In this document: piece after piece, positions 1-64,000 of the stretch | How positions within the stretch are numbered: the first letter of the stretch is position 1 | Layout of the letters: each line of letters starts with the position of its first letter | Origin: Mobula hypostoma | Lineage: Eukaryota | NCBI RefSeq assembly: GCF_963921235.1 | Contig: NC_086097.1 | Coordinates: 95,482,001-95,546,000, forward strand | Direction of reading: 5' to 3' | Length of the DNA stretch: 64,000 bases | Made by a program: the position numbers and the translations under genes | The notes under the pieces: model-generated | The model's database searches: none | The model's input: the letters and a program-made list of their open reading frames with translations, nothing else | Told to the model about the DNA's origin: nothing

Positions 1-783
1 ACATACATCAAAGTTGCTGGTGAATGCAGCAGGCCAAGCAGCATCTGTAGGAAGAGGTGCAGTCGACATTTCAGGCCGAGACCCTTCGTCTGGACTAACT
101 GAAGGAAGAGTGAGTAAGGGATTTGAAAGTTGGAGGGGGAGGGGGAGATCCAAAATGATAGGAGAAGACAGGAGGGGGAGGGATAGAGCCAAGAGCTGGA
201 CAGGTGATAGGCAAAAGGGAATACGAGAGGATCATGGGACAGGAGGTCCGGGAAGAAAGACAAGGGGGGGTGACCTAGAGGATGGGCAAGGGGTATATTC
301 AGAGGGACAGAGGGAGAAAAAGGAGAGTGAGAGAAAGAATGTGTGCATAAAAATGAGTAACAGATGGGGTACGAGGGGGAGGTGGGGCCTTAGCGGAAGT
401 TAGAGAAGTCGATGTTCATGCCATCAGGTTGGAGGCTACCCAGATGGAATATAAGGTGTTGTTCCTCCAACCTGAGTGTGGCTTCATCTTTACAGTAGAG
501 GAGGCCGTGGATAGACATGTCAGAATGGGAATGGGATGTGGAATTAAAATGTGTGGCCACTGGGAGATCCTGCTTTCTTTGGCGGACAGAGCGTAGATGT
601 TCAGCAAAGCGGTCTCCCAGTCTGCGTCGGGTCTCGCCAATATATAAAAGGGGCAACGCAGACTGGGAGACCGCTTTGCTGAACATCTAGTCCTGACGAA
701 GGGTCTCGGCCTGAAACGTCGACTGCACCTCTTCCTACAGATGCTGCTTGGCCTGCTGCGTTCACCATCAACTTTGATGTATG
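1..783 (-). mobile_element. Penelope-like element 3' fragment (GIY-YIG end and 3' UTR) with inverted terminal copy
   Basis: Minus ORF LYIGETRRRLGDRFAEHLRSV...VATHFN...RLEEQHLIFHLGSLQPDGMN is a GIY-YIG endonuclease. 2-97 and 688-783 are 96-bp inverted repeats with 4 mismatches. Confidence 0.9.
688..725 (+). ncRNA. Minimal type I hammerhead ribozyme (PLE-associated)
   Basis: TAGTC-CTGACGA-AGGGTCTCGGCCT-GAAA-CG-TC-GACTG: intact CUGANGA/GAAA/UH core, stem I UAGUC/GACUG, stem III reduced to the ACGU palindrome. Confidence 0.75.
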
Positions 784-789
784 ATGTTA

Positions 790-1358
790 CATTGAAGTTG
801 TTTTAAGGCATTGGTGAGGCCTAAATTGGAGTATTGTTCACCTACCTACAGGAAAGATGTCAATTTTTTTTCACCTGCCTGCAGGATGTCAATAACATTG
901 AAAGAGGGCAGAGAAAATTTATAAGGATGTTGTCAAGACTTGAGGACCTCGGTTATAGGGAAAGGTTGAATAGGTTAGAACTTTATTCCCCAGAGAGAGG
1001 AGAGATTTGATAGAGGCATACAAAATTATGAGGGATATCGATACAGTAAATGCAAGCTGGATTTTTCCACCGAGTTGGTTGAGGCTAGAACTAAAGATCA
1101 TGGGTTAAGGGTGAAAGGTGAAATATTTAAGAGGAACATGAAGGGGAACATCTTCACTCAGAGTGTGGAATGAGTTGCCACTGGAAGTGGTGGATGTGGA
1201 TCAGATTCTGATTTCAACATTTCAACAAGGGAAATTTGATGGGAGGTGTAAGGAGGGCTACGGTTCAGGCGCAAATCAATGGGACACAGCATTTAATAGT
1301 TTAGCATGGACTAGATAGGCTGAAGGGCCTGTGTCTGTGCTGTGGTGTTCTATGACTC
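790..1358 (+). mobile_element. CR1 LINE 3' fragment, decayed
   Basis: Remnants of KALVRPxLEYC, RGDLIEAYKIMRG and the CR1 3' UTR (...GAAGGGCCTGTGTCTGTGCTGT...TTCTATGACTCTATG). Confidence 0.8.
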
Positions 1359-2063
1359 TATGGCATACAATAATAAACTAGGAATAACATAATAGGAAGA
1401 AGTTCTGCAGGTGCATGGAAAGGAGGCAAGTAAATGCTTCTACCTTTGAACTTTACACAAGTCCAAGATCCAACTTTCTCACCCTCATACAGAAATGATC
1501 TTTCTAAGGAGAGGTCATCCGGTGAGATAATTATTCCTGCTTCAGTATACAATACTAATTCTAAAATAGCCTGCTCCAGGGTTGGTTTGCAATGTTTTGC
1601 TGAAAAATACATCTTGAACAATGTTTATGAATTTGTCCCCAAAGGTATCATTGTCAAATCTGACTTGTCCAACCTAAATGATTACCGCATGAGCAATTTC
1701 AACCAGGTCTGTGGAGACCCCTCCTCAAATCTGCATAAATTCTTCTCCACCTTGATGATAGCACGTTAAACATGATCCTAACCAACAATTCCAAAAAAAG
1801 CTAACCTCATTGGCAATTGGTATTAAGCAAGGCTACATAATTTCATCAACAATGTTCTCAATGTTTCTCGCTGTGATGCTGCAGTTCATCTCCAACCAGC
1901 CTCCTAGAGAAGTTTACTTAAAGAACACATGAAAAACTGTGCAACCTATTTTACCTCCACTCCAGAACCCTCACCCTAACCTCCATAATCAAGCTTTGGT
2001 TTGTACATTACATATCTATTTGTGCATGTTCCAAAGCCAAGCTCCTGATCAGCATCAATTTAT

Positions 2064-2320
2064 AAACACGAGAAAGACTGGAGATGCTGAAAACCTTGAG
2101 CAACACACAAAATACTGGAGGAACTCAGCAGGTCAGGCAGCATTTATGGAAATGAATAGGTAGTCGACATTTCGGGCCAACCCACTATTTCAGGACAGAG
2201 AAAGAAGGGGGAAGATGACCATCTATTAATTTTCATAGATGCTGCCCAACCTGCTAAGTTCCTCCAGCATTTTATATGTGTTGCTCAACAATTCCCTTAT
2301 CTGCAGTATCTTTTGTACTT
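2064..2320. mobile_element. Short non-autonomous PLE derivative made of two inverted termini
   Basis: AAACACGAG...CTGGAGGAACTCAGCAGGTCAGGCAGCAT... followed by its reverse complement ...ATGCTGCCCAACCTGCTAAGTTCCTCCAGCATTTT...GTGTTGCTC. Confidence 0.7.
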
Positions 2321-2344
2321 CTACAGCAAACAGTCTAGGTCCTA

Positions 2345-5300
2345 TTAGACCATAAGATATAGGAGCAGAATTAGGCCATTTGGCCCATCGAGTCTGTTCA
2401 CCATTCAATCATGGCTGATTCTTTTTTCCCCCTCCCATTTCTCCGTCTTCTCTGTAACCTTTGATGCCTTGGCCAATCAAGATCTATCAAGCTTTGCCTT
2501 AAATACACCCAACAACCTGGCTTCCACAGCTGCCTGTGCTAACAAATTCCACAAGTTCACCACCTTCTAGCTGAAGAAATTTCTCCACATCTCTTTTTAA
2601 ATGGATGCCCCTCTGTCATAGACTCCCCCACCATGGGAAACATCCTTTCCACATCTATTCTGTCGAGGCCTTTCAACATTTGAAAAGTTTCAATGGGATA
2701 ACTCCTCACTCCTCTAAATTCCAGCAAGCGCAGACCCACAGCCATCATATATTCCTCATATGATAACTCTTTCATTTCCAGAATCATCCTTGGAAACTTC
2801 CTCTGAACCCTCTCCAATGCCAGCACATCTTTTTTTAGATAAGGAACACAAAACTGTTCACAATACCCTAGGTGAGGCCTCACCAGTGCGTATAAATCCT
2901 CATCATTACACCCCTGCTGTTATATTCTCGACTTCTTGAAATGAATGCTAACGTTCCATTTACCTTCCTCACCACTGACTCAACTGCAAGTTAGCCTTTA
3001 GGGTGTTCTGCACAAGGACTCCCAAGACCCTTTGCATCTTTGACTTTTGGATTTTCTTCCCCATTTAGAAAACAGTCCGCACATTTATTTTTTCTACCAA
3101 AGTGCACGACAAAGCATTTTTCAACATTGTATTTCATTTGTCACTTTCTTGCCCATTCTCCTAATCTATCTAGGTCCTTTTGTAGCCTTCCTCTTTCCTC
3201 AAGACTACCTGCCCGTCCACCAATCTTCATATCATCTGCAAACTTGGCAACAAAGCCATCTATTGCATCATCTAAATCATGAATATACAGCATAAAGTGA
3301 CCACAACACCGACCCCTGCAGAAAACCACGAGTCACTGGTAGCCAACCAGAAAAGGATCCTTTTATTCCCACTCGTTACCTGCTACCAACCAGCCAATGT
3401 TCTAACCATGCCAGTAACTTTCCTGTAATACCATGGGCTCTTAACTTGGTGAACAGCTTCACGTGTGGCACCTTGTCAAAGGCCTTCTTAAAGTCCAAAT
3501 ATACAACCCAACTGTATCCCCTTTATCTATTCTACTTGTAAACTCCTAAAGAATTCCAACAGGTTCATTAGGCAAGATTTTCCCTTAAGGAAACCATGCT
3601 GACTTTGTTCTATCTTGTCCTGTGTCACTAAATACTCCATAACCTCAAAATCCTTAACAATTGACTCCAACATCTTCCCAACCACTGAGGTCAGACTAAC
3701 TGGTCTATAATTTCCTTTCTGCTGCCTCTCTCCTTGCTTAATAAGTAGAGTGACATTTGCAATTTTCCAGTACTCCAGAACCATGCCAGAGTTCAACAAT
3801 TTTTGAAAGATCATTACTAATACCTCCACAATCTCTACTGCTATCTCTTTCAGAACCCTAGGATGCAATTCATTGGTCGAGGTGACTTATGAACCTTTAG
3901 GTCTTTCAGCATTTTGAACACCTTCTCCCTTGTAATAGTAAATTCACTCACTTCTCTTCCCTCACACCCTTCAACACCTGGCATCTAGTGTCTTCCACAG
4001 TGAAGTCTGATGCAAAAGTCATTTAGTTCATCTGTCATTTCCTTGGCTCCAGTTATTATTTCTCCAGCCTCATTTTCTAGCGCTTCTATACCACTCTCAT
4101 CTTTCTTTTAATTTTATATATACTTAAAAAAGCTTTTCCTATCCTCCTTGATATTGTTTCCTAGCTTGTTTTCATATTTCATCACTTCCCTCCTAATGAT
4201 TATTTCAGTTGCTTTCTGTAGATTTTTCAAAGCTTCCCAATCCTCTATCTTCCCACTAATTTTCGCTTCGTTGTATGCTCTCTCTTTTGCTTTGACTTCC
4301 CTCCAGCCATGGTTGTACTATTTTGCCATTGAATATTTCTTTGGTTTTGGAATACATCGATCCTGCACCTTCCTCATTTTTCCCAAAAACTCGCACCATT
4401 GCTGCTCTGCTGTCATTCCTGCCAGCATCTCCTTCCAATTTACTTTGGCCAACTCCTCTCTCATACCATTGTAATTTCCTTTACTCTAGTGAAATACGGC
4501 TATGTCAGACTTTACTTTCTCCCTATCAAATCTCAAGTTGAACTAGATCATATTGTGATCACTGTCTCCTAAGGGTTCATTTACCTTAAGCTCCCTAATC
4601 ATCTTCAATTCATTACATAGCACTCAATACAGTATAGATGATTCCCTAGTAGGCGCAATGACAAACTACTATAAAAAGCCATCTCACAAGCATTCAACAA
4701 ATTCACTCTCTTGAGATCCATTACCAACATGATTTTCCCAATCTACCTGCATGTTAAAATCTCCCATGACTATCATAACATTGTCCTTTTGACACACATT
4801 TTTTATTTCCCGTTGTAATCTGTTATCCATATCCTAACTACTGTTTGCAGGCCTGTATATAACTCCATCAGGGTCCTCTTACCCTTGCAGTTTCTTAACT
4901 CAACCCACAAGGATTCCACATCTTCTGATCCTATGTCACACCTTTCCAATGATTTGATGCAATTCTTTACCAGCAGAGCCACACCACCCCCTCTGCCTAC
5001 CTTCTAGTCCCTCCAATACAATGTGTAACCTTGGACATTCACCTCCCAACTACAATCATCCTTCAGCCACGATTCAGTGATGGCCACAACATTATACCCG
5101 ACAATCTATAAAAGTGCAACAAGATCATCCACCTTATTTCTTATATTCCATGCATTAAGACATAACACTCTGAGTACTGTGTTTGCTACTCTTTTGATTC
5201 TGCATCCCTAATGCACTGATACTCACCCTGCTGGCTACAATTTTGTCCTATCATCTACCCGCCCTTCTTGACAGCCTGACTGCATGCTTTTTTGCTTTTT

Positions 5301-5695
5301 TACCATCCATCCTATCCTGAGCCCCTTCACACTTCGGTTCCCATCCCCCTGCCAAATTAGCTTATACCCTCCCCAGCAGCTCCAACAAACCTGCCCGCGA
5401 GAATATTGATCCCTCTCAGATTCAGGTGCAACCTGCCACTTTTGTACAGGTCATACCTCCCCCAAAAGAGAGGCCAATGATCCAAAAACCTGAAACCCTA
5501 CCTCGTGCACCAGCTCCTCAGCCACATGTTTATCTGCCAAGTCACCTTGTTTCTACCCTCATTGGCATGTGGCACAGGCAGCAATCCAGAAATTACTACT
5601 CTGGAGGTCCTGCTTCTCAGCTTTCTGCCTAGCTGTCTAAAATTCTCTCTTCAGGACCTCTTTGCTTTTCCTTCCAATGCCATTGGTACTAATAT
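2345..5695 (-). mobile_element. CR1 LINE, long decayed copy (ORF1 esterase end, ORF2, 3' UTR)
   Basis: Minus ORF pieces: RPHLGYCEQF, KFADDMKIGG, HPRVLKE...NYRPVSLTSVVGKMLE...QHGFLKGKSCL, and HISTNGIGRKSKEVLKREF (ORF1 SGNH-like). Many frameshifts. Confidence 0.9.
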
Positions 5696-5716
5696 GACAT
5701 ATAACAACAAGACATA

Positions 5717-6173
5717 TTATTCTAGACCTAAAGCATGCATGTTGCAAATCACAAACTTTGAGAGACATCAAGTGGAATGCAGCATTTTTTTTTACTCTTT
5801 TGAACCATGTCATCTTGGTCATGGGATCCAAATATACCAATATATATCAAGACTATTAGTCCTACTGAGTCTAAGAAGGAACTACAGTTGACAAAAAGGT
5901 GAGGCAACAGAATAAAACTGAGACTACAATGGCAAAAAGATCATACCTATAATTCTTAAGTAACAACGAACCCAACACCATTTAGAAAACTTTTAGATTC
6001 TCCTTGTGAATGCTCCAAGATAGCTATTAATATGTTGGAAAATATCTGATGTATTCAGATCCCATGATCAAGATGATATGGTTCATTAGAGTTTAAAAAA
6101 ATAAATACTGCTTTCCACATGATGTCTCTCAAAGTTCGTGATATGCAACATGCATGCTATAGGTCTAGAACAA
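5717..6173. repeat. ~130-bp imperfect inverted repeat with ~195-bp spacer (possible MITE remnant)
   Basis: TCTAGACCTAAAGCATGCATGTTGCAAATCACAAACTTTGAGAGACATCAAGTGGAA... from 5721 matches the reverse complement of 6042-6173 (TCTAGACCTATAGCATGCATGTTGCATATCACGAACTTTGAGAGACATCATGTGGAA...). Confidence 0.85.
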
Positions 6174-7058
6174 TCATACAACTGTGTTCTGAAATGAAGG
6201 GAGAAATACTCAATGGTATTGAAATCAGGTCTGGACAAATGAATAAAACTTTTGTAATATTGATTCGTAAAGCAACTTGACATCCAATCTTGGAGGTCTT
6301 TTTTAACAGATCAAGAATCCTACATCATTTGGGTGAAAATCAAAAAGAAATGGCAGATACTGGAAATCTAAACCAAAAACAAAAAAATGTTGTGAATATT
6401 CAGAGAGTGAGGCCGCGTCTGTGTGAAGTGAAACAATTAATGGTTCAGGTCTTACAAAATGACTTTGATCTGAAACGCTGACTGTTTCCCTTCCTGCCCT
6501 GTGGTGTACTTTTAGCATTTTCTGTTTTTGTTTTTGATCCCACGTTGTTCCCCCACCAAGTCAGTCATAGTCATCACTGCTGACCAAACCTTATGAATTA
6601 TTTACTGTTGCTCAGAAAGCACCTTTCTGGAAGTTATTCACCTGGAGTCCATCTGGGCTTGCAAGATTTCCGGTTATCAGCCTATCTCCTAAAATCAAAA
6701 ACTAACCTCCCAGATACACATCTTAGCAATCTGAGTTAGAAAGCAGGAGAAGGAATTTTATTCTATTTCACTCCAGCCAGAAGCAAGGCTGCAGCTTTCC
6801 CAGTAGGTGATGTGTTCTGGAGCTTATGTGCATCACAGAACTCAAGGACACACTGATTGTTCTTGAGAATACAAAACCTGTAGTTGTAACAGCCAGGACG
6901 TGTACCAGAAGCACTGCGTTCGCAGAGCTCTCAGTATTGTCAATAATTCCTCCCATCCGTCCCACAGTCCGAAACACAAAATACTCTGCAGATGCTGGGG
7001 TCAAAGCAAGACTCACAACACGCTGGAGGAACTTGTTGCCTGACCTGCTGAGTTCCTC

Positions 7059-8500
7059 TTGTCAATCAAAGGTATGTTACACCATAGCCAGTCCTGGTCC
7101 AATCACATTGATGTCTTGACCAAGAAAGCTCACCAACACCTCTACTTCCTTAGGAGACTAAAGAAATACTGAATATCCCTATCAACCCTTACCAATTTTT
7201 ATTGATGAACCATAGGAAACATCTTAACTGGATGTATCACAACTTATTATGACAACTACTCTGCACACGAGCGCAAGAAACTGCAGAGTTATGGATACAG
7301 CTCAACACGTCACGGAAACTAGCTTCCCCTCCATGGACGCTGTCTATACTCCTTACTACCTCAGTAAATCAGCCAGCAAAATCAAAGGCCCCACCCTCCC
7401 TGAACATACTCTCTTCTTCCCTCATATCAGGCAGAAGATACAAAAGCTTGAAAGCAAGTACCATCAGGTTCAAGAGCAGCTTCTACCCTGCTGTTATATG
7501 ACTATTGAACCATTCTATAGTATGATAGGATGGGTTAATGACCTCACAATCTACCCTGTTACGATTTTGGAATTTATTATCTATATTGCACTTTCTCTGT
7601 AGTTGTTACAATTTATTCTACATTCTGATACCGTTTTATCTTGTATTACCTATATGCACTGAGGAACGAATTGATCTGCATGAACAGAATGCAAGGCAAG
7701 CTTTACACTGCAACACACACAAAATGCTAGAGGAATTCAGCAGGTTAGGGAGCATCTATAGAAATGAATAAGCAGTCAGTGTTTCAGGCTAAGATCCTCT
7801 TCTGGGATGAAAAGGAAGGGGGAACACCACAGAATAAAAAGTTGGGGGAGGAGGAGGAGGATAGCTGGAAGGTGACAGGTGAAGCCAGGTGGATTGGAAA
7901 GATAAAGGGCTGGAGAAGAAGGAATCTGATAGGAGATGAGTGGACCACAGGAGAAAAGGAAGGAGGAGGGGACCCAAGGGGAGGTGGTAGGCAGGTGAGA
8001 AGAGTTAAGAGTCCTGAGTGGGGAATATAATAAGATCCTCAGGGTGGAGGGGCAACACCTTATATTCCATCTGGGTAGCCTCCAACCAGGGTAGGAATAT
8101 TGATTTTTCCTTCCAGTAAAAAAAATTCCTCCCCTTCCCCTCTTTTTCTATTCCCTACTCTGCCTGACACCTCCCTTTGGGTCCCCTCCTCCTTCCCTTT
8201 CTCCTATACTCTCCTCTCCCATCAGATTCCTTCCTCTCCAGCCCTTTATCTTTCCTGCCCACCTGGTTTCACCTATCACCCTCAAGCTGTTCTCCTTTTC
8301 CTTCCCCCCCCCCCTTTTCATTCTGACATTTTTCCCTTATCTTTTCAGCCCTGAAAAGTCAACTTTCCACAGGTGCTGCTCAACCTATTGAGTTACTGCA
8401 TCATTTTGTCTGTGTTGCTCTGGATTCCCAGCATCTATAGACTTTCTCATGTTTAAGCTTTTCACTGCACCTCGGTATATGTGACAATAATAACAATCCA
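7059..8500 (+). mobile_element. Rex1/Babar-like LINE 3' fragment interrupted by a PLE derivative
   Basis: Same sequence family as the 3' part of 43058-44263 (KAxQxLYFLRRL, ESILTGCIT, KAASxIKxPTxP remnants). The tail resumes after 8469 (...ATGTGACAATAATAA). Confidence 0.65.
7713..8454. mobile_element. Two-ended inverted PLE derivative with 15-bp TSD
   Basis: Minus PLE terminus and 3' UTR, then plus 3' UTR and terminus ending CTCATGTTT. Flanked by AAGCTTTACACTGCA (7698-7712) and AAGCTTTTCACTGCA (8455-8469). Confidence 0.8.
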
Positions 8501-10580
8501 AAATCTAAGTCTAAAACCATCCTTAATTACCCTTGAAAAAGGAGTGGTGAGCTGCCTTCTTGAAACACTGCCAACCTTGAGGTGTAGGTTTAACATCAAT
8601 GCTGTAAGGGAAAGAATTCCACCATTTTGACCCAGTGCAATGAACAAATGGCAATATATTTCCAAGTCAGGGCGGTGGGTGGCTTGGACAGCAACTTGCA
8701 GATGGTGGAGTTGCCAGGCTTTTGCTGCCCTTGTCCTTCCTGCTGATAGAGGTCACAGGTTGGAGAGGTGAGTTCCAAGGAGTCTTGGTGAGTTGCGGCA
8801 AATGGTAGAAATGGACACTGATGTGTGCTGGTGGTGCAGAAAGTGAATGGTTGTGGATAGAGTGCCTGTCAACAAAGAGTTCTAGCAAAATATTCAGACC
8901 ATGTATGTGCATGGTCAAAAGATAGTGTCCAAAAATAAAATTGCAATTATTTGCAGTTTTGCTGTGGAAATTACCCAGCAAAAGTGCTCAACATATAAAT
9001 ATGCATAGATAAGGTTGTACACACAATCTTTTACCCAGTGAAAAAGAAGCAATAGGTTTAAGGTGAGCTGGAAAGGATTTAAAAGAGACACCTGGGGCAA
9101 CTTCTTCATGCAGAAGGTGTTGTATATGGAACAAGCTGCCAGAGAAAGTAATGAAGACAGGTACAACAACAACATTTAGAAAACATTTGGTCAGCTACAT
9201 GGATAAGAAAGATTTAGTGTCAAATGCAGGAAAAAGGGACAAGCTTAGATGGGCATCTTAGTCAGTTTTCCATATTGTATGACTCTATGAGCTTTGCAGA
9301 TTGTGGAAAGTTAAGTGGTGAGTTACACATGCTGGCTTCCGATCCCCTTACCTGCTTTGACAGCCTCATTGGTCAATGGTAACTGCTACAGTATTGATAG
9401 TGTCAAGTCAAGTTTACTATCACATGCAGAAGTACATTACTGGAAAAGTGCCAAGAAAAACTTACAGTACTTACAATAGCATCACAGGCACGCAGCATTA
9501 GAGAAGCAATATTCAAAAATTATACCAAACTTTGCCAAAAAGAACACAATTAGAAGAAAAATTAGAGGGAATTCAGTGATAATAATGTCATTGAATGCGA
9601 TAACTGGATTTTCTTCTTGTTGGATATTGCCGTTGCCTGGCACATGTGGCATGAATGATCCATGCCACCTTTCATTCCAAACCTGGATAGTGCCCTTGCT
9701 GTGTGTAGTTGTTTATGGACTGCTTCATTATCTGAGGAGTTGTGAATTCCTCTGACCTTGCACTCAAGAAAGGCACTGAAGAAGTAGCTGAAGATAATTA
9801 GGCCGAGAACACTACCATGAGGAACTCTTGTAGAGACGTTATGTAGCTGAGATGACACAGGTGGACTGGTGAGCATGTTTGCAGAGAAAATGGCAGAGAG
9901 ATAGGTTAGATAATCAGATTCTTTCCCCCAGGGAGGAAATGTCAAACATCATTTTCCCCTTTCATTTAAGGTGAAAGGGGAAGAGTTTAAAGGACATTTA
10001 GAAGGCAAGGTTTGTTTTACACAGACTGTAGGCATCCAGAGTATGCTACCGCAAGAGGTAGTGGAAGCAGATACAATCACAGTATTTAATGAGCACTTGC
10101 ACAGGCACAAGAAAAATCAGGAAGTGGCAAGATACAGACGACATGCAGGCAGGTGGGATTAGTTTCAATTGGCATTGTGGTCAGTACAGACATCGTGGGC
10201 CAAATGGCCTGTTCCTTTGCTATACTACTCTAAGTTTTAAGCCTACTACTATATTAATGATTTGCATTGATTAGTACAACCATGCAAAAATTTGTACTTT
10301 ATTTCAATGTTTTGCTTAAAACATCTGCAGTGAAAAAGTTGTTTACAACTTATTAAAAATTTCAACAGAGCATTGAAATGACATTGCCCTCTCCCTACAT
10401 GATCCTCCAGCTACACAGAGAATTCCTCAATCTTTCCACTATCGGAGTTTGATGTGCAATCAATATCATGTTCTATTCCATTTCATTCCCTTCCCCTGGC
10501 AACTGGCTTTCATCATTTCTGAAATGGTCCATGCTTCCTCCAGCCTGCACCTTATCAGCCTCTTCCATTCTAAGTTCAAA

Positions 10581-10885
10581 GTAAAATTTATTATCAGAGT
10601 ACATACATATCACCACATACAACCCTGGGATTCTTTCTCTGTGAGCACACTTAGCAAATCTATAGAACAGTAACTGTAAACAGGATCAATGAACAACAAG
10701 CTGTGCAAATGCAGATATAAATAATGAGCATGAAACAACAAGATAAAAGAGTCCTTAAGTGAGTGCAGTTCCCCTCTTGAACCTGGTGGTGCAAGTCCTG
10801 AGGCACCTGCACCTTCCACTAGATGGCAGCAGCGAGAAAAGAGCATGGCCTGGATGGTGAGGATCCTTAATAATGGATGCTGCTT
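10581..10885 (-). mobile_element. Rex1/Babar-like LINE 3' end
   Basis: Similar to 43058-43450 (GATGGCAGCAGCGAGAAAAGAGCATGGCCTGGATGGTGAGGATCCTTAATAATGGATGCTGC). Confidence 0.65.
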
Positions 10886-13800
10886 CTCACTCTGGTGGAT
10901 CTTTAATATTGCTAAAATGCTGTTCAGTTCCACTCACTATAACTATTACAGGACACTATAATAGCTTGGGTACTCAGACTCTGACATCTAAGAAAGTTAA
11001 TTTCACAGAATGAACTTTGCTATCCAGAATAAGTTGGGTTAGCATCTCAGCCATTCTGCCACTCACCTGCAGAATTTGTTAGCTCACACTAAAGGTGAAA
11101 CTGATACATTACAGTTATCAGTGTGTACCCATGAAGTTTCAGAAAAAGCCAAGCAAGACTTTGCCCTTGGAGGGAAAAAAACAGTCTGCCCTTATAAAAA
11201 GAAACTAAGGTGAATCCTAAAAAAAAGATAAACAGTTCCTCCTGAGGGGGCTACAATACCAAAGTGGGAAGGGACATAACCTAACAAGGCAGGATCAGTA
11301 AGGAAGGAATGGAAAAGGCTAACCCTAACAGATTGCTTCTCTTGACAAAATATTTGGAAGTAAGTTTCATATTACAATTGCACTGTTCTGTCAGAGAGAT
11401 GACACAAATAGTAATGCCAATCACTAGCAAATACTGATTAACATTATTTTCTGAGCAAGGGACTGCAAGGGCATCCATGTGATATGCATCACTACTGAAT
11501 GCTGACTACCATATCTACTCTATTACCTCCACCAACCCAGCCCCAAAATATCCGAATCTGCTGCAAGATGATCAGTATTAAAGCTTTCAAGGATATCTCC
11601 TCTGTCCATCATCAGTCTCCCACCTCACAGTTAGTTCATCAGGTAGCACCTCATCCTGTCACTCTCAGCCTTCAGGTATGCAGTACTGTATTTCCACAGC
11701 TTGTACGCTGCTCTGAAATCCGTATTAAGAAACTCTCAGCTTCTCTGACAAGAACCACCAGGGAAGGATAATGAAGAAACCGAGAAGCTAATTGAAAGTG
11801 TTCCCATTCTCAAATAATAAATCAATGATCATCTTCTATTGGGAGATTGAGAGCAGAAGATCAAGTTGGTCAAAAACAACATACACAATGAAGGGGACTG
11901 CAACACAGTTGATCTCCATATCAAATATCTAAACTGCATTTCCTAACCTGGTCAAACATTGCATCGAACATTCAACCGACTGACCAGCCTGTGAGCTAAC
12001 AACAAGATGGGCAATGGCCCGCAAGAGAGCAGAAAAAGCAGCAAGTAATCGACCCTTCCAAAGTCATAATTCATGCAACTGCAGGAATGAACTTGAAGAC
12101 AAGGGAATTTCTTAATGATGACTTTTGCCAAATTGCAAATACAATTACAAACAATAAGTAATATTTTGACAACTGACAGAAACTTAGTATTTATTGCCCT
12201 GAGAATCTTTCACTGTTGTTCCTCTCATTTCAGTATATTCAGCAAGACAAGGGTTAATTACTGCATAATGCACACAGTTCCTGTGTACTCATCAAGAGAA
12301 CAAGAAGATATTAGTGATAAACATTTGAAAATGTTTTTCTATGTTGGACAATAACTGAAAAATTTAAGCATCAATCACCTAAACCAGTGGAGAAAATCTA
12401 CAATTTTACAACTCCTTAAGAAAGAAACTGTCTTCCTTTTTTCTTTTGGATTAATAAACAGTTTTATGACCACTGATGCAGAAAAAGATCTAACAGAGTC
12501 CTGGTCTCAGTCCAATGGAAACTTTCATCAACATAAGCATGTATTTCATTAAGTCAAGTTCAACCCTTAAGCTGTTTATTAACTCACTATAAATCAGATA
12601 ACACAAGGAACTTTTATTGCCCTATAAAATGTTGACTAGAACCAAATGGACTTCAGAATGTCCTGCCATTCCATCTACAACGCAGTATAGTAATGTGGAA
12701 TCAAAGACAAAGACACATTGTGCAAGATTAATGATATTTGGGGCACTAACAGAACTAGGTTCAATAATCACCTTGGCTCAAACAGAGGTCACTTATCACT
12801 CAACATGTTGAATAACAAAGTCACAATATTCCCTTCTACACAAAGATCTTCCCTGACTTAAGTTTTCTGTAGAAAGTAATTATGGTCTTAAACTATGCAT
12901 TATTTCACCTTCTTTAATAAAATGTCTTAATTAAAAGATGAAATTACCATACATCTGCAAAAAGTGGAAATAAATGTAGTCAACAATTCTACACAGGACA
13001 ATCATGGCTCAACATCTTGCAGAATACAACGAAGATATAACTGGAATGACAGATGTAGGGAAATACAGTACGGATGAAAAGTACGGTGAAGGTACAACAT
13101 AGAAAATATTCAATATCTCAATCTGTTACAAGGTTAAGAATGCAAGAATAAACATTTGGAAAGTAGTGAGATAGCAGTTAAGGCCAATTCCTCTATGGTT
13201 TTAAGAAAATAGAAATATCCTGCAAGATTATGTTCTGTGACCACATCTGTTTATGTTGAAAATTCATGCTTTGGATTTTGAACTCAAAGTGGTGGTAGAA
13301 GTATTGATCAAAACTTAATTCTTTAAATGATCAAATGAAACACAAAGAAATGAGATGGAATAATGGATTAAATTGAAAATATGCAATGTAAAGTTGCTAA
13401 GTATGAAAGTCTATGTTGGTAAAACAAATAAAAAACAAGTAAAGTCTGAATGGATGGGAGCTTAGAGCTATGGAAGAACAGAAGCAATTGAAGGAACAGC
13501 TTCAGAGCACTAAAACGGTGCATCGGCCTAACAGTTATAAGAAAAATCTACGCAAATTCAACGTTATAACATACTCAGCACTTTGTTGGTACAGGACTAC
13601 AGATTATCTGGGCCAGGGGTTCCCAACCTGGGGTCAATGGACCCATTGTGTAATTGTATTGACCCATAGCATAAAAGAGATCATTCTAACCATTACCCCA
13701 ACACCCTTCAAATTCATTTCCTTTTAATGTCACATAGTGTTATAATAAATATTCCACTGAGCCCCATAAGTTTAAAGGGCGTCCAGGGTCTTGGTGAGTT

Positions 13801-14175
13801 TCAGGGGAGTACAGGAAATATCACATGAGCCAGATGCCAAATCATCATGATTTCTGAACAATCAAATGGCAGGCCAGAGTTTTACTGTGTATGAGCCTAC
13901 TTTAAATCTTAAGACTTTGTGTGAAGTATGAATGCAAAAAATTATTGCCTGGTATGAAGAAATACAAATACTTCAAAACAATACTTCATTTGTTTTCTTC
14001 CCCATAAGAACTGTGAAAGAAATGAGCAAATATTGAAAGAGCAGGATAAAGCAGATTAATTGAAGAGCTATTGAAAACTTGGGGTCATTTTGATACAAGA
14101 ATTTTAGGAAGCAAGAGAAAATAATCTATAGCAAGGTTGAAGAACTTACATTCAAGGTTAGCCATTGAGGCTTTA

Positions 14176-14495
14176 TCATAGTGTAGCAGTCAGCAGAATG
14201 ATTTACTGCACCAGCTGTAAGCTCAGGTTTCAATTCCCGCCACTGTCTAGAAGGAGTCTGCACGTTCTCCCTGTGAGTGCATGGGTTTCCTCTGGGTGTT
14301 CTGGTTTCCTCCCACACTCCAAGGTGTACAGGTTAGGGTAAGTTAGTTACAGGTATGCTATGTTGGCACCAGAAGCATAGCGATCCTTGTGAGCTGCCCT
14401 CAGCACAGCCTCAAACTGTGTTGGTCATTGACACAAATGACGCAATTCTCCGTATGTTTCAATATACATGTGAGAAATAAAATTAATCTTTATCT
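14176..14495 (+). mobile_element. tRNA-derived V-SINE (HE1-like)
   Basis: tRNA-like head (GTGTAGCAGTCAGC...GGTTTCAATTCCCGCC) and V-domain GGAGTCTGCACGTTCTCCCTGTGAGTGCATGGGTTTCCTCTGGGTGTTCTGGTTTCCTCCCACA. Confidence 0.75.
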
Positions 14496-15944
14496 TTGAT
14501 TAGAAGGGATAAGATAGAATAAGGGAACAGTCCAAGTAATGCTGGAGTGAAGAGTGAAAAGTGTGCAAAAATGTATTTGAAAGTCGGTTTCTTTTTTGTT
14601 GCGGTTGAAATGTACTATAAATGTCAGATTGCTATTTCATCTTCATTGGAAATGTTACAGCACTAAGCTTGGCAAGTTCACTTCAAATCTATGGATTTTG
14701 CGTATTTTCTGCATACCAATGAATGGCCCAATTATCCAGTATGGAAACAAGACCCATGGAAAATTTGGTAGCTTTGCACCCACACACACAGCTCACTTGC
14801 CTGCCCTTATGGCCAAAGCCAACAATTTGTAGTTTTGCTTTAAAATAAGCTAAATATTGGACTACAGAAAATCACCCAAATACCTCAAGAACCATCTGGA
14901 AACTTTAGTAATAAAGAAAGTATTTTAAGTTGCAAAATAAATCATGGAATCTAATTGTATACTGGCAGATTTGGAGTGTGCATCTCCTGGAACACAAGTG
15001 GAATACAGAAGTCTGAAACTAAAACTTCCAAGTTGAAAGCCTATTCTGTATCTGGGTCACAGAACTAGCCAAACTGCACCACAAACCAGGGAAGATTCAA
15101 TCCTAACACTCCTGCTCAATGCGAGCAAATCACCGTCTTATAGAATCCTAGATCTTTTGGATATAGAGCATTAAACTCCAGGTCCCCTTAGTGTCTCGTG
15201 ATTTTAAAAGATCCCATGAAACAAACTGAACAGCGTACTTCATGGTGCCTTGGCTTGCTTGCTTTTTTTCTTTTCTTTTCTTCTCCCTCTCCCTCTCTCT
15301 CTCCTAAAGTGATTATCACCACTGCAGCTTCTGGAACCACACTGGCTATGTCACAGAATTGTTACAGCATAGGTGATGGCCCATTTGCCTCAAATAAATC
15401 TGTTTCAGTTTTACATTTCAATTCAGCTGCTTCCAAATTCCTTACTGCTCTCCAAATTCCCATCCAACTTATTTTTGGTTCTATTACATAACAAGCGCAC
15501 TTAATTCCTGCATAAGTTTTTGAAATCTTCAGAAATGTGAAAGCAACAATTCGAATGTGAATCTTTGCTCTCAATTGGCCTTGATCAGCCCCAATTAATT
15601 TATAGCCGAGTTGAAGACAACAGTAAAAATAAATTATTTGTTCTGAAATAATCTTGCACTGGAGACCTCATGTTGATCTCAGAGGTTATTTAGGAAGAGT
15701 AAATGTTACCAGTTATCTAATGAATACGGTGAAAAACATCTAAAGGACCCTCATTAAACAAGAGCCAAAGTGGACATCACGGTGATTCATTTCTGGTGCA
15801 AATGCCAAAACTATTTCCCTTAGTGCTAATACCAAAGGCAAACTAGGTTCTGGCTAAATTCAGCAACCCCTCGCACCTGGTATGTACGACAGTTTTATAG
15901 AATCTGCTGTCCCTCAACTAATTTCACTCCGGCTTCCTGCGATC

Positions 15945-16100
15945 TGGGGATTTGAGTCCCACTTCAAGGGACTTCAGCACAAAAATCTAGGTTGGTACTC
16001 CACCTCAGCAATGGAAGACAATGGAAGGCTACACCACCTTTCAGATGAGATACTGAATTAAGATCCTGTCTGCTCTCATGTGGATATAAATGATTCAGAA
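15945..16100 (+). mobile_element. Ancient Deu-domain SINE remnant (SacSINE/AmnSINE-like)
   Basis: GAGTCCCACTTCAAGGGACTTCAGCACAAAAATCTAGG...CTTTCAGATGAGATACTGAATTAAGATCCTGTCTGCTCTCATGTGGATATAAATGAT resembles the Deu-SINE consensus as recalled. Confidence 0.5.
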
Positions 16101-17004
16101 GTTGCGCAGTTTTCCCCATCTAGTTGATGTAATACAACCTTTCCTGTCTCTGCAAAATCCTTCAAAGCCATAGGCAGAATAAGTAGACCAACATTAATGT
16201 TGGCTCTCCAGCATAGAATTTCTAACAACACTCAAGTTGGCTCCATTGGTCAGGCCATATCATTCACACATCTGCTATGGGATTCAGAAAAGGAGCTATC
16301 TCCAATTGTCAAGAATTTTCTCAAAACTTCCTTAAAAAGTAGCAATATTTCTGTCAGCTATGAATCCCTAACCCATCACCCAACAAAAAACAGCAGCATT
16401 CAGGATGGCACTGAAAGCGTCTAGGATAAAGGAATGGTTCACATTTCAGACCCTGATGAAAAGTCCTCAACATCTCTTTGCACAGTATGACCTGCTGAGA
16501 GTTTCCAGCATTTTCTGTTTTTATTACAAAACAGACAGAGCACTACCTCCCACTCCACCGAGAGCATCATATCCCACCTGTGGCAAGAACGTCTTTGGAT
16601 CCCACATTAGCATCAACTATTTTAGAACTTACAGTGAAACAAGTCTTCTTCAATCCTGAGGGAGCATCTAAGAAAATGTTAAATAATCCAGAAACATTAT
16701 TTCAAAGAGTTAAGCAAGTTATTCTTATATCATGCTTATCTAACACTAACCCTAACATTTACTTTCCAAGCAATAATATAAAAAAAGGTACTCATTGCCA
16801 CTAAACGTGGGCAGATGCTGAGAGAAAATGGGTTTGTGGATCCCCTACATTAATGCCGGAGCCACAATACCAGTAATAAGCTAAGCATCATGGAACATTC
16901 TGAAAGACACTTGAAATCTGCTGTATAAATGCAAGTGTGTGTCCATTTCACATAATGATCTTAAGCAAACATTATTTGACATTGTATAATATTAATAAGC
17001 AACA

Positions 17005-17450
17005 ACTAACAAACTGCAGATGGAACTCGGTGAGTCAAGCACCATTGGTGGAGGGAAATGGATGGTCAACATTTCGGATCGAGACCTTCCATCTGAACTA
17101 AAAGGTCAAGGGGAAATAGCTAGTATTAAGAAAAAGGAAGTGGGGGGAACAAGCAATAGGTGGATTTAGGTAAGGAGGGGTGATAGGCTGATGGAGGGAA
17201 GAGTGGAAATAGTGACAGAGACTGGGAAGTGACAGAAGGCGGTAACAAAGGACTGTGGATGGTGGAATCTGATAGAAGAGAAAGTGAGGGAGGTGGGAAG
17301 AGTAGATCAGAACAATAGGGGTAGAGGAACCCGTAGGAGTACATGGGAAATGTTGACTGTCTGTTTTCCTCCACAGATGCTGCTCGACCTGCTGTTCTTC
17401 CAGCATCTTGCTTGTTACTCTGGGTTCCAGCACCTACAGTCCCTTGTGTA
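17005..17450. mobile_element. Older two-ended inverted PLE derivative
   Basis: Degenerate minus terminus and purine-rich UTR followed by plus terminus (AAATGTTGACTG...GATGCTGCTCGACCTGCTGTTCTTCCAGCATC). Confidence 0.6.
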
Positions 17451-20400
17451 TCCATTACTAATTACGAACTAGATACATCAATTATAGCAATACAATATAA
17501 GGACTACTGCCTCATACCACGTTCAACCCAGGTGCCTTATACCACCATCAACTCTGAACTTTGGGGCTGTCTGTCTAGAGTTTGCAAACTCTTGCTATTA
17601 CTGTGTGGGTTTCAGCTTAGAGCTCCAGTTTCTTCCCACGTTCTAATGATAAGCGTTTGCATAGGTTAACTGGCAATTGTAAATTGCTTTCAATATGTAG
17701 GTGAGTGGTAGAATCTGGGGATAAACTGCCAGATGCTGGCAATTTGGGAAAAAGAGATTACAGGGAAGATTAATGGGGTAATGGTAACGCTTTAAAACCA
17801 AGGGCTGAAAGGTCTCCCTGTATGTGTAAACAATGACATAAAACTAACAAAACAACCACAAAGGTATAGTAACATGCAAATATTGCATTTTAAATTTTAA
17901 AATATTGTTACATTTATTCCCTACTAAACTGGACCAGATGAAAAACCACACGATATTGGAGTAGAATTGGGCTATTTGGCTCATTAAGTCTGTTCTACTA
18001 TTAAATCATGGCTAATTTTTTCAACTCTCCCTGAAACCATAACCCTGTACTAGTCAAAAACCTATCAATCTCTGCCTTAAATACACCCAACGACTTGGTC
18101 TGCCTAGTCCTTTGCAGCAATGAATTCTACAGATACAACACCCTCTTTTTGGAGAAATTCCTCATCTCAGTTCAGCAACACCCTTTATTCTGAGGCTGTT
18201 CCCTCAGATCCTGGACTCTCCTACTGATGGAAACATACTTTCCATGTCCACTCTATCTGTGTTCACAACAACATAAAAGTTATTTGGTTTTTGCTAGTAG
18301 TCATTGCTGCAACTGGCAAAAAAGGAATGAGAATGTGCAAATGACAGAGAATAAGTTGCAACCAAGTAAGAGCTGATGGCAATGGTGTTATGAACTAGTA
18401 TGGATTCAACAGCTTTACAAAGTTCTTTCGATGTATGACAAAAGTAATTGTAACCGAGTATATTGACTGTAATAAGCAAAACCTTGCTTGTTTCAATGAA
18501 CTATGAACATACATTTTTTATATTTTAAGGAAAATGATTATACAATGTATTTAATTTTATGTATAAAAAATGAAAACACATCAGGCATTCCTGACAACAG
18601 AGTTGTCATCAAATCGACAAATAATTACGATTCTCATATCCAACTCAAGCATTTCCAGTAACGAATGCAAGAGGGGTCGACTAACTATTCATTTCCATGG
18701 ATGCTGCCTGACCTTCTGAGATCCTCTAGCATTTTCTGCGTGTTGCTGCAAAATGGCATTTTTGAAATGGAAAATTGCAAACAAATTTCTATATAGGAAA
18801 AGTCATCAAAAAAACTTGGGTATATCAGAAAATTAGGTAGTCACAAACAGAATTAGTTTAAACAAAGAAATAGGCTCTAAAATTCATCCTAAAATGGAGA
18901 GGTAAAGAGGGGGAGGTGAGGAGGGAAAGAAATGAAAAATTTGGGTCCACTGTGGTTGAAGTCAAAGAATTGAGCAATTAAAAGGCAAAGAATAGAGAAG
19001 CACAGCAGTCACGAAATAGTTTAGCTACAGGTAGCTTCAGAAGTAAGAAACAGAAGCCATGGAGACACCAGAAATGATACTGAGAATTATAAACTAGAGA
19101 CTTTTACCAGATAGGGAGCCAAGTCAGTCAGTGAACACAGGAATGTTAATTAAAAGACTTGGCCATGGTTGATGAGCTTAAATCTACAGACTCTTAAGTC
19201 TACATGCCAGCAACATGACAAGTTGTACCCACAGCTTAAGCTGAGAAGCAAAATAACACATCATTCACAGTGTTAAAACCAGGCTATGGAGATCCAGTTA
19301 TAAAGTCATATCAACAAACACGAGAGACAGGGTTATTTTAGGCAACAAGTATCATTTATGCTTCAAGCTTCCATTCTCTCTTGTTCCACTTCAATCACAA
19401 GACAGATTAATGATTCTAAAAAGGAAAAGAAAAGCTATTCCATCCAGTGATTGAAACTTTGAGGTGTTCCTTATATATCCTTATTGCACAGGAGATCACT
19501 TTTTGGCCCATCCAATCTGTGTCAGTCTCAGCCCTATTCCCCTACTTAAAGCCTTGCATCCTAACTTTTTTCACATACCCATCAACACCCACCTCAAATT
19601 TTCCAACCATCCTTCTACATTGAAGGAAATTCACTCTGGAGAATTAACCTACCAAAATGTCTTTGAGATGTGGCAGAAATTTGGAGCGCCCAAGGAAAAT
19701 AGACAGTGAGAAAATATAGCACTGAAGGTCAGGGCCAAGACAGGATCCCTACATCTGTGAGGCAATGACACTACCACATTGAACCAGTTAACAGCATCAG
19801 ATACCACTTTCAAATCTGTCAATAATTGAAGCAAGCTTGGCTTATCAAAGTAAAGGGATCAGATATCATGGTCATGGAAGCCAACAAGGCTGTGTGCAGA
19901 AAAATACAAGGGGATTTCATAAACCAGTTCTCTCAACATGGCAATGTGTGAGGATTCCAGAAGATTGAAGAATACCAACTTATTAATATTTATAAAAAAG
20001 ATGAGCTCAATGTATGAAAATCATCACGTTATTGCTTTTCACCACATGGAATTGTCTTGTCCACATGTTCTGACACATTTCCCTATTACCAGCAGGGCTT
20101 CTCTCCATGGATCCAGACCATCCCCAAGAATGTCCAATAGGATCATTATTGCTGCACAGATTTATAAACAAATATTGTGACAGTATCTGGACCTGTATAT
20201 AGTTTCATTAACCTGACAAAGGCTTTCACCAGTTTTTGACTTGATAAGTAATGAAGCCTTGTGAAAATCACTAGACAGTTTTGGCTATCTTACAAAATTC
20301 ATTAAGGTCCGCAATGAATAGTTGCTTGTTAGTGTTCTCCATACTGGTTTGGAGACAACTCAACCCAGTGACAACTCAAGCATCAGTCCAAGCATGTCTT

Positions 20401-22109
20401 TATCTTCCTACCACTTCTACTAATCCTCACCAAAGGCAATCTCGTCAAGAACACAAGTCAAAATCACATAGCTCTTAAATAAATTTTAGAAAGCTAAAAA
20501 AGTATAAATTAAAATAAGGTCTGACCCTGTGTAGAAGGAGGGTGACTTGGAAATGGAATGACTATAAAATGCACAGTGAGCTCAAAGACAAATACTTCCA
20601 AGACATCCATCACTGATTTCCAATGTAGTGATGAGTGTATTATCTTTGCCAAGTAAGATTTCTTTGCAGAAGAGGTGCAGCACAGACCTCATGATAGAGC
20701 AACTTGTCTTGTTTATTAGTGTCACTGCCTAACAACTGACCCATCACAATTCACTATCAAGGAAGAAGTCCTGGAAACAGTTGAACATTTCCCTTAACCC
20801 AACTTTCCCAAAATGCGATACTGAGGTACTGTTCAAGATCCAATGCACAAAATACTGTTTAGCAAAACTGTTCCATGTCTTTCTGAGTGTGACCTGCAGA
20901 TTGGCACCAAATATATACAGTTCAGCCATCATCCTTGCACTCTTTCTAAATGCCACTCTATATATGTGGTCGGGTGCTTCCAGGATGCTGCATCAGCAAG
21001 TTTGCGGCACTGGAAGCTCATGGCAGGAAGAGTTTTCTTCCTTCAACCGTCTGCTTGAGATGATGGGACTTTTGAGAGACTTTGTGACTTTCTTTTACCG
21101 TGCCCATGGTCTGTTCTTCTATCAAATTATGGTATTGCTTGCTTTTTGTCAGTTTTTTTTCGTTTTGGTTTGTCTTATGTTTCTGTGATATCATTCTGGA
21201 GGAACAAATTGTATCATTTCTTAATGCACGCATTACTAAATGACAATAAAAGAGGACTGCGAGTCTTCATAATCTAATCTAATCTAATATGCCACATTTT
21301 ATTTATTTTTCAACCACTGAACATCATTGGCAAGTCTAGCATTTATTGGAAACTGATTAATTCTATCACTACTTTAAGCAAGTGACTTGTCTGGACATTT
21401 CAGAGAGCTTTTAAGAATCTGGGGTCACAGCACTGGCTGATGTCCATCAGAGAAGGAAACACATGAACCAATCAGGTTATGTGGTCAACCTGGTAGTTTT
21501 GTGGTCATTACTATTAATGACTAGTTTGTTTTGAAAATCCAGATTTGTCACATTCAAATTCATCAATTAGATGGTAACATTTCAACTTTGGCCTCAAAGT
21601 TATTTATTTCCCTGCATTACTAGCCTGGTGACTAATATTGCAGCACCACCAACACCACTTCAAGAACCTGGAGAAATTCTACAAACAATGCCACCTGAAA
21701 ATCTGCCATATTAACTTTGAGAATAAGTAAAATAACTAAACTGCTGGTCATAGCCAACAGGACCAACGTTAAAACATTAACGACACTTGAAACAATACAA
21801 AATGGATGCTCAATCCTCAACCTCCCCAACAAATTTAATACCTCACTTCAGTTTTAGACTAAGATCCTATTTTACTCATAGGATATACCAGAAAGATACA
21901 CAGAAGGTGTACCTCAGAATGAACAGGCATGGACATGAAGTTGGCAACCAATTGATCTGAACAGCAGCAAAATATCCATCAGTGGAGCGTTCACCAGATC
22001 AGAAACATCTTGAACAGGGTGCGTGAAAAGGAAAAGGAAAGAAAAGCCAGCCAGCAGGCTGCTATCCCAGATGGAAAACATCTGTAATTTCTGTGGACGC
22101 ATTTGCAAT

Positions 22110-22680
22110 TCTTGATTGTAGAGTCATAGAGCCATGCAGCACAAAAATAAGCACTTCCAGCCGACTTATCAATGCCAACAAATCATCTACCCGATGTGGT
22201 CCCATATGCCTGCATATCCCTCCAAAGCATGGGTTTCCAACCAGGAGTCCACAGACCCCTCAGTTAATGGTAGGGGTCCATGGCATAAATAAGATTGGGA
22301 ACCCCCGCTCTAAAGCTTTCCTATCTGAACATATTTTAAATGTTGTAGTTGTACCAGCCTCTACAGCTTCCTTTGGCGACTCTTTTCACATACTCACTAT
22401 GATCCGTGTACAAAAAGTTGACCCACAGATCTCTTTTAAATTTTTCCCCTCTCACATTAAACCCATGCCCTCTAGTTTTAGACTCCTCTTTATGGGAAAA
22501 ATACTGTGATCACCCATCTTATCCATGCCCATCATGATTTTATAAATCTTTATGAGATCATCCCTTAACCTCCTACGCTCCAGTAGAAACAGTCCCAGCC
22601 TCTCCTTATAACTCAAGCCCTCCAGTCCTGGTAATATTTTCATGACTCTTTTCAGCACATTTTCCAGCTTAAGGTATCCT
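22110..22680 (-). mobile_element. CR1 LINE 3' fragment
   Basis: Minus ORF ILPGLEGLSYKERLGLFLLERRRLRDDLIKIYKIMMG. Confidence 0.8.
22228..22307. mobile_element. 80-bp hAT-type MITE nested in CR1
   Basis: Ends CATGGGTTTCCAA...TTGGGAACCCCCG; 8-bp TSD CTCCAAAG/CTCTAAAG. A related end (CAGGGGTTCCCAACCTGGGGTC) lies at ~13613. Confidence 0.65.
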
Positions 22681-24774
22681 AGTATTCATAAGTGAACCAC
22701 TGTGATTACCCTTAAATCAAACGGATCAGCACTGTCAATCAGAAAAATGACATTGCCTGTGTAATCAATGTCCAACTTAAATAATTCATCCAGACAAAAG
22801 TACTTATCACACCAACCCAGGCTTTCAGTAACAGCCATTTTAACAGCTAAAACTAAGCAAAATAAAGGAAGATTCTGAATGTTTCTGAAACCTACCAAGA
22901 CCACTACTATGAAATCAATGAGAACATTCATAATGGAATCTCAAAATAAATGAATACTTTCTTAAAAATAGAAGTCACCCAGCTTGCTCATCACAAACCT
23001 GCTTTGCCTAATAAAGGCAGGAGAAACTGAGTGTGTAGCAAAAGAAGAAATATAGCAGTACAGTTGAGAGCCAAGAAACGAAAGGTTAAGGTCACTAAAA
23101 GTTATTGGATGAAGACATTGGAATTTGTTTTTGGGAGAAATTTGAGTACTGGCAGAACAAAATGAAACTGATGCAGAAGTATCCTTTCCAAAAGCAGTAT
23201 GAAGATTTCAAAACATGGAGGGAAGCAGGTCGAATAAACCAATTAAATATGCAGAGGTGATGAGTTTTGGCAGCAGGAACAAAGAATGAAAACTTCACAA
23301 TGAATGGGAAAGATCTAGAGAGGTGTGATGGAATATGGAATATCTTGAAAGCAAGATTACAGTAGATTTAACTTCTTAAAATCAGGGTAAGATATTCAAA
23401 AGCTAAGGCTGTAATACATTCAATCACCAATGGTTAAGCCATAGTTGAGTGTGCACCAACACAGAAACTTCATTAGAGCTATAGAACGGACAACTCTGTT
23501 GATGCAACAGGATTATTCCAGGGATCTACAACTATAACTATGAAAAGTCAACATACAAACTGAGGAGTTTCATTAGAAATTTTTTAATGAAAAAGCGTGA
23601 AAGTCTTTGACAGAACAAATTCAGAAAGATTACTTCCTTTGACTTAAGTTATATAACAATATTGATTTGGATCTTTAGTGAAGAGATATTTAGAAAACAT
23701 TCTTTACACAGAAATCTGTGCCGGTGTGAAATATTCTATAGCTGTATGAAGTTGAAGAGTCCTTTGATTTTTTGTTTCAAAAGCACAAAGCAACGATTGT
23801 TGAAAAGGAACATACAGACCAATGGAGGGTGGCAGCCAAAAGAGAGGGGACATTACTGGAAAGTTTTGTCTTGCAAAAGTGCTAGCAAAAGACTAGGGTG
23901 CTTCTTTCATAATGTCAGTTTTTATTTTCAAAATGAAATGAGATGCTTATAGATGTGGTTACAGGAAGAAAGCAGGAGCATGGGGTGAGAATAGTATGAT
24001 TGAACAGAGGAGCAGACGTGATAGTACAAATAGTCTAATTATGCTCCTATGTCTTACGGAGATATTTTAAACTTAGTTCTCAAGTCATAGAAGAAAATTT
24101 AAGGAAAACACTGATGATGCCAGCTCAATTCTTCGGCCTGAACAAAATCCTGCTAAGAGGATCTAACAGGTTTAACGTAAACACATGGATTACTTCAAAT
24201 GGAGAGTCTGCAGACAGATACAGATAGGTTAAGTGAGTAGGCAAGGGTCTGGCAGTTGGAGTACCATGTTGGTAAATGCGAGGTCATTCACTTTTGAAGG
24301 GAAAATGAAAGAGCAGATTATCATTTAAATAGTAAAAGAGGATACTAGAAGTATATTTTAGATACATCAAGAATAAAAGAGGTGAGAATGGATATTGGAC
24401 CACTGGAAAATTACATTGGAGAGGTAGTAAGGGTGGACAAAGGAATGGCAAACAAACTCAATAAATAATTTCTGTTAGTGTTCTCTGTGGAAGACACCAG
24501 CAGTATGACAGAAATTCAAGAGTGTCGGGGGCAGAAGTGAATGTAGTTGCTACTGTTATGTAATAGGTATTTGGGAAGTTGGCAGGTCTGAAGGTAGATA
24601 TGTCACCCGGACCAAATCGATAACATCCAGAGTTCTGAAAAAAGTAGCTGAAGAGATTGTGGAGGCATCAGTATTCATTTTTCAAGAATCACTACATGCT
24701 AGAAAGGTCCCACAGGACTGGAAAATTCTAAATGTCACTCCTCTCCTTAAGAAAGGAAGGAGGCAAAAGGAAGC

Positions 24775-24872
24775 AACACTTACAACACACTGGAGGAACT
24801 CAGCAGGTCGGGCAGCATCCGTGGAAACGATGAGTCGACGTTTCGGGCCGGAACCTTTCGTCAGGATGCTTC
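24775..24872 (-). mobile_element. Solo PLE terminus (hammerhead unit) inserted in CR1, 8-bp TSD
   Basis: AAGGAAGC at 24767-24774 and 24873-24880. Minus strand reads CTGACGAAAGGTTCCGGCCCGAAACGTCGACTC. Confidence 0.75.
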
Positions 24873-26120
24873 AAGGAAGCTATAGGTCAGATAGCCTTAC
24901 TTCAGTGGTTGGCAAGATGTTCAAGTCCATTATATATAAGGTTTTGAGGTACTTGAAGGCATATGATAAAATAGGCTGAAGTCAGCATGATTTTCTTCAT
25001 GGGAAATCTTTCCTGACGGAGCTATAGGAATTCTTTGTATACCTGCCTGTTGTTTCCTCAATGGAGAGTCGGTGGATGTTGTTTACTTAGATTTTCATTA
25101 GGCCTTTGACAGGGTGCCACACATGAGGCAGCTAGACAAGATTAGAGCTCATGGTATTACATGAAAGATACCAGCAAGGTCAGAAGATTGGCTGACTGGC
25201 AAGAGGTAAAGATTGAAAAAAAAAGGGGGTCTATTCTGATTGGGTGCTGGTGACCAGTGGTGTTCTGCAGGGGTCGTTGTCGGGACCACTTCTTCTCATA
25301 TTACGTATATGTCAAAGACCTGGACAACAGAACTGATGGCTTTCTAGTCAAGTTTACAGAAAATACAAAGATTAGTGGAGGGGCAAGTAGTACTGAGGAA
25401 GATGAGAGTCTGTAGAAGGACTTAGACAGAAGCAGAAAGTCTGCAGAAGGACTTGAGCAAGGAAATGGCTAAGGGAAGTGTAGTTATGCACTTTGGTAGA
25501 AGGAATAAAGGTGTGAACCATTTTCTAAACAGGAAGCAAATTCAGAAATAGAGGTATAAAGACACTTGGGAGTCCTAATGTAAGATTCCCTATAGGTTAA
25601 CGTACAGGTTGAGTCCATGGTATGGAAAGCAAATGCAATGTTAACATTCATTTTGAAAAAAACTAGAATATAAAAGAAAGGATGTAACGATGAGGCTTTA
25701 TAAAGGCATTGGTCAGACTGCACAGAGCATCGGGAGCAGCTTTGGGTCCCTAATCTGAGAAAGGATGTGCTGGAAATAGAGAGGGTACAGAAGAGTTTCA
25801 CAAGAATGATCCCAGGGAACAAAGGGTTAATGTATGAGGAGCACTTGATGGTTCTCTGCCTGTACTCTCTGTAGTTTAGAAGAATTGGGGGGGTGGAATC
25901 TCTTTGAAACTTATTGAATCTTGAAAGGACTAGATAGAGTGGACGTGGAGAGGTTGTTTCCTATAGTGGGGGAGTCTAGGACCTGAGGACACAGTTTTAG
26001 AATACAAGGATGTCCCTTTAGAACAGAGATAAGAAATAATTTCTTTAGCTAGAGGGTGGTGAATCTATGAAATTCATTTTACGGATAGCTGTGGAGGCCA
26101 AGACATTTGATATATTTACA

Positions 26121-26514
26121 ACACGCTGGAGGAACTCAGCAGGTCGGGCAGCATCCGTGGAAACGATCAGTCAACGTTTCAGGCCAGAACCCTTCATCGG
26201 GACTGAAGAGGGAAGGGGCAGAGGCCCTATAAAGAAGGTGGGGGAGGGTGGGAAGGAGAAAACGGGAAGATGCCAGGTGAAAAACCAGTAAAGGGAAAGA
26301 CAAAGGGGTGGGGGAGGGGAGGCAGGGAGGTGATAGGCAGGAAAGGTGAAGAAGGAATAGGGGAAAACACAATGGGTAGTAGAAGGAGGCGGAACCATGA
26401 GGGAGGTGATAGGCAGCTGGGGGAGGGGGCAGAGTGAAATAGGGATAGGGGAGGGAAGGGGAGGGAATTACCAGAAGCTGGAGAATTCTATGTTCATACC
26501 AAGGGGCTGGAGGC
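26121..26514 (-). mobile_element. PLE 3' end inserted in CR1, 13-bp TSD
   Basis: TGATATATTTACA at 26108-26120 and 26515-26527. Contains the terminus, purine-rich UTR and the end of the GIY-YIG ORF (LQPLGMNIEFSSFW*). Confidence 0.85.
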
Positions 26515-26782
26515 TGATATATTTACAGTGAATTTTGATAGGTTCTTGATTAGTAGGGCATCAAAGTTTACTGGGAGAAGGCAGGTTAATGGGATTAAGA
26601 ATGATAATAAATCAACCATGATGGAATTGAGAAGCCTAATTGATGGGCCAAATGGCCTAATTCTGCTCTTCTATGTTATGGTATTATGTCTTATTTTCTG
26701 AGTATGAAAAAACATGGGTCAGTAAGCATTACCCTCCCACCCAGATGGATGTGTTTTTTTACTGGTTTGTTTTCATCTACAA

Positions 26783-26990
26783 CAGTGGTTCACAACTTCC
26801 GGGCCGTGGTCCAATACTGCGCCGCGAAGCGTGCAGTGGTAGCCAGGACGCACCCAGTGCCGCCCGGCACCTAATTAATTAGCTTGTTTATTTCGGCTTT
26901 TTTCTTAAAGATGTGCTGGGTGCGTCCCAGCTACCACTGCACGTTTCACAGCCCAGTATTAGTCCACAGCCCGGAGGTTGGGGACCACTG
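26783..26990. mobile_element. hAT (Charlie-like) MITE, 208 bp
   Basis: TIRs CAGTGGTTCACAACTTCCGGGC / GCCCGGAGGTTGGGGACCACTG; 8-bp TSD ATCTACAA/CTCTACAA. Confidence 0.8.
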
Positions 26991-27256
26991 CTCTACAATC
27001 ATTAGCATTTCTGAAGCCGTGTTAATGTGATCTGATCCATCATAGCATTTCAATTTAATTGGTTATACTGCCTAAAGGGAAAAATATTGCAATCCTGGAA
27101 TCTATTTCATTTATATTTGTCATTGTCAAGCATCCGGAGGCCATTTATAAGCAGAGGAACAAAGCAATCACCAAAATCGGCACATTACAGGCAAGCAACA
27201 CACATCAAATTTGCTCGTGAACGCAGCAGGCCAGGCAGCATCTCTAGGAAGAGGTA

Positions 27257-27294
27257 CAGTCGACGTTTCAGGGCAAGACCCTTCATCAGGACTA
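27257..27294 (-). ncRNA. Minimal hammerhead ribozyme, left arm
   Basis: Minus strand TAGTC-CTGATGA-AGGGTCTTGCCCT-GAAA-CG-TC-GACTG; intact core. Confidence 0.75.
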
Positions 27295-27921
27295 ACTGAA
27301 GGAAGAGCTAGTAAGAGATTTGAAAGTGGGATGGGGAGGGGGAGATCCAAAATGATAGGAAAAGATAGAAGACAGGAGGGGGAGGGATGGAGCCAAGAGC
27401 TGGACGGGTGATTGGCAAAAGGGATATGAGAGGATCATGGGACAGGAGGCCCAGGGAGAAGGAAAAGGGGGAGGGGGGGAAAAACCCAGAGGATGGGCAA
27501 GGGGTATAGTCAGAGGGACAGAGGGAGAAAAAGGACAGAGAGAGAAAGAATGTGTGTATATAAATAAATAACGGACGGGGTACGAGGGGGAGGTGGGGCA
27601 TTAGCAGAAGTTAGAGAAGTCGATGTTCATGCCATCAGGTTGGAGGCTACCCAGATGGAATATAAGGTGTTGTTCCTCCAACCTGAGTGTGGCTTCATCT
27701 TTACAGTAGAGGGGGGCCATGGATAGACATATCAGAATGAGAATGGGATGTGGAATTAAAATGTGTGGCCACTGGGAGACCCTGCTTTCTCTGGTGGACA
27801 GAGCGTAGGTGTTCAGCAAAACGATCTCCCAGTCTGCGTCGGGTCTCGCCAATATATAAAAGGCCACATCGGGAGCACCGGACGCAGTATATCACACCAG
27901 CCGACTCACAGGTGAAGTGTC

Positions 27922-30636
27922 AGGTGGCGTTGCTGGTTAAAGATGAGATTAATGCAATAGAAAGGAAGGACATAAGCCGGGAAGATGTGGAATTGATATG
28001 GGTAGAACTGCATAACACTAAGGGGCAGAAAACGGTGGTGGGAGTTGTGTACAGGCCACCTAACAGTAGTAGTGAGGTCGGAGATGGTATTAAACAGGAA
28101 ATTAGAAATGTGTGCAATAAAGGAACAGCAGTTATAATGGGTGACTTCAATCTACATGTAGATTGGGTGAACCAAATTGGTAAAGGTGCTGAGGAAGAGG
28201 ATTTCTTGGAATGTATGCGGGATGGTTTTTTGAACCAACATGTCGAGGAACCAACTGGAGAGCAAGCTATTCTAGACTGGGTTTTGAGCAATGAGGAAGG
28301 GTTAATTAGCAATCTTGTCGTGAGAGGCCCCTTGGGTAAGAGTGACCATAATATGGTGGAATTCTTCATTAAGATGGAGAGTGACATAGTTAATTCAGAA
28401 ACAAAGGTTCTGAACTTAAAGAGGGGTAACTTTGAAGGTATGAGTCGTGAATTAGCTAAGATAGACTGGCAAATGATACTTAAAGGATTGACAGTGGATA
28501 TGCAATGGCAAGCATTTAAAGATTGCATGGATGAACTACAACAATTGTTCATCCCAGTTTGGCAAAAGAATAAATCAAGGAAGGTAGTGCACCCGTGGCT
28601 GACAAGAGAAATTAGGGATAGTATCAATTCCAAAGAAGAAGCATACAAATTAGCCAGAAAAAGTGGCTCACCGGAGGACTGGGAGAAATTCAGAGTTCAG
28701 CAGAGGAGGACAAAGGGCTTAATTAGGAAGGGGAAAAAAGATTATGAGAGAAAACTGGCAGGGAACATAAAAACTGACTGTAAAAGCTTTTATAGATATG
28801 TAAAAAGGAAAAGACTGGTAAAGACAAATGTAGGTCCCCTACGGACAGAAACAGGTGAATTGATTATGGGGAGCAAGGACATGGCAGACCAATTGAATAA
28901 TTACTTTGGTTCTGTCTTCACTAAGGAGGACATAAATAATCTTCCAGAAATAGTAGGGGACAGAGGGTCCAGTGAGATGGAGGAACTGAGCGAAATACAT
29001 GTTAGTAGGGAAGTGGTGTTAGGTGAATTGAAGGGATTAAAGGCAGATAAATCCCCAGGGCCAGATGGTCTGCATCCCAAAGTGCTTAAGGAAGTAGCCC
29101 AAGAAATAGTGGATACATTAGTGATAATTTTTCAAAACTCGTTAGATTCTGGACTAGTTCCTGAGGATTGGAGGGTGGCTAATGTAACCCCACTTTTTAA
29201 AAAAGGAGGGAGAGAGAAACCGGGGAATTATAGACCGGTTAGCCTAACGTCGGTGGTGGGGAAACTGCTGGAGTCAGTTATCAAAGATGTGATAACAGCA
29301 CATTTGGAAAGCAGTGAAATCATCGGACAAAGTCAGCATGGATTTGTGAAAGAAAAATCATGTCTGACGAATCTCATAGAATTTTTTGAGGATGTAACTA
29401 GTAGAGTGGATAGGGGAGAACCAGTGGATGTGGTATATTTGGATTTTCAAAAGGCTTTTGACAAGGTCCCACACAGGAGATTAGTGTGCAAACTTAAAGC
29501 ACACGGTATTTGGGGTAAGGTACTGATGTGGATAGAGAATTGGTTAGCAGACAGGAAGCAAAGAGTGGGAATAAACGGGACCTTTTCAGAATGGCAGGTG
29601 GTGACTAGTGGGGTACCGCAAGGCTCAGTGCTGGGACCCCAGTTGTTTACAATATATATTAATGACTTGGATGAGGGAATTAAATGCAACATCTCCAAGT
29701 TTGCGGATGACACGAAGCTGGGCGGCAGTGTTAGCTGTGAGGAGGATGCTAAGAGGATGCAAGGTGACTTGGATAGGTTGGGTGAGTGGGCAAATTCATG
29801 GCAGATGCAATTTACTGTGGATAAATGTGAAGTTATCCACTTTGGTGGCAAAAATAGGAAAACAGATTATTATCTGAACGGTGGCCGATTAGGAAAAGGG
29901 GAGGTGCAACGAGACCTGGGTGTCATTATACACCAGTCATTGAAAGTGGGCATGCAGGTACAGCAGGCGGTGAAAAAGGCGAATGGTATGCTGGCATTTG
30001 TAGCGAGAGGATTCGAGTACAGGAGCAGGGAGGTACTACTGCAGTTGTACAAGGCCTTGGTGAGACCACACCTGGAATATTGTGTGCAGTTTTGGTCCCC
30101 TAATCTGAGGAAAGACATCCTTGCCATAGAGGGAGTACAAAGAAGGTTCACCAGATTGATTCCTGGGATGGCAGGACTTTCATATGAAGAAAGACTGGAT
30201 GAACTGGGCTTGTACTCGTTGGAATTTAGAAGATTGAGGGGGGATCTGATTGAAACGTATAAAATCCTAAAGGGATTGGAGAGGCTAGATGCAGAAAGAT
30301 TGTTCCCAATGTTGGGGAAGTCCACAACAAGGGGTCACAGTTTAAGGATAAAGGGGAAGCCTTTTAGGACTGAGATTAGGAAAAACTTCTTCATACAGAG
30401 AGTGGTGAATCTGTGGAATTCTCTGCCACAGGAAACAGTTGAGGCCGGTTCATTGGCTATATTTAAGAGGGAGTTAGATATCGCCCTTGTGGCTACAGGG
30501 ATCGGGGGTATGGAGGGAAGGCTAGTGCAGGGTTCTGAGTTGGATGATCAGCCATGATCATAATAAATGGCAGTGCAGGCTCAAAGGGCCGAATGGCCTA
30601 CTCCTGCACCTATTTTCTATGTTTCTATGTTTCTAT
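27922..30636 (+). mobile_element. Young 5'-truncated CR1 LINE with open ORF2 (partial APE endonuclease plus RT)
   Basis: Uninterrupted frame to 30557 with GVVYRPP, MGDFN, SDHN, YRPVSLTS, LDFQKAFDKV, GVPQGSVLGP, KFADD. (TTTCTATG)n tail. TSD GTGTC at 27917-27921 and 30637-30641. Confidence 0.95.
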
Positions 30637-31102
30637 GTGTCGCCTCACCTGGAAGGACTGTCTGGGGCCCTGAATGGTGGTAAGGGAGGAAGTGTAAGGG
30701 CATGTGTAGCACTTGTTCCACTTACAAGGATAAGTGCCAGGAGGGAGATCAGTGGGGAGGGATGGGGGGACGAATGGACAAGGGAGTCACGTAGGGAGCA
30801 ATCCCTGCGGAAAGCAGAGAGAGAGGGGGAGGGAAAGATGTGCTTAGTGGTGGGATCCCGTTGGAGGTGGCGGAAATTACAGAGAATAATATGTTGGGCC
30901 CGGAGGCTGGTGGGGTGGTAGGTGAGGACCAGGGGAACCCTATTCCTAATGGGGTGACGGGAGGATGGAGTGAGAGCAGTTGTGCGTGAAATGAGAGAGA
31001 TGCGTTTGAGAGCAGAGTTGACGGTGGAGGAAAGGATTTTGTGCCCCTCACTCTCCCTTGACCATGACTCTGAGGCAATGCTGATAATGGAATTCCTTGT
31101 TC

Positions 31103-31828
31103 TGCTGGATATCACCATACATACTGTCTTTTTGCAATTAATAGATGACCCATTTTTGCACTTTCTTCAACAACTATATCAATTAAGTTTTACAGTTCTT
31201 CCTCCGTACTTGCAATTAACACAGTGTTATCTGCATATCTGAAATTATTGATGTTTTCACCACCAACTTTGATTCCCAAGATGTCTCTTATTTTTTGTAC
31301 TATTGTTTCACTGTACACATTAAACAAATCAGGGGAGAAAACATACTGTTGTCTATCTATCAATTGCAAAAAGACAGAATGTATGGTGATATCCAAAAAG
31401 AAAGAGAATCCAATCTGAAGGCTGAGAATAAACGGGGAAGACATAAAACAAGTACAGAACTTTTGCTACTTAGGAATCTGGGTGAAATCAGATGGCAGGT
31501 GCGAGATGGACATCAAAGAAGAACAGGGATGGCAAACGACACCTTTACGAGAATGAAGAGTATACTGACCAACACTAAACGAGGCATGACAACCCACCTC
31601 AGAGTACTGAAATGTTACGTTTATCCAGTTATGTAATATGGCTCAGAATGTTGGACAATATCTAGTAACATGAGGAAACGAATTGAAGCAGCAGAGATGT
31701 GGTTTTTGAGGAGGATGCAAAGAATATCATGGACAAAACGAATATCTAACGAGAATGTCATGAACAGAGCAAGCACAAAAAGAGAAATAATGTATCAGAT
31801 CATGAAAAGGCAACGTAACTTCATTGGA
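31103..31828. mobile_element. RTE-clade LINE fragment with 5' inversion
   Basis: Minus 31340-31103 encodes FSPDLFNVYSE...INNFRYADNTVLIAST. Plus 31351-31828 encodes LSINCKKTECMVIS...KRIEAAEMWFLRRMQRISWTKRISNENV. Confidence 0.85.
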
Positions 31829-33000
31829 AATACAAAATTCTCTGCGGATGCTGGGGTCAAAGCAACACGCACAACACGCTGGAGGAACTCAGCAGATCGG
31901 GCAGCATCCATAGAAATGAACAGTCAACGTTTTGGGCCAAAACCCTTCACCAGGACTGAAGAGGGAGGGGGCAGGGGCCCTATATAGGATAATGTGCTGG
32001 ATCCGGAGGCTGGTGGGGTGGTAGGTGAGGACAAGGGGAACTCTGTCCCTGTTGTGGTGACGGGAGGATGGGGAGAGGACCGAAGTGCGGGAAATGGAGG
32101 AGATGCGGGTGAGGGCATCATTGATGACGGCAGAAGGGAAACCACGATCCTTAAAGAAAGAGGTCATTTGAGATGTCCTGGAACGGAACGCCTCATCCTG
32201 GGAGCATATGTGGTGGAGACGGAGGAACTGGGAATAGGGAATAGCATTTTTGCATGTGGCAGGGTGGGAAGCGGTATAGTCGAGGTAGTTATGAGAGTCA
32301 GTGGGCTTATAGAAAATGTCAGTGGACAGTCTGTCTCCAGAGATGGAGGCCGAGAGATCGAGAAAGGGGAGCGAAGTGTCCGAGATGGACCAAGTGAATT
32401 TGAGGGCTGGGTGAAAGTTAGAAGTAAAATCGATGAAATTGACGAGCTCAGCATTAGTGCAGGAAGCAGCAACGATATAGTCGTCAATGTAGCGAAGGAG
32501 AAGTTGGGGAGCAGTACCAGTAAAGGTTTGGAGCATAGACTGTTCCACATAACCAACAAAGAGGCAGACAAAGCTGAGGCCCATGCGAGTGCCCATAGCT
32601 ACACCCTTGGTCTGAAGAAAGTGGGAAGAGCCAAAAGAGAAGTTATTAAGTGTGAGTACCAGTTCCACCAGCTGAAGGAGGGTAGTGGTGGTGGGGAACT
32701 GGTGAGGTCTATTGTCCAGAAAGTAGTGGAGGGCTTTGAGGACTTCTTGATGAGGAATGGAAGTGTATAAGGATTGGACATCCATAGTGAAAATGAAGCG
32801 GATGGGACCGGGGAACTGAAAGTCATTGAAGAGGTGGAGGGCATGGGATGTATCCCGGATGTAGGTGGGGTTTGATTTCCTTCTTCACCTTTCCTGCCTA
32901 TCCTATCCTCTCCTTGCTTCCCCTCCCCCACCCCATGATCTTTCCCCTTACTGGTTTTTCACCTGGAACCTACCAGTCTTCTCCTTCCCACCCTCATCCA
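31829..33000 (-). mobile_element. Second-subfamily PLE fragment (RT domain, internal deletion, inverted UTR piece at ~32873-33000)
   Basis: ORF 31889-32785: MDVQSLYTSIPH...QTKGVAMGTRMG...LRYIDD...LPFLDL...YKPT. The RT region joins directly to the terminus at ~31985. Confidence 0.9.
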
Positions 33001-33443
33001 TGTGCCCATCAAGAGTTTAATTGTTCCTACTGTGTCTGTCCTAAATTCAGTGACGGACGGGGTAGAAGCTATCCTCGAGCCTATTGGAAAGCGTTTTTGT
33101 GCTTTCCAATCTCCTGCCCGATGGGAGGGGGGGATAAGACAGAATATGGGAGAGGTCTTTGATTGTGCTGGCTGTTTTACTGAGGCAGTGAGAAATGCAG
33201 AAGAGTCCAAAGAGGAGAGGAAGATTTCTGTGATGTGCTCAGTTGTGTCCGTAACAACCTGCATTTTCCAGAAGTCACATGCTTGATCATGATGAGGTAG
33301 ATCGTGATGTCATTATGATCCAGTAACTGACCACAAGAAACTGCAGGCTGAGTGCAGTTCATCTGAGTGCAGACGGAGAGGCTAGTCTCCTTGAGGTGCT
33401 GAGCTGCTTCGTCAAGATTTTCTTAGAATTACGCACAAAATCT

Positions 33444-34280
33444 ATGGAGTTCTGCAAACTAAACAGGCGGGTGGTCCTTGGCCTGTCGATAGGCAGTGCT
33501 ACCATCATCATTGGCTGGTGGGCCTACCAGAATTTCGCCAAGAAGCGCCACCAAGCTGTGAAGGCCAAGCATGTAATCGGCACAGCTCAGCCAGTGGATT
33601 GCAAAGCGCAGTCCAAGGTTAGAAGCCAGAATATGGAGGAGGGGAGTATAGAATCAGGAGATGGAGGAAATGAGCAGGGGATCTCATCACAGGGACTGGC
33701 AGATCCAGGGCTAAGTCCTGAACCGGCTCCGGAAGATCGAGGGCTAAGTCCCGAACCGGCTCCGGAAGATCCAGGGCTAAGTCCCGAACCGGCTCCGGAA
33801 GATCCAGGGCTAAGTCCTGAACCGGCTCCGGAAGATCGAAGGCTAAGTCCCAAACCGGCTCCGGAAGATCGAGGGCTAGGTCCTGAACCGGCTCCGGAAG
33901 ATCGAGGGCTAAGTCCCAAACCAGCTCCGGAAGATCAAGGGTTCGGTCCCGAACCGGCTCCGGAAGATCCAGGGCTCGGTCCCGAACCGGCTCCGGAAGA
34001 TCGAGGGCTCGGTCCCGAACCGGCTCCGGAAGATCGAGGGCTTAGTCCCGAACCGGCTCCGGAAGATCGAGGGCTTAGTCCCGAACCGGCTCTGGAAGAT
34101 CGAGGGCCAAGTCCCGAACCGGCTCCGGAAGATCGAGGGCCTAGTCCCGAACCGGCTCTTGGGCATACCCAAACAGAGGCGACTGAACTGGAGCTGAGCC
34201 CAGTGGACGAACACTGGAATCGAGAGGATGAGGGGGAGGAAAATGGATGGGAGGGCAAAGGAACCATCAGAGATCAGTAG
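33444..34280 (+). CDS. Candidate first exon/ORF (278 aa): N-terminal signal anchor plus 14 x 11-aa Pro/Glu repeats; possibly pseudogenic
   Basis: MEFCKLNRR-VVLGLSIGSATIIIGWWAY-QNFAKKRH is a hydrophobic helix flanked by basic residues. An acidic disordered region follows. After the TAG at 34278-34280, exon-like purine-rich sequence continues to a possible donor AAG|GTAAAA at 34625/34626. Confidence 0.5.
   Translation: MEFCKLNRRVVLGLSIGSATIIIGWWAYQNFAKKRHQAVKAKHVIGTAQPVDCKAQSKVRSQNMEEGSIESGDGGNEQGISSQGLADPGLSPEPAPEDRGLSPEPAPEDPGLSPEPAPEDPGLSPEPAPEDRRLSPKPAPEDRGLGPEPAPEDRGLSPKPAPEDQGFGPEPAPEDPGLGPEPAPEDRGLGPEPAPEDRGLSPEPAPEDRGLSPEPALEDRGPSPEPAPEDRGPSPEPALGHTQTEATELELSPVDEHWNREDEGEENGWEGKGTIRDQ
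33702..34163 (+). repeat. 33-bp coding minisatellite, 14 units
   Basis: Unit GATC(C/G)AGGGCTAAGTCC(C/T)GAACCGGCTCCGGAA encodes D(P/R)GLSPEPAPE; 14 x 33 = 462 bp with no indels. Confidence 0.97.
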
Positions 34281-35762
34281 GAGCAGAAGGATGAAGAGAG
34301 GCTGGGGGGTGGGTCGGGTGACTTCACCAATGTGCAAGTGGGCATGAGGAGGGGAATAAAATTGGGCAAGAGAAAGAGCTCCCTGGAGGAGTCGGCTGGA
34401 GAGAGGAAGCGAATGAGAAAGTGGCAGACAAAACTCCAAAGGAGACAGCCAAGAGTAGGGCAGAGGATTGGAAGGGGACAACGCAGAGCTTGGAGAAGAG
34501 TTCTCAGATTTAGGGAACTGGTGCCTGAAGATGGGTCAAAGAAAGTAGGGAAATGGAAAGAGGAATCGTTTGATCCTGGAGGAAACACAGAAGTCTGGAT
34601 CCACAATCTTCTGAAGTCAATGAAGGTAAAAATAAATATATAGACACAATTGCCGTATCTTTTTTATATATAAAGGGGGCTGTGTTCCAAAGACTTTGGG
34701 GCACTGGAATATCCAAGTTGTAGAAGGCTACTGATCAAATGCTGATTTCTGGGGCTAGTATCGATGACATTATTGAAATGGTGGGTCAAAGGGCCTGTTC
34801 CTGCGCAGATCTCTCGATGACACGTCATGACCTCACAGATCCTTTGTTTACCTGCAGTCTCCCACCCACATTAATTATCTCACTCCCCTTGCCACTGGTA
34901 CGGCACAGTGGAGAAGCAGTTAGTGCGACGCTCCACAGGGCCAGTGATCTCCGATCAGGGTGCAGTTCCACTGCTCTATGTAAGGAGTTTGTACATTCTC
35001 CCCAAGACACCATGGAGTTCCTCCAAGTTCAGTTGAAAGCTTCCAATCTCCCCTCCCCCCACCCCGCCCTACTTCCCTCGTATCGATTGTGCAGAGGAGA
35101 TTCACCAGGATGCTGCCTGGGCTAGTTTAACCCAACCTCATGTAGTCTTATGAGGACAGGATGAGCACACAAGGGCTTTTCTCTTTGGAGTGAAGGACGG
35201 TGAGAGGGGACTTGAGAGAAGTGTACAAGGTCATAACAAACATAGATCGAGTGGATAGCCAGAGATATTTTCCCAGGGAGGGAATGGCAAATAGCAGGGA
35301 GTGTACACAGAGAGTGGTGTGTGTGGGGAACCACCCCGGGGGTTGTGGTAGAGGCAGATACATTAGGTACATTTAAGAAATACCTGTGCAGAGCACATGA
35401 ATGATAGAAAAAGGGAGTGTTCTATCTGGGGAAAGAGTTATATTGATCTTAGAACAGGTTAAAAGTTTGACACAATACTGTGGGCTGAAGGGCCTGTGGT
35501 GTGCTCTGGTGTTCTATCCCACTCATTGCAATACCTTCCCCTCTCCTACCCATTAACACCCTTCCTCTGTCCTCCACTGTTCTCCCCTACCTTCCTAACT
35601 CCTGACTACTTACCCCTGCCTCACCAGATCCTCACTCTCCACTTGTCTGTTCCATCACTCCTTCCCTCCCTTCCACTTCCCCTTCACTACCCACTCCCCC
35701 CACCCTCCACTTCCATTCTGCCATCTCTCCATCAGATGCGTCCTCTCCGTGTTCCTCCCAAG

Positions 35763-35927
35763 GCCTCAAGAATGACGACGATATTCAAGTCATGCTCAAG
35801 GGTACTCACATGCTGAAGATCAAATCCAGCTCATGGATGAAGTCACGCTACAACAAACTGAATGAAGACTGTTGGACGGTGCAGTATAATTCCAAAAAGA
35901 TCCTGAAGTCAGCCAGGAGCCAAATGT
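35763..35927 (+). pseudogene. Phospholipase C-delta-like PH-domain exon (orphan fragment)
   Basis: ccaag|GC CTC...ATG T|gtgagt, 165 bp, phase 1-1. It encodes (G)LKNDDDIQVMLKGTHMLKIKSSSWMKSRYNKLNEDCWTVQYNSKKILKSARSQM, a gapless match to recalled PLCD1 [55 protein letters not shown]. An alternative in-frame acceptor lies at 35736. Confidence 0.85.
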
Positions 35928-36231
35928 GTGAGTGTTGCTCAAGTCTTGGAGGGTTGGTGTGACAGCAAACGTAGTTTTAAAAAATTGTCTCGGGCACCAA
36001 CAAGTGCAGGGATTAGTTCTTGATTCCTGGTATGGCACCACGCTGAGGCCAGTAGAGTTACTGCTTCATGGCACCAGTGACCTGGATTCTATCTTTTATT
36101 GATTCTATTTTATTTGGAGAGTGCAGACAGATCCTTCTGGCCCAAAAGGCCACACCACCCAGCGGTCCACCTGTTTAACGCCAGACAAATCACAGGACAA
36201 CTCACCTGCCCTGCTGTGTTCCTCCAGCATT

Positions 36232-36292
<61 letters not shown>

Positions 36293-36306
36293 TCTGTGTG
36301 AGTGTG

Positions 36307-36338
<32 letters not shown>
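36232..36338. repeat. (TG)n microsatellite inside a PLE terminus
   Basis: TTCCTCCAGCATTG(TG)n...TTGCTC. A (CA)n run at 36673-36697 lies in the inverted partner terminus. Confidence 0.95.
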
Positions 36339-37319
36339 CTTTGCTCAGGAAAACAACTATCCAATTCATTCAGCATTCCACAGGGGGAAGAACTTTCAGA
36401 CAATATGACCCATATGTTGCAATAAGCTCCTCTCTTTCTCACCTCCTGGTCCATTTTCATTTCTCTGTTCATCCAGGTTTCCCATAAACATGACATGAGT
36501 CATATCCATCAAGCAGGAGCTACAGAAACCTGAAGCCCCACACCTCACAACCCTAATCTTTACAGTTTAGCAACACAATGATGCCTTTGCACAAGAGATT
36601 CTGCAGATGGTAGAACAACACACACAAAATGCAGAATGAACTCAGCAGGTCAGGCAGCATCCATAACTGTTTACACACACACACACACACACACACAGGC
36701 TGAGACCCGTCTGCAGGACTCAGCCTGATGGAGAATGTTAACCCTTTCATTCCTGGAATCATTCCCATGAACCTCCTCTGGGCCCTCTGAAAGGCCTTTG
36801 AGCATTTTAAATGTCACTGATTATCTGAAAATTGCTTCAGCGGATTTAGATTATTAAATTATTTTAATTTTGTTTAAGCATACTTCACAACATATTTAAG
36901 TGCTTGAAATTAAATAAAACAAAGAAAGATAAACAATCTACTGCCCGCATGTTTTCAGTTAAGATCAGTGACCACATTCGAATGAATGGGATCACAATAC
37001 ATACACCAGCTGTTGCTGGGGTAAGCTTGAGGGACCGGACACAAAGTGCATCCAGACCTTCAATAGGTCCAATGTGGAAGGTATGAGCTCAAGTTCATTC
37101 CCATCTGCTGTGTTGTCACACAGTTAGTCAATAATTCCCTTGGGAACTGTTGTCTGAAAGCTGGGTTGATTTCCAAGTCAGGATATTGGTGCTGGTATTT
37201 GTATTGGATTAATATTGTCACATGTACTGAGGTACAGTGAAAAGCTTGTCTTGCATACTGGTCATACGCATCAATTCATTACACAGTGCATTGGGGTAGA
37301 ATAAGGCAAAACAATAATG

Positions 37320-38304
37320 TTAGGATGTTGGGCTGTAGTATGATGGACTTCACTGTGCAGTTTGAGAAGGAGAAGCTAAAGTCTGATGTATCAGTATGAT
37401 AGTAGAGTAAGAGGAATTACAGAGGCATGAAAGGGGAGCTGGTCAAAGTTGACTGGAAGGGACACTGGCAGGAACAACACCAGAACAGCAATGGCTGCAG
37501 TTTCTGAGAGCAATTCGAAAGGGTAGATGCATCCCAAAGATGAAGAAGTATTTTAAAGGGAGGATGAGACAACTGTCACTGACAAGGGAAGTCAAACACA
37601 GCATAAAGACAAAAGAGAGAGTGCACACTATTTAGCAAAAGTTAGAGGGAAGTTAGAGGATTGGGAAACTTGAAAGCCAACAGATGCCAACTGAAAAAGC
37701 AATAAAGAGAGAAAAGATGAAATATCAATGTAAGCTAGCCAATAATGTTAAAAAAAAGCATACAAAAAGTTTTTTCAGATATGTGAAGAGTAAAAGAGGC
37801 AGGAGTGAATATTGGACCACTGGAAAATTATGCTAGAGAAGTAATAATGGAGGACAAAGAAATAGCAGATGAACTGAATAATTATTTTACATCAGTTTTC
37901 ACTGTGGAAGACACCAGCAGTTTGCCAGAAGTTCAAGAGTGTCGGGGGCAGAACTGAGTGTAGTTGCTATTACTAAGGAGGAGATGGTCGGGAAACTCAA
38001 AGTTCTGAAGGTCAATAAGACAACTGGACGAGATGGACTATACCCCAGGGTTCTGAACGAGGTAGCTGAAGAGATTGTGGAGGCATTGATAGTGATCTTT
38101 CAAGAATCAGGAGATTCTGAATAGTTCTGAAGGAAAAGAAAATTTCAAATTTCACTCCACTCTTTAAGATGGGAGGGAGGCAAAAGATGGGAAATTATAG
38201 GTCAGTTAGCCAGTGGTTGGGAAGATGTTGGAGTCCATTATTAAGGAGGAGGTTCCAATGTAACCAGAATCATACAATAACATCGGACTTCATTAAGGGA
38301 AAAT
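37320..38304 (+). mobile_element. CR1 ORF2 fragment, decayed
   Basis: GKLKVLKVNKTTGRDGLYPRVLNEVAEEIVEALIVIFQES; ends abruptly at ...AAGGGAAAAT where the PLE begins. Confidence 0.85.
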
Positions 38305-40296
38305 CCCAAGATCCACAAACCTGCCTGTCCAGGTAGACCCATTGTCTCAGCTTGCTCCTGCCCCACTGAACTCATTTTTGCATACCTCAACACTATTTTA
38401 TCCCCCCTTGTTCAATCCCTTCCTACCTCTGTTGGTGACACTTCTCATTCTCTGAAATTTTTCGATGATTTTAAGTTACCTGGCCACCACCGCTTTATTT
38501 TCACCTTGGATGTCCAGTCCCTTAATACTTCCATCCCCCAGCAGGAAGGTCTCAAAGCTCTCCGCTTCTTTTTGGATTATAGACCTAACCAGTTCCCCTC
38601 TACCACCACTTTGCTCCATCTAGCTGAATTAGTCCTTACTCTTAATAATTTCTCCTTTGGCTCCTCCCATTTCCTCCAGACTAAAGGTGTAGCTATGGGC
38701 ACCCGTATGGGTCCCAGCTATGCCTGCCTTTTTGTTGGCTTTGCGGAACAATCCATGTTCCAAACCTATACTGATATCTGTCCCCCACTTTTCCTTCGCT
38801 ACATCGACGACTGCATTGGCGCTGCTTCCGGCACGCATGCTGAGCTTGTTGACTTCATTAACTTTGCCTCCAACTTTCACCCTGCCCTCAAGTTTACCTA
38901 GTCCATTTCCGACACTCCCTCCTATCTCTAGATCTTTCTGTCTCTATCTCCGGAGACAGCTTATCTACTGATGTCTACTATAAGCCTACTGACTCTTACA
39001 GTTATCTGGACTATTCCTCTTCTCACCCTGTCTCTTGCAAAAATGCTATCCCCTTCTTGCAATTCCTCGTTCTCCGCCACATCTGCTCTCAGGATGAGGC
39101 TTTTCATTCCAGGTCGAGGGAGATGTCCTCCTTTTTTAAAGAAAGGGGCTTCCCATCCTCCACCATCAACTCTGCTCTCAAACGCATCTCCCCCATTTCA
39201 CGCAATCTGCTCTCACTCCACCCTCCCGCCACCCCACTAGGAATAGAGTTCCCCTTGTCCTCACCTACCAAACCTCCAGCCTCCGGGTCCAACATATTAT
39301 TCTCCGTAACTTCCGCCACCTCTAATGGGATCCCACCACTAAGCACAACATCTTTTCCTCCCCCCCTCTGCTTTCCGCAGGGATCACTCCCTACGCGACT
39401 CTCTTGTCCATTCGTTCCCCCCATCCCTCCCCACTGATCTCCCTCCTGGCACTTATCCTTGTAAGCGGAACAAGTGCTACACATGCCCTTACACTTCCTC
39501 CCTTACCACCATTCAGGGCCCCAGACAGTCCTTCCAGGTGAGGCAACGCTTCACCTGTGAGTCGGCTGGGGCGATATACTGCGTCCGGTGCTCCCGATGT
39601 GGCCTTCTATATATTGGCAAGACCCGACGCAGACTGGGAGATCATTTTGCTGAACACCTACGCTCTGTCCACCAGAGAAAGCAGGATCTCCCAGTGGCCA
39701 CACATTTTAATTCCACATCCCATTCCCATTCTGATATGTCTATCCACGGCCTCCTCTACTGTAAAGATGAAGCCACACTCAGGTTGGAGGAACAACACCT
39801 TATATTCCATCTGCATAGCCTCCAACCTGATGGCATGAACATTGACTTCTCTAACTTCTGCTAATGCCCCACCTCCTCCTCGTACCCCATCCATTATTTA
39901 TTTATATACACACATTCTTTCTCTCTCTCTCTCTCCTTTTTCTCCCTCAGTCCCTCTGACTATACCCCTTGCCCATCCTCTGGGTTTTTCCCCCCCCCTC
40001 CCCCTTTTCCTTCTCCCTGGGCCTCCTGTCCCATGATCCTCTCATATCCCTTTTGCCAATCACCCATCCAGCTCTTGGCTCCATCCCTGCCCCTCCTATC
40101 TTCTCCTATCATTTTGGATCTCCCCCTCCCCCCTCAAATCTCTTACTAGCTCTTCCTTCAGTTAGTCCTGACGAAGGGTCTCGGCCCGAAACGTCGACTG
40201 CACCTCTTCCTAGAGATGCTGCGTAGCCTGCTGCCTTCACCAGCAACCTTATGTGTGTTGCTTGAATTTCCAGCATCTGCAGAATTCCTCGTGTTT
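38305..40296 (+). mobile_element. Penelope-like element, right arm (RT, GIY-YIG, 3' UTR, terminus), disrupted
   Basis: PKIHKPACPGRPIVS...DVQSLNTSIP...GVAMGTRMGPSYA...LRYIDD, stop at 38899-38901, then IYCVRCSRCGLLYIGKTRRRLGDHFAEH. Ends CCTCGTGTTT. Confidence 0.93.
40163..40200 (+). ncRNA. Minimal hammerhead ribozyme, right arm
   Basis: TAGTC-CTGACGA-AGGGTCTCGGCCC-GAAA-CG-TC-GACTG; stem II GGG/CCC; predicted cleavage after C40195. Confidence 0.8.
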
Positions 40297-43057
40297 ACAT
40301 TACAGGCAAGGGCTGGTAAGTGGAAAGCAAGAGACAGGCAATAACCATCTCCAATAAGAGAGCAGTTCTAACTGCCTATCCTTGACACTTAATAACATTA
40401 TAATTGTTCGAGAATCAATTATCCAAGTAATGAACTTGCACTTCTTCCAGTCTAGCGTATTGCCCAATGTGTCTCTTCTACAGCAAAGAAACCAAACACA
40501 GATCAGCTGAGAGCTTTGTTGATCAATTATTTTCAATCTACAGGGGCAACTTGAATCTCCCTATTGCATCCCACTTTTAATTGGCTATCTTATTCCTAAC
40601 TTATCTATCCTTGGTCTCCTGCAATGTTATAACGATGCCCAGCGCCCTATCACATCTTCCATCCTGGGATGCTGCAGCCTTCCAGGCTCAAAATTGAATT
40701 CCCCAACCTCACATAACTTGCATTCTTTGTCACAAGCAATCTCTGCAACCAGTCATCTACCTCTGACGTTGGCTAGTCCTTTTTCTCCCCATCTCCTGGG
40801 CATTTGTCATTAACTTGGATTATGTAACACTGGTTGTTTTCTCTGCAGCTTCACTCTCTGTCTGCCCTCATTTCAAAGTTTAGTTCATTTTCTCTCCAAC
40901 TCACCTCCCCATCAACCAGATGACCTCTGCAACATCTCCACTGCAACTCCACCTCATCAAAGATATTCCCTTTGTCCTGTCTATTCCTCCCACAGCCTCT
41001 CTGTAACTTAAAACCAAGCTGTCTTCTCTCATCAACCTGAAATATAAACTCTATTTCTTTCTCCAAAGATGTTTCACCGACCTACTAAGTAAGTTTTCTC
41101 TGTAATTTGTTTCTATTGGAAATACACTGCCATTCTTTAATGCGATTCTCTAACCCTTGAACTCCTCCTTCAACAGCATTGTCAGGGTTTCTTCACCATA
41201 GAATCAGAATCAGGTTTATTATCACCAGCATGTGTCGTGAAATTGTTAACCATAGGACTGCAACACTTCAAGGCAGCAGATAAATACCAACATCCTAAGG
41301 GAAATCAGGGATTGGCAATAAATGTCAGCTTCACCATTGGCACCCTTATCCCCAAAGCAGTGAATTTAAAAACATTCAAAATAATGATTATCTAGAAAGT
41401 ACCGCATCAAAGCCATAGAGCAAAGTAAAAACAATCTCTACCGAGGGAGTCTAATAATGGCCAAAATTATTCTGACAAGATCAGTCTGGCTAAGCATTCA
41501 AATTAAGATTGAGATTACCCCAATGTTTTCCAAAGGTAAGAAGAGATTTTAAAAAGTTGCCAAGTCAGAGCTTGCTGCTAATGTTCTGTGCAAAGAAAAT
41601 GAATCAAGGCATAACGAAGCCTGGTTCAGTTGCCCGGATACATTCAACATCTGCTGTCTACATAGTACAATTTAATATTAGTGTACTCAAACTTAGTGTT
41701 CAATCCAAACATTTTGCAAAATTAGTGGGAGGGAGACATTAATCAACTCATCTAGTCTGGATTCAAGCTGATGTCTCCATAGATCAGAATCTTAAGCCTG
41801 ATGGACGAACAGTCACAGGATTTGCAAGTCAAGATGCATTGCTCCAAAGAAAATGCATTTCCCTTATTAACCTATTCAAAAGTTTCTGACTGTGTACACC
41901 ATTTTTCTTTTGTTTGCAGGCTTCTCCAGTAGATGCTATGCGGGTAACTTTCATGGTAGTATAAGCACTCCTTCTAACTTACTTGCAGCAGTTTTTGGAG
42001 CAACAACCTCAGAAAATGAAGTAAATTTGAAATACATCCAAATTCTGACAACTCACCATGTGTTTAATACTTTACTATTATATGGCACCCTTAATGTACA
42101 AACTCCAAAAATAAGTAATGGCTTCTATTAGACTTCTCCTTTTTCACAGAAATGTTTTTTTAGCTCATTTGCCAAAGCTACAATGGCAAATTCAATTTGA
42201 AACAACTACAATTGTGCAAATTCCAGCTTTTAAACTCTTTCCATTAGAAATATGCTCTTGTAAATTGGTACAAGTCTATTTCAAGGTTGTAAAATGCCAT
42301 ATTTCCAGCACTCTACATAAGCAATTATTAAATCAGATTTTCCTAAATCAGTTTTTGTAGACACCTCCATTCAGTTTGAATTGTTTCCAAGGAAATGATT
42401 ATTGAGTCATAACTCCTCCAGTTTAATGTTCTATGAAGTGGCTGAAGGCAAGTTCCCCTCTCCTTTCCTTAAGATTTTAAGCCTGAACCCAGTTGCTACA
42501 AATTGTTTAGTGCCTCTAAAAAGTAACTTACTCAGTCAACTCAGAGAGCTGAATATTCTTTCTGGAGGAGTTGATATACAAAAGTTTAATAGCACGGCAA
42601 TGTGATGAACTCCTTAAGGCTTTTTTCTTCAAGGTGGAGCTCACAAGCAAGCCAGTTCAACCTGGCAAGATTGAATGGAACCAGGAACAATCAATGCATA
42701 GTGGAGTTGGGATAAGAATCAGTTACCTGGAGATGAGCAAAATTGAGAACGTTCATCTCAGAGGGGACTATCCAAGAAGATTTCCCAGTTCTGCCTGGTA
42801 TCCGCTCAAGAAGGCTCACTTCAAGACACACAGGAACAGGATTCCCAAAGACCTCCACAGATGAGCCTCATGGCCAAAGCAGCAGACAAAACATTAAGAT
42901 TATAGGTAGGGTGAATGTGGACATTTTTTTCTCTCTGGATGGTGAATCAAAAACTAGAGGATATAGGTTTAGATGAGAAGGGAGTTTAATAGGAACCTGA
43001 GGGGCAGCTTTTTCCACTCAGAGAGAGGTCAGCGTATAAAGTATAATGAGCTGCTGG

Positions 43058-44263
43058 AATCAGAATCAGGTTTATTATCACCGGCATGTGACGTGAAATT
43101 TGTTAACTTCGCAGCAGCAGTCCAATGCAATACATAATCTAGCAGAGAGGAAAAAATTGTAATGATAATAAATAAAGTAAAATAATAATAATAAATAAAC
43201 AAATAAATCAATTACATATATTGAATAGATCAAAAAACATGCAAAAACAGAAATACTGTACATTAAAAAAAGTGAGGTAGTGTCCAAAGATTTAATGTCC
43301 ATTTAGGAACCGATGGCAGAGGGGAAGAAGCTGTTCCTGAATCGCTGAGTGTGTGCCTTCAGGCTTCTGTACCTCCTACCTGATGGTAACAGTGAGAAAA
43401 GGGCATGCCCTGGGTGCTGGAGGTCCTTAATAATGGACGCTGCCTTTCTGAAACACTGCTCCCTAAAGGTGTCCTGGGTACTTTGTAGGCTCGTACCCAA
43501 GATGGAGCTGACTAGATTTACAACCTTCTGCAGCTTCTTTCGGTCCTGTGCAATAGCATCCCTCCGTATCAGACAGTGTTGCAGCCTGTCAGAATGCTCT
43601 CCATGGTACAACTATAGAAGGTTCTGAGTGTATTTGTTGACATGCCAAATCTCTTCAAACTCCTAATAAAGTATAGCTGCTGTCCTGCCTTCTTTATAAC
43701 TACATTGACAAGGTTCACACCCAGGAACTTGAAGCTGCTCACTCTCTCCACTTCTGATCTGGCATGTGTTCCTTCGTCTTACCCTTCCTGAAGTCTACAA
43801 ACAGCTCTTTCATCTTACTGATGTTGAGTGCCAGGTTGTTGTTGCAGCACCACTCCACTAGTTGGCATATCTCACTCCTGGATGCTCTCTCGTCGCCACC
43901 TGAGATTCTACCAACAATGGTTGTATCATCAGCAAATTTATAGATGGTATTTGAGCTATGCCTAGCCACACAGTCATGTGTATATAGAGAGTAGAGCAGT
44001 GGGCTAAGCACACAACCCTGAGGTGTGCCAGTGTTGATCATCAGCGAGGAGGATATGTTATCACCAATCCGCATAGATTGTGGTCTTCCAGTTAGGAAGT
44101 CGAGGATCCAATTGCAGACGGAGGTACAGAGGCCCAGGTTCTGCAACTTCTCAATCAGGATTGTGGGAATGATGGTATTAAATGCTGAGCTATAGTCGAT
44201 GAACAGCATCCTGACATAGCTGCTTGTGTTGTCCAGGTGGTCTCGAGCCATGTGGAGAGCCAT
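43058..44263 (-). mobile_element. Rex1/Babar-like LINE (RT and 3' end) nested in a CR1 3' fragment
   Basis: [18 protein letters not shown]...[20 protein letters not shown]...[10 protein letters not shown]; (GATTCT)n tail. CR1 sequence flanks both sides (~42890-43057 and ~44264-44380). Confidence 0.9.
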
Positions 44264-44384
44264 TGTGGAGAAGATGGTTGAGGCAGTACATTTGCAACAT
44301 TTAAAAAGTACTTGGACAGATAGATGTATATGAAAGGTTTAGAGGAATATTATCCAAATGCAGGCAACCAGGACTATCTTAGAC

Positions 44385-44690
44385 TCCCTCTGGTGCCCCT
44401 CTTCCTTCCACTTCTCCCATGATCCACCTCTTCTATCAGGATCCTTCTGCTTCAGCCTTTTACCTTTTCTACCTATCACCTCCCAGCTTCTCACTTCATA
44501 CCTCCACACCCCACCCACTGACTTTCCCTTTACTTGGCTCCTCCCATCACCTTCCAGCTTGTACTCCCCCACCTTCTTATTCTGGCTTCTTCCCCCTTCC
44601 TTTCCAGTCCTGATGAAGGGGTTCCGCGGTAAATAAAACACTTTATTCCTCTCCATATATGCCGCCTGACCTGCATTTTGTGAGTGTTAA
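44385..44690 (+). mobile_element. PLE 3' UTR and terminus, decayed
   Basis: Pyrimidine-rich UTR then CCAGTCCTGATGAAGGGG. Confidence 0.7.
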
Positions 44691-46309
44691 ACTAGCTTAG
44701 ATGGGAATTTGGTTAGCATGGGCCAGCTGGGTTCTGTCCTTTGGTATTGGCCAACTTGTCTGACCCACAACTTCCAAAAAAATTTTATTGAAACATCAAA
44801 ACCAGATTGGGCAATGCACAAAAACTTTACATTCTTTAACCTAATTTCTGGACAATATCTACATTCTCTCACTAACCTTGGACTTGAGCTCAGATCTGAC
44901 AAACAGTAAACTTTATACAAAATGATAGAAGCTACAGCCACTTTGTCTTAGCATTTCCACAATTAAAACGATTCACAAAATGAAGTGCTGGCGATTACTT
45001 CAGAGGAGTGTTTCAGGCTCTAATTCAAAATTTAAAAATATTCTTGCATAGCTGGGGTAAATTTTAGTTGGGGACGCAGCCTAGTAATACATCAATGTTT
45101 CAGTGCTATATCTGTGGTATAAAGTTGGCTTTGCCCATTGTGTGCATGAGCACCACAGCCAACTTGCAAACTTGGCAAACACTGGTGAAAGGTGCCAAGA
45201 GGAAAAAAAGCACAGATCAGTCTGGCTAGCATTCCAAACCACAATTTAAACAAAGGTTCACTTGATGGAACTGGTGCCTAAATTCATGGAGTACAAATGC
45301 ACCCAGAGGTGATAGTGTGATGGGCAAAATGAATTGAAAGGTAACAATTAAATAAGCGGGTCAGCCCTGTGCCAAACAAATGCAGCCAAACACAAGCACA
45401 GCTCTATATGCATTTAACGTAATCCCACACTACCCACATAGAATCAAAATTTTCCAATATCCAAACCGACTAGGACCTAACTCGTTTATAGCAGTGTCTG
45501 GGGCACAGGACCTTCAGTTCAAATATAATAAATGTCTTTACAATATAAATATAAATCAGAACAGTCTATTGTGTTCATTACATGTGTTCTTTGCATGCCT
45601 GTGGTTACATATCAAAGCACCAAAGAGGAAGGAAATCATGTCAGGACTGGTTAAGCACCAACTCATAATACAAACAATTTTTTAAAATAAAAAAAATTAC
45701 ACAGCATGTCACCTCCCTTTTCAATAGTGCGTACTTGGCTGACATTAACTGTTTCATTGGAACGGCAAAGAAATTTACAAGTTTACACAAGTTTTCATTC
45801 TGTAGCTTCCTTAAAGAAAGTATCAGCCAGCAGCCTGAATATACTCAGCATGCAGAAACTTAGTTATGTCCAAATTTCAATCGCCTGGACCTTGTCTCAC
45901 AACAGTTCTCCCATTCTGCTCCCTGTTCATTAATATTTCTTCAATCCGACTGTACATTCCTCCCCAAACTTCTCCACCAATTCCTGAGCCAAATTCCATT
46001 TTCCAGACTTCTTGTTTATTTTCCTGAACCTTCATCTTCACTGGAATACAATATTTTGGCAGACTATCTTCCCAACAGGAGACACAAGAGACTGCAGATA
46101 TTGGAATATGGAGAAGCAAACAATCTGCTGAAGGAACTCAACAAGTCGAATAGCATCGTGGGGGGGGGGGGGAACTGTCGATCTTCTCAGCCACTCCCAC
46201 AATGTCTTTCATGCCCTTTACTCAAATAAATCAACTCTTCCTCCTCCTTGCCCTCTCTTGTGGCTGAACTTGCATTCTTCCCAACTTCAAATAGTCCTGC
46301 AAAGTGCAT

Positions 46310-46945
46310 CTCAAAATCAGAGACTGGGTCACACAGCATGTAAACAGGCCATTCGGCCCATTACACCCATCCATATTAATCCCATCTTCCAGCACTTGTC
46401 CTGTGGTCTTCATTCCTGGGAAATTATCTGCACATCTGGACACAACTTAAATGCTGTCATCAAGTCTGCTTCCACCACCCTCGCAGGTAGTGTATACCAG
46501 GTACTTGCCAATCTCTGAGTGGAAAAAGGTCCCCATCAGATCCCCTCTAATTCTCCTCCCATTTCCCCGAGATTTATGCCCTCTGGTTTTATCTACCCTA
46601 GATGTCAGAAATAGTTTCTCCAGTCTACTCTACTTACAGTCTTCATAAATTCTATATACCTCAATGATGTCATCTTGTAACTTCCTCCACTCAGTGGAAA
46701 ACAGATAAAGTTACTTCACATAAATGAATTACTCCATCCATGCAAAATCCTGGTGAACTTCCCCTGACCCATCTCTGGCACTATCGCAACTTTTTAGTTT
46801 GGTGATCAGAAATGCATGCAGTATTCCTGCCAACGGTTGACCATGGTTATACAGTTGGAAGAAAACCTCTCTGCTCTCACATTCAATGCCACAACTAATG
46901 AAGGCCAGCATCCCATAGGCCTTCTTAACCATACTGAACATATCT
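46310..46945 (-). mobile_element. CR1 3' fragment
   Basis: MVKKAYGMLAFISCGIECESREVFFQLY on the minus strand, plus CR1 UTR. Confidence 0.75.
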
Positions 46946-46949
46946 TCTT

Positions 46950-47580
46950 CTTCAGTTGTCCATCGAAATCCGATGACGACGTCTACGCCTTTAACGGTGA
47001 GATCTTTGATGACTATACAGTCCCATCCTGGACCCACATGCTCTATTGCTCTATGTAGTAGTGGTGGTGGTGGTAGTGGTGGCAACCATGGCTGCATTTC
47101 TTCTGGCTCTCTTCTGCTGTCTTCTGGTTGTTCTTTCCATCTCCAGAATATGAACCCCATCCCTACACAGCTGTCACCAAGTGGTACGGTCAGCAGCAAC
47201 CTCATCCAGGTCCTCGGGTCTGATCTTGAACTTCCTTAAAGCATTCTTCATCTGATCCTTATAGCGCTTCTTTGGTCTTCCAGCTGAGCGTCGACCATGA
47301 TGTAGTTGGCTGTATAACACTCTGCGGGGTAGCTGACATGGGGGCATCCTTATCACGTATCCCAGCCACTGCAGCTGATGCTGGGTGATCATGGTCTCAA
47401 TACTTCTGCAGTTGGTCTTTACAAGTATTTACAAGTATTTCAGTGTGAGGCACCCACTCATGCTAGGTAATTCCCAGGATGCGCTGGAAGCAGCTTATGT
47501 GGAAGCGCTCCAAGGACTTGATGTGACAGCTGTAGGTTACCCAAGCTTCACAACTATAAAGGAGGGTGGTGACACAGACC
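46950..47580 (-). mobile_element. RTE-clade LINE 3' fragment
   Basis: QLQWLGYVIRMPPCQLPRRVLYSQLHHGRRSAGRPKKRYKDQMKNAL...AADRTTW. Confidence 0.8.
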
Positions 47581-49039
47581 ACTTGCTGTCACTATTTAAG
47601 TAGCCGAAAAAATAATGTGTTTAGCCGTATGTTGGTTAATCCACTTGGACCACATCGAGAAATGATGGACCCTATTTTATTTTTCCAAAATTTGCCCACT
47701 ATTCTAGGTTCCAGAATCCACCACCATCTTTCTTTCTACCAGGTGTAGAACATAGAACAGTACAGCATAGTACAGGCCCTTTGGCACACCACGTTATGTC
47801 GAACTTTTAACCTACTCCACAATCAATCTAACCTTTCCCTCCTATGTACCCCTTCATTTTCCCTTCATAAGGCCTGGTGTATTAACTCAAGAGCATTACA
47901 GGCCCGGCGAGATTAGTTTGAAGTGGGAAGTACTTAGTGATGCCAAATCAAGCATGAGGTTTTTAAATTCAAGGTAGAATTTAAGTGGAGATGAACGATG
48001 AACAGGACTTGTTTTAAGCAGTTATATTTAGAACAGACTTCTGGTTGAATCCAAGATAATAAAGTAAAGTGAACAGCATACAGTAAACAGCTGGTGTCAT
48101 TTTCCCAGAGCTGAGGTGTCCAATACTGGTGAATATGCATTTAGGGCAAGAGGGGAAAAGTTTAAATGAGATGTGTGGGCAAGTTTTTTTAACACAGAGC
48201 CTAGAATGCACTGCCAGGGGTGACAGTGAAGCCATAAACAATAGAGGTGTTAAGAGGTTCTTAAACTGATACATGAATATGCAAAGAATGGAGAATATGG
48301 ACCATGCTCCACCAGAAGAGATCAGTTTAATTAGACATTAATTAGATCAGCACATAATTGTGGACCAAAAGGCCTGCTCCTGTCCTGTGCTGTTTTATGT
48401 ACAACAGCATTAAATTAGCGAGGTCAGCCATTAGAAGTTTGGAATTACAAGTTCAGAGGTAACAAGGGAAATAAGTGTTTGAATAGTAGGTCAGCCAAGA
48501 CAGGAGCACAATCAGGCAATGTGAAAACCTGAAGTTGGCAGTCTGAAACTCAACTCAGGTTAAAAAGAGCACGAAGGTTGAAGTGGGCTATGATTGTGAT
48601 ATGTAGGGTATAAAAGGCCTGAGCTTTGGATGAATCAAATGGTAAGTTGGTTCTATTATTGTCATATGTATCGAGGTGCAGTGAATTTTTTTTCTTGTTT
48701 ATCATCCAAACAAATCAATTCATTACATAGTGCATTGAGGTAAAAAAATAACAGTGCAGAATGAAGTGTTAAGTTACAGAGAAAGTGCAGTGCAGGCACA
48801 CAATAAGATGCAAAGCCTATAACAAAGTAGATTCTGAGGTCAAGAGTCCATCTTATTGTATTAGAGTCCATCTGAGTGTCCAGACTGCAAACCAGTTCAA
48901 CTGTGAATAAATAACTGCACAGAAAGGTTGCATAGTGTTTACAGCAAGAGTTGAAAATGATGCTCCCCAGTGACTGACAAGAACAAATTACAACTTATCC
49001 ACAAAAGATGGTCAGAACCCACAGATCTATAGAGGGAAA

Positions 49040-49340
49040 GTTTGCCAGTCTGGTACCTCACAACTCCAGTGATCCAGGTTTAATCTTCACTTTCAATGCT
49101 GTGTGGAGTTTGCACATTCTCCCTGTGAATGAATGGATTTCTTTCTGGTACTCCAGCTTGCAGGTAAGTTGGCAGGTTAATTAGCCACCATAAATTACCC
49201 CTGATGACTTGGTGAAGTGGTGGAATCTGGGGATAGTTAAAGGGAATGTGGTGATAAGAAACTGTGATTTATGTCAACTGGCATTTAATGGTCAGCACAG
49301 ACTTGATGGGCTGAAGGGCCTGTTTGACTCAAAGGCTCTA
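49040..49340 (+). mobile_element. V-SINE with CR1-type tail
   Basis: GTGTGGAGTTTGCACATTCTCCCTGTG...GATGGGCTGAAGGGCCTGTT. Related copies at ~17500-17820 (+), ~19480-19790 (-) and ~34900-35020 (+). Confidence 0.65.
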
Positions 49341-51061
49341 TCACAACACAATGGAAATGGAGGCAGTGGAATGTGTTAAGGTATATGGAGTAATGCAACT
49401 GAATGTCACCATAGTGCGTGGAAGCTGACCTTAAATGAACAGCATTGTGCACAAGGAACAGGAGTAAGCACCAGGAGCCCTGCTCCACCATTAAATTTTT
49501 TCTACAACTGATCTGTGACCTAACACTACATACTGCCCTTTGCTATTTGTGTTAGTACAGCTGGCTGACAAAAATAATAGAATTCTTATATTTGATAAGA
49601 GATCATGGAATACATAGTTTTAAAGTTTTAATCACCTTTTCTCTGCCTACGGCCCCATGACATGAGTAAGCATTTTCCCTTGTATTTACCTCATCAGTTT
49701 CCTTCATCCAAGTTGCAGATACTTTGGCTGCAAATGTATAAATAAAATCTGAAGTGAAGATCAGCGACAGCAAACAGTACAATGGAGCAGAAGTGCAAGA
49801 GGATAGTGTGGTAAGCATATCAAATTAGTAAATTAGTCTATTATTGTCACATGTACCAAGGTAAAGTGAAAACTTTCAATTTGCTTGCCATCCATACAGG
49901 CAGTGGAGAGAACAAGAAGGGATTGTGTACCATGCTGTCAGTGACAGTTATTGAATGTCATTTATGATTGATTGTAATCTTTTTAGTCAAGTTGGAATAT
50001 CATGAAGTCAGTGGGAAAGCGAAGCATAAATCTAGAAGGAGGTTATAAATAAAGAAGATCCATTGAAAGGAATGATATTAGTGATGGTAATTGTTTGCAA
50101 GGACAAAGACAGGGGGAAATACCAGATGAAAGGTCTCGACCCAAAACGTCAACAGTTTATTCATTCCCATAGATGCTGTCTGACCTGCTAAATTCCTCCA
50201 GCATTTTGTGTGTGTTGCTCAGGAAATGGAAGAAGCTTTGTGCACAGTAAGAGTGGAGGGAATCCATGTATAGGTACATTTTGAAGGGAAAGAGAACCTG
50301 AAGGGCGGAAACTGAAAACTGAATAGCTTCAAGGTGATAGAAGGTTGTTTATCTGCATTGGTTGTTGGAAACTAGGATTGTTTCATTGGACAGAAATTAA
50401 AATATGGACAGTATGTCTGATGGTGGTGTATCCAAGCTCACCTCAGTGTACAAAACTTCTAAGAAGAAGCACTTAAATAGTGCAAGCCTTCCTGGTTAAG
50501 CTTACATCCATAGTGTGGTTTTACAGGTTGAGGGAAGGATAATCTGCTCTTTACAGATAGCCATGAACTTGTTCATTTGAACTTGCAAATTGAGTTAATG
50601 AAGCAGATCCTGCACTCAACAGGAGTAAAGTGGTTGAGGGAGAGCGACGATTACAGAAACAGTTGTAAATCTCTAATGCAACAACATGGAAACATGGAAG
50701 ATTTACCCTTAAAATCAACTGCAAATTCCATATAATTTATTAAACTGAGGTCCTGAAACAAATAAACATTGACTTTTAAATTCATAAAACCTGATCTCCT
50801 AGTACAAAAGATTAAGAAAATCAATTTGTTTACTATTTGAAATGAGTTCTACTGGTACCACAAAACTAGTCATACTCCAGGCTACTAGCTTATAGTTGAC
50901 ATTGGCACAGGTCAGGACTGAGGTCATCTTTATGTGTTCCCAGCTACAGTACGGTCACGGTAGGAAAGTAAGGAGTGCAAAAAAACCGACAGGCAGGTCC
51001 GGATATTTGGAAGGTATGGCCCAGATCCGGGTCAGGATCTGTTCAGCAGTCTTATCAATTA

Positions 51062-54000
51062 AACTTTATTTATTAAAAAAAACCTAAGGAATAAACAGTG
51101 CAAAGTGCTGTACATTCTTTGCGTCATTTGGTCAATACATTCAGTGAAGTTGGCACATTATTTCCTCCATAGCACCATTACCACATGATCCCTGCAGTGA
51201 TGCACCTTTCCATTGTTTAAGGGACTTGTCCAACGCACTCAAACCATCAATATCCAGTAGCAGAAGGACCCCAGACTGCGGTCCTTCTCCATAAAGTCTT
51301 TGTGTTGACTGCAGCAAGCTTCAGTGTGCCCCTCATCACATCCTCCTGCAGCCTTAAATGTGTCATTGAGCAGCATTCCCTTAAGGACATCTCACTGTGC
51401 TGGAAGACCAAAAAGATTCCAACAGACTTCCACTGAGCTGATTATCTTCCAGCCGCACTTAACATCTACGTGTGTCCTCGGGAACAGCCAGCAGATCAGA
51501 CAGTTCTCTGATACCAAAAGCTCAGAATGAATGATGACAAGGACCTTTGTACCTCTCGCTGTCCTCTTAGCAAAGCTGGCTCCTCCTCAGTGCAGTCGCA
51601 CCAAAGGTAGCATTCATTGGAAGTAATAATCCAAACGTACCAAAAGACCTGACCAGAAGAGCCCCAGTCACTGCCAGCCAAGTGAGGTCTTTATACTGTT
51701 TGGCAAATTCTGGCAATGAGAGACTTTGCCATTTGATTTGAATAGAATGCTCAGGGAACTACCCTACAGTATCTATCATATCCTTGTCACACAATATTTC
51801 CAAATACTCTGTGTTGATGTCTGCCTGATGAACTTGTGGTCCACGAGGATGTTTGCTTAGAACTTTTCCACAGAGGGAGGCAGACAAGTGGGTCGCAGTT
51901 AGGAGTGGGAAGGGGAAGTGTCAGGTACTAGAGAGTACCCCAGTGGCTGTGCCCCTTGACAATAAGTACTCCTGTTTGAGTACTGTTGGGGGGGGGTCAG
52001 CTTAGCTGGGGAAGCAACAGTGGCCATGCCTCTGGCACAGAGTCCGGCCCTGTAGCTCAGAAGGGTAGGGAGAGGAAGAAGAGGGCAGTATTAATAGGGG
52101 ACTCCATAGTTAGGGGGTCAGATAGGCGATTCTGTGGGCGCAGTCAGGAGACGCAGATAGTAGTTTGCTTCCCTGGTGCCAGAGTCTGGGATGTTTCTGA
52201 TCGTGTCCAAGATAAGTGGGAGGGTGAGGAGCCAGGGGTTGTGGTACATATAGGTACCAATGACATAGATAGGAAAAGGGAAGAGGTCCAAAAAGGAGAA
52301 TATAGGGAGTTGAGAAGAAGGACCGCAAAGGTAGTAATCTCAGGATTACTGCGTGTGCCATGCGACAGTGAGAGTAGGAATGGAACGAGGTGGAGGATAA
52401 ATGCGTGGCTAAGGGATTGGAGCAGGGGGCAGGGATTCAAGTTTCTGGATCATTGGGACCTCTTTTGGCGCAGGTGTGACCTGTACAAAAAGGACGGGTT
52501 GCACTTGAATCCTAGGGGGACCAATATCCTGGTGGGGATATTTGCGAAGGCTACTGGGGAGACTTTAAACTAGAATGGTTGGGGGGTGGGAATCAAATTG
52601 AAGAGACTAGGAGAGAGGAGGTTAGTTCACAAATAGAGAAAGCTAGTAGACAGTGTGTGAGGGAGGACAGGCAGGGGACAGAGAATGGGAGCACTCAGAC
52701 CAAAGATGTAGGGGAGAAGGAAGAAAAAGATAACAAAGTTGTTTGCACCATTAGGGATAAACAGAGAGTTTCTTAAATTCATCTATTTTAATGCTAGGAG
52801 TATTGTACGAAAGGTGGATGAGCTTAGAGCATGGATTGATACCTGGAAATATGATGTTGTAGCTATTAGTGAAACATGGTTGCAGGAGGGGTGTGATTGG
52901 CAACTAAATATTCCTGGATTTTGTTGCTTCAGGTGTGATAGAATCGGAGGGGCAAGAGAGGGAGGTGTTGCATCGCTTGACAGAGAAAATATTACAGCAG
53001 TGCTTTGGCAGGATAGATTAGAGGACTCGTCTAGGGAGGCTATTTGGGTGGAATTGAGGAATGGGAAAGGTGTAGTAATGCTTATAGGGGTGTATTATAG
53101 ACCACCTAATGGGGAGCGAGAATTGGAGGAGCAAATTTGTAAGGAGATAGCAGATATTTGTAGTAAGCACAATGTTGTGATTGTGGGAGATTTTAATTTT
53201 CCACATATAGACTGGGAAACCCATTCCATAAAAGGGCTGGATGGTTTGGAGTTTGTAAAATGTGTGCAAGATAGTTTTTTGCAGCAATACATAGAGATAC
53301 CAACTAGAGAAGGGGCAATGTTGGATCTCCTGTTAGGGAATGAGATAGGTCAGGTGACGGAGGTTTGTGTTGGGGAGCACTTCGGGTCCAGTGATCACAA
53401 TGTCATTAGTTTCAATCTAATTATGGAGAATGATAGGACTGGACCCAGGATTGAGATTTTTGATTGGAGAAAGGCTAACTCTGAGGAGATGCAAAAGGAT
53501 TTAGAAGGAGTGGATTGGGACAATTTGTTTTATGGGAAGGATGTAATAGAGAAATGGAGGTCATTTAAAGGTGAAATTTTGAGGGTACGGAATCTTTATG
53601 TTCCTGTTAGGTTGAAAGGAAAGGTTAAAAGATTGAGAGATCCATGGTTTTCAAGGGATATTGGAAACTTGGTTTGGAAAAAGAGAGAGTTCTACAATAC
53701 ATATAGACAGTTTGGAGTAAATGAGGTGCTCGAGGAATATAAAGAATGTAAAAAGAATCTTAAGAAAGAAATTAGAAAAGCTAAAAGAAGATATAAGGGT
53801 GCTATGGCAAGTAAGGTGAAAATAAATCCCAAGGGTTTCTACAGTTATATTAATAGAAAAAGGATAGTGAGGGATGAAATTGGTCCCTTAGAGAATCAGA
53901 GTGGACAGCTATGTGTGAAGCCAAAAGAGATGGGGGCAGATTTTGAACAATTTTTTTTCTTCGGTTTTCACTAAGGAGAAGGATATTGAATTGTGTAAGG

Positions 54001-56600
54001 TAAGGGAAACAAGGTGGGTAGGTATGGAAACTATGATGATTAAAGAAGAGGAAGTACTGGCGCTTTTAAGGAATATAAAAGTGGATAAGTCTCCAGGTCC
54101 TGACAGGATATTCCCTAGTACCTTGAAGGAAGTTAGCGTGGAAATAGCAAGGGCTCTGACAGAACTATTTCAAATGTCATTAGAAACGGAGATGGTGCCG
54201 GAGGACTGGCGTACTGCTCATGTTATTCCATTGTTTAAAAAGGGTTCTAAGAGTAAACCTAGCAGTTATCGGCCTGTGAGTTTGACGTCAGTGGTGAGTA
54301 AATTGATGGAAAGTATTCTTAGAGATGGTATATATAATTATCTGGATAGACAGGGTCTGATTAGGAACAGTCAACATGGATTTGTACGTGGAAGGTCATG
54401 TTTGACAAATCTTATTGTATTTTTTGAAGAAGTTACTAGGAAAGTTGACGAGGGTAAAGCAGTGGATGTTGTCTATATGGACTTCAGTAAGGCCTTTGAC
54501 AAGGTTCCACATGGAAGGTTAGTTAGGAAGGTTCAATCGTTAGGCATTAATATCAAAGTAGTAAAATGGATTCAGCAGTGGCTGGATGGGAGATGCCAGA
54601 GAGTAGTGGTGGATAACTGTTTGTCAGATTGGAGGCTGGTGACTAGTGGTGTGCCTCAGGGATCTGTACTGGGTCCACTGTTATTTGTCATATATATTAA
54701 TGATCTGGATGATAGGGTGGTAAATTGGATAAGTAAGTATGCAGATGATACTAAGATAGGTGGAGTTGTGGATAATGAAGTAGGTTTTCAAAGCTTGCAG
54801 AGAAATTTAGGCCAGTTAGAAGAGTGGGCTGAAAGATGGCAAGATGGAGTTTAATGCTGATAAATATGAGGTGCTACATTTTGGTAGGACTAATCAAAAT
54901 AGGACATACATGGTAAATTTTAGGGCATTGGAGAATGCAGTAGAACAGAGGGATCTCGGAATAATGGTGCATAGTTCCCTGAAGGTGGAAGCTCATGTGG
55001 ATAGGGTGGTGAAGAAAGCTTTTGGTATGCTGGCCTTTATAAATCAGAGCATTGAGTATAGGAGTTGGGATGTAATGTTGAAATTGTACAAGGCATTGGT
55101 AAGGCCAAATTTGGAGTATTGTGTACAGTTCTGGTCACTGAATTATAGGAAAGATGTCAACAAAATTGAGAGAGTACAGAGGAGATTTAAATAGAATGTT
55201 ACCTGGGTTTCATCTCCTAAGTTACAGAGAAAGGTTGAACAAGTTGGGTCTTTATTCTTTGCAGCGTAGAAGGTTGAGGGGGGACTTGATAGAGGTATTT
55301 AAAATTATGAGGGGGATAGATAGAGTTGACGTGGATAGGCTTTTTCCATTGAGAGTGGGGGAGATTCAAACAAGAGGACATGAGTTCAGAGTTAAAGGGC
55401 AAAAGTTTCGGGGTAACATTAGGGGGAACCTCTTTACTCAGAGAGTGGTAGCTGTGTGGAACAAGCTTCCAGCAGAAGTGGTTGAGGCAGGTTCGATGTT
55501 GTCATTTGAAGTTAAATAGAGGGTTAAATGGAATGGACGGTTATGGGCTGAGTGCAGGTCGGTGGGACTCGGTGAGAGTAAGAGTTCGGCACGGACTAGA
55601 AGGGCCGAGATGGCCTGTTTCCGTGCTTTAATTGTTACATGGTTACATAAAGACAGGAGGTGAGGTAATGTCCAACTGACTGGACCATTGTACGACAATG
55701 GAGCCAGAAACATCCTTCAAACACTGGGGACAAGTCGAACCTCAACACCTGCTGACATTGACATCTTTGGTCCCAAGCACAACTTGGTGCAGACATCAGG
55801 CTGAGCTGGATATTGAGTATGTTGTTGACCATGTTGTCCAGAGATTTGCACATCCTGACCCATCAAATTCAATGGATCCACGGAGGAATCTGAAGCCTGG
55901 GCAGAGGAGTAGGACAAGACACACCTGCACCAAGTACAACAGCACAAAAAGCATTTTGCCCCTGATAAACAGGTTCTTCCCAGATATTGAGAGGGAGCAT
56001 TATTCCCACAGTCCCAATTTTTGTTTAACCGTTCCTTTCTGCTCAAATCAATTCTTGCAACACATCTCAGCCCCTCCTAACCTGATCCCCAGCATCTTCA
56101 AGTAGTCAGATCTAATGTCAAAGGGAATGGTGAACTGGTCAGGCCAACCGCCAGAGCATGGTCTTGCTTTCCCTGCAGTTTAACTCTGGCATCTGATGTC
56201 AACTCAAACCGGACACAGATGCTGGATCAGAACAGAAGACAATAATGACTTCCATGCAGAGGGAAGTTCTGACCTGAATGCTTCCACTGCTTGGTAATGT
56301 CATCCCTCTTATGCTCTCATCCTTCCTGGTGGATTTGTCAAAGAATTCTATGCAACACACAAATAAGACATGTTAGAGTGGACAATCCTGCCAAGACTAG
56401 ACGTTATGGAGTAACTATCTGTTTCCCACCCACTGATTTGGACTGCATACAAGTATGCGTCAGACAGTTGGATCCAATCCCTGATCCTCACCCGAAAGCC
56501 CATTTTGGACGGCACATCCATTGTGTACATGTGTGATATCCTGTTGCAGGCCTTCCCCTGTTCCAAACTGACCATGGTAACATAGATGCTGACATACTAA
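51062..56600 (-). mobile_element. Old L1/Tx1-like LINE remnant split by the CR1 at 51873-55648
   Basis: Degenerate LINE-like sequence on both sides of the CR1, with a poly(A)-signal-like end near 51065. No clean ORF; family assigned from nucleotide resemblance only. Confidence 0.4.
51873..55648 (+). mobile_element. Near full-length CR1 LINE: ORF1 SGNH esterase (51986-52573) and disrupted ORF2 (~52770-55519)
   Basis: ORF1 has VLIGDSIVRG, VVHIGTND and DGLHLN. ORF2 has YFNARSI, ISETW, YYRPP, GDFN, SDHN, DFSKAFDKV, GVPQGSVLGP and KYADD. Frameshifts at ~53945 and ~54845, stop at 55192-55194; (ATGGTTAC)-type tail. Confidence 0.95.
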
Positions 56601-57619
56601 AAAGCATGATGAAATTTATCCTTCATGTCCACCTTCACCAAGAAGTGGCTCTCAAGATGTAGAAAACATCCACGGCATAAAACTGCATCTCTACTTAAGT
56701 GATATATCCCAAGTTCTGTGTTCCTTTGACCATCCCACTCCCAAATTTCCCTCAGATAAATGGGTCATGAGCAAAAACAAACAGCTCAACATTACCATCC
56801 AGTGACTGAAATGAGCCATTGCATGATTAAACTTAAATTTTAAAAAATTGAAAGTGAGTCTTAAAAAGTCTACAGTAATAAAAAAATAAGAATACAGTGA
56901 AAAGCAAAGGGAAAAGGGAGGAGCTTCTTACACATCCTTTAACATTTTTTTGTTTCTAAGATTCTCCTGGCGGTGGGACAAATAAAAACAGTGAATGAAT
57001 GCACAAACATCAAGAGGGAAAGAATAAAAGATGAAGATCACTAATAGAGCAAACAGTGCTGGACAAAAATGAAACAGAACAGACAGACAAACTCTGGTAA
57101 GTACAGTCACACACAAAGAGACAACTTATCTAAATGGGGAAAATCGAGCAAGAGTTGGAGAAAATATTATAAGCTGGGAAGGTAATTAAAACAAAAAAGA
57201 GACAAAAACAATCTAAAGCATCATAAGAACTGGCAATACATGAGCTGTCAATGATAGCAATTTCCTAGCTTATTTTACTCCCTCCAAATACACGGCAATA
57301 ATTTGTGGAGTTTCACACTGGAAAAACTCACACAATTAATTGACAGAATCCCAAAATGTTACAGCCACATGCTCTGCTCCAAATTCTGGAATAACTTTGA
57401 CACTGGGTAAAGATATCACTCAATGAAGAATTGTGCAAAACCTTTCACAAAGTCTCCCAGATTTAAGCCCTAGTCTGTGCAGGGTTCTAGGACCTCATAA
57501 ATAGCGTTTGGAGAGATGAAATGCACCACAGTGCTCTGAGGGGGAAAAAAGATCAACTCGGCAAAATGTCCTGTTGTACATACGCAGGTATCCTATTATC
57601 CAGTTTTGGAAAATAGTTT

Positions 57620-59665
57620 GTATGTTCCGACCCCTTTCTGCACCACTCAACAACTTTCATCATTACACTGATAACTGCACTGATACTCCTTTTGCACAAG
57701 TGCAGAACTCAATTTTATCACTTCCATCACCAATTTCCATTCTTCTCTCAAACTCATATGGACCATTTCTGACAGTTCTCTCCCTTTTCCAGATCTCACT
57801 GTCTCCATCTCAGAAGACAAACTATCCACTGATATTTTTACTATAAACCCACCAACTTCCCAGTTACTTCGACTGCACCTTTTCACATCCTGTCTCTTGT
57901 TAGGACACCATTCCTTTCTTCCAGTTTCACTATGCCTGCCACATCTGCTCTCAAGATGAGGCTTTCTGTTGTGGGACATCTGAAATGTCCTCCTTTTTCA
58001 GGAAGCATGGCTTCCCTTCTTCTGTGGTTGGTGGAACCCAATCTTGCATTACCTGTTTCTCATACTTCCGCTCTCACTGTTTTCTTCCCACACAGAAGAG
58101 ACATTCTGTTTCCCTTGTCCTTACCTTCCACCCCATGAGCCTCCATATTCATGATTACCATCTGACTGTTTAATTCGTAAATTAACTGTTTAATTGTTAT
58201 TTTCTTTGCAGCTTAACAATTATCTGCTTGTATATTAAGTACAGTAACTTGTATATGCATATGGAAATTTAATATGCCTCCAGTGGTTATACAAAGTATA
58301 ATTCTGGAAAGCTCTGGAAGCTTCTTTGTACAGCATTATTTGAATAATGACTTTCTAATTGGTTAACTCTTATCTATAAATATGAATAGAATTTTCCTTA
58401 TCTGTTGGTATAAAATAGCTAAACACAAAGCAGCTCCATCTTCTTCACAATTTAGTCTCTCGTCTTGAAGCCTTCTGCTACTAGCTTCTGATCCTGTTTC
58501 CTTGTTTAATTAAAGCTGAATAAACTGATCTTGAAACATCAAGTTTTGTACCTCTTTTGTGACTGCTGAAAGAAACTTGGATTAAGATATCAGAATCCAA
58601 CACCAAACTTTATCATTTCTGCCAGCAGCAATCTGATCCCACCACCAGCGACGTCTTCTCCTCCCCACCCCTTTCCAACTTCTACAGGGACAACTCCTTC
58701 CATGACTCCTGATCCGCTCATCCCTTCACACCCATCCCTCCCTTATCCCTGGCTCTTCCCCCTGCCCTTGCAATAGATGCGACACTTGCCTCGCACCTCC
58801 CCACTTCAGCACCATCCAGGGACCAAAACAGTACTTCCACGTGAGGCAAATGTTCACATGCATTTTCTACAACCTTGCCTGTTGCATATTTGGTGCTGTT
58901 TTGCAGAACGCCTACGCTCGGTCTGCAATGGCCATCCCAAGTTCCAGTTGCTGACCATTTCCCCTCTCGATTACCACAATGACCAATCTATCCTTTGCCT
59001 TCCCTACCACCAGGATAAAGCCCAACTCAACACCTTATATTCATGCAACCCAATAGCATGAATGTTGAGATTTCCTATATTAGATAAATTCCACCCACCT
59101 TTTATCTTCCCCCTTCCCTCCCATTGATCCTCTAGTTCTCAATTTGTTGTCTCCCTTCCCATCCTCCACCCAGCCTCACATCAGCCATCTTTGTCCCTTC
59201 CCCTTTCTCCATCCATCAACTTCACACATAGGATCCTGCTCCCCACCACACACACTCCTCCAATCTGGCTCCAACTGGTGCTCGCCTCTCTCTTCCTCTC
59301 TAATAGTTCCATCCTTTACCAGAAGAACTGGTGCTTCTGTTTAACTCCCTCCAGAAGCTGCATCCCACCTTCACACTCCCTTTCCCTTACCTTGCTCCAG
59401 CTGTTGTTATTTTCTTTTCCTCTCTGTCTGCCTCTATCTATCACTCACCTGGCACAGTCTTCCAACTCCATTCCAACTCACCTCCCCTACCTGCCTGTCA
59501 TCTTACACACAACAGTCCAGCAATCACCTCAGAGTCCTAACCCATTCGCCTTCTCTCTATGCCTCTCACTTTCAATCCTAATGCAGGGTTTCGGCCTGAA
59601 ACAGTGACAATTTCTTTCCTCCCACCAAAGCTACTCAACCCACTGAGTTCTTCCAGCAGATAGTG
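57620..59665 (+). mobile_element. Old decayed PLE, interrupted at ~58167-58602
   Basis: Remnants MSSFFRKHGFPSSVV, SLVLTFHPMSLHI, FAERLRSVC; pyrimidine UTR; degenerate terminus GGGTTTCGGCCTGAAAC. Confidence 0.75.
58167..58602 (+). mobile_element. Possible solo LTR
   Basis: AT-rich block interrupting the PLE; starts TGTT, ends AACA, with TATAAAA (~58409) and ATTAAA/AATAAA (~58509-58524). No clear TSD. Confidence 0.4.
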
Positions 59666-60254
59666 TGATTCCTATGTGCAGAAATGGTTCCTTTGTACAC
59701 TGTCACAGTTTTCCTCTAAATAGTGTGAATGAAGTAGTGGATAGTTTCTCAAGCCAGTTAGCAGTCTGGCAAGTTAGTGATAACACTATTTTTTGTACTT
59801 TCCGTTCAGTACCCCCCCCCCCCAAGATCAGTATGAAGTAGTGGAAGGAATCAAAGGCTGATTAATGGTCTGGCAGGCTACAATGTTATCGTCCTACACA
59901 GCTGTATCCACTGGTTAGAGGTTTCATTCTGCATGTTCCAGAACCCAGAGCCAAAGCTCCAGTCTCCAGTCCAAATCAAAAGGCGGATTTGAATCCTTTA
60001 CTTTTTGCCTCAATTAGTCCTGAAACCAAAATAAATTCTAGTAATGATTGACTGATAAACATTAAAACAACTGCCAAAAGCTGACAGGAATATTCTCTCT
60101 CATCAATAAAATTTCTGCAACAGCTAAGCATGCAGAATGTTCATTTTGGTTGGATGCAGCAGAGAAGCTTCCAAAATATGCCTATGAATTGTTGAGCAAT
60201 CCCACGCCTATTGGGTGTACTCATTCATGGAGAGATTGTCATGAGATTCTCTGC

Positions 60255-60665
60255 CTTATGAACTCGGCCTTTTTTCCTTGGAGTGACGGAGGATGAGTGG
60301 TGACCTGATAGAGGTGTATAAGATGATAAGAGGCATTGACTGTGTGGATAGTCAGAGGCTTTTTCCCAGGGGTGAAATGGCTAGCACGAGAGGGCACAGT
60401 TTTAAGGTGCTTGGAAGTAGGTACAGAGGAGATGTCAGGGGTAAGCTTTTTTTACGCAGAAAGTGGTGAGTGCGTGGAATGGGCTGCCGGCGACGGTGGT
60501 GGAGGCGGAAACGATAGGGTCTTTTAAGAGACTCCTGAACAGGTATATGGAGCTCAGAAAAATAGAGGGCTATGGGTAACCCTAGGTAATTTCTCAGGTA
60601 AGGACATGTTCAGTACAGCTTTGTGGGCCGAAGGGGCTGTATTGTGCTATAGGTTTTCTATGTTT
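60255..60665 (+). mobile_element. CR1 3' end
   Basis: GDLIEVYKMIRGID coding remnant; UTR ending TTTTCTATGTTTC. Confidence 0.8.
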
Positions 60666-61919
60666 CCAAAATACTACAATAAAAACACAGGTGAAAAAGG
60701 GATTGAAAGAAATCAAAGGTTATACAAAAGAAAGTTTTAAAAATTCTAAAAAGTCACTTGTTTGAGATTGTGTAAGCAAACACAAATTTTGAGTATTGTA
60801 TTTGGCAAAGCAATTAACTCACCCCAATGAACAAAAAACAAGAAGAAATTCTATCTGATGGTTTTCTACTGGTACCTCACATCAAATCCCATTCATGCTT
60901 GAGTAAAGCAACAGCATGAATGATTAAAAAGGAATTTATTGCTGTAAGGGCCAATGCCAATCTTTAACACCATTTCTAACAGAAGACATTAGTCCGCAGC
61001 ACTTAGTCCTCTAAAAACATGGCAAGTACATTTCAAATTACAGCACAGTTCCACCAGCCAGCTTGTAGAGTAACTCCACTAACATATAACAGCAATGGAG
61101 CTCTTAAACCATTTTCTTAGATTCTCTGGGCTACTGGTTGAAAATGCCTGTCAGTTCCACACAAAAACATCACATTAATTATAAATCATATGTCTATTGT
61201 TAAATTGAATGGACATAATGAATGGATAAAAACCTTTATTCCAGTTAAGCTGGAACACATTGAAAAGAAAGCTGATTTTTTTAACGTTGTATGCACTAGG
61301 AACTGTGCATGTAACCCAGTTGTGGCAACTATACACAGTTCAATACAAAAATTAATATTTAATTCCAAGAGGTTTTAAATTTGTAGCTGGTTGTAATCTC
61401 AATGACTTGCTCAAACTTCATCTTGCCAAGTGTTACTGCATCTACTGGGAGACTGGAAAGGAAGCAGGCAGGGGAGTGGAGCAACCACTGAGGAGAAAAT
61501 CGCCGTTATATTATTAACAGAATGGCACTCCACCAAGATCATCATTACCATCACTATTCAAGCAGATTCATCACATCACATTAAATACTTATTACAAGAA
61601 ATCTTTGCCCTTAACATAAACATTCTAAAACTCCCATAGCAGCAAGAGTTCAAAAACAAATATAATGAGAAATAGTATAAGAAAAGTGGGGGCATGTTTT
61701 ACGAGAGCAATAAGGTAATTATAGCTCTGTGCAGAACAATGAGTGGACAGGTATGAAACTGTGGTAGGATGTCTCCATCAGCACATCATCATTTGTCACT
61801 CATCCACCCAAAAGTTGAAGGACAACCATTCAACCCACATAGTGAACAATCCAGGACTAACAAGCATTGTTTTAAATTCAAATAATCATTTTGTTTTTCT
61901 GGAAGAATCGAAGGCTTAC

Positions 61920-62103
61920 CGGAATGGAGAATTCTTCTGCCAAATACTTTAGCATTGCAGCTTCGCTCAATAGCAGGTTACTGCGCTCTGAAAGGTTACC
62001 CTGAAGTTGCGTGTCAAATTCCTTTCGAATGACTGACGCAACCGAATCCACTACAATCAATTTCACCCCTTTCAAGATAACATCATCTTCCAGGGACTCG
62101 ACT
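61920..62103 (-). CDS. RAD51B: RAD51B internal coding exon (Walker B region; equivalent to human exon 7)
   Basis: Minus strand reads pyrimidine tract-ctag|A GTC GAG...ATT CCG|gtaagc, 184 bp. Translation (R)VESLEDDVILKGVKLIVVDSVASVIRKEFDTQLQGNLSERSNLLLSEAAMLKYLAEEFSIP matches RAD51B as I recall it (IESLEEEIISKGIKLVILDSVASVVRKEFDAQLQGNLKERNKFLAREASSLKYLAEEFSIP). Confidence 0.95.
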
Positions 62104-63689
62104 CTAGTTTTAGAAAAAGGGAGGGAGAAGGAATAGAAATCATCACAAATCCTTTAACATTCAAAAGTGGAGAGTTGGCTGATTCCTGAGCTAAGGATTA
62201 TCCTTTCATAGTGGCCAAAAAAATTAGATCCACATTCTTTTCGAGTTTAGAAAAATACAAAATCTTAATGAAATAGAAAAGATCCTTCCTGATATGATAG
62301 AGTAGATGTCAAGATGTTTCCATGAAGAATCTCAAATATGGGTATACATTTATGAAATAGAGTGGTAGAGTCCTACAGCATGGAAACTGGCCCTTCGGCC
62401 CAACATATCCATGCCGACTGCATTGCCCAGAGAGCTGGACCCACCTGCCAGCATTTGGCCTAGAGACTTCTAAATTCCTCCTAACCACATACTTATCCAG
62501 ATAGCTTTTCAAAGTTGCTAATGTGTCCACCTCAACCACTATTTCTAGCAGCTCATTCCAAATATGTGTCATATTTTGCATGAAGTAGTTGACCCTTTTG
62601 TGTCCCTTTTAAATCTCTCACCTCTGACGTTAAACCTATGCCCTCTTGTTTTTAGCACCCTATCCCTTACTTGCAGGACATGATAAATGTCTGGAATTCT
62701 CTGCCACAAATGGTCATGAAAAATAGATCATTGTGGGTATTAAGAGGAAATAGGAAGTTTGTGCAAGACTGAGGGAACTGGCACAGAAAATGAGATAATA
62801 TCTGGGGCATATCAACCATAATGAATGGCAAAGCCTGTCTGATGGGCAAAGTGACCTACCCTGCTCCCATTTTCTTATGTTTTTAAGATGGGAATGTGGG
62901 AAGACAAGGTATCTTTCTATCTCCCTGCAGAATATTTCACTTTAAAGATATTCTTTAGCCTTGAAACAAAGCTAGTCCACCAAGATAAGGTATCAACTAT
63001 GAAATCCAATGTTCACACACAGAGGTAGTTTCATGATAGGGAAGGTCACTCAGTCATGATTGTCACACAGCTTTGCAGATTTGATATTAAAAATCAAATC
63101 AGCCAACTGCAGGTTAGGCTCAAGGGACCAAGTGACTGATTTCTGCTCCTAATTCATTGCTCTATTCCCATGTCAAAAGACGGCTACAGAATGAACCTTG
63201 GGAATTTCTTCTTTGCTCCCTAGTGGGGTGGAGAACTGAGCATTTATCATATCTCCATGCAGACACTAGCTAGTTCACAACAAGCAACTGGGTAACATGA
63301 AATTTAAATAAAAAGGAAATCTATGCAGATTTTAGTGAACACAAAAAATCTGCATTTCCACCAGAATTTGCTTTCAGTCATTCTACACTCATTTCTTGGA
63401 TCATTACAAGTTTCCCAAAAACACCACATAAAAGTACTTCAGGTCCCACTTTGATACATAGCTGTTTCATCAACATCCTCACAACCTTCCCTCTGATTTT
63501 CCAACGGGGAGGGGGAGATTTCCCACAACTAAAATGAGAAAACCAGATCCATCAATTTTTATCTCCCTTCTTTAATAATATGCCTCTCCCTGGGCACCAC
63601 CTCTGCAAGTTTATCATAAGGACTAGGACAAGACTTGCGATCTGGACGGAGTTAGCTGATCTCAGTCAGAGTACAAGTAGTAAGCTATC

Positions 63690-64000
63690 TTCTCCGTGGA
63701 TTGTCACCTTGTCGTGGTGGAGAAGCTTGTGTGGTCCTGTGATCCCGAGAGCGATGCCGTCTGGAGCTATGCTCCTGGTAGGGTCACCCATGGCAGTAAG
63801 GTCGAGGGTGAGATCTCCGACAAAGAACAATCCAACCAAGACCTCAACGGTGGAACAGGCGGACGAAGTTACTTCGAACTCAACGGCTGTGAAGGCGGAT
63901 GAAGGCTGCAACAAATCCATCAGCTCCAATTGTCGTGGTTTCCATGCCATTGGAATCAGTTGGTTGATTTGTGAAGTATCATGTGCTTCTTGGATTTCAA
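63690..64000 (+). mobile_element. RTE-clade (Expander/BovB-like) LINE 5' end
   Basis: CACCTTGTCGTGGTGGAGAAGCTTG...GCTCCTGGTAGGGTCACCCATGGC...GACAAAG resembles the conserved 5' UTR of vertebrate RTE elements as recalled. Confidence 0.65.

What the first reader, a model, noticed from the sequence alone, without database searches (positions are those of the whole stretch)
27182..40310. 13-kb composite insertion: two outward-facing ribozyme-tipped Penelope arms, one 14-bp TSD, host-gene cargo
Seen: ACATTACAGGCAAG lies immediately left of a minus-strand PLE terminus (27182-27195) and immediately right of a plus-strand PLE terminus (40297-40310). Both arms are the same subfamily and share variants absent from the copy at 1-783 (RSVHQRK vs RSVRQRK, NFC* vs NFR*, 3' UTR details). 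Between them lie RTE, PLE and CR1 pieces and intron-containing gene sequence (PLC-delta exon, signal-anchor ORF). Established: PLEs produce inverted terminal structures and carry hammerheads. Inference: the block entered the RAD51B intron as one event, with both target strands joined to PLE 3' ends and several kb of foreign unspliced sequence captured between them. That would be a 'Pack-Penelope' route of exon shuffling. I cannot tell from one window whether the cargo arrived with the arms or later, or whether this is already described.
Basis: partly seen in the sequence, partly recalled or inferred. Interest (0 to 1): 0.92.

Follow-up and report, generated by a model that had tools for sequence, protein, structure and literature searches.

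The report
Penelope fold-back insertion carrying copied host DNA
A 13-kb block inside a gene intron is one insertion made by a Penelope-like jumping element that also copied several kilobases of unspliced host sequence from a duplicated locus, a route of gene-fragment spread already reported in rotifers but seen here in a fish-like vertebrate genome.

Summary
ACATTACAGGCAAG occurs exactly twice in the window, directly outside two outward-facing 3' ends of one Penelope-like element (PLE) family. Both flanks are single-copy. A related species shares the right junction. In a more distant species a contig starts aligning exactly at the right repeat copy, which suggests an empty site.

Apart from one later nested LINE, the interior is not a pile of later insertions. 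It is a condensed four-segment copy of a multicopy unit carrying a PLC-delta-like exon and a conserved signal-anchor ORF. Paralogues lie at 94-98 Mb on the same chromosome and in 8-kb arrays on another contig.

The right arm is chimeric. Its last 1.1 kb plus a 36-nt tail is family-typical; upstream it carries donor-lineage variants at 11 of 13 diagnostic sites against 4 of 32 downstream. The switch coincides with the inner end of the left arm.

Best reading: one dual-primed PLE integration whose nascent strands switched onto donor templates. The rival is a fold-back insertion later repaired at its centre.

PLE capture of intron-containing host DNA is already published for a rotifer (PMC3846280). 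Two side-claims stay unverified: Rfam finds no hammerhead, and RAD51B was not confirmed.

The parts
27182..27195 (.). Left copy of the 14-bp target-site duplication, ACATTACAGGCAAG. Its last 4 bases (CAAG) also match the first bases of the PLE tail, giving priming microhomology.
   Evidence: The flank 27000-27195 is single-copy in the genome.
27196..27920 (-). Left PLE-A arm, outer part: 3' UTR with a hammerhead-like core at about 27259-27289, plus the C-terminal GIY-YIG region. It starts at the proximal (tail-less) 3' end.
27921..30636 (+). Later nested LINE with endonuclease and RT domains and a (CTATGTTT)n 3' end, bounded by GTGTC. It is absent from the sister locus and from the right arm.
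   Evidence: Pfam: Exo_endo_phos_2 at 2e-9 and RVT_1 at 8.5e-33. Boundaries.
30637..31036 (-). Left PLE-A arm, inner part. It is 5'-truncated at the position equivalent to 39151 of the right arm.
31037..31040 (.). TTTT filler. It is templated neither by the PLE nor by the donor.
31041..31987 (+). Segment 2: a LINE-derived piece (weak RVT_1; clade not determined here) plus the 3' UTR of an older PLE-B on the minus strand (about 31828-31987).
   Evidence: Substitution divergence of 2.9-4.2% from 6 paralogues. Pfam E 0.01.
31986..32995 (-). Segment 3: PLE-B body (31986-32870) with a 935-bp internal deletion relative to the paralogues, followed by its inverted terminal fragment (32877-32995).
   Evidence: RVT_1 at 1.2e-6.
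32991..36739 (+). Segment 4, the 'cargo'. It holds the signal-anchor ORF (33444-34280), a 33-bp minisatellite (33701-34158), the PLC-delta-like PH exon (about 35759-35929), (TG)n (36231-36338) and a truncated minus-strand PLE 3' UTR (36616-36739).
36735..38304 (+). Segment 5a: low-copy sequence (36735-37335) followed by a LINE fragment (37336 to about 38258). It is contiguous with the PLE-A copy in paralogues R97, R980 and R981.
38305..39150 (+). Right arm, inner part: PLE-A of the donor (segmental-duplication) lineage.
   Evidence: 11 of 13 diagnostic sites carry the donor state. RVT_1 is weak.
39151..40260 (+). Right arm, outer part: family-typical PLE-A with a GIY-YIG region and a hammerhead-like core at about 40167-40198. 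This is the stretch that is inverted-repeated with the left arm.
   Evidence: Only 4 of 32 diagnostic sites carry the donor state.
40261..40296 (+). 36-nt PLE 'tail' (distal RT start site), present on this arm only.
   Evidence: The tail is present in 6 of 12 aligned 3' ends, the thirteenth row (R980) being cut off by a LINE. It is absent from R97, from the sister locus and from the left arm. Loose ends from 639 and 654 contigs stop at 40296 in two species.
40297..40310 (.). Right copy of the 14-bp target-site duplication.
   Evidence: The flank is single-copy. The organism C contig starts aligning exactly at 40297.

Best explanation
The block 27196-40296 is one lineage-specific insertion made by the endonuclease and reverse transcriptase of a Penelope-like element (called PLE-A here) at a staggered 14-bp cut in single-copy intronic DNA.

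Both 3'-OH ends primed DNA synthesis on PLE-A RNA:
- The bottom strand primed at the distal start site, giving the right arm with its 36-nt tail.
- The top strand primed at the proximal start site, helped by CAAG/CUUG microhomology, giving the tail-less left arm.

After about 1.1 kb both nascent strands left the PLE-A template at the same PLE coordinate (about 39151).
- The right strand continued, in homologous register, on a resident PLE-A copy embedded in a segmentally duplicated unit. It then ran on through that copy's upstream flank: segment 5a, a jump over 5-9 kb at an ATGTT microhomology, then the cargo with the PLC-delta-like exon and the signal-anchor ORF.
- The left strand added TTTT and continued on the same donor unit 468 bp further upstream: the LINE piece and PLE-B, skipping 935 bp.
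- The two strands were joined at 32991-32995.

Both halves are copies of the same donor strand. This is the geometry of twin priming on one sense transcript.

A LINE later landed in the left arm.

Shown: the TSD, the termini, the donor loci, the junction sequences and the chimeric right arm.
Inferred: that capture happened in the same episode as integration, and that the donor template was RNA.
For: 1. Insertion boundaries.
- The 14-bp TSD is exact and both flanks are single-copy.
- The two arm ends match the two known PLE termini. Of 13 aligned copies, R980 is cut off by a LINE; 6 of the other 12 have the tail and the rest end at ...GTGTTG.
- A published in-vitro study reports two RT start sites, with the tail lying between them (PMC11167929, passages).
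- TSDs of 13 and 12 bp were found in 2 of 12 other copies examined. The 3 loci fetched because they showed an adjoining inverted match all have abutting head-to-head arms.

2. Presence in other species.
- Organism B (flank divergence 1.8%) has a 960-nt contig covering 40274-41225, the same junction.
- Organism C (7.5%) has a 1295-nt contig that aligns from exactly 40297, with 367 further letters that are not on the arm. Variants at 26706 and 26718 carry the same depth pair (7.7 and 10.7).

3. Origin of the interior.
- The interior is collinear in blocks with paralogues at C1 93.96-98.13 Mb and C45. Substitution divergence in non-PLE parts is 0-4.2%.
- The paralogues extend beyond every internal breakpoint, so the window copy is the derived one.
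- The junctions at 32991 and 36739 are spanned only by the window itself (40 candidates scored in each).

4. Chimeric right arm.
- Donor-lineage states occur at 11 of 13 sites upstream of 39150 and at 4 of 32 downstream (Fisher p 8e-6).
- The donor copy R97 has no tail, so the outer arm was newly synthesised.

5. Ages cannot be told apart.
- The arms differ by 6.3%. The right inner arm differs from R97 by about 5.4%. R97 and R980 differ by 6.4-6.7% over the same regions.

6. Precedent.
- PLEs are reported to move intron-containing host DNA framed by their termini (PMC3846280).
Against: - No read or contig shown here spans the left junction or the internal junctions, and no long reads were available.
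- The empty site in organism C is inferred, not displayed as a joint.
- Both strands leaving PLE-A at the same coordinate is just what a pre-existing equal-armed fold-back broken at its centre would give.
- The internal junctions (TTTT filler; AG, about CCC, and ATGTT microhomologies) fit DNA repair synthesis as well as RT template jumps.
- Segment 5a's unique part is much closer to R97 (3 differences in 600 bp) than the cargo is (1.8-3.1%; Poisson p 8e-5). Either several donors or later gene conversion must be added.
- A second locus (C1:93,986,131-93,989,993) shares the left-arm/TTTT/segment-2 junction and the PLE-B deletion junction. The direction of descent is unresolved, and its position inside a paralogue is an unexplained coincidence.
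- The two arms are not clearly each other's closest relatives. They share 5 derived sites, against a maximum of 7 among the 78 pairs of the 13 copies compared.
Confidence: 0.55

Rival explanations
1. Two steps. First an ordinary equal-armed PLE-A fold-back insertion (about 2.2 kb, 14-bp TSD). Later the unstable palindrome broke at its centre. The right end, made of PLE-A sequence, invaded a homologous PLE-A copy in the duplicated locus 1.6 Mb away and copied flanking genomic DNA with microhomology-mediated template switches. It was then end-joined to the left end with TTTT.
For: - The lineage switch in the right arm (39080-39186) coincides with the inner end of the left arm at 39151.
- The switch is in homologous register.
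- All donor segments lie within about 19 kb of one paralogue. One is inverted and the junctions carry 2-5 bp microhomology.
- The cargo is unspliced genomic DNA.
- The closeness of segment 5a to R97 could mean a later date.
Against: - Both halves copy the same donor strand in the same direction. That is expected for two cDNAs on one RNA but awkward for two-ended repair (derived from the coordinates).
- Arm-to-arm and arm-to-donor divergences cannot be told apart.
- The other fold-backs examined have unequal arms: inner ends at 960 versus 301 and at 1205 versus 332.
- No intermediate allele was seen.
Confidence: 0.25
2. The composite already existed at a donor locus, bracketed by two outward-facing PLE-A copies. 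It was moved as a unit in trans (a true 'Pack-PLE'), and the locus at C1:93.99 Mb is the remnant of that donor.
For: - That locus has the same left arm, TTTT, segment 2 and PLE-B deletion junction at 92.6-94.6% identity. It ends at the PLE-A 3' terminus with different flanks.
- It lies about 1.4 kb from a paralogue of the cargo unit.
- The rotifer precedent proposes that terminal repeats are sufficient in cis (PMC3846280).
Against: - Beyond the position equivalent to 32870 that locus continues as the resident second PLE-B copy, not as the inverted terminal fragment plus cargo seen in the window.
- No locus spans the 32991 or 36739 junctions.
- The window's right arm has a newly made outer part with a tail.
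- The nearby plus-strand PLE-A at that locus belongs to another subfamily: 96% to the copy at window 1-602 and 89% to the arms.
Confidence: 0.1
3. Artefact or coincidence: a misassembled inverted PLE region, or two independent PLE insertions whose flanks happen to share 14 bases.
For: PLE tandem and inverted structures are known to disturb assemblies (PMC8557442, passage). No long read was laid here.
Against: - The right junction is present in contigs of two species.
- The window lies in a 256-Mb contig.
- The chance of the 14-mer at two set positions is 3.7e-9.
- Neither arm has a TSD of its own.
Confidence: 0.03

Closest known systems
[quoted passage not shown]
   Same: Host DNA with its introns is framed by PLE terminal sequences. 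One TSD surrounds the whole structure. The cargo belongs to a multicopy family. A tail is present on one side.
   Different: - The rotifer case has two direct pseudo-LTRs plus one inverted one, a 4-kb complete gene, an 8-bp TSD and a proven empty allele.
- Here there are only two inverted 1.1-2 kb arms, a 14-bp TSD and a roughly 7-kb mosaic of gene fragment plus old repeats.
- Here the donor loci are identified, and one arm changes lineage in register, which shows how the capture began.
Canonical PLE insertion architecture: an inverted 5'-truncated partner, a one-sided 30-40-nt tail and two internal RT start sites (PMC8557442 and PMC11167929, passages read)
   Same: Outward-facing 3' ends, a 36-nt tail on one arm only, a tail-less start on the other, 5' truncation and a TSD.
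   Different: Ordinary fold-backs in this genome have abutting arms with no foreign interior. Here 9.2 kb of non-family sequence lies between the family-typical arm parts.
L1 twin priming, 5' transduction and template-switch chimeras
   Same: Both target strands prime. An upstream RNA segment ends up inverted next to a downstream segment, with a small loss (468 bp) at the inversion point. Junctions show microhomology. Upstream flank is carried along with a resident element copy.
   Different: The enzyme is a GIY-YIG/RT PLE, not L1. Each primer first copied 1.1 kb of PLE RNA before switching. The inverted segment does not abut the TSD.
Pack-MULE and other Pack-TIR captures by DNA transposons (recalled; PMC8277862 seen only in a search listing)
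   Same: Gene fragments lie between inverted element ends, flanked by one TSD.
   Different: Those ends are terminal inverted repeats recognised by a transposase and moved as DNA. Here the ends are two retroelement 3' termini made by reverse transcription.

Membership tests
Endonuclease-containing Penelope-like element (the arms) | PLE-type reverse transcriptase | tested here: inconclusive
   RVT_1 scores E 9.8e-4 on the right arm and 1.2e-6 on PLE-B, both below Pfam's cut-off of 29.6 bits. No PLE-specific model was available.
Endonuclease-containing Penelope-like element (the arms) | C-terminal GIY-YIG endonuclease downstream of the RT on the same strand | tested here: inconclusive
   GIY-YIG scores E 9e-4 at 19.9 bits, against a cut-off of 22.6. 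The ...IYCV...YIGKT...R...EH motif is visible in ORF 39343-39864.
Endonuclease-containing Penelope-like element (the arms) | Hammerhead ribozyme motif in the terminal repeat | tested here: inconclusive
   Rfam found no hammerhead in 3 searches. The core CUGAUGA-stem-GAAAC-GUCGAC is visible in the left arm, and CUGACGA... in the right arm. That minimal PLE hammerheads escape the Rfam models is my recollection, not a test.
Endonuclease-containing Penelope-like element (the arms) | Optional 30-40-nt tail at one end | tested here: met
   A 36-nt tail lies on the right arm only. The same tail is in 6 of 12 aligned 3' ends, the thirteenth row (R980) being cut off by a LINE.
Endonuclease-containing Penelope-like element (the arms) | Inverted 5'-truncated partner copy and a TSD of variable length | tested here: met
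   The TSD is 14 bp here and 12-13 bp in two other copies.
PLE-mediated capture of host DNA (Arkhipova 2013 type) | Non-PLE host sequence framed by PLE termini, with one TSD around the whole structure | tested here: met
PLE-mediated capture of host DNA (Arkhipova 2013 type) | Empty site with a single copy of the TSD | tested here: inconclusive
   The organism C contig aligns from exactly 40297, leaving 367 letters unplaced. The same depth pair appears at 26706 and 26718, and the lengths fit (185+182+928=1295). No joint row was shown.
PLE-mediated capture of host DNA (Arkhipova 2013 type) | A donor or paralogues elsewhere, with cargo not spliced | tested here: met
   Paralogues were found. The ORF exon, intervening DNA and PH exon are retained collinearly.
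PLE-mediated capture of host DNA (Arkhipova 2013 type) | Cargo lies between two direct pseudo-LTRs | tested here: not met
   Only inverted arms of the PLE-A family are present. There is no direct pair.
Twin priming (L1 type) | An inverted upstream segment and a forward downstream segment of one template strand, with a small loss and microhomology at the join | tested here: met
   In R97 coordinates the order is 23547->26470 and then 23079->7317 on the other strand. 468 bp are lost and the join lies at 32991-32995.
Twin priming (L1 type) | The inverted segment abuts the TSD directly | tested here: not met
   The 1.1-kb left PLE arm and the TTTT filler intervene.
Pack-MULE-like DNA-transposon capture | Terminal inverted repeats of a DNA transposon | tested here: not met
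   The ends are retroelement 3' UTRs plus coding 3' parts, with RT/GIY-YIG remnants.

The most novel reading that the evidence does not exclude
In a vertebrate, PLE integration complexes capture kilobases of unspliced host-gene sequence. They do so by switching, in homologous register, from their own RNA onto resident PLE copies embedded in host transcripts. The resulting arm-plus-cargo units stay mobile: the locus at C1:93.99 Mb would be a daughter copy of the left half of this insertion. This would make PLEs an intron-retaining, RNA-templated exon-shuffling and gene-fragment amplification route in cartilaginous-fish-like genomes. It might also contribute to the spread of the unit bearing the PLC-delta-like exon.
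Probability: 0.25. Interest if true: 0.7.

Novelty: new variant of a known kind. Interest (0 to 1): 0.5.

Why it matters
PLE integration is the least understood retrotransposition mechanism. This single locus records several of its steps at once:
- both published RT start sites used on opposite strands;
- a 14-bp stagger;
- a template switch in homologous register into a resident copy;
- junctions with filler or microhomology.

It also extends PLE-mediated movement of intron-containing host DNA, so far documented in a rotifer, to a vertebrate-type genome where PLEs are very abundant. In such genomes retrocopy counts based on intron loss would miss these events.

On its own it is one old, decayed case and does not establish a general route.

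Tried and rejected
- **Rfam.** Searches for hammerheads on 24000-44000 at E<=0.1 and on each arm alone at E<=10 found none.

- **RNA-editing footprint.** I looked for an excess of A>G on the sense strand among substitutions private to the window copy, which would mark an RNA template. The opposite was found in the right half: T>C 12 against A>G 2, while the paralogues show 12 against 8. From memory, this is what transcription-associated asymmetry in a minus-strand gene would give, so it says nothing about the template.

- **Signal-anchor ORF.** A homologue search (residues 1-90, near lengths) returned 10 candidates and none was significant. Pfam was empty for that ORF and for the PH-exon ORF.

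- **TSD around the 93.99-Mb sister copy.** The best shared word was a 7-mer, so no TSD was found.

- **Element labels.** They remain weak: RVT_1 at E 0.01 for the 'RTE' piece and Transposase_22 at E 0.055 for the LINE that interrupts the sister copy.

- **Read laying.** No joint across 27196-40296 appeared among the 15 rows shown, with 18,370 rows hidden. No piece covering the left junction or the internal junctions was listed. Depth is dominated by repeats and was not used.

- **Rejected: gene conversion from the left arm onto the right arm as the sole cause of the chimerism.** The left arm has no tail to donate, and the donor copy R97 has none either.

- **Rejected: a transposon insertion in the paralogues as the cause of the 5-9 kb difference at 36739.** The extra DNA continues a PLE 3' UTR that is cut mid-motif in the window.

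Full report
**1. Observation**

The 14-mer ACATTACAGGCAAG has two perfect copies in the window, at 27182-27195 and 40297-40310. With up to 2 mismatches there are 4 matches, against 0.71 expected from shuffles, and 0 of 100 shuffles reach 4.

The left copy is followed by the reverse complement of a PLE 3' end. The right copy is preceded by a plus-strand PLE 3' end. The two arms pair as inverted repeats: 27211-27920 plus 30639-31036 against 39151-40246, at 86-98% per block.

Both arms encode RSVHQRK and end in SNFC*. The copy at window 1-783 has RSVRQRK and SNFR*.

The last 196 bp of the left flank and 904 bp of the right flank are single-copy in the 3.48-Gb assembly. Only 26773-26999 is a repeat, a small fold-back element. 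The duplication is therefore target DNA, not part of a repeat.

**2. The arms are canonical PLE termini**

I aligned 13 copies of this family. One row (R980) is cut off by a LINE. Of the other 12, six carry the same 33-36-nt extension after ...GTGTGTTG, and the rest stop there. The right arm has the extension (40261-40296). The left arm stops at ...GTTG plus CTTG, which is also the CAAG end of the target.

In two species, loose ends from 639 and 654 contigs stop at exactly 40296.

The literature describes PLE insertions with an adjoining inverted 5'-truncated copy and a one-sided 30-40-nt tail (PMC8557442, passages; PMC3846280, section 6). A purified PLE starts reverse transcription at two internal sites, with the tail between them (PMC11167929, passages).

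Pfam support for RT and GIY-YIG is weak and below cut-off. Rfam finds no hammerhead. Only the CUGAnGA...GAAAC core is visible.

Other copies show TSDs of 13 and 12 bp (2 of 12 copies examined). Three loci that I chose for having an adjoining inverted match all show abutting head-to-head arms.

**3. Other species**

The right flank is held by runs of organism A (the likely source), organism B (word share 0.60) and organism C (0.08).

Laid contigs show the following.
- B has a 960-nt contig covering 40274-41225 with 17 differences (1.8%). This is the same junction as in A.
- C has a 1295-nt contig whose last 928 letters align to 40297-41228 (7.5% differences). The alignment starts exactly at the first base of the right TSD copy, and 367 letters remain unplaced.
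- Variants at 26706 and 26718 in the left flank carry the same per-contig depth pair (7.7 and 10.7) as that contig. Their distance-to-end values point to a piece ending at 26776, which is where the small fold-back repeat begins.
- The sum 185+182+928 equals 1295. This fits a site in C that lacks both that repeat and the 13-kb block.

This is an inference. No joint row was displayed.

**4. What lies between the arms**

One piece is a later arrival. The LINE at 27921-30636 (endonuclease plus RT) is bounded by GTGTC. It is absent from the sister locus and from the right arm.

Everything else has close paralogues. The stretch 33000-37300 has 130 listed matches, with 12,039 first-look candidates of which 40 were scored. 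The best are five copies on the same chromosome at 93.97, 97.10 and 98.03-98.11 Mb, together with arrays on contig C45.

Local alignment against about 150 kb fetched from those loci divides the interior into four segments:
- segment 2 (31041-31987): a LINE piece plus the PLE-B 3' UTR;
- segment 3 (31986-32995): the PLE-B body plus its inverted terminal fragment;
- segment 4 (32991-36739): the cargo;
- segment 5 (36735-40260): low-copy DNA, a LINE fragment, then PLE-A.

Substitution-only divergence from the paralogues is 2.9-4.2% for segment 2, 1.8-3.4% for segment 4, and 0-3.5% for the non-PLE part of segment 5.

One examined unit of a C45 array, with a period of about 8 kb, has the same order: cargo, about 455 bp, segment 2, PLE-B.

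The cargo holds two coding features.
- A PH-domain exon matches PLC-delta1 at E 5e-14.
- An ORF has a signal-anchor-like start and PEPAPEDRGLS repeats. Its N-terminal 121 codons are nearly unchanged in 5 paralogues. Summed against the window copy there are 16 synonymous and 5 non-synonymous codon differences, and these comparisons are not independent.

**5. The window copy is the derived one**

- At 36739 the window reads ...GAGAATGTT|AACCC. Four paralogues carry 5.4-9.4 kb between these points, with ATGTT on both sides. The extra DNA continues a PLE 3' UTR motif that is cut in the window.
- At 31986/7 the window lacks 935 bp of PLE-B.
- At 32991 the inverted PLE-B terminal fragment is cut and joined to the start of the cargo.
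- At 31036-31041 the left arm is joined to segment 2 through TTTT, which neither partner templates.
- The junctions at 32991 and 36739 are spanned by no other locus.

**6. Geometry**

In the coordinates of paralogue R97 the window reads 23547->24494, then 25429->about 26470. It then changes strand and reads 23079->18950, then 10847->7317.

Suppose the left half was extended from the left TSD and the right half from the right TSD. Both are then copies of the same donor strand. That strand is the sense strand of the PLC-delta-like exon, of PLE-A and of PLE-B. A 468-bp stretch is lost between the two starting points. This is the geometry of twin priming on one transcript (recalled from the L1 literature).

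**7. The right arm is chimeric**

I took sites where R97 and R980 agree with each other but differ from the near-unanimous state of 9 genome-wide copies. At these sites the right arm has the donor state at 11 of 13 sites between 38331 and 39079. It has the donor state at only 4 of 32 sites between 39187 and 40187 (Fisher p 8e-6).

The switch interval contains 39151, the inner end of the left arm. The donor copy R97 ends without a tail, and the R980 and R981 copies are cut by a LINE.

So the outer 1.1 kb plus tail was newly made from family-typical RNA. The inner part, together with its upstream flank, came from the duplicated unit.

Gene conversion from the left arm cannot supply the tail.

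**8. Dating**

Between paralogues, PLE parts diverge several times faster than the adjacent unique DNA. For R97 against R980 the figures are 1.2% in unique DNA and 6.7% in PLE-A.

On that scale three distances cannot be told apart:
- arm to arm, 6.3%;
- inner right arm to R97, 4.9-5.9%;
- R97 to R980, 6.4-6.7%.

The cargo-to-paralogue distance of 2-3% lies between the flank divergences to B (1.8%) and to C (7.5%). This agrees with presence in B and apparent absence in C.

One discordance remains. The unique 600 bp of segment 5a differ from R97 at only 3 positions. That requires a separate donor or a later gene conversion.

**9. The sister locus**

C1:93,986,131-93,989,993 carries a tail-less PLE-A arm, TTTT, segment 2, the same PLE-B deletion junction and PLE-B up to the position equivalent to 32325, at 92.6-94.6% identity. 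It has no nested LINE and its outer flanks differ from the window's.

After a 7.65-kb LINE-containing insertion, bounded by a 13-bp overlap, it continues to the position equivalent to 32870. From there it runs on as the resident second PLE-B copy of paralogue R93. No TSD was found.

The most economical reading is a daughter copy of the window's left half whose 5' end was resolved by homology with a resident PLE-B. Its landing inside a paralogue is unexplained and the direction of descent is not settled.

**10. Mechanism and rivals**

I favour one integration episode with dual priming and template switching (0.55). Within that, an RNA donor template is plausible but unproven.

The main rival (0.25) is an equal-armed fold-back that later broke at its centre and was repaired by copying from the paralogue. 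It explains the coincidence at 39151 very naturally.

A pre-assembled composite moved as a unit (0.1) and artefact or chance (0.03) are less likely.

**11. Comparison with what is known**

PLE mobilisation of intron-containing host DNA framed by PLE termini, with a TSD and an empty site, is published for Adineta vaga (PMC3846280). It is repeated in two later papers (PMC8557442 and PMC6431247, passages).

Two full-text searches found no paper describing such a capture in a vertebrate. The terms were Penelope-like, transduction, template switching and host gene, and then Penelope, retrotransposon, elasmobranch and gene capture. Subscription journals are not covered.

This case is therefore a new variant of a known kind. 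The new elements are the vertebrate-type genome, the inverted-only arms, the identified donors and a visible in-register switch.

Noticed in passing
window 26773-26999: A small fold-back (MITE- or SINE-like) repeat with 80-nt inverted arms. Many genomic copies exist, often in adjacent inverted pairs. The organism C contig piece ends at 26776, which suggests the element is absent there.
   Followed up: partly
G000:C45:49.53-49.60 Mb (L041), also 54.95-55.13 and 70.44-70.55 Mb: The unit bearing the PLC-delta-like exon (cargo, about 455 bp, LINE piece, PLE-B) is tandemly arrayed with a period of about 8 kb. All units share one orientation, so long read-through transcripts are conceivable.
   Followed up: partly
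window 33444-34280 and paralogues (L010, L014, L017, L021, L022): The ORF with a signal-anchor-like start and an 11-residue PEPAPEDRGLS repeat (33-bp minisatellite) is open in the window. Its N-terminal part is almost unchanged across 5 paralogues, with more synonymous than non-synonymous differences. It has no Pfam family and no database homologue.
   Followed up: partly
L025 (G000:C1:93,986,131-93,989,993): A sister copy of the left arm, TTTT, segment 2 and the PLE-B deletion junction. It ends at a PLE 3' terminus with other flanks and merges into a resident PLE-B. It may be a re-mobilised half of the composite.
   Followed up: partly
window 36735-40260 against L012/L013 and L018: Between segmental duplicates, the divergence rises from about 1% in unique DNA to 5-12% inside the PLE. 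The gradient is the same for paralogue-paralogue pairs. A cluster of C>T changes at 39909-39917 is shared by R97 and R980.
   Followed up: partly
window 32991-37924: Substitutions private to the window copy show T>C 12 against A>G 2 on the plus strand, whereas the paralogues show 12 against 8. This is compatible with residence in a gene transcribed from the minus strand.
   Followed up: no
G000:C1:95551992-95552135 (minus strand), 6 kb right of the window: A Rad51-family exon (Pfam PF08423 positions 30-77, E 4.7e-7).
   Followed up: no
window 27253/27269 joined to 40165 (table 5): Contigs of organisms A and B, but none of C, join these two points. Very short PLE fold-back copies of this subfamily are therefore multicopy in A and B.
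   Followed up: no

Follow-up and report, generated by a model that had tools for sequence, protein, structure and literature searches.

A disabled anchor-spacer-PH gene copy in a candidate Penelope-carried block of Mobula hypostoma

The exons at 33444–34625 and 35763–35927 of the window (the whole stretch of 64,000 nucleotides of Mobula hypostoma DNA that was analysed) are best explained as a disabled, truncated and retroelement-carried copy from a ray anchor-spacer-PH gene family without lipase. A probability of roughly two in three is assigned to this reading. The anchor-spacer-PH architecture has, judged from the sequence, the appearance of a chimeric partial duplicate. The window copy itself is most likely non-functional; its value is that it marks a chimeric gene family restricted to a lineage. 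Two findings are new here: a sister copy is represented by spliced contigs, the RNA status of the underlying runs being guessed, and a stop codon in the window copy has arisen recently.

Anchor-spacer ORF and PH exon

The two exons comprise the following features:
33444..34280, plus strand: 278-aa ORF with a signal-anchor-like N-terminus and a disordered Pro/Glu linker (ORF reading, model)
33471..33527, plus strand: candidate membrane anchor, a hydrophobic 19-mer at residues 10–28 (Kyte-Doolittle 1.63; helix in the model)
33540..33551, plus strand: basic flank KKRH, residues 33–36 (ORF translation)
33701..34158, plus strand: 33-bp coding minisatellite, 13.9 copies, with an 11-aa Pro/Glu unit (CpG observed/expected 1.0 vs 0.26 for the window)
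34278–34280, plus strand: in-frame TAG stop (CAG in both covering contigs, each of four runs)
34281..34625, plus strand: remaining part of exon 1, basic in composition and open in the ATG frame for 115 codons (sister contigs cover it up to 34587)
34626..35762, plus strand: intron 1, donor AAG/GTAAAA in phase 0, acceptor before 35763 in phase 1 (sister junction length)
35763..35927, plus strand: exon 2, PLCD1a-derived, first half of the PH domain (homology; sister match ends at 35927)
35928, plus strand: exon-2 donor GTGAGT (sequence)

The ORF comprises 278 codons from the ATG at 33444 to the TAG at 34278. Its start, as given in the preliminary description, was recovered: an ATG, a 19-aa helix ending in GWWAY, which is the most hydrophobic 19-mer of the ORF, and the motif KKRH starting four residues past GWWAY. 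A single-sequence AlphaFold2 model yielded a single helix at residues 3–42 (pLDDT 80–89 over residues 11–30), with no structure downstream. Of the long linker described earlier as acidic, the 115 codons past the TAG are basic (31 K+R vs 15 D+E). The minisatellite is free of indels and contributes 153 of the 278 codons, its unit length being a multiple of three. Its CpGs are kept, and no CGA codon has turned into TGA. This CpG retention may reflect a recent expansion, a low level of methylation, or selection.

The ORF is coding-like and not a product of chance. Its 239 non-repeat codons contain one stop vs 9.3 expected, and a number as low was reached in 1 of 5,000 shuffles. The anchor pattern, defined by thresholds chosen with this ORF already known, occurred in 1 of the 232 Met-started ORFs of the window, namely this one, and in 8 of 3,526 ORFs from 40 shuffles (about 0.2%). 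A chance frame within a non-coding exon, kept open by the in-frame minisatellite, would fit the length of the repeat unit and its share of the codons, as well as the missing homologues and Pfam matches. Against the stop depletion outside the repeat and the rarity of the anchor pattern at the start Met, such a frame is most improbable.

Searches for relatives of the ORF yielded little. Pfam contained no family for the 278-aa ORF. The first 90 residues, proposed earlier as a query for proteins that continue into PLC-delta domains, matched 0 of 101 candidate proteins of 488–2000 aa; the continuation did not appear, in a search that is weak for poorly annotated eukaryote genes. Among 1.84 billion representative proteins no relative was found, the single match being a marginal one to an unrelated repeat protein (E 8.9e-4). 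An Atlas search with the ORF gave a best score of 0.83 to an unnamed cluster, within the chance range, and all leads scored below 0.9. Metagenome scans confirmed 0 of 171 pattern matches for the PH exon and 0 of 105 for the N-terminus, and a viral scan confirmed 0 of 4.

The donor AAG/GTAAAA at 34625 is the top-scoring GT within 33500–34720 according to a rough weight matrix. It is located 1,137 nt upstream of the PH exon, in agreement with the earlier estimate of about 1.1 kb, and is in phase 0. The acceptors at 35736 and 35763 both require phase 1, so that the reported phase mismatch was also found.

The PH exon matches the PH domain of rat PLC-delta1 (1mai) with an E-value of 1.2e-13, covering the first half of the domain, and is 55–65% identical to elasmobranch PLCD1a in tblastn. 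Seven IP3-contact positions (K30, K32, W36, R40, S55, R56 and residue 57) are listed in PMC5668642. Six of them are identical to rat, and R56 is replaced by K. No PLC exon other than the PH exon occurs in the window. When 10 PLCD1a proteins of full length served as tblastn queries, exon 2 was the sole match in the window. EF-hands, the X/Y catalytic barrel and C2 were found in the window neither by tblastn nor by Pfam on 146 proteins and ORFs, a set that drew on the longest of the non-repeat ORFs of at least 38 codons (about 139 of 585) and in which short exons could be missed. A search for PH exon 3 in 35928–64000 gave nothing above shuffled scores, the exon-2 control scoring 173 vs at most 47; exon 3 might be located outside the window.

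At 35765–35926, the PH exon of the window departs from PLCD1a at positions that are conserved in the sister and canonical contigs, e.g. Gln for Trp at 35882. These residues suggest relaxed constraint in the branch of the window copy.

Sister contigs and reading frame

Contigs from four runs of one study on one organism, with RNA status guessed, were compared with the window over 34160–36200 at 80% likeness. No dataset recorded as RNA was listed for 33330–34660, which has no bearing on expression. The same runs contain at least three contig classes, which are about 99% identical, about 87% identical, and long with the PH exon only. The long class probably represents canonical PLCD1a. The 99% class has a depth of 5–7 in the exon and of 2.5–6 in introns. 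As it is as shallow as intronic contigs, it does not demonstrate transcription of the window locus.

The class with about 87% identity, the sister copy, differs from the window by 55–57 letters over 428 bases. In three of the four runs it joins 34587 to 35774, with 48 other letters between and 154 letters on the short side of the join; in the fourth run it occurs in pieces. Donor 34625 with acceptor 35763 predicts a gap of 49 letters, and with acceptor 35736 a gap of 76. The preliminary description had named both acceptors for a splice from 34625; the observed gap fits 35763, and 35736 was dropped for the sister copy. The sister match stops at 35927, the exon-2 donor, and one joined contig extends 548 letters past exon 2. 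In the sister copy, this exon is thus connected to the PH exon. Splicing is the simplest explanation, but a processed DNA copy could mimic the join. The connection supports the exon with the 33444 ORF as a first exon for the PH exon, as had been suspected.

In one run, a contig over 34426–34570 with two differences stops matching the window past 34570 and continues with 42 other letters; a weak GT is located nearby, at 34568. It may represent another splice form or another copy.

The contigs that read CAG at 34278 include some that are 99% identical to the locus. Since these lack the TAG, the stop is recent in the lineage of the window copy, or an assembly error. The preliminary description attributed the blocked fusion to the TAG and the phase mismatch. 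The block itself stands, but the TAG is better seen as a recent lesion than as the main obstacle.

From 34160 to 35774, all three joined sister contigs comprise 491 nt and the window 477. The ATG frame of the sister copy is one base off the PH frame, and the window has the other of the two possible offsets. As the spacing of 491 nt is out of frame, the sister copy does not encode a fusion either. Its PH-linked frame meets stops upstream, however the gap letters are placed. The frames starting at 33445 and 33446 were rejected as PH-linked coding frames, each retaining three stops in 34369–34587. An in-frame join of anchor and PH exon was found at none of the window and sister junctions counted. 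Two weaker phase-1 donors, at 34308 and 34317, would allow such a join if the allele lacked the TAG.

The differences tested in the sister copy were the 29 listed out of 55–57. None of the 29 creates a stop in the ATG frame, which is not significant (P 0.32). Among 23 differences tested at the codon level, 7 were synonymous vs 4.5 expected (P 0.16), which gives no signal of purifying selection.

The real product might be the anchor-spacer ORF itself, a single-pass disordered protein of about 280–400 aa, the PH exon being merely a downstream exon out of frame. The ATG frame stays open under the listed sister differences together with a net in-frame insertion of 15 nt, while the +1 frame gains two stops, and the out-of-frame junctions of both copies and the stop depletion of the non-repeat codons agree with such a product. 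It is nevertheless unlikely, as the selection test was non-significant and the protein representatives held no relative beyond the marginal repeat protein.

PLCD1a relatives

Canonical PLC-delta had been described as lacking a transmembrane segment, and the proteins bear this out. Of 49 proteins taken from the PLCD1a cluster, 9 without the exon-2 motif were excluded. None of the 40 elasmobranch PLCD1a proteins with the motif has a hydrophobic N-terminus (maximum Kyte-Doolittle value 0.83). Exon 2 is homologous between elasmobranch PLCD1a and the window copy: its borders coincide, it starts in phase 1 in both, and most of the residues that contact IP3 are shared. The first exon of PLCD1a is unrelated to the anchor exon (no blastp match at E ≤1) and PLCD1a has no anchor, whereas the window copy differs from PLCD1a in that exon 3 and the EF-hand, catalytic and C2 exons are absent from the window.

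Among 7 candidates, the sole match of the PH exon was XP_072131985.1, a protein of 118 aa annotated as 'PLCD1-like' in Mobula birostris. It is 97% identical over the 39 exon-2 residues that it covers. Its gene and that of the canonical PLCD1a of Mobula birostris are located on two separate contigs of chromosome length. Between 72 and 79 of 104 residues are identical to the PH regions of 12 elasmobranch PLCD1a proteins. In a PH tree, XP_072131985.1 is placed with uncertainty on a long branch (0.35), which is uninformative on the date of the duplication. It shares two of four ray-vs-shark sites and none of three myliobatiform sites. With this site sharing and an unplaced branch, the attribute 'ray-specific' is weakly tested. 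Back-translation of its tail in the +1 frame allows 8 of 9 canonical residues, equalled by 0 of 1,000 shuffled tails. This match at the protein level indicates that XP_072131985.1 ends by a frameshift just past the PH domain. The protein resembles the window copy in its near-identical exon 2 and in the PH domain as sole domain. It differs in possessing exon 3 and in its annotation from an internal Met without the anchor exon.

The preliminary description inferred an anchored PLC-delta enzyme as the parent gene. The joined anchor and PH exons of the sister copy, the contig continuing beyond exon 2 and the phase-1 donors at 34308 and 34317 could be read in favour of a complete, membrane-anchored enzyme. 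The sister contigs continue beyond both of these donors, however, and the nearest annotated relative, XP_072131985.1, stops past the PH domain. A search with XP_072131985.1 among proteins of 208–2000 aa returned canonical PLCD1a in 13 of 13 matches (497–788 aa). In view of these results, the uniformly non-hydrophobic PLCD1a N-termini, the unmatched N-terminal query and the missing EF-hand, catalytic and C2 exons, an anchored enzyme is very unlikely and the earlier proposal is not supported. Among the papers listed in a literature search, none dealt with a PLC-delta of cartilaginous fish that is anchored or reduced to the PH domain. The main text of a preprint on manta and devil ray genomes (10.64898/2026.10.27.761883) has no mention of phospholipase, PLCD, pleckstrin or Penelope.

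Penelope-like arms, origin and known systems

Both exons are located inside a 13-kb block (27182–40310) with inverted Penelope-like arms and a 14-bp direct repeat. The block and its surroundings comprise the following features:
27182..27195, no strand: left 14-bp direct repeat, candidate target-site duplication (flank comparison)
27192..31031, minus strand: left Penelope-like arm (27192–27920 and 30642–31031), interrupted by a LINE
39156..40296, plus strand: right Penelope-like arm, with a GIY-YIG match below the curated cut-off and 32 extra terminal bases
40297..40310, no strand: right 14-bp direct repeat (flank comparison)
61920..62103, minus strand: RAD51B exon of 184 nt with AG and GTAAGC ends

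Reverse transcriptase and GIY-YIG matches occur in the block, those of Penelope type below the curated Pfam cut-offs. A LINE at 27741–30557 (plus strand) with an open endonuclease-reverse transcriptase frame of 938 codons splits the left arm over 27921–30641. As it interrupts the arm, the LINE is the younger of the two, and its insertion is possibly recent. A second LINE at 52712–54851 (plus strand) carries endonuclease and reverse transcriptase frames in two overlapping ORFs.

The RAD51B exon corresponds to residues ~191–252 of the human protein. Motifs of the next RAD51B exon were not found in the window. With the exon on the minus strand and these motifs absent, the most likely position of the block is an antisense one downstream of this exon, within the large RAD51B intron that follows it and away from the PLCD1a locus; this intron appears to take up the remainder of the window.

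The 14-mer is the sole word of at least 9 bases common to the two flanks and is positioned at the outer ends of the arms; among up to 20,000 pairs of random stretches, 13 had a 14-mer in common. The arms are inverted relative to each other. The intron at 34626–35762 is retained in the block and skipped in the sister contigs. A comparable case is Pen3a-NRPS of the rotifer Adineta vaga, in which Penelope captured an intron-containing gene; one inverted pLTR carries a 31-bp tail, the duplication measures 8 bp, and the empty site was proven (PMC3846280). Pen3a-NRPS and the window block are alike in host exons with an intron, inverted Penelope termini, a short direct repeat and a tail on one arm. 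The cargo of Pen3a-NRPS is a whole gene between short pLTRs with a demonstrated empty allele, whereas the window block has arms of about 1.1 kb and a two-exon fragment as cargo. The window would provide a candidate example, in a vertebrate, of a gene fragment moved by Penelope together with its intron, the precedent concerning a rotifer (PMC3846280).

For the origin step alone, the exons could have arrived by segmental duplication or by a Penelope-bridged local rearrangement, with arms and 14-mer later or unrelated; this route overlaps with the best explanation. Copies of this Penelope family are numerous; a third one, at 1–651, is 89–90% identical to each arm. The two arms of the block are only 92% identical, and 4 of the 14 repeat bases lie within the left arm. 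Opposed to this are the direct repeat at both outer ends, with no other such word shared by the flanks, and the 32-nt extension of one arm, which resembles the 31-bp tail described in PMC3846280. Arrival by such a route is rather unlikely.

The preferred reading, a retroelement-carried copy, involves three steps. In the first, which is partly shown, PLCD1a exons 2 and 3 would have been duplicated behind an anchor exon, the protein being terminated past the PH domain by a frameshift where exon 3 ends. In the second, suggested by the anatomy of the block, a copy with its intron would have moved in the 13-kb Penelope-armed block into the RAD51B intron, with exons 1 and 2 as cargo and without exon 3. 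The third step is shown in the window copy, from which no fusion is possible: it has the TAG, its phases do not match, and half of its PH domain is missing. TAG, phase and missing exon 3 together rule out an anchored PH protein from this copy. The preliminary description had considered the copy disabled on the first two grounds and overlooked the loss of exon 3. At most, a 278-aa anchored disordered peptide is predicted as product.

An intact member of the family would most likely insert its N-terminus into an organelle membrane, followed by about 350 flexible residues and a PH domain binding PI(4,5)P2/IP3. It would act as a tether or as a lipid/IP3 buffer and not as an enzyme. Tentatively, and with more doubt than confidence, rays may harbor an expressed multi-copy family of anchored PLC-delta1 PH proteins that lack the lipase and were spread by Penelope capture. 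Intact members would connect an organelle with membranes containing PI(4,5)P2 or act as local IP3 buffers, and the window locus would be a recently broken member that records how the family moves. The PLC-delta1 PH domain is the standard PI(4,5)P2 probe. If intact, translated members exist, they would represent a natural anchored version of it, easily tested for organelle tethering or IP3 buffering.

TOM20, TOM70, AKAP1, TDRKH and RMDN2/3 are N-terminal signal-anchored proteins of the mitochondrial outer membrane, the type to which the preliminary description likened the layout. They likewise combine a moderately hydrophobic N-terminal helix, a basic C-terminal flank and a disordered region. 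The resemblance to the 278-aa ORF is one of layout only, no sequence homology having been detected. Non-catalytic phosphoinositide binders and tethers comprise PRIP/PLCL1-2, ORP5/8, the extended synaptotagmins and yeast Num1. These differ in architecture and origin, and the window copy cannot form a PH fold. Their functional analogy is to an intact member of the family, which would join an organelle anchor to a PI(4,5)P2/IP3 module.

Follow-up and report, generated by a model that had tools for sequence, protein, structure and literature searches.

A PLC-delta PH-domain exon in a devil ray genome belongs to a multi-copy, intron-retaining cassette that was very probably inserted by a Penelope-like element

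How did half of a phospholipase C-delta PH domain, still framed by splice sites, come to lie among the repeats of a devil ray contig, and is it part of a gene? The stretch in which it lies, here called the window, spans 64,000 nucleotides (C1:95482001-95546000 of the 3.48-Gb Mobula genome, where C1 is contig NC_086097.1). Protein similarity marks the genome as ray-like, with 97% identity to a Mobula birostris protein over 39 residues. An earlier note, made from these letters, had described a 165-bp stop-free exon with an AG acceptor and a GTGAGT donor, and this description was borne out: the exon, hereafter exon A, occupies 35763-35927 on the plus strand, is in phase 1 at both ends, and lies between an AG at 35761-35762 and the GTGAGT at 35928. 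It encodes the first half of the PLC-delta1 PH domain, and its 55 codons align without gaps, as had also been claimed, to residues 3-57 of the rat protein 1MAI (phmmer, E = 2.5e-14 among 177,635 sequences), a score at which the resemblance is not due to chance. Pfam returned no match to exon A alone, whether at E<=0.1 or at E<=0.01, and its PH_12 profile matched only proteins that also contain the next exon (exon B). Taking the first Gly as residue 12, we found all six of the residues that had been listed as retained (K30, K32, W36, R40, S55, and K57). We assume that W36, R40, S55, and K57 are PIP2/IP3-binding positions of PLC-delta1, a role for which a literature check found no supporting paper. 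K30 and K32 are described as needed for PIP2 binding (PMC9968946). Elsewhere in the exon the window copy has W52 replaced by Q and Y42 by N, where the parent gene identified below keeps W and Y. Contrary to the note, exon A does not lack a reading frame of its own, as it lies within a stop-free frame of 118 codons. The second acceptor that had been proposed is real: an AG at 35734-35735, in frame and 27 nt upstream, is found in all three C1 copies inspected and in none of five other copies, which like the parent read CTGAT or CTGCT at this site. In the C1 subfamily, then, an ancestral branch-point-like CTGAT has become CAGAT and supplies an in-frame upstream acceptor, a change that could have shifted or weakened splicing.

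Exon A is no orphan, as the note had held it to be, because exon 1 of the same cassette is present upstream at 33444-34625 on the plus strand, identified by its translation, by comparison with sister copies, and by its homologue in the parent (C5:222128681). This PLCD1-derived exon runs from an ATG through a hydrophobic, anchor-like N-terminal segment (hydropathy peak 1.63 in the window, 2.02 in the parent), Pro/Glu repeats, and a basic region to a donor GT at 34626, and includes a 33-bp tandem array of 13.9 copies at 33701-34158 on the same strand (Tandem Repeats Finder). In the window it is broken by a TAG at 34278 and a 1-nt deletion near 34599; it is open up to the phase-1 donor in 5/5 C1 sisters and broken in all six of the C45 and C36 copies inspected. 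The idea that exon 1 comes from an unrelated anchored gene was ruled out by its presence both in the parent and in a full-length ray PLCD1-like protein. Searched at E<=0.001, the parent's exon 1 turned up no longer proteins bearing it, and two further protein matches to exon 1 were low-complexity chance hits. Both the ray parent (C5:222128300-222130000) and a full-length ray paralogue begin with a hydrophobic anchor-like segment followed by a long acidic spacer, an arrangement that, to our knowledge, has no counterpart in mammalian PLC-delta1.

The claimed lack of later PLCD exons held: the second PH exon and the EF-hand, X, Y, and C2 regions were unmatched within the 64-kb window, and the nearest X-box match on C1 lies at 99.48 Mb on the minus strand. 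With neither complete PH, EF-hand, X, Y, and C2 exons nor an open reading frame from exon 1, the locus does not encode a full enzyme. The proposed location inside a RAD51B intron fared less evenly. A minus-strand RAD51B exon is indeed present at about 61920-62103 (E = 3.5e-20; 61914-62081 aligns to human residues 199-253), and an earlier Rad51-family match lies 6 kb past the window end. The next RAD51B exon was found neither by Pfam Rad51 nor by peptide motifs within the window, and a degenerate pattern gave three matches in the genome, none of them on C1; since that exon was not located, the intronic position of exon A is one that we infer. A second Rad51-family gene lies at C1:96.10-96.12 Mb on the plus strand, about 0.55 Mb past the window.

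Exon A has many relatives. A genome search gave at least 84 matches among 92 candidates, a count that takes in ordinary full-length PLC-delta genes and partial matches, and exon B follows 1-4 kb downstream in most of the well-scoring copies. An equivalent search with the X-box gave 56 matches of 82 candidates, none of them near most exon A copies; the exceptions are at C5:222.2, C18:108.9, two C91 loci, C1:155, C5:121.5, and C45:78.5. The closest full-length gene is PLCD1-like, at C5:222.13-222.21 Mb, with an anchor-like first exon, exon A, exon B, and X-box exons in that order. In a tree of 37 exon rows (4/41 were omitted, two with deletions and two mis-framed), this parent clusters with the cassette family, apart from three full-length PLC-delta loci on C18 and C91, on a branch whose support of 83/94 is not starred. 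The cassette resembles PLC-delta1 (1MAI and the C5 parent) in the length, phase, and sequence of its PH exon and shares the anchor-like first exon of the ray parent, whereas it has no EF-hand, X, Y, or C2 exons and carries a GC donor at exon B in most copies.

These comparisons sustain the view that the locus duplicates, in truncated form and with introns kept, the 5' end of a PLC-delta gene, and they alter how it came about. Parental intron flanks are kept around both exons A and B: parent and copy are 79% identical over 418 columns, in an alignment that takes in 210 bp or more of the upstream intron and about 40 bp of the downstream one, though the cassette introns measure about 1.1 kb and 0.9-2.4 kb vs 11 and 31 kb in the parent. 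PLCD1 origin therefore stands, while the immediate source is a multi-copy cassette family rather than the parent itself. The truncation has two parts of different age—the rest of the PH domain went in a deletion private to the window copy, and the lipase part was missing from the family's ancestor. In the sister regions compared, the unit reads PLE2, flank, exon 1, exon A, exon B, flank, PLE2 on a single strand, where PLE denotes a Penelope-like element and PLE1 and PLE2 are two families of these. The ancestral cassette is PLCD1 exon 1 and PH exons A and B, with short introns, between direct PLE2 copies, and its units form both tandem arrays and dispersed insertions; at C45:49.5 Mb the unit is repeated every 8 kb.

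The family also has a distinctive 3' end. In every cassette row but one of the codon-model set, the exon-B donor is GC rather than GT, and with the donor lost the frame stays open for about 80 more codons, up to a stop that the copies share. A Hypanus sabinus RefSeq model (XP_059845814) carries the same tail of about 80 codons, so the cassette is older than the split between stingrays and devil rays. Searching the genome with this model gave 98 matches, 35 of which extend into the tail (one stop-riddled C54 row excluded); exon B and the tail lie in one piece in 27 copies, and 19/27 are free of stops. Older clusters of the family lie on C52, C40, C54, C76, C22, C50, C70, and C166.

What carried the cassette into the window can be read from the insertion's ends. 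Exact 14-bp direct repeats, ACATTACAGGCAAG, lie at the two element tips, 27182-27195 and 40297-40310 (both on the plus strand), enclosing 13,101 bp, or an insertion of about 13.1 kb; we estimate the chance of such a 14-mer at both tips as about 5e-6 over 441 position pairs. Immediately inside these target-site duplications (TSDs) are outward-facing PLE1 terminal repeats, the right tip being 36 nt longer. The left arm, inverted (27196-27920, minus strand), holds the 3' part of a GIY-YIG frame and the terminal repeat, matches 39546-40264 in inverse orientation at 92.7%, and forms the short end, without a tail and with a 4-nt overlap with the TSD. A CR1-type LINE at 27923-30637 (plus strand; Pfam RVT_1 and Exo_endo_phos), whose open frame of 938 codons at 27741-30557 encodes endonuclease and RT, is nested in this arm and is not PLCD cargo; the arm's sequence picks up directly on its far side, and TGTC flanks it at both ends. 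This LINE is young, and several other cassette insertions are likewise broken up by copies of it with 94-97% identity. Beyond the LINE, the inner left arm (30638-31031, minus strand) is 5'-truncated, matches 39156-39547 at 91.4%, and joins the donor flank through about 10 nt of filler.

The cargo between the arms is in two halves of opposite orientation, the interior running on the minus strand over 27196-32995 and on the plus strand over 32991-40296. An inverted donor segment at 31041-32995 (minus strand), made of donor flank, a PLE2 terminal repeat, and an internally deleted PLE2 RT, is sense-oriented and upstream of exon 1 in sister loci; it ends at a head-to-head junction at 32991-32995, where segment maps indicate that 468 bp of donor sequence are missing between the halves. 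The PLE1 tips and the nested CR1 excepted, each half corresponds to a sense-strand stretch of the C1 donor, and in that donor the two stretches are separated by 468 bp. To the right of exon A, segment comparison with sisters places a 9,464-bp deletion at a 5-bp microhomology (ATGTT, 36735-36739, plus strand), which took exon B, its tail, and the downstream PLE2 and which is private to the window among the five C1 loci with the right-hand flank. A hairpin (about 36694-36730, z -3.5) lies just before this junction. A Helitron-type end at 36739, where ten sister loci cease to match, was considered and rejected, as the deletion junction is private to the window. The sequence that follows (36740-38280, plus strand) comes from the C1 donor locus, whose 3' flank travelled as cargo; it is 96-100% identical to the sister at C1:97.1 Mb and is confined to the five C1 loci.

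The right PLE1 arm (38281-40296, plus strand) carries degraded RT and GIY-YIG frames and a terminal repeat, and forms the long end with its 36-nt tail. Owing to this degradation, its matches to RVT_1 (E = 1e-3) and GIY-YIG (E = 9e-4) both score under the curated Pfam cut-off; by these Pfam matches, the arm has the order of an EN+ PLE, RT followed by C-terminal GIY-YIG. Its terminal repeat contains CTGANGA...GAAA with a short stem (fold z -1.6), presumably a hammerhead-like motif, and Rfam gave no hits on the window at gathering score. Compared with the 97.1-Mb sister the arm is 89-96% identical, and it shares 15/20 donor-specific variants in its first (5') kilobase and 19/49 beyond, a pattern that fits copying which began on a fresh PLE1 copy and then passed to the donor.

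Related insertions show the same anatomy. We examined both tips of three events, out of about 35 tail-bearing copies: the window, a 19.9-kb PLE2 insertion at C45:63.28-63.30 Mb (TSD 13/14), and the C1 founder, a 22.7-kb PLE2 insertion at 97.1 Mb (TSD 15/15, or 14/15 at 98.0 Mb). All three have a TSD at both tips and a one-sided tail (36, 36, and 32 nt), and in 3/3 the short end is on the inverted side and the tail on the direct side. Given the density of PLE and CR1 copies in this region, adjacency means little and only TSDs count. When the founder's flanks are mapped to further copies of a single old CR1 end, they fall within -19 to +9 bases of each other; the same flank-contiguity test gave no adjacency for the C45 flanks, and in the window the two flanks do not make up one repeat between them. 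The source of the window copy was the C1 founder insertion together with its 3' flank, and because it carries that flank, a PLE2 insertion must have been followed by a PLE1 insertion—unlike the PLE2-bounded founder, the window copy is bounded by PLE1 and has a new 14-bp TSD. Its donor loci are found on the same contig, at distances of 1.5-2.6 Mb. Among the C1 sisters, those at 97.1, 98.03, and 98.09 Mb have flanks in common and are segmental duplicates (identity between 98.03 and 98.09 Mb is about 98.5% over kilobases), and the window differs from its sisters by 2.3-2.8% in introns. An identical head-to-head junction of PLE2 and flank occurs at C45:63.282-63.286 and at C1:98.090-98.094 Mb, in opposite orientation to the cassette.

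The explanation that we prefer, with a probability of roughly 0.6, is that a PLE made the insertion by intron-retaining twin priming on an RNA template. The PLE1 enzyme would have made a staggered 14-nt cut at the target and started reverse transcription from PLE1 terminal repeats on each strand; a single long sense transcript of the donor locus, unspliced, would then have served as template for the extension of both cDNAs. Such twin priming would leave the 5' part inverted with 468 bp lost at the turn, and a microhomology jump would have skipped 9.5 kb including exon B. The resulting copy would yield no functional protein, with exon 1 broken and the PH domain halved. The parts of this account differ in strength. 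That exon A belongs to a PLCD1-derived cassette and that the window copy is a pseudogene, given that the private 9.5-kb deletion removed the second PH exon, we consider very likely, and we are equally confident that a PLE made the insertion. That the cargo was templated by RNA rather than DNA is probable, and here the evidence pulls both ways. In its favor, both arms copy the sense strand of the donor and break 468 bp apart; against it, the variant-sharing switch in the right arm is partial rather than clean, and an RNA exceeding 12 kb would have had to escape splicing at good splice sites and read through several terminal repeats. That introns are kept, as the note had observed, does not exclude retrotransposition: the locus is no processed pseudogene, having introns and ends that are PLE terminal repeats instead of poly(A), and it is nonetheless a TSD-bounded insertion of Penelope type.

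If DNA served as the template, two short PLE1 cDNAs at the staggered cut would have invaded nearby donor DNA, with repair synthesis and microhomology jumps supplying the rest. Introns would then be retained with no call for an unspliced transcript, donors 1.5-2.6 Mb off on the same contig would suit local copying, and the mosaic of donor and fresh PLE in the right arm, like the microhomology or filler at junctions, would be expected. It accounts less readily for two halves that copy the sense strand outward from points 468 bp apart, which a single RNA explains directly, for a cassette in sense orientation between direct PLE2 copies in all mapped units, and for family members spread over several contigs; on balance we regard DNA-templated capture as unlikely, if a serious competitor. 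Far less probable is segmental duplication, or recombination between the abundant PLE copies, with the arms and the direct repeat incidental. Duplication has certainly acted on the family, as seen in the near-identical 98.03- and 98.09-Mb loci and in the flanks shared on both sides by 97.1 and 98.03 Mb, and the C45:49.5-Mb array could expand by unequal crossing over, but a TSD exactly at both tips with a one-sided tail in every event examined speaks against it, as do window flanks common to no sister region compared.

Could the window copy instead be a working nested gene whose exon A yields a short peptide? The exon has no stop, its splice sites are intact, it keeps K30 and K32, and it differs from its nearest sister by one non-synonymous and two synonymous changes. 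The copy is, however, only about 2.5% diverged from its sisters, so that an intact 165-bp exon is expected in the absence of selection, exon 1 has a stop and a frameshift, and exon B is lost, with half a domain remaining. Four read runs were placed on 26600-40900, one of which (X1) may be the source sample. In two that we presume to be RNA-like, depth was 1-5 over the exons, contigs crossed the introns unspliced, and no splice joint at the exons was among the joints listed, in an output swamped by repeats. We hold a working gene to be highly improbable. Least probable of all is an assembly artefact: the region is made of high-copy repeats and no contig from these runs spans it, but the copy differs by 2-4% from all sisters, has private junctions, and shares its right junction with a second organism. 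The contigs from DNA runs of organisms A and B, which begin at 40274 and 40275 and hence hold the PLE tail joined to TSD and flank, show this junction filled, with 12 differences in 626 bases in organism B. No empty pre-insertion site was found among the DNA contigs of these two organisms, both of which are filled.

The nearest known kind appears to be the copying of an intron-bearing host gene by a PLE, to which the ray case would add a vertebrate, serial, and multi-copy example. In a rotifer, an intron-containing NRPS gene was copied by a PLE with a TSD (PMC3846280; review PMC6431247), and PLEs are described as retaining introns (PMC3846280). Both cases involve a host gene with introns that is a member of a multigene family, direct and inverted PLE terminal repeats, and a TSD. 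The rotifer insertion is one protein-coding instance, verified by an empty allele and with an 8-bp TSD, alongside a second, older one without that proof; the ray insertions, in contrast, are in a vertebrate, have TSDs of 14-15 bp with no empty site seen, carry long RT/endonuclease arms along with the cargo, and involve two PLE families in series and about 35 cassette copies. Insertions of EN+ PLEs are described as having an inverted 5'-truncated copy and a one-sided tail of 30-40 bp (PMC8557442; PMC11167929), and purified anole PLE protein, modelled as a dimer, cleaves and extends both strands (PMC11167929). The ray insertions agree with this canonical form in the inverted arm, the one-sided 32-36-nt tail, the TSD, and RT with C-terminal GIY-YIG, and depart from it in the window by about 7 kb of non-PLE1 cargo between the arms, in inverted and direct halves. 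Twin priming and transduction are also features of L1, where the 5' part is inverted with a small loss at the turn, a TSD is formed, and host flank is carried along. The window insertion shares all four; unlike L1, it has no poly(A) end, keeps introns, carries its cargo 5' of the element end, and has element terminal repeats at both tips. Our literature searches turned up neither a vertebrate case of a PLE copying a host gene nor a PLCD1 expansion in rays, though genome-paper supplements could hold one.

How PLEs transpose and why they keep introns are treated as open questions in this literature (PMC3846280, PMC8557442, PMC11167929). The ray insertions carry unique cargo with a known donor, which allows strand, break points, and template jumps to be traced in them, and RNA- and DNA-template models differ in their genome-wide predictions. 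Exon A itself is a dead fragment, yet it marks serial, intron-retaining PLE amplification in a vertebrate. If the process were general, PLEs would be an overlooked source of intron-containing vertebrate gene duplicates normally credited to DNA-level duplication, and intron retention by itself would not exclude retrotransposition.

Does any member of the family still function? Codon models gave omega = 0.56 for 19 distinct cassette exon A sequences and 0.06 for four full genes; fixing omega at 1 for the cassette costs about 6 units of 2*delta-lnL, the exon A sequences having been picked as top protein hits, which biases the estimate towards constraint. Between subfamilies, dN of 0.08-0.17 equals or exceeds the intron divergence of 0.06-0.10, and second codon positions, compared in 15 copies, show no less divergence than introns (0.135 vs 0.13), with W36 and R40 each kept in 10/15. 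A 1-nt deletion in the tail is common to 5/5 C1 sisters and is offset upstream by a +1 indel in three copies and a -5 indel in one, leaving one copy unrestored, a frame-restoring pattern that we spotted in hindsight. Predicted RefSeq models containing the cassette exist for Mobula and Hypanus. On these sequences the family would be evolving mostly under relaxed constraint, possibly with a functional subset, and it may encode a natural, tethered PLC-delta1 PH lipid sensor. Tentatively, and at rather less than even odds, we suggest that PLEs have acted in rays as serial amplifiers of gene fragments, handing a single intron-bearing cargo on between PLE families, and have built a lineage-specific family of lipase-less, membrane-anchored PH proteins, the intact members of which would be translated and serve as tethered PIP2/IP3 buffers or as competitors of PLC-delta1. 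This suggestion concerns the family shared by stingrays and devil rays and its intact members, such as the C1 sisters, the window copy being a dead by-product that preserves a record of the mechanism.

Several further loci were recorded along the way. An exon 1 copy at C18:107744583, 88% identical to that of the window and with no exon A match nearby, is a further truncated insertion. Within the parental region, exon B and its flanks occur twice (C5:222.17 and 222.25 Mb), 78.6 kb apart and identical over the overlap read, reflecting either a recent duplication or an assembly duplicate. Longer PLCD1-like clusters at C1:155.2-155.5 Mb, C5:121.2-121.6 Mb, and C45:78.5 Mb include X-box exons, so that full or near-full PLCD1 duplicates have expanded too. 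PH and X-box regions share single open frames of 844-883 codons at C5:167.14, C91:35.50, and C18:146.19 Mb, each probably, we assume, the large exon of a PLC-like (PRIP) gene. Within the window, a second inverted pair of PLE1 terminal repeats lies at its very start (1-786; 2-97 vs 688-783, 96% identical), and a LINE at 51980-55519 has an ORF1 with an SGNH/GDSL esterase followed by frameshifted endonuclease and RT frames.
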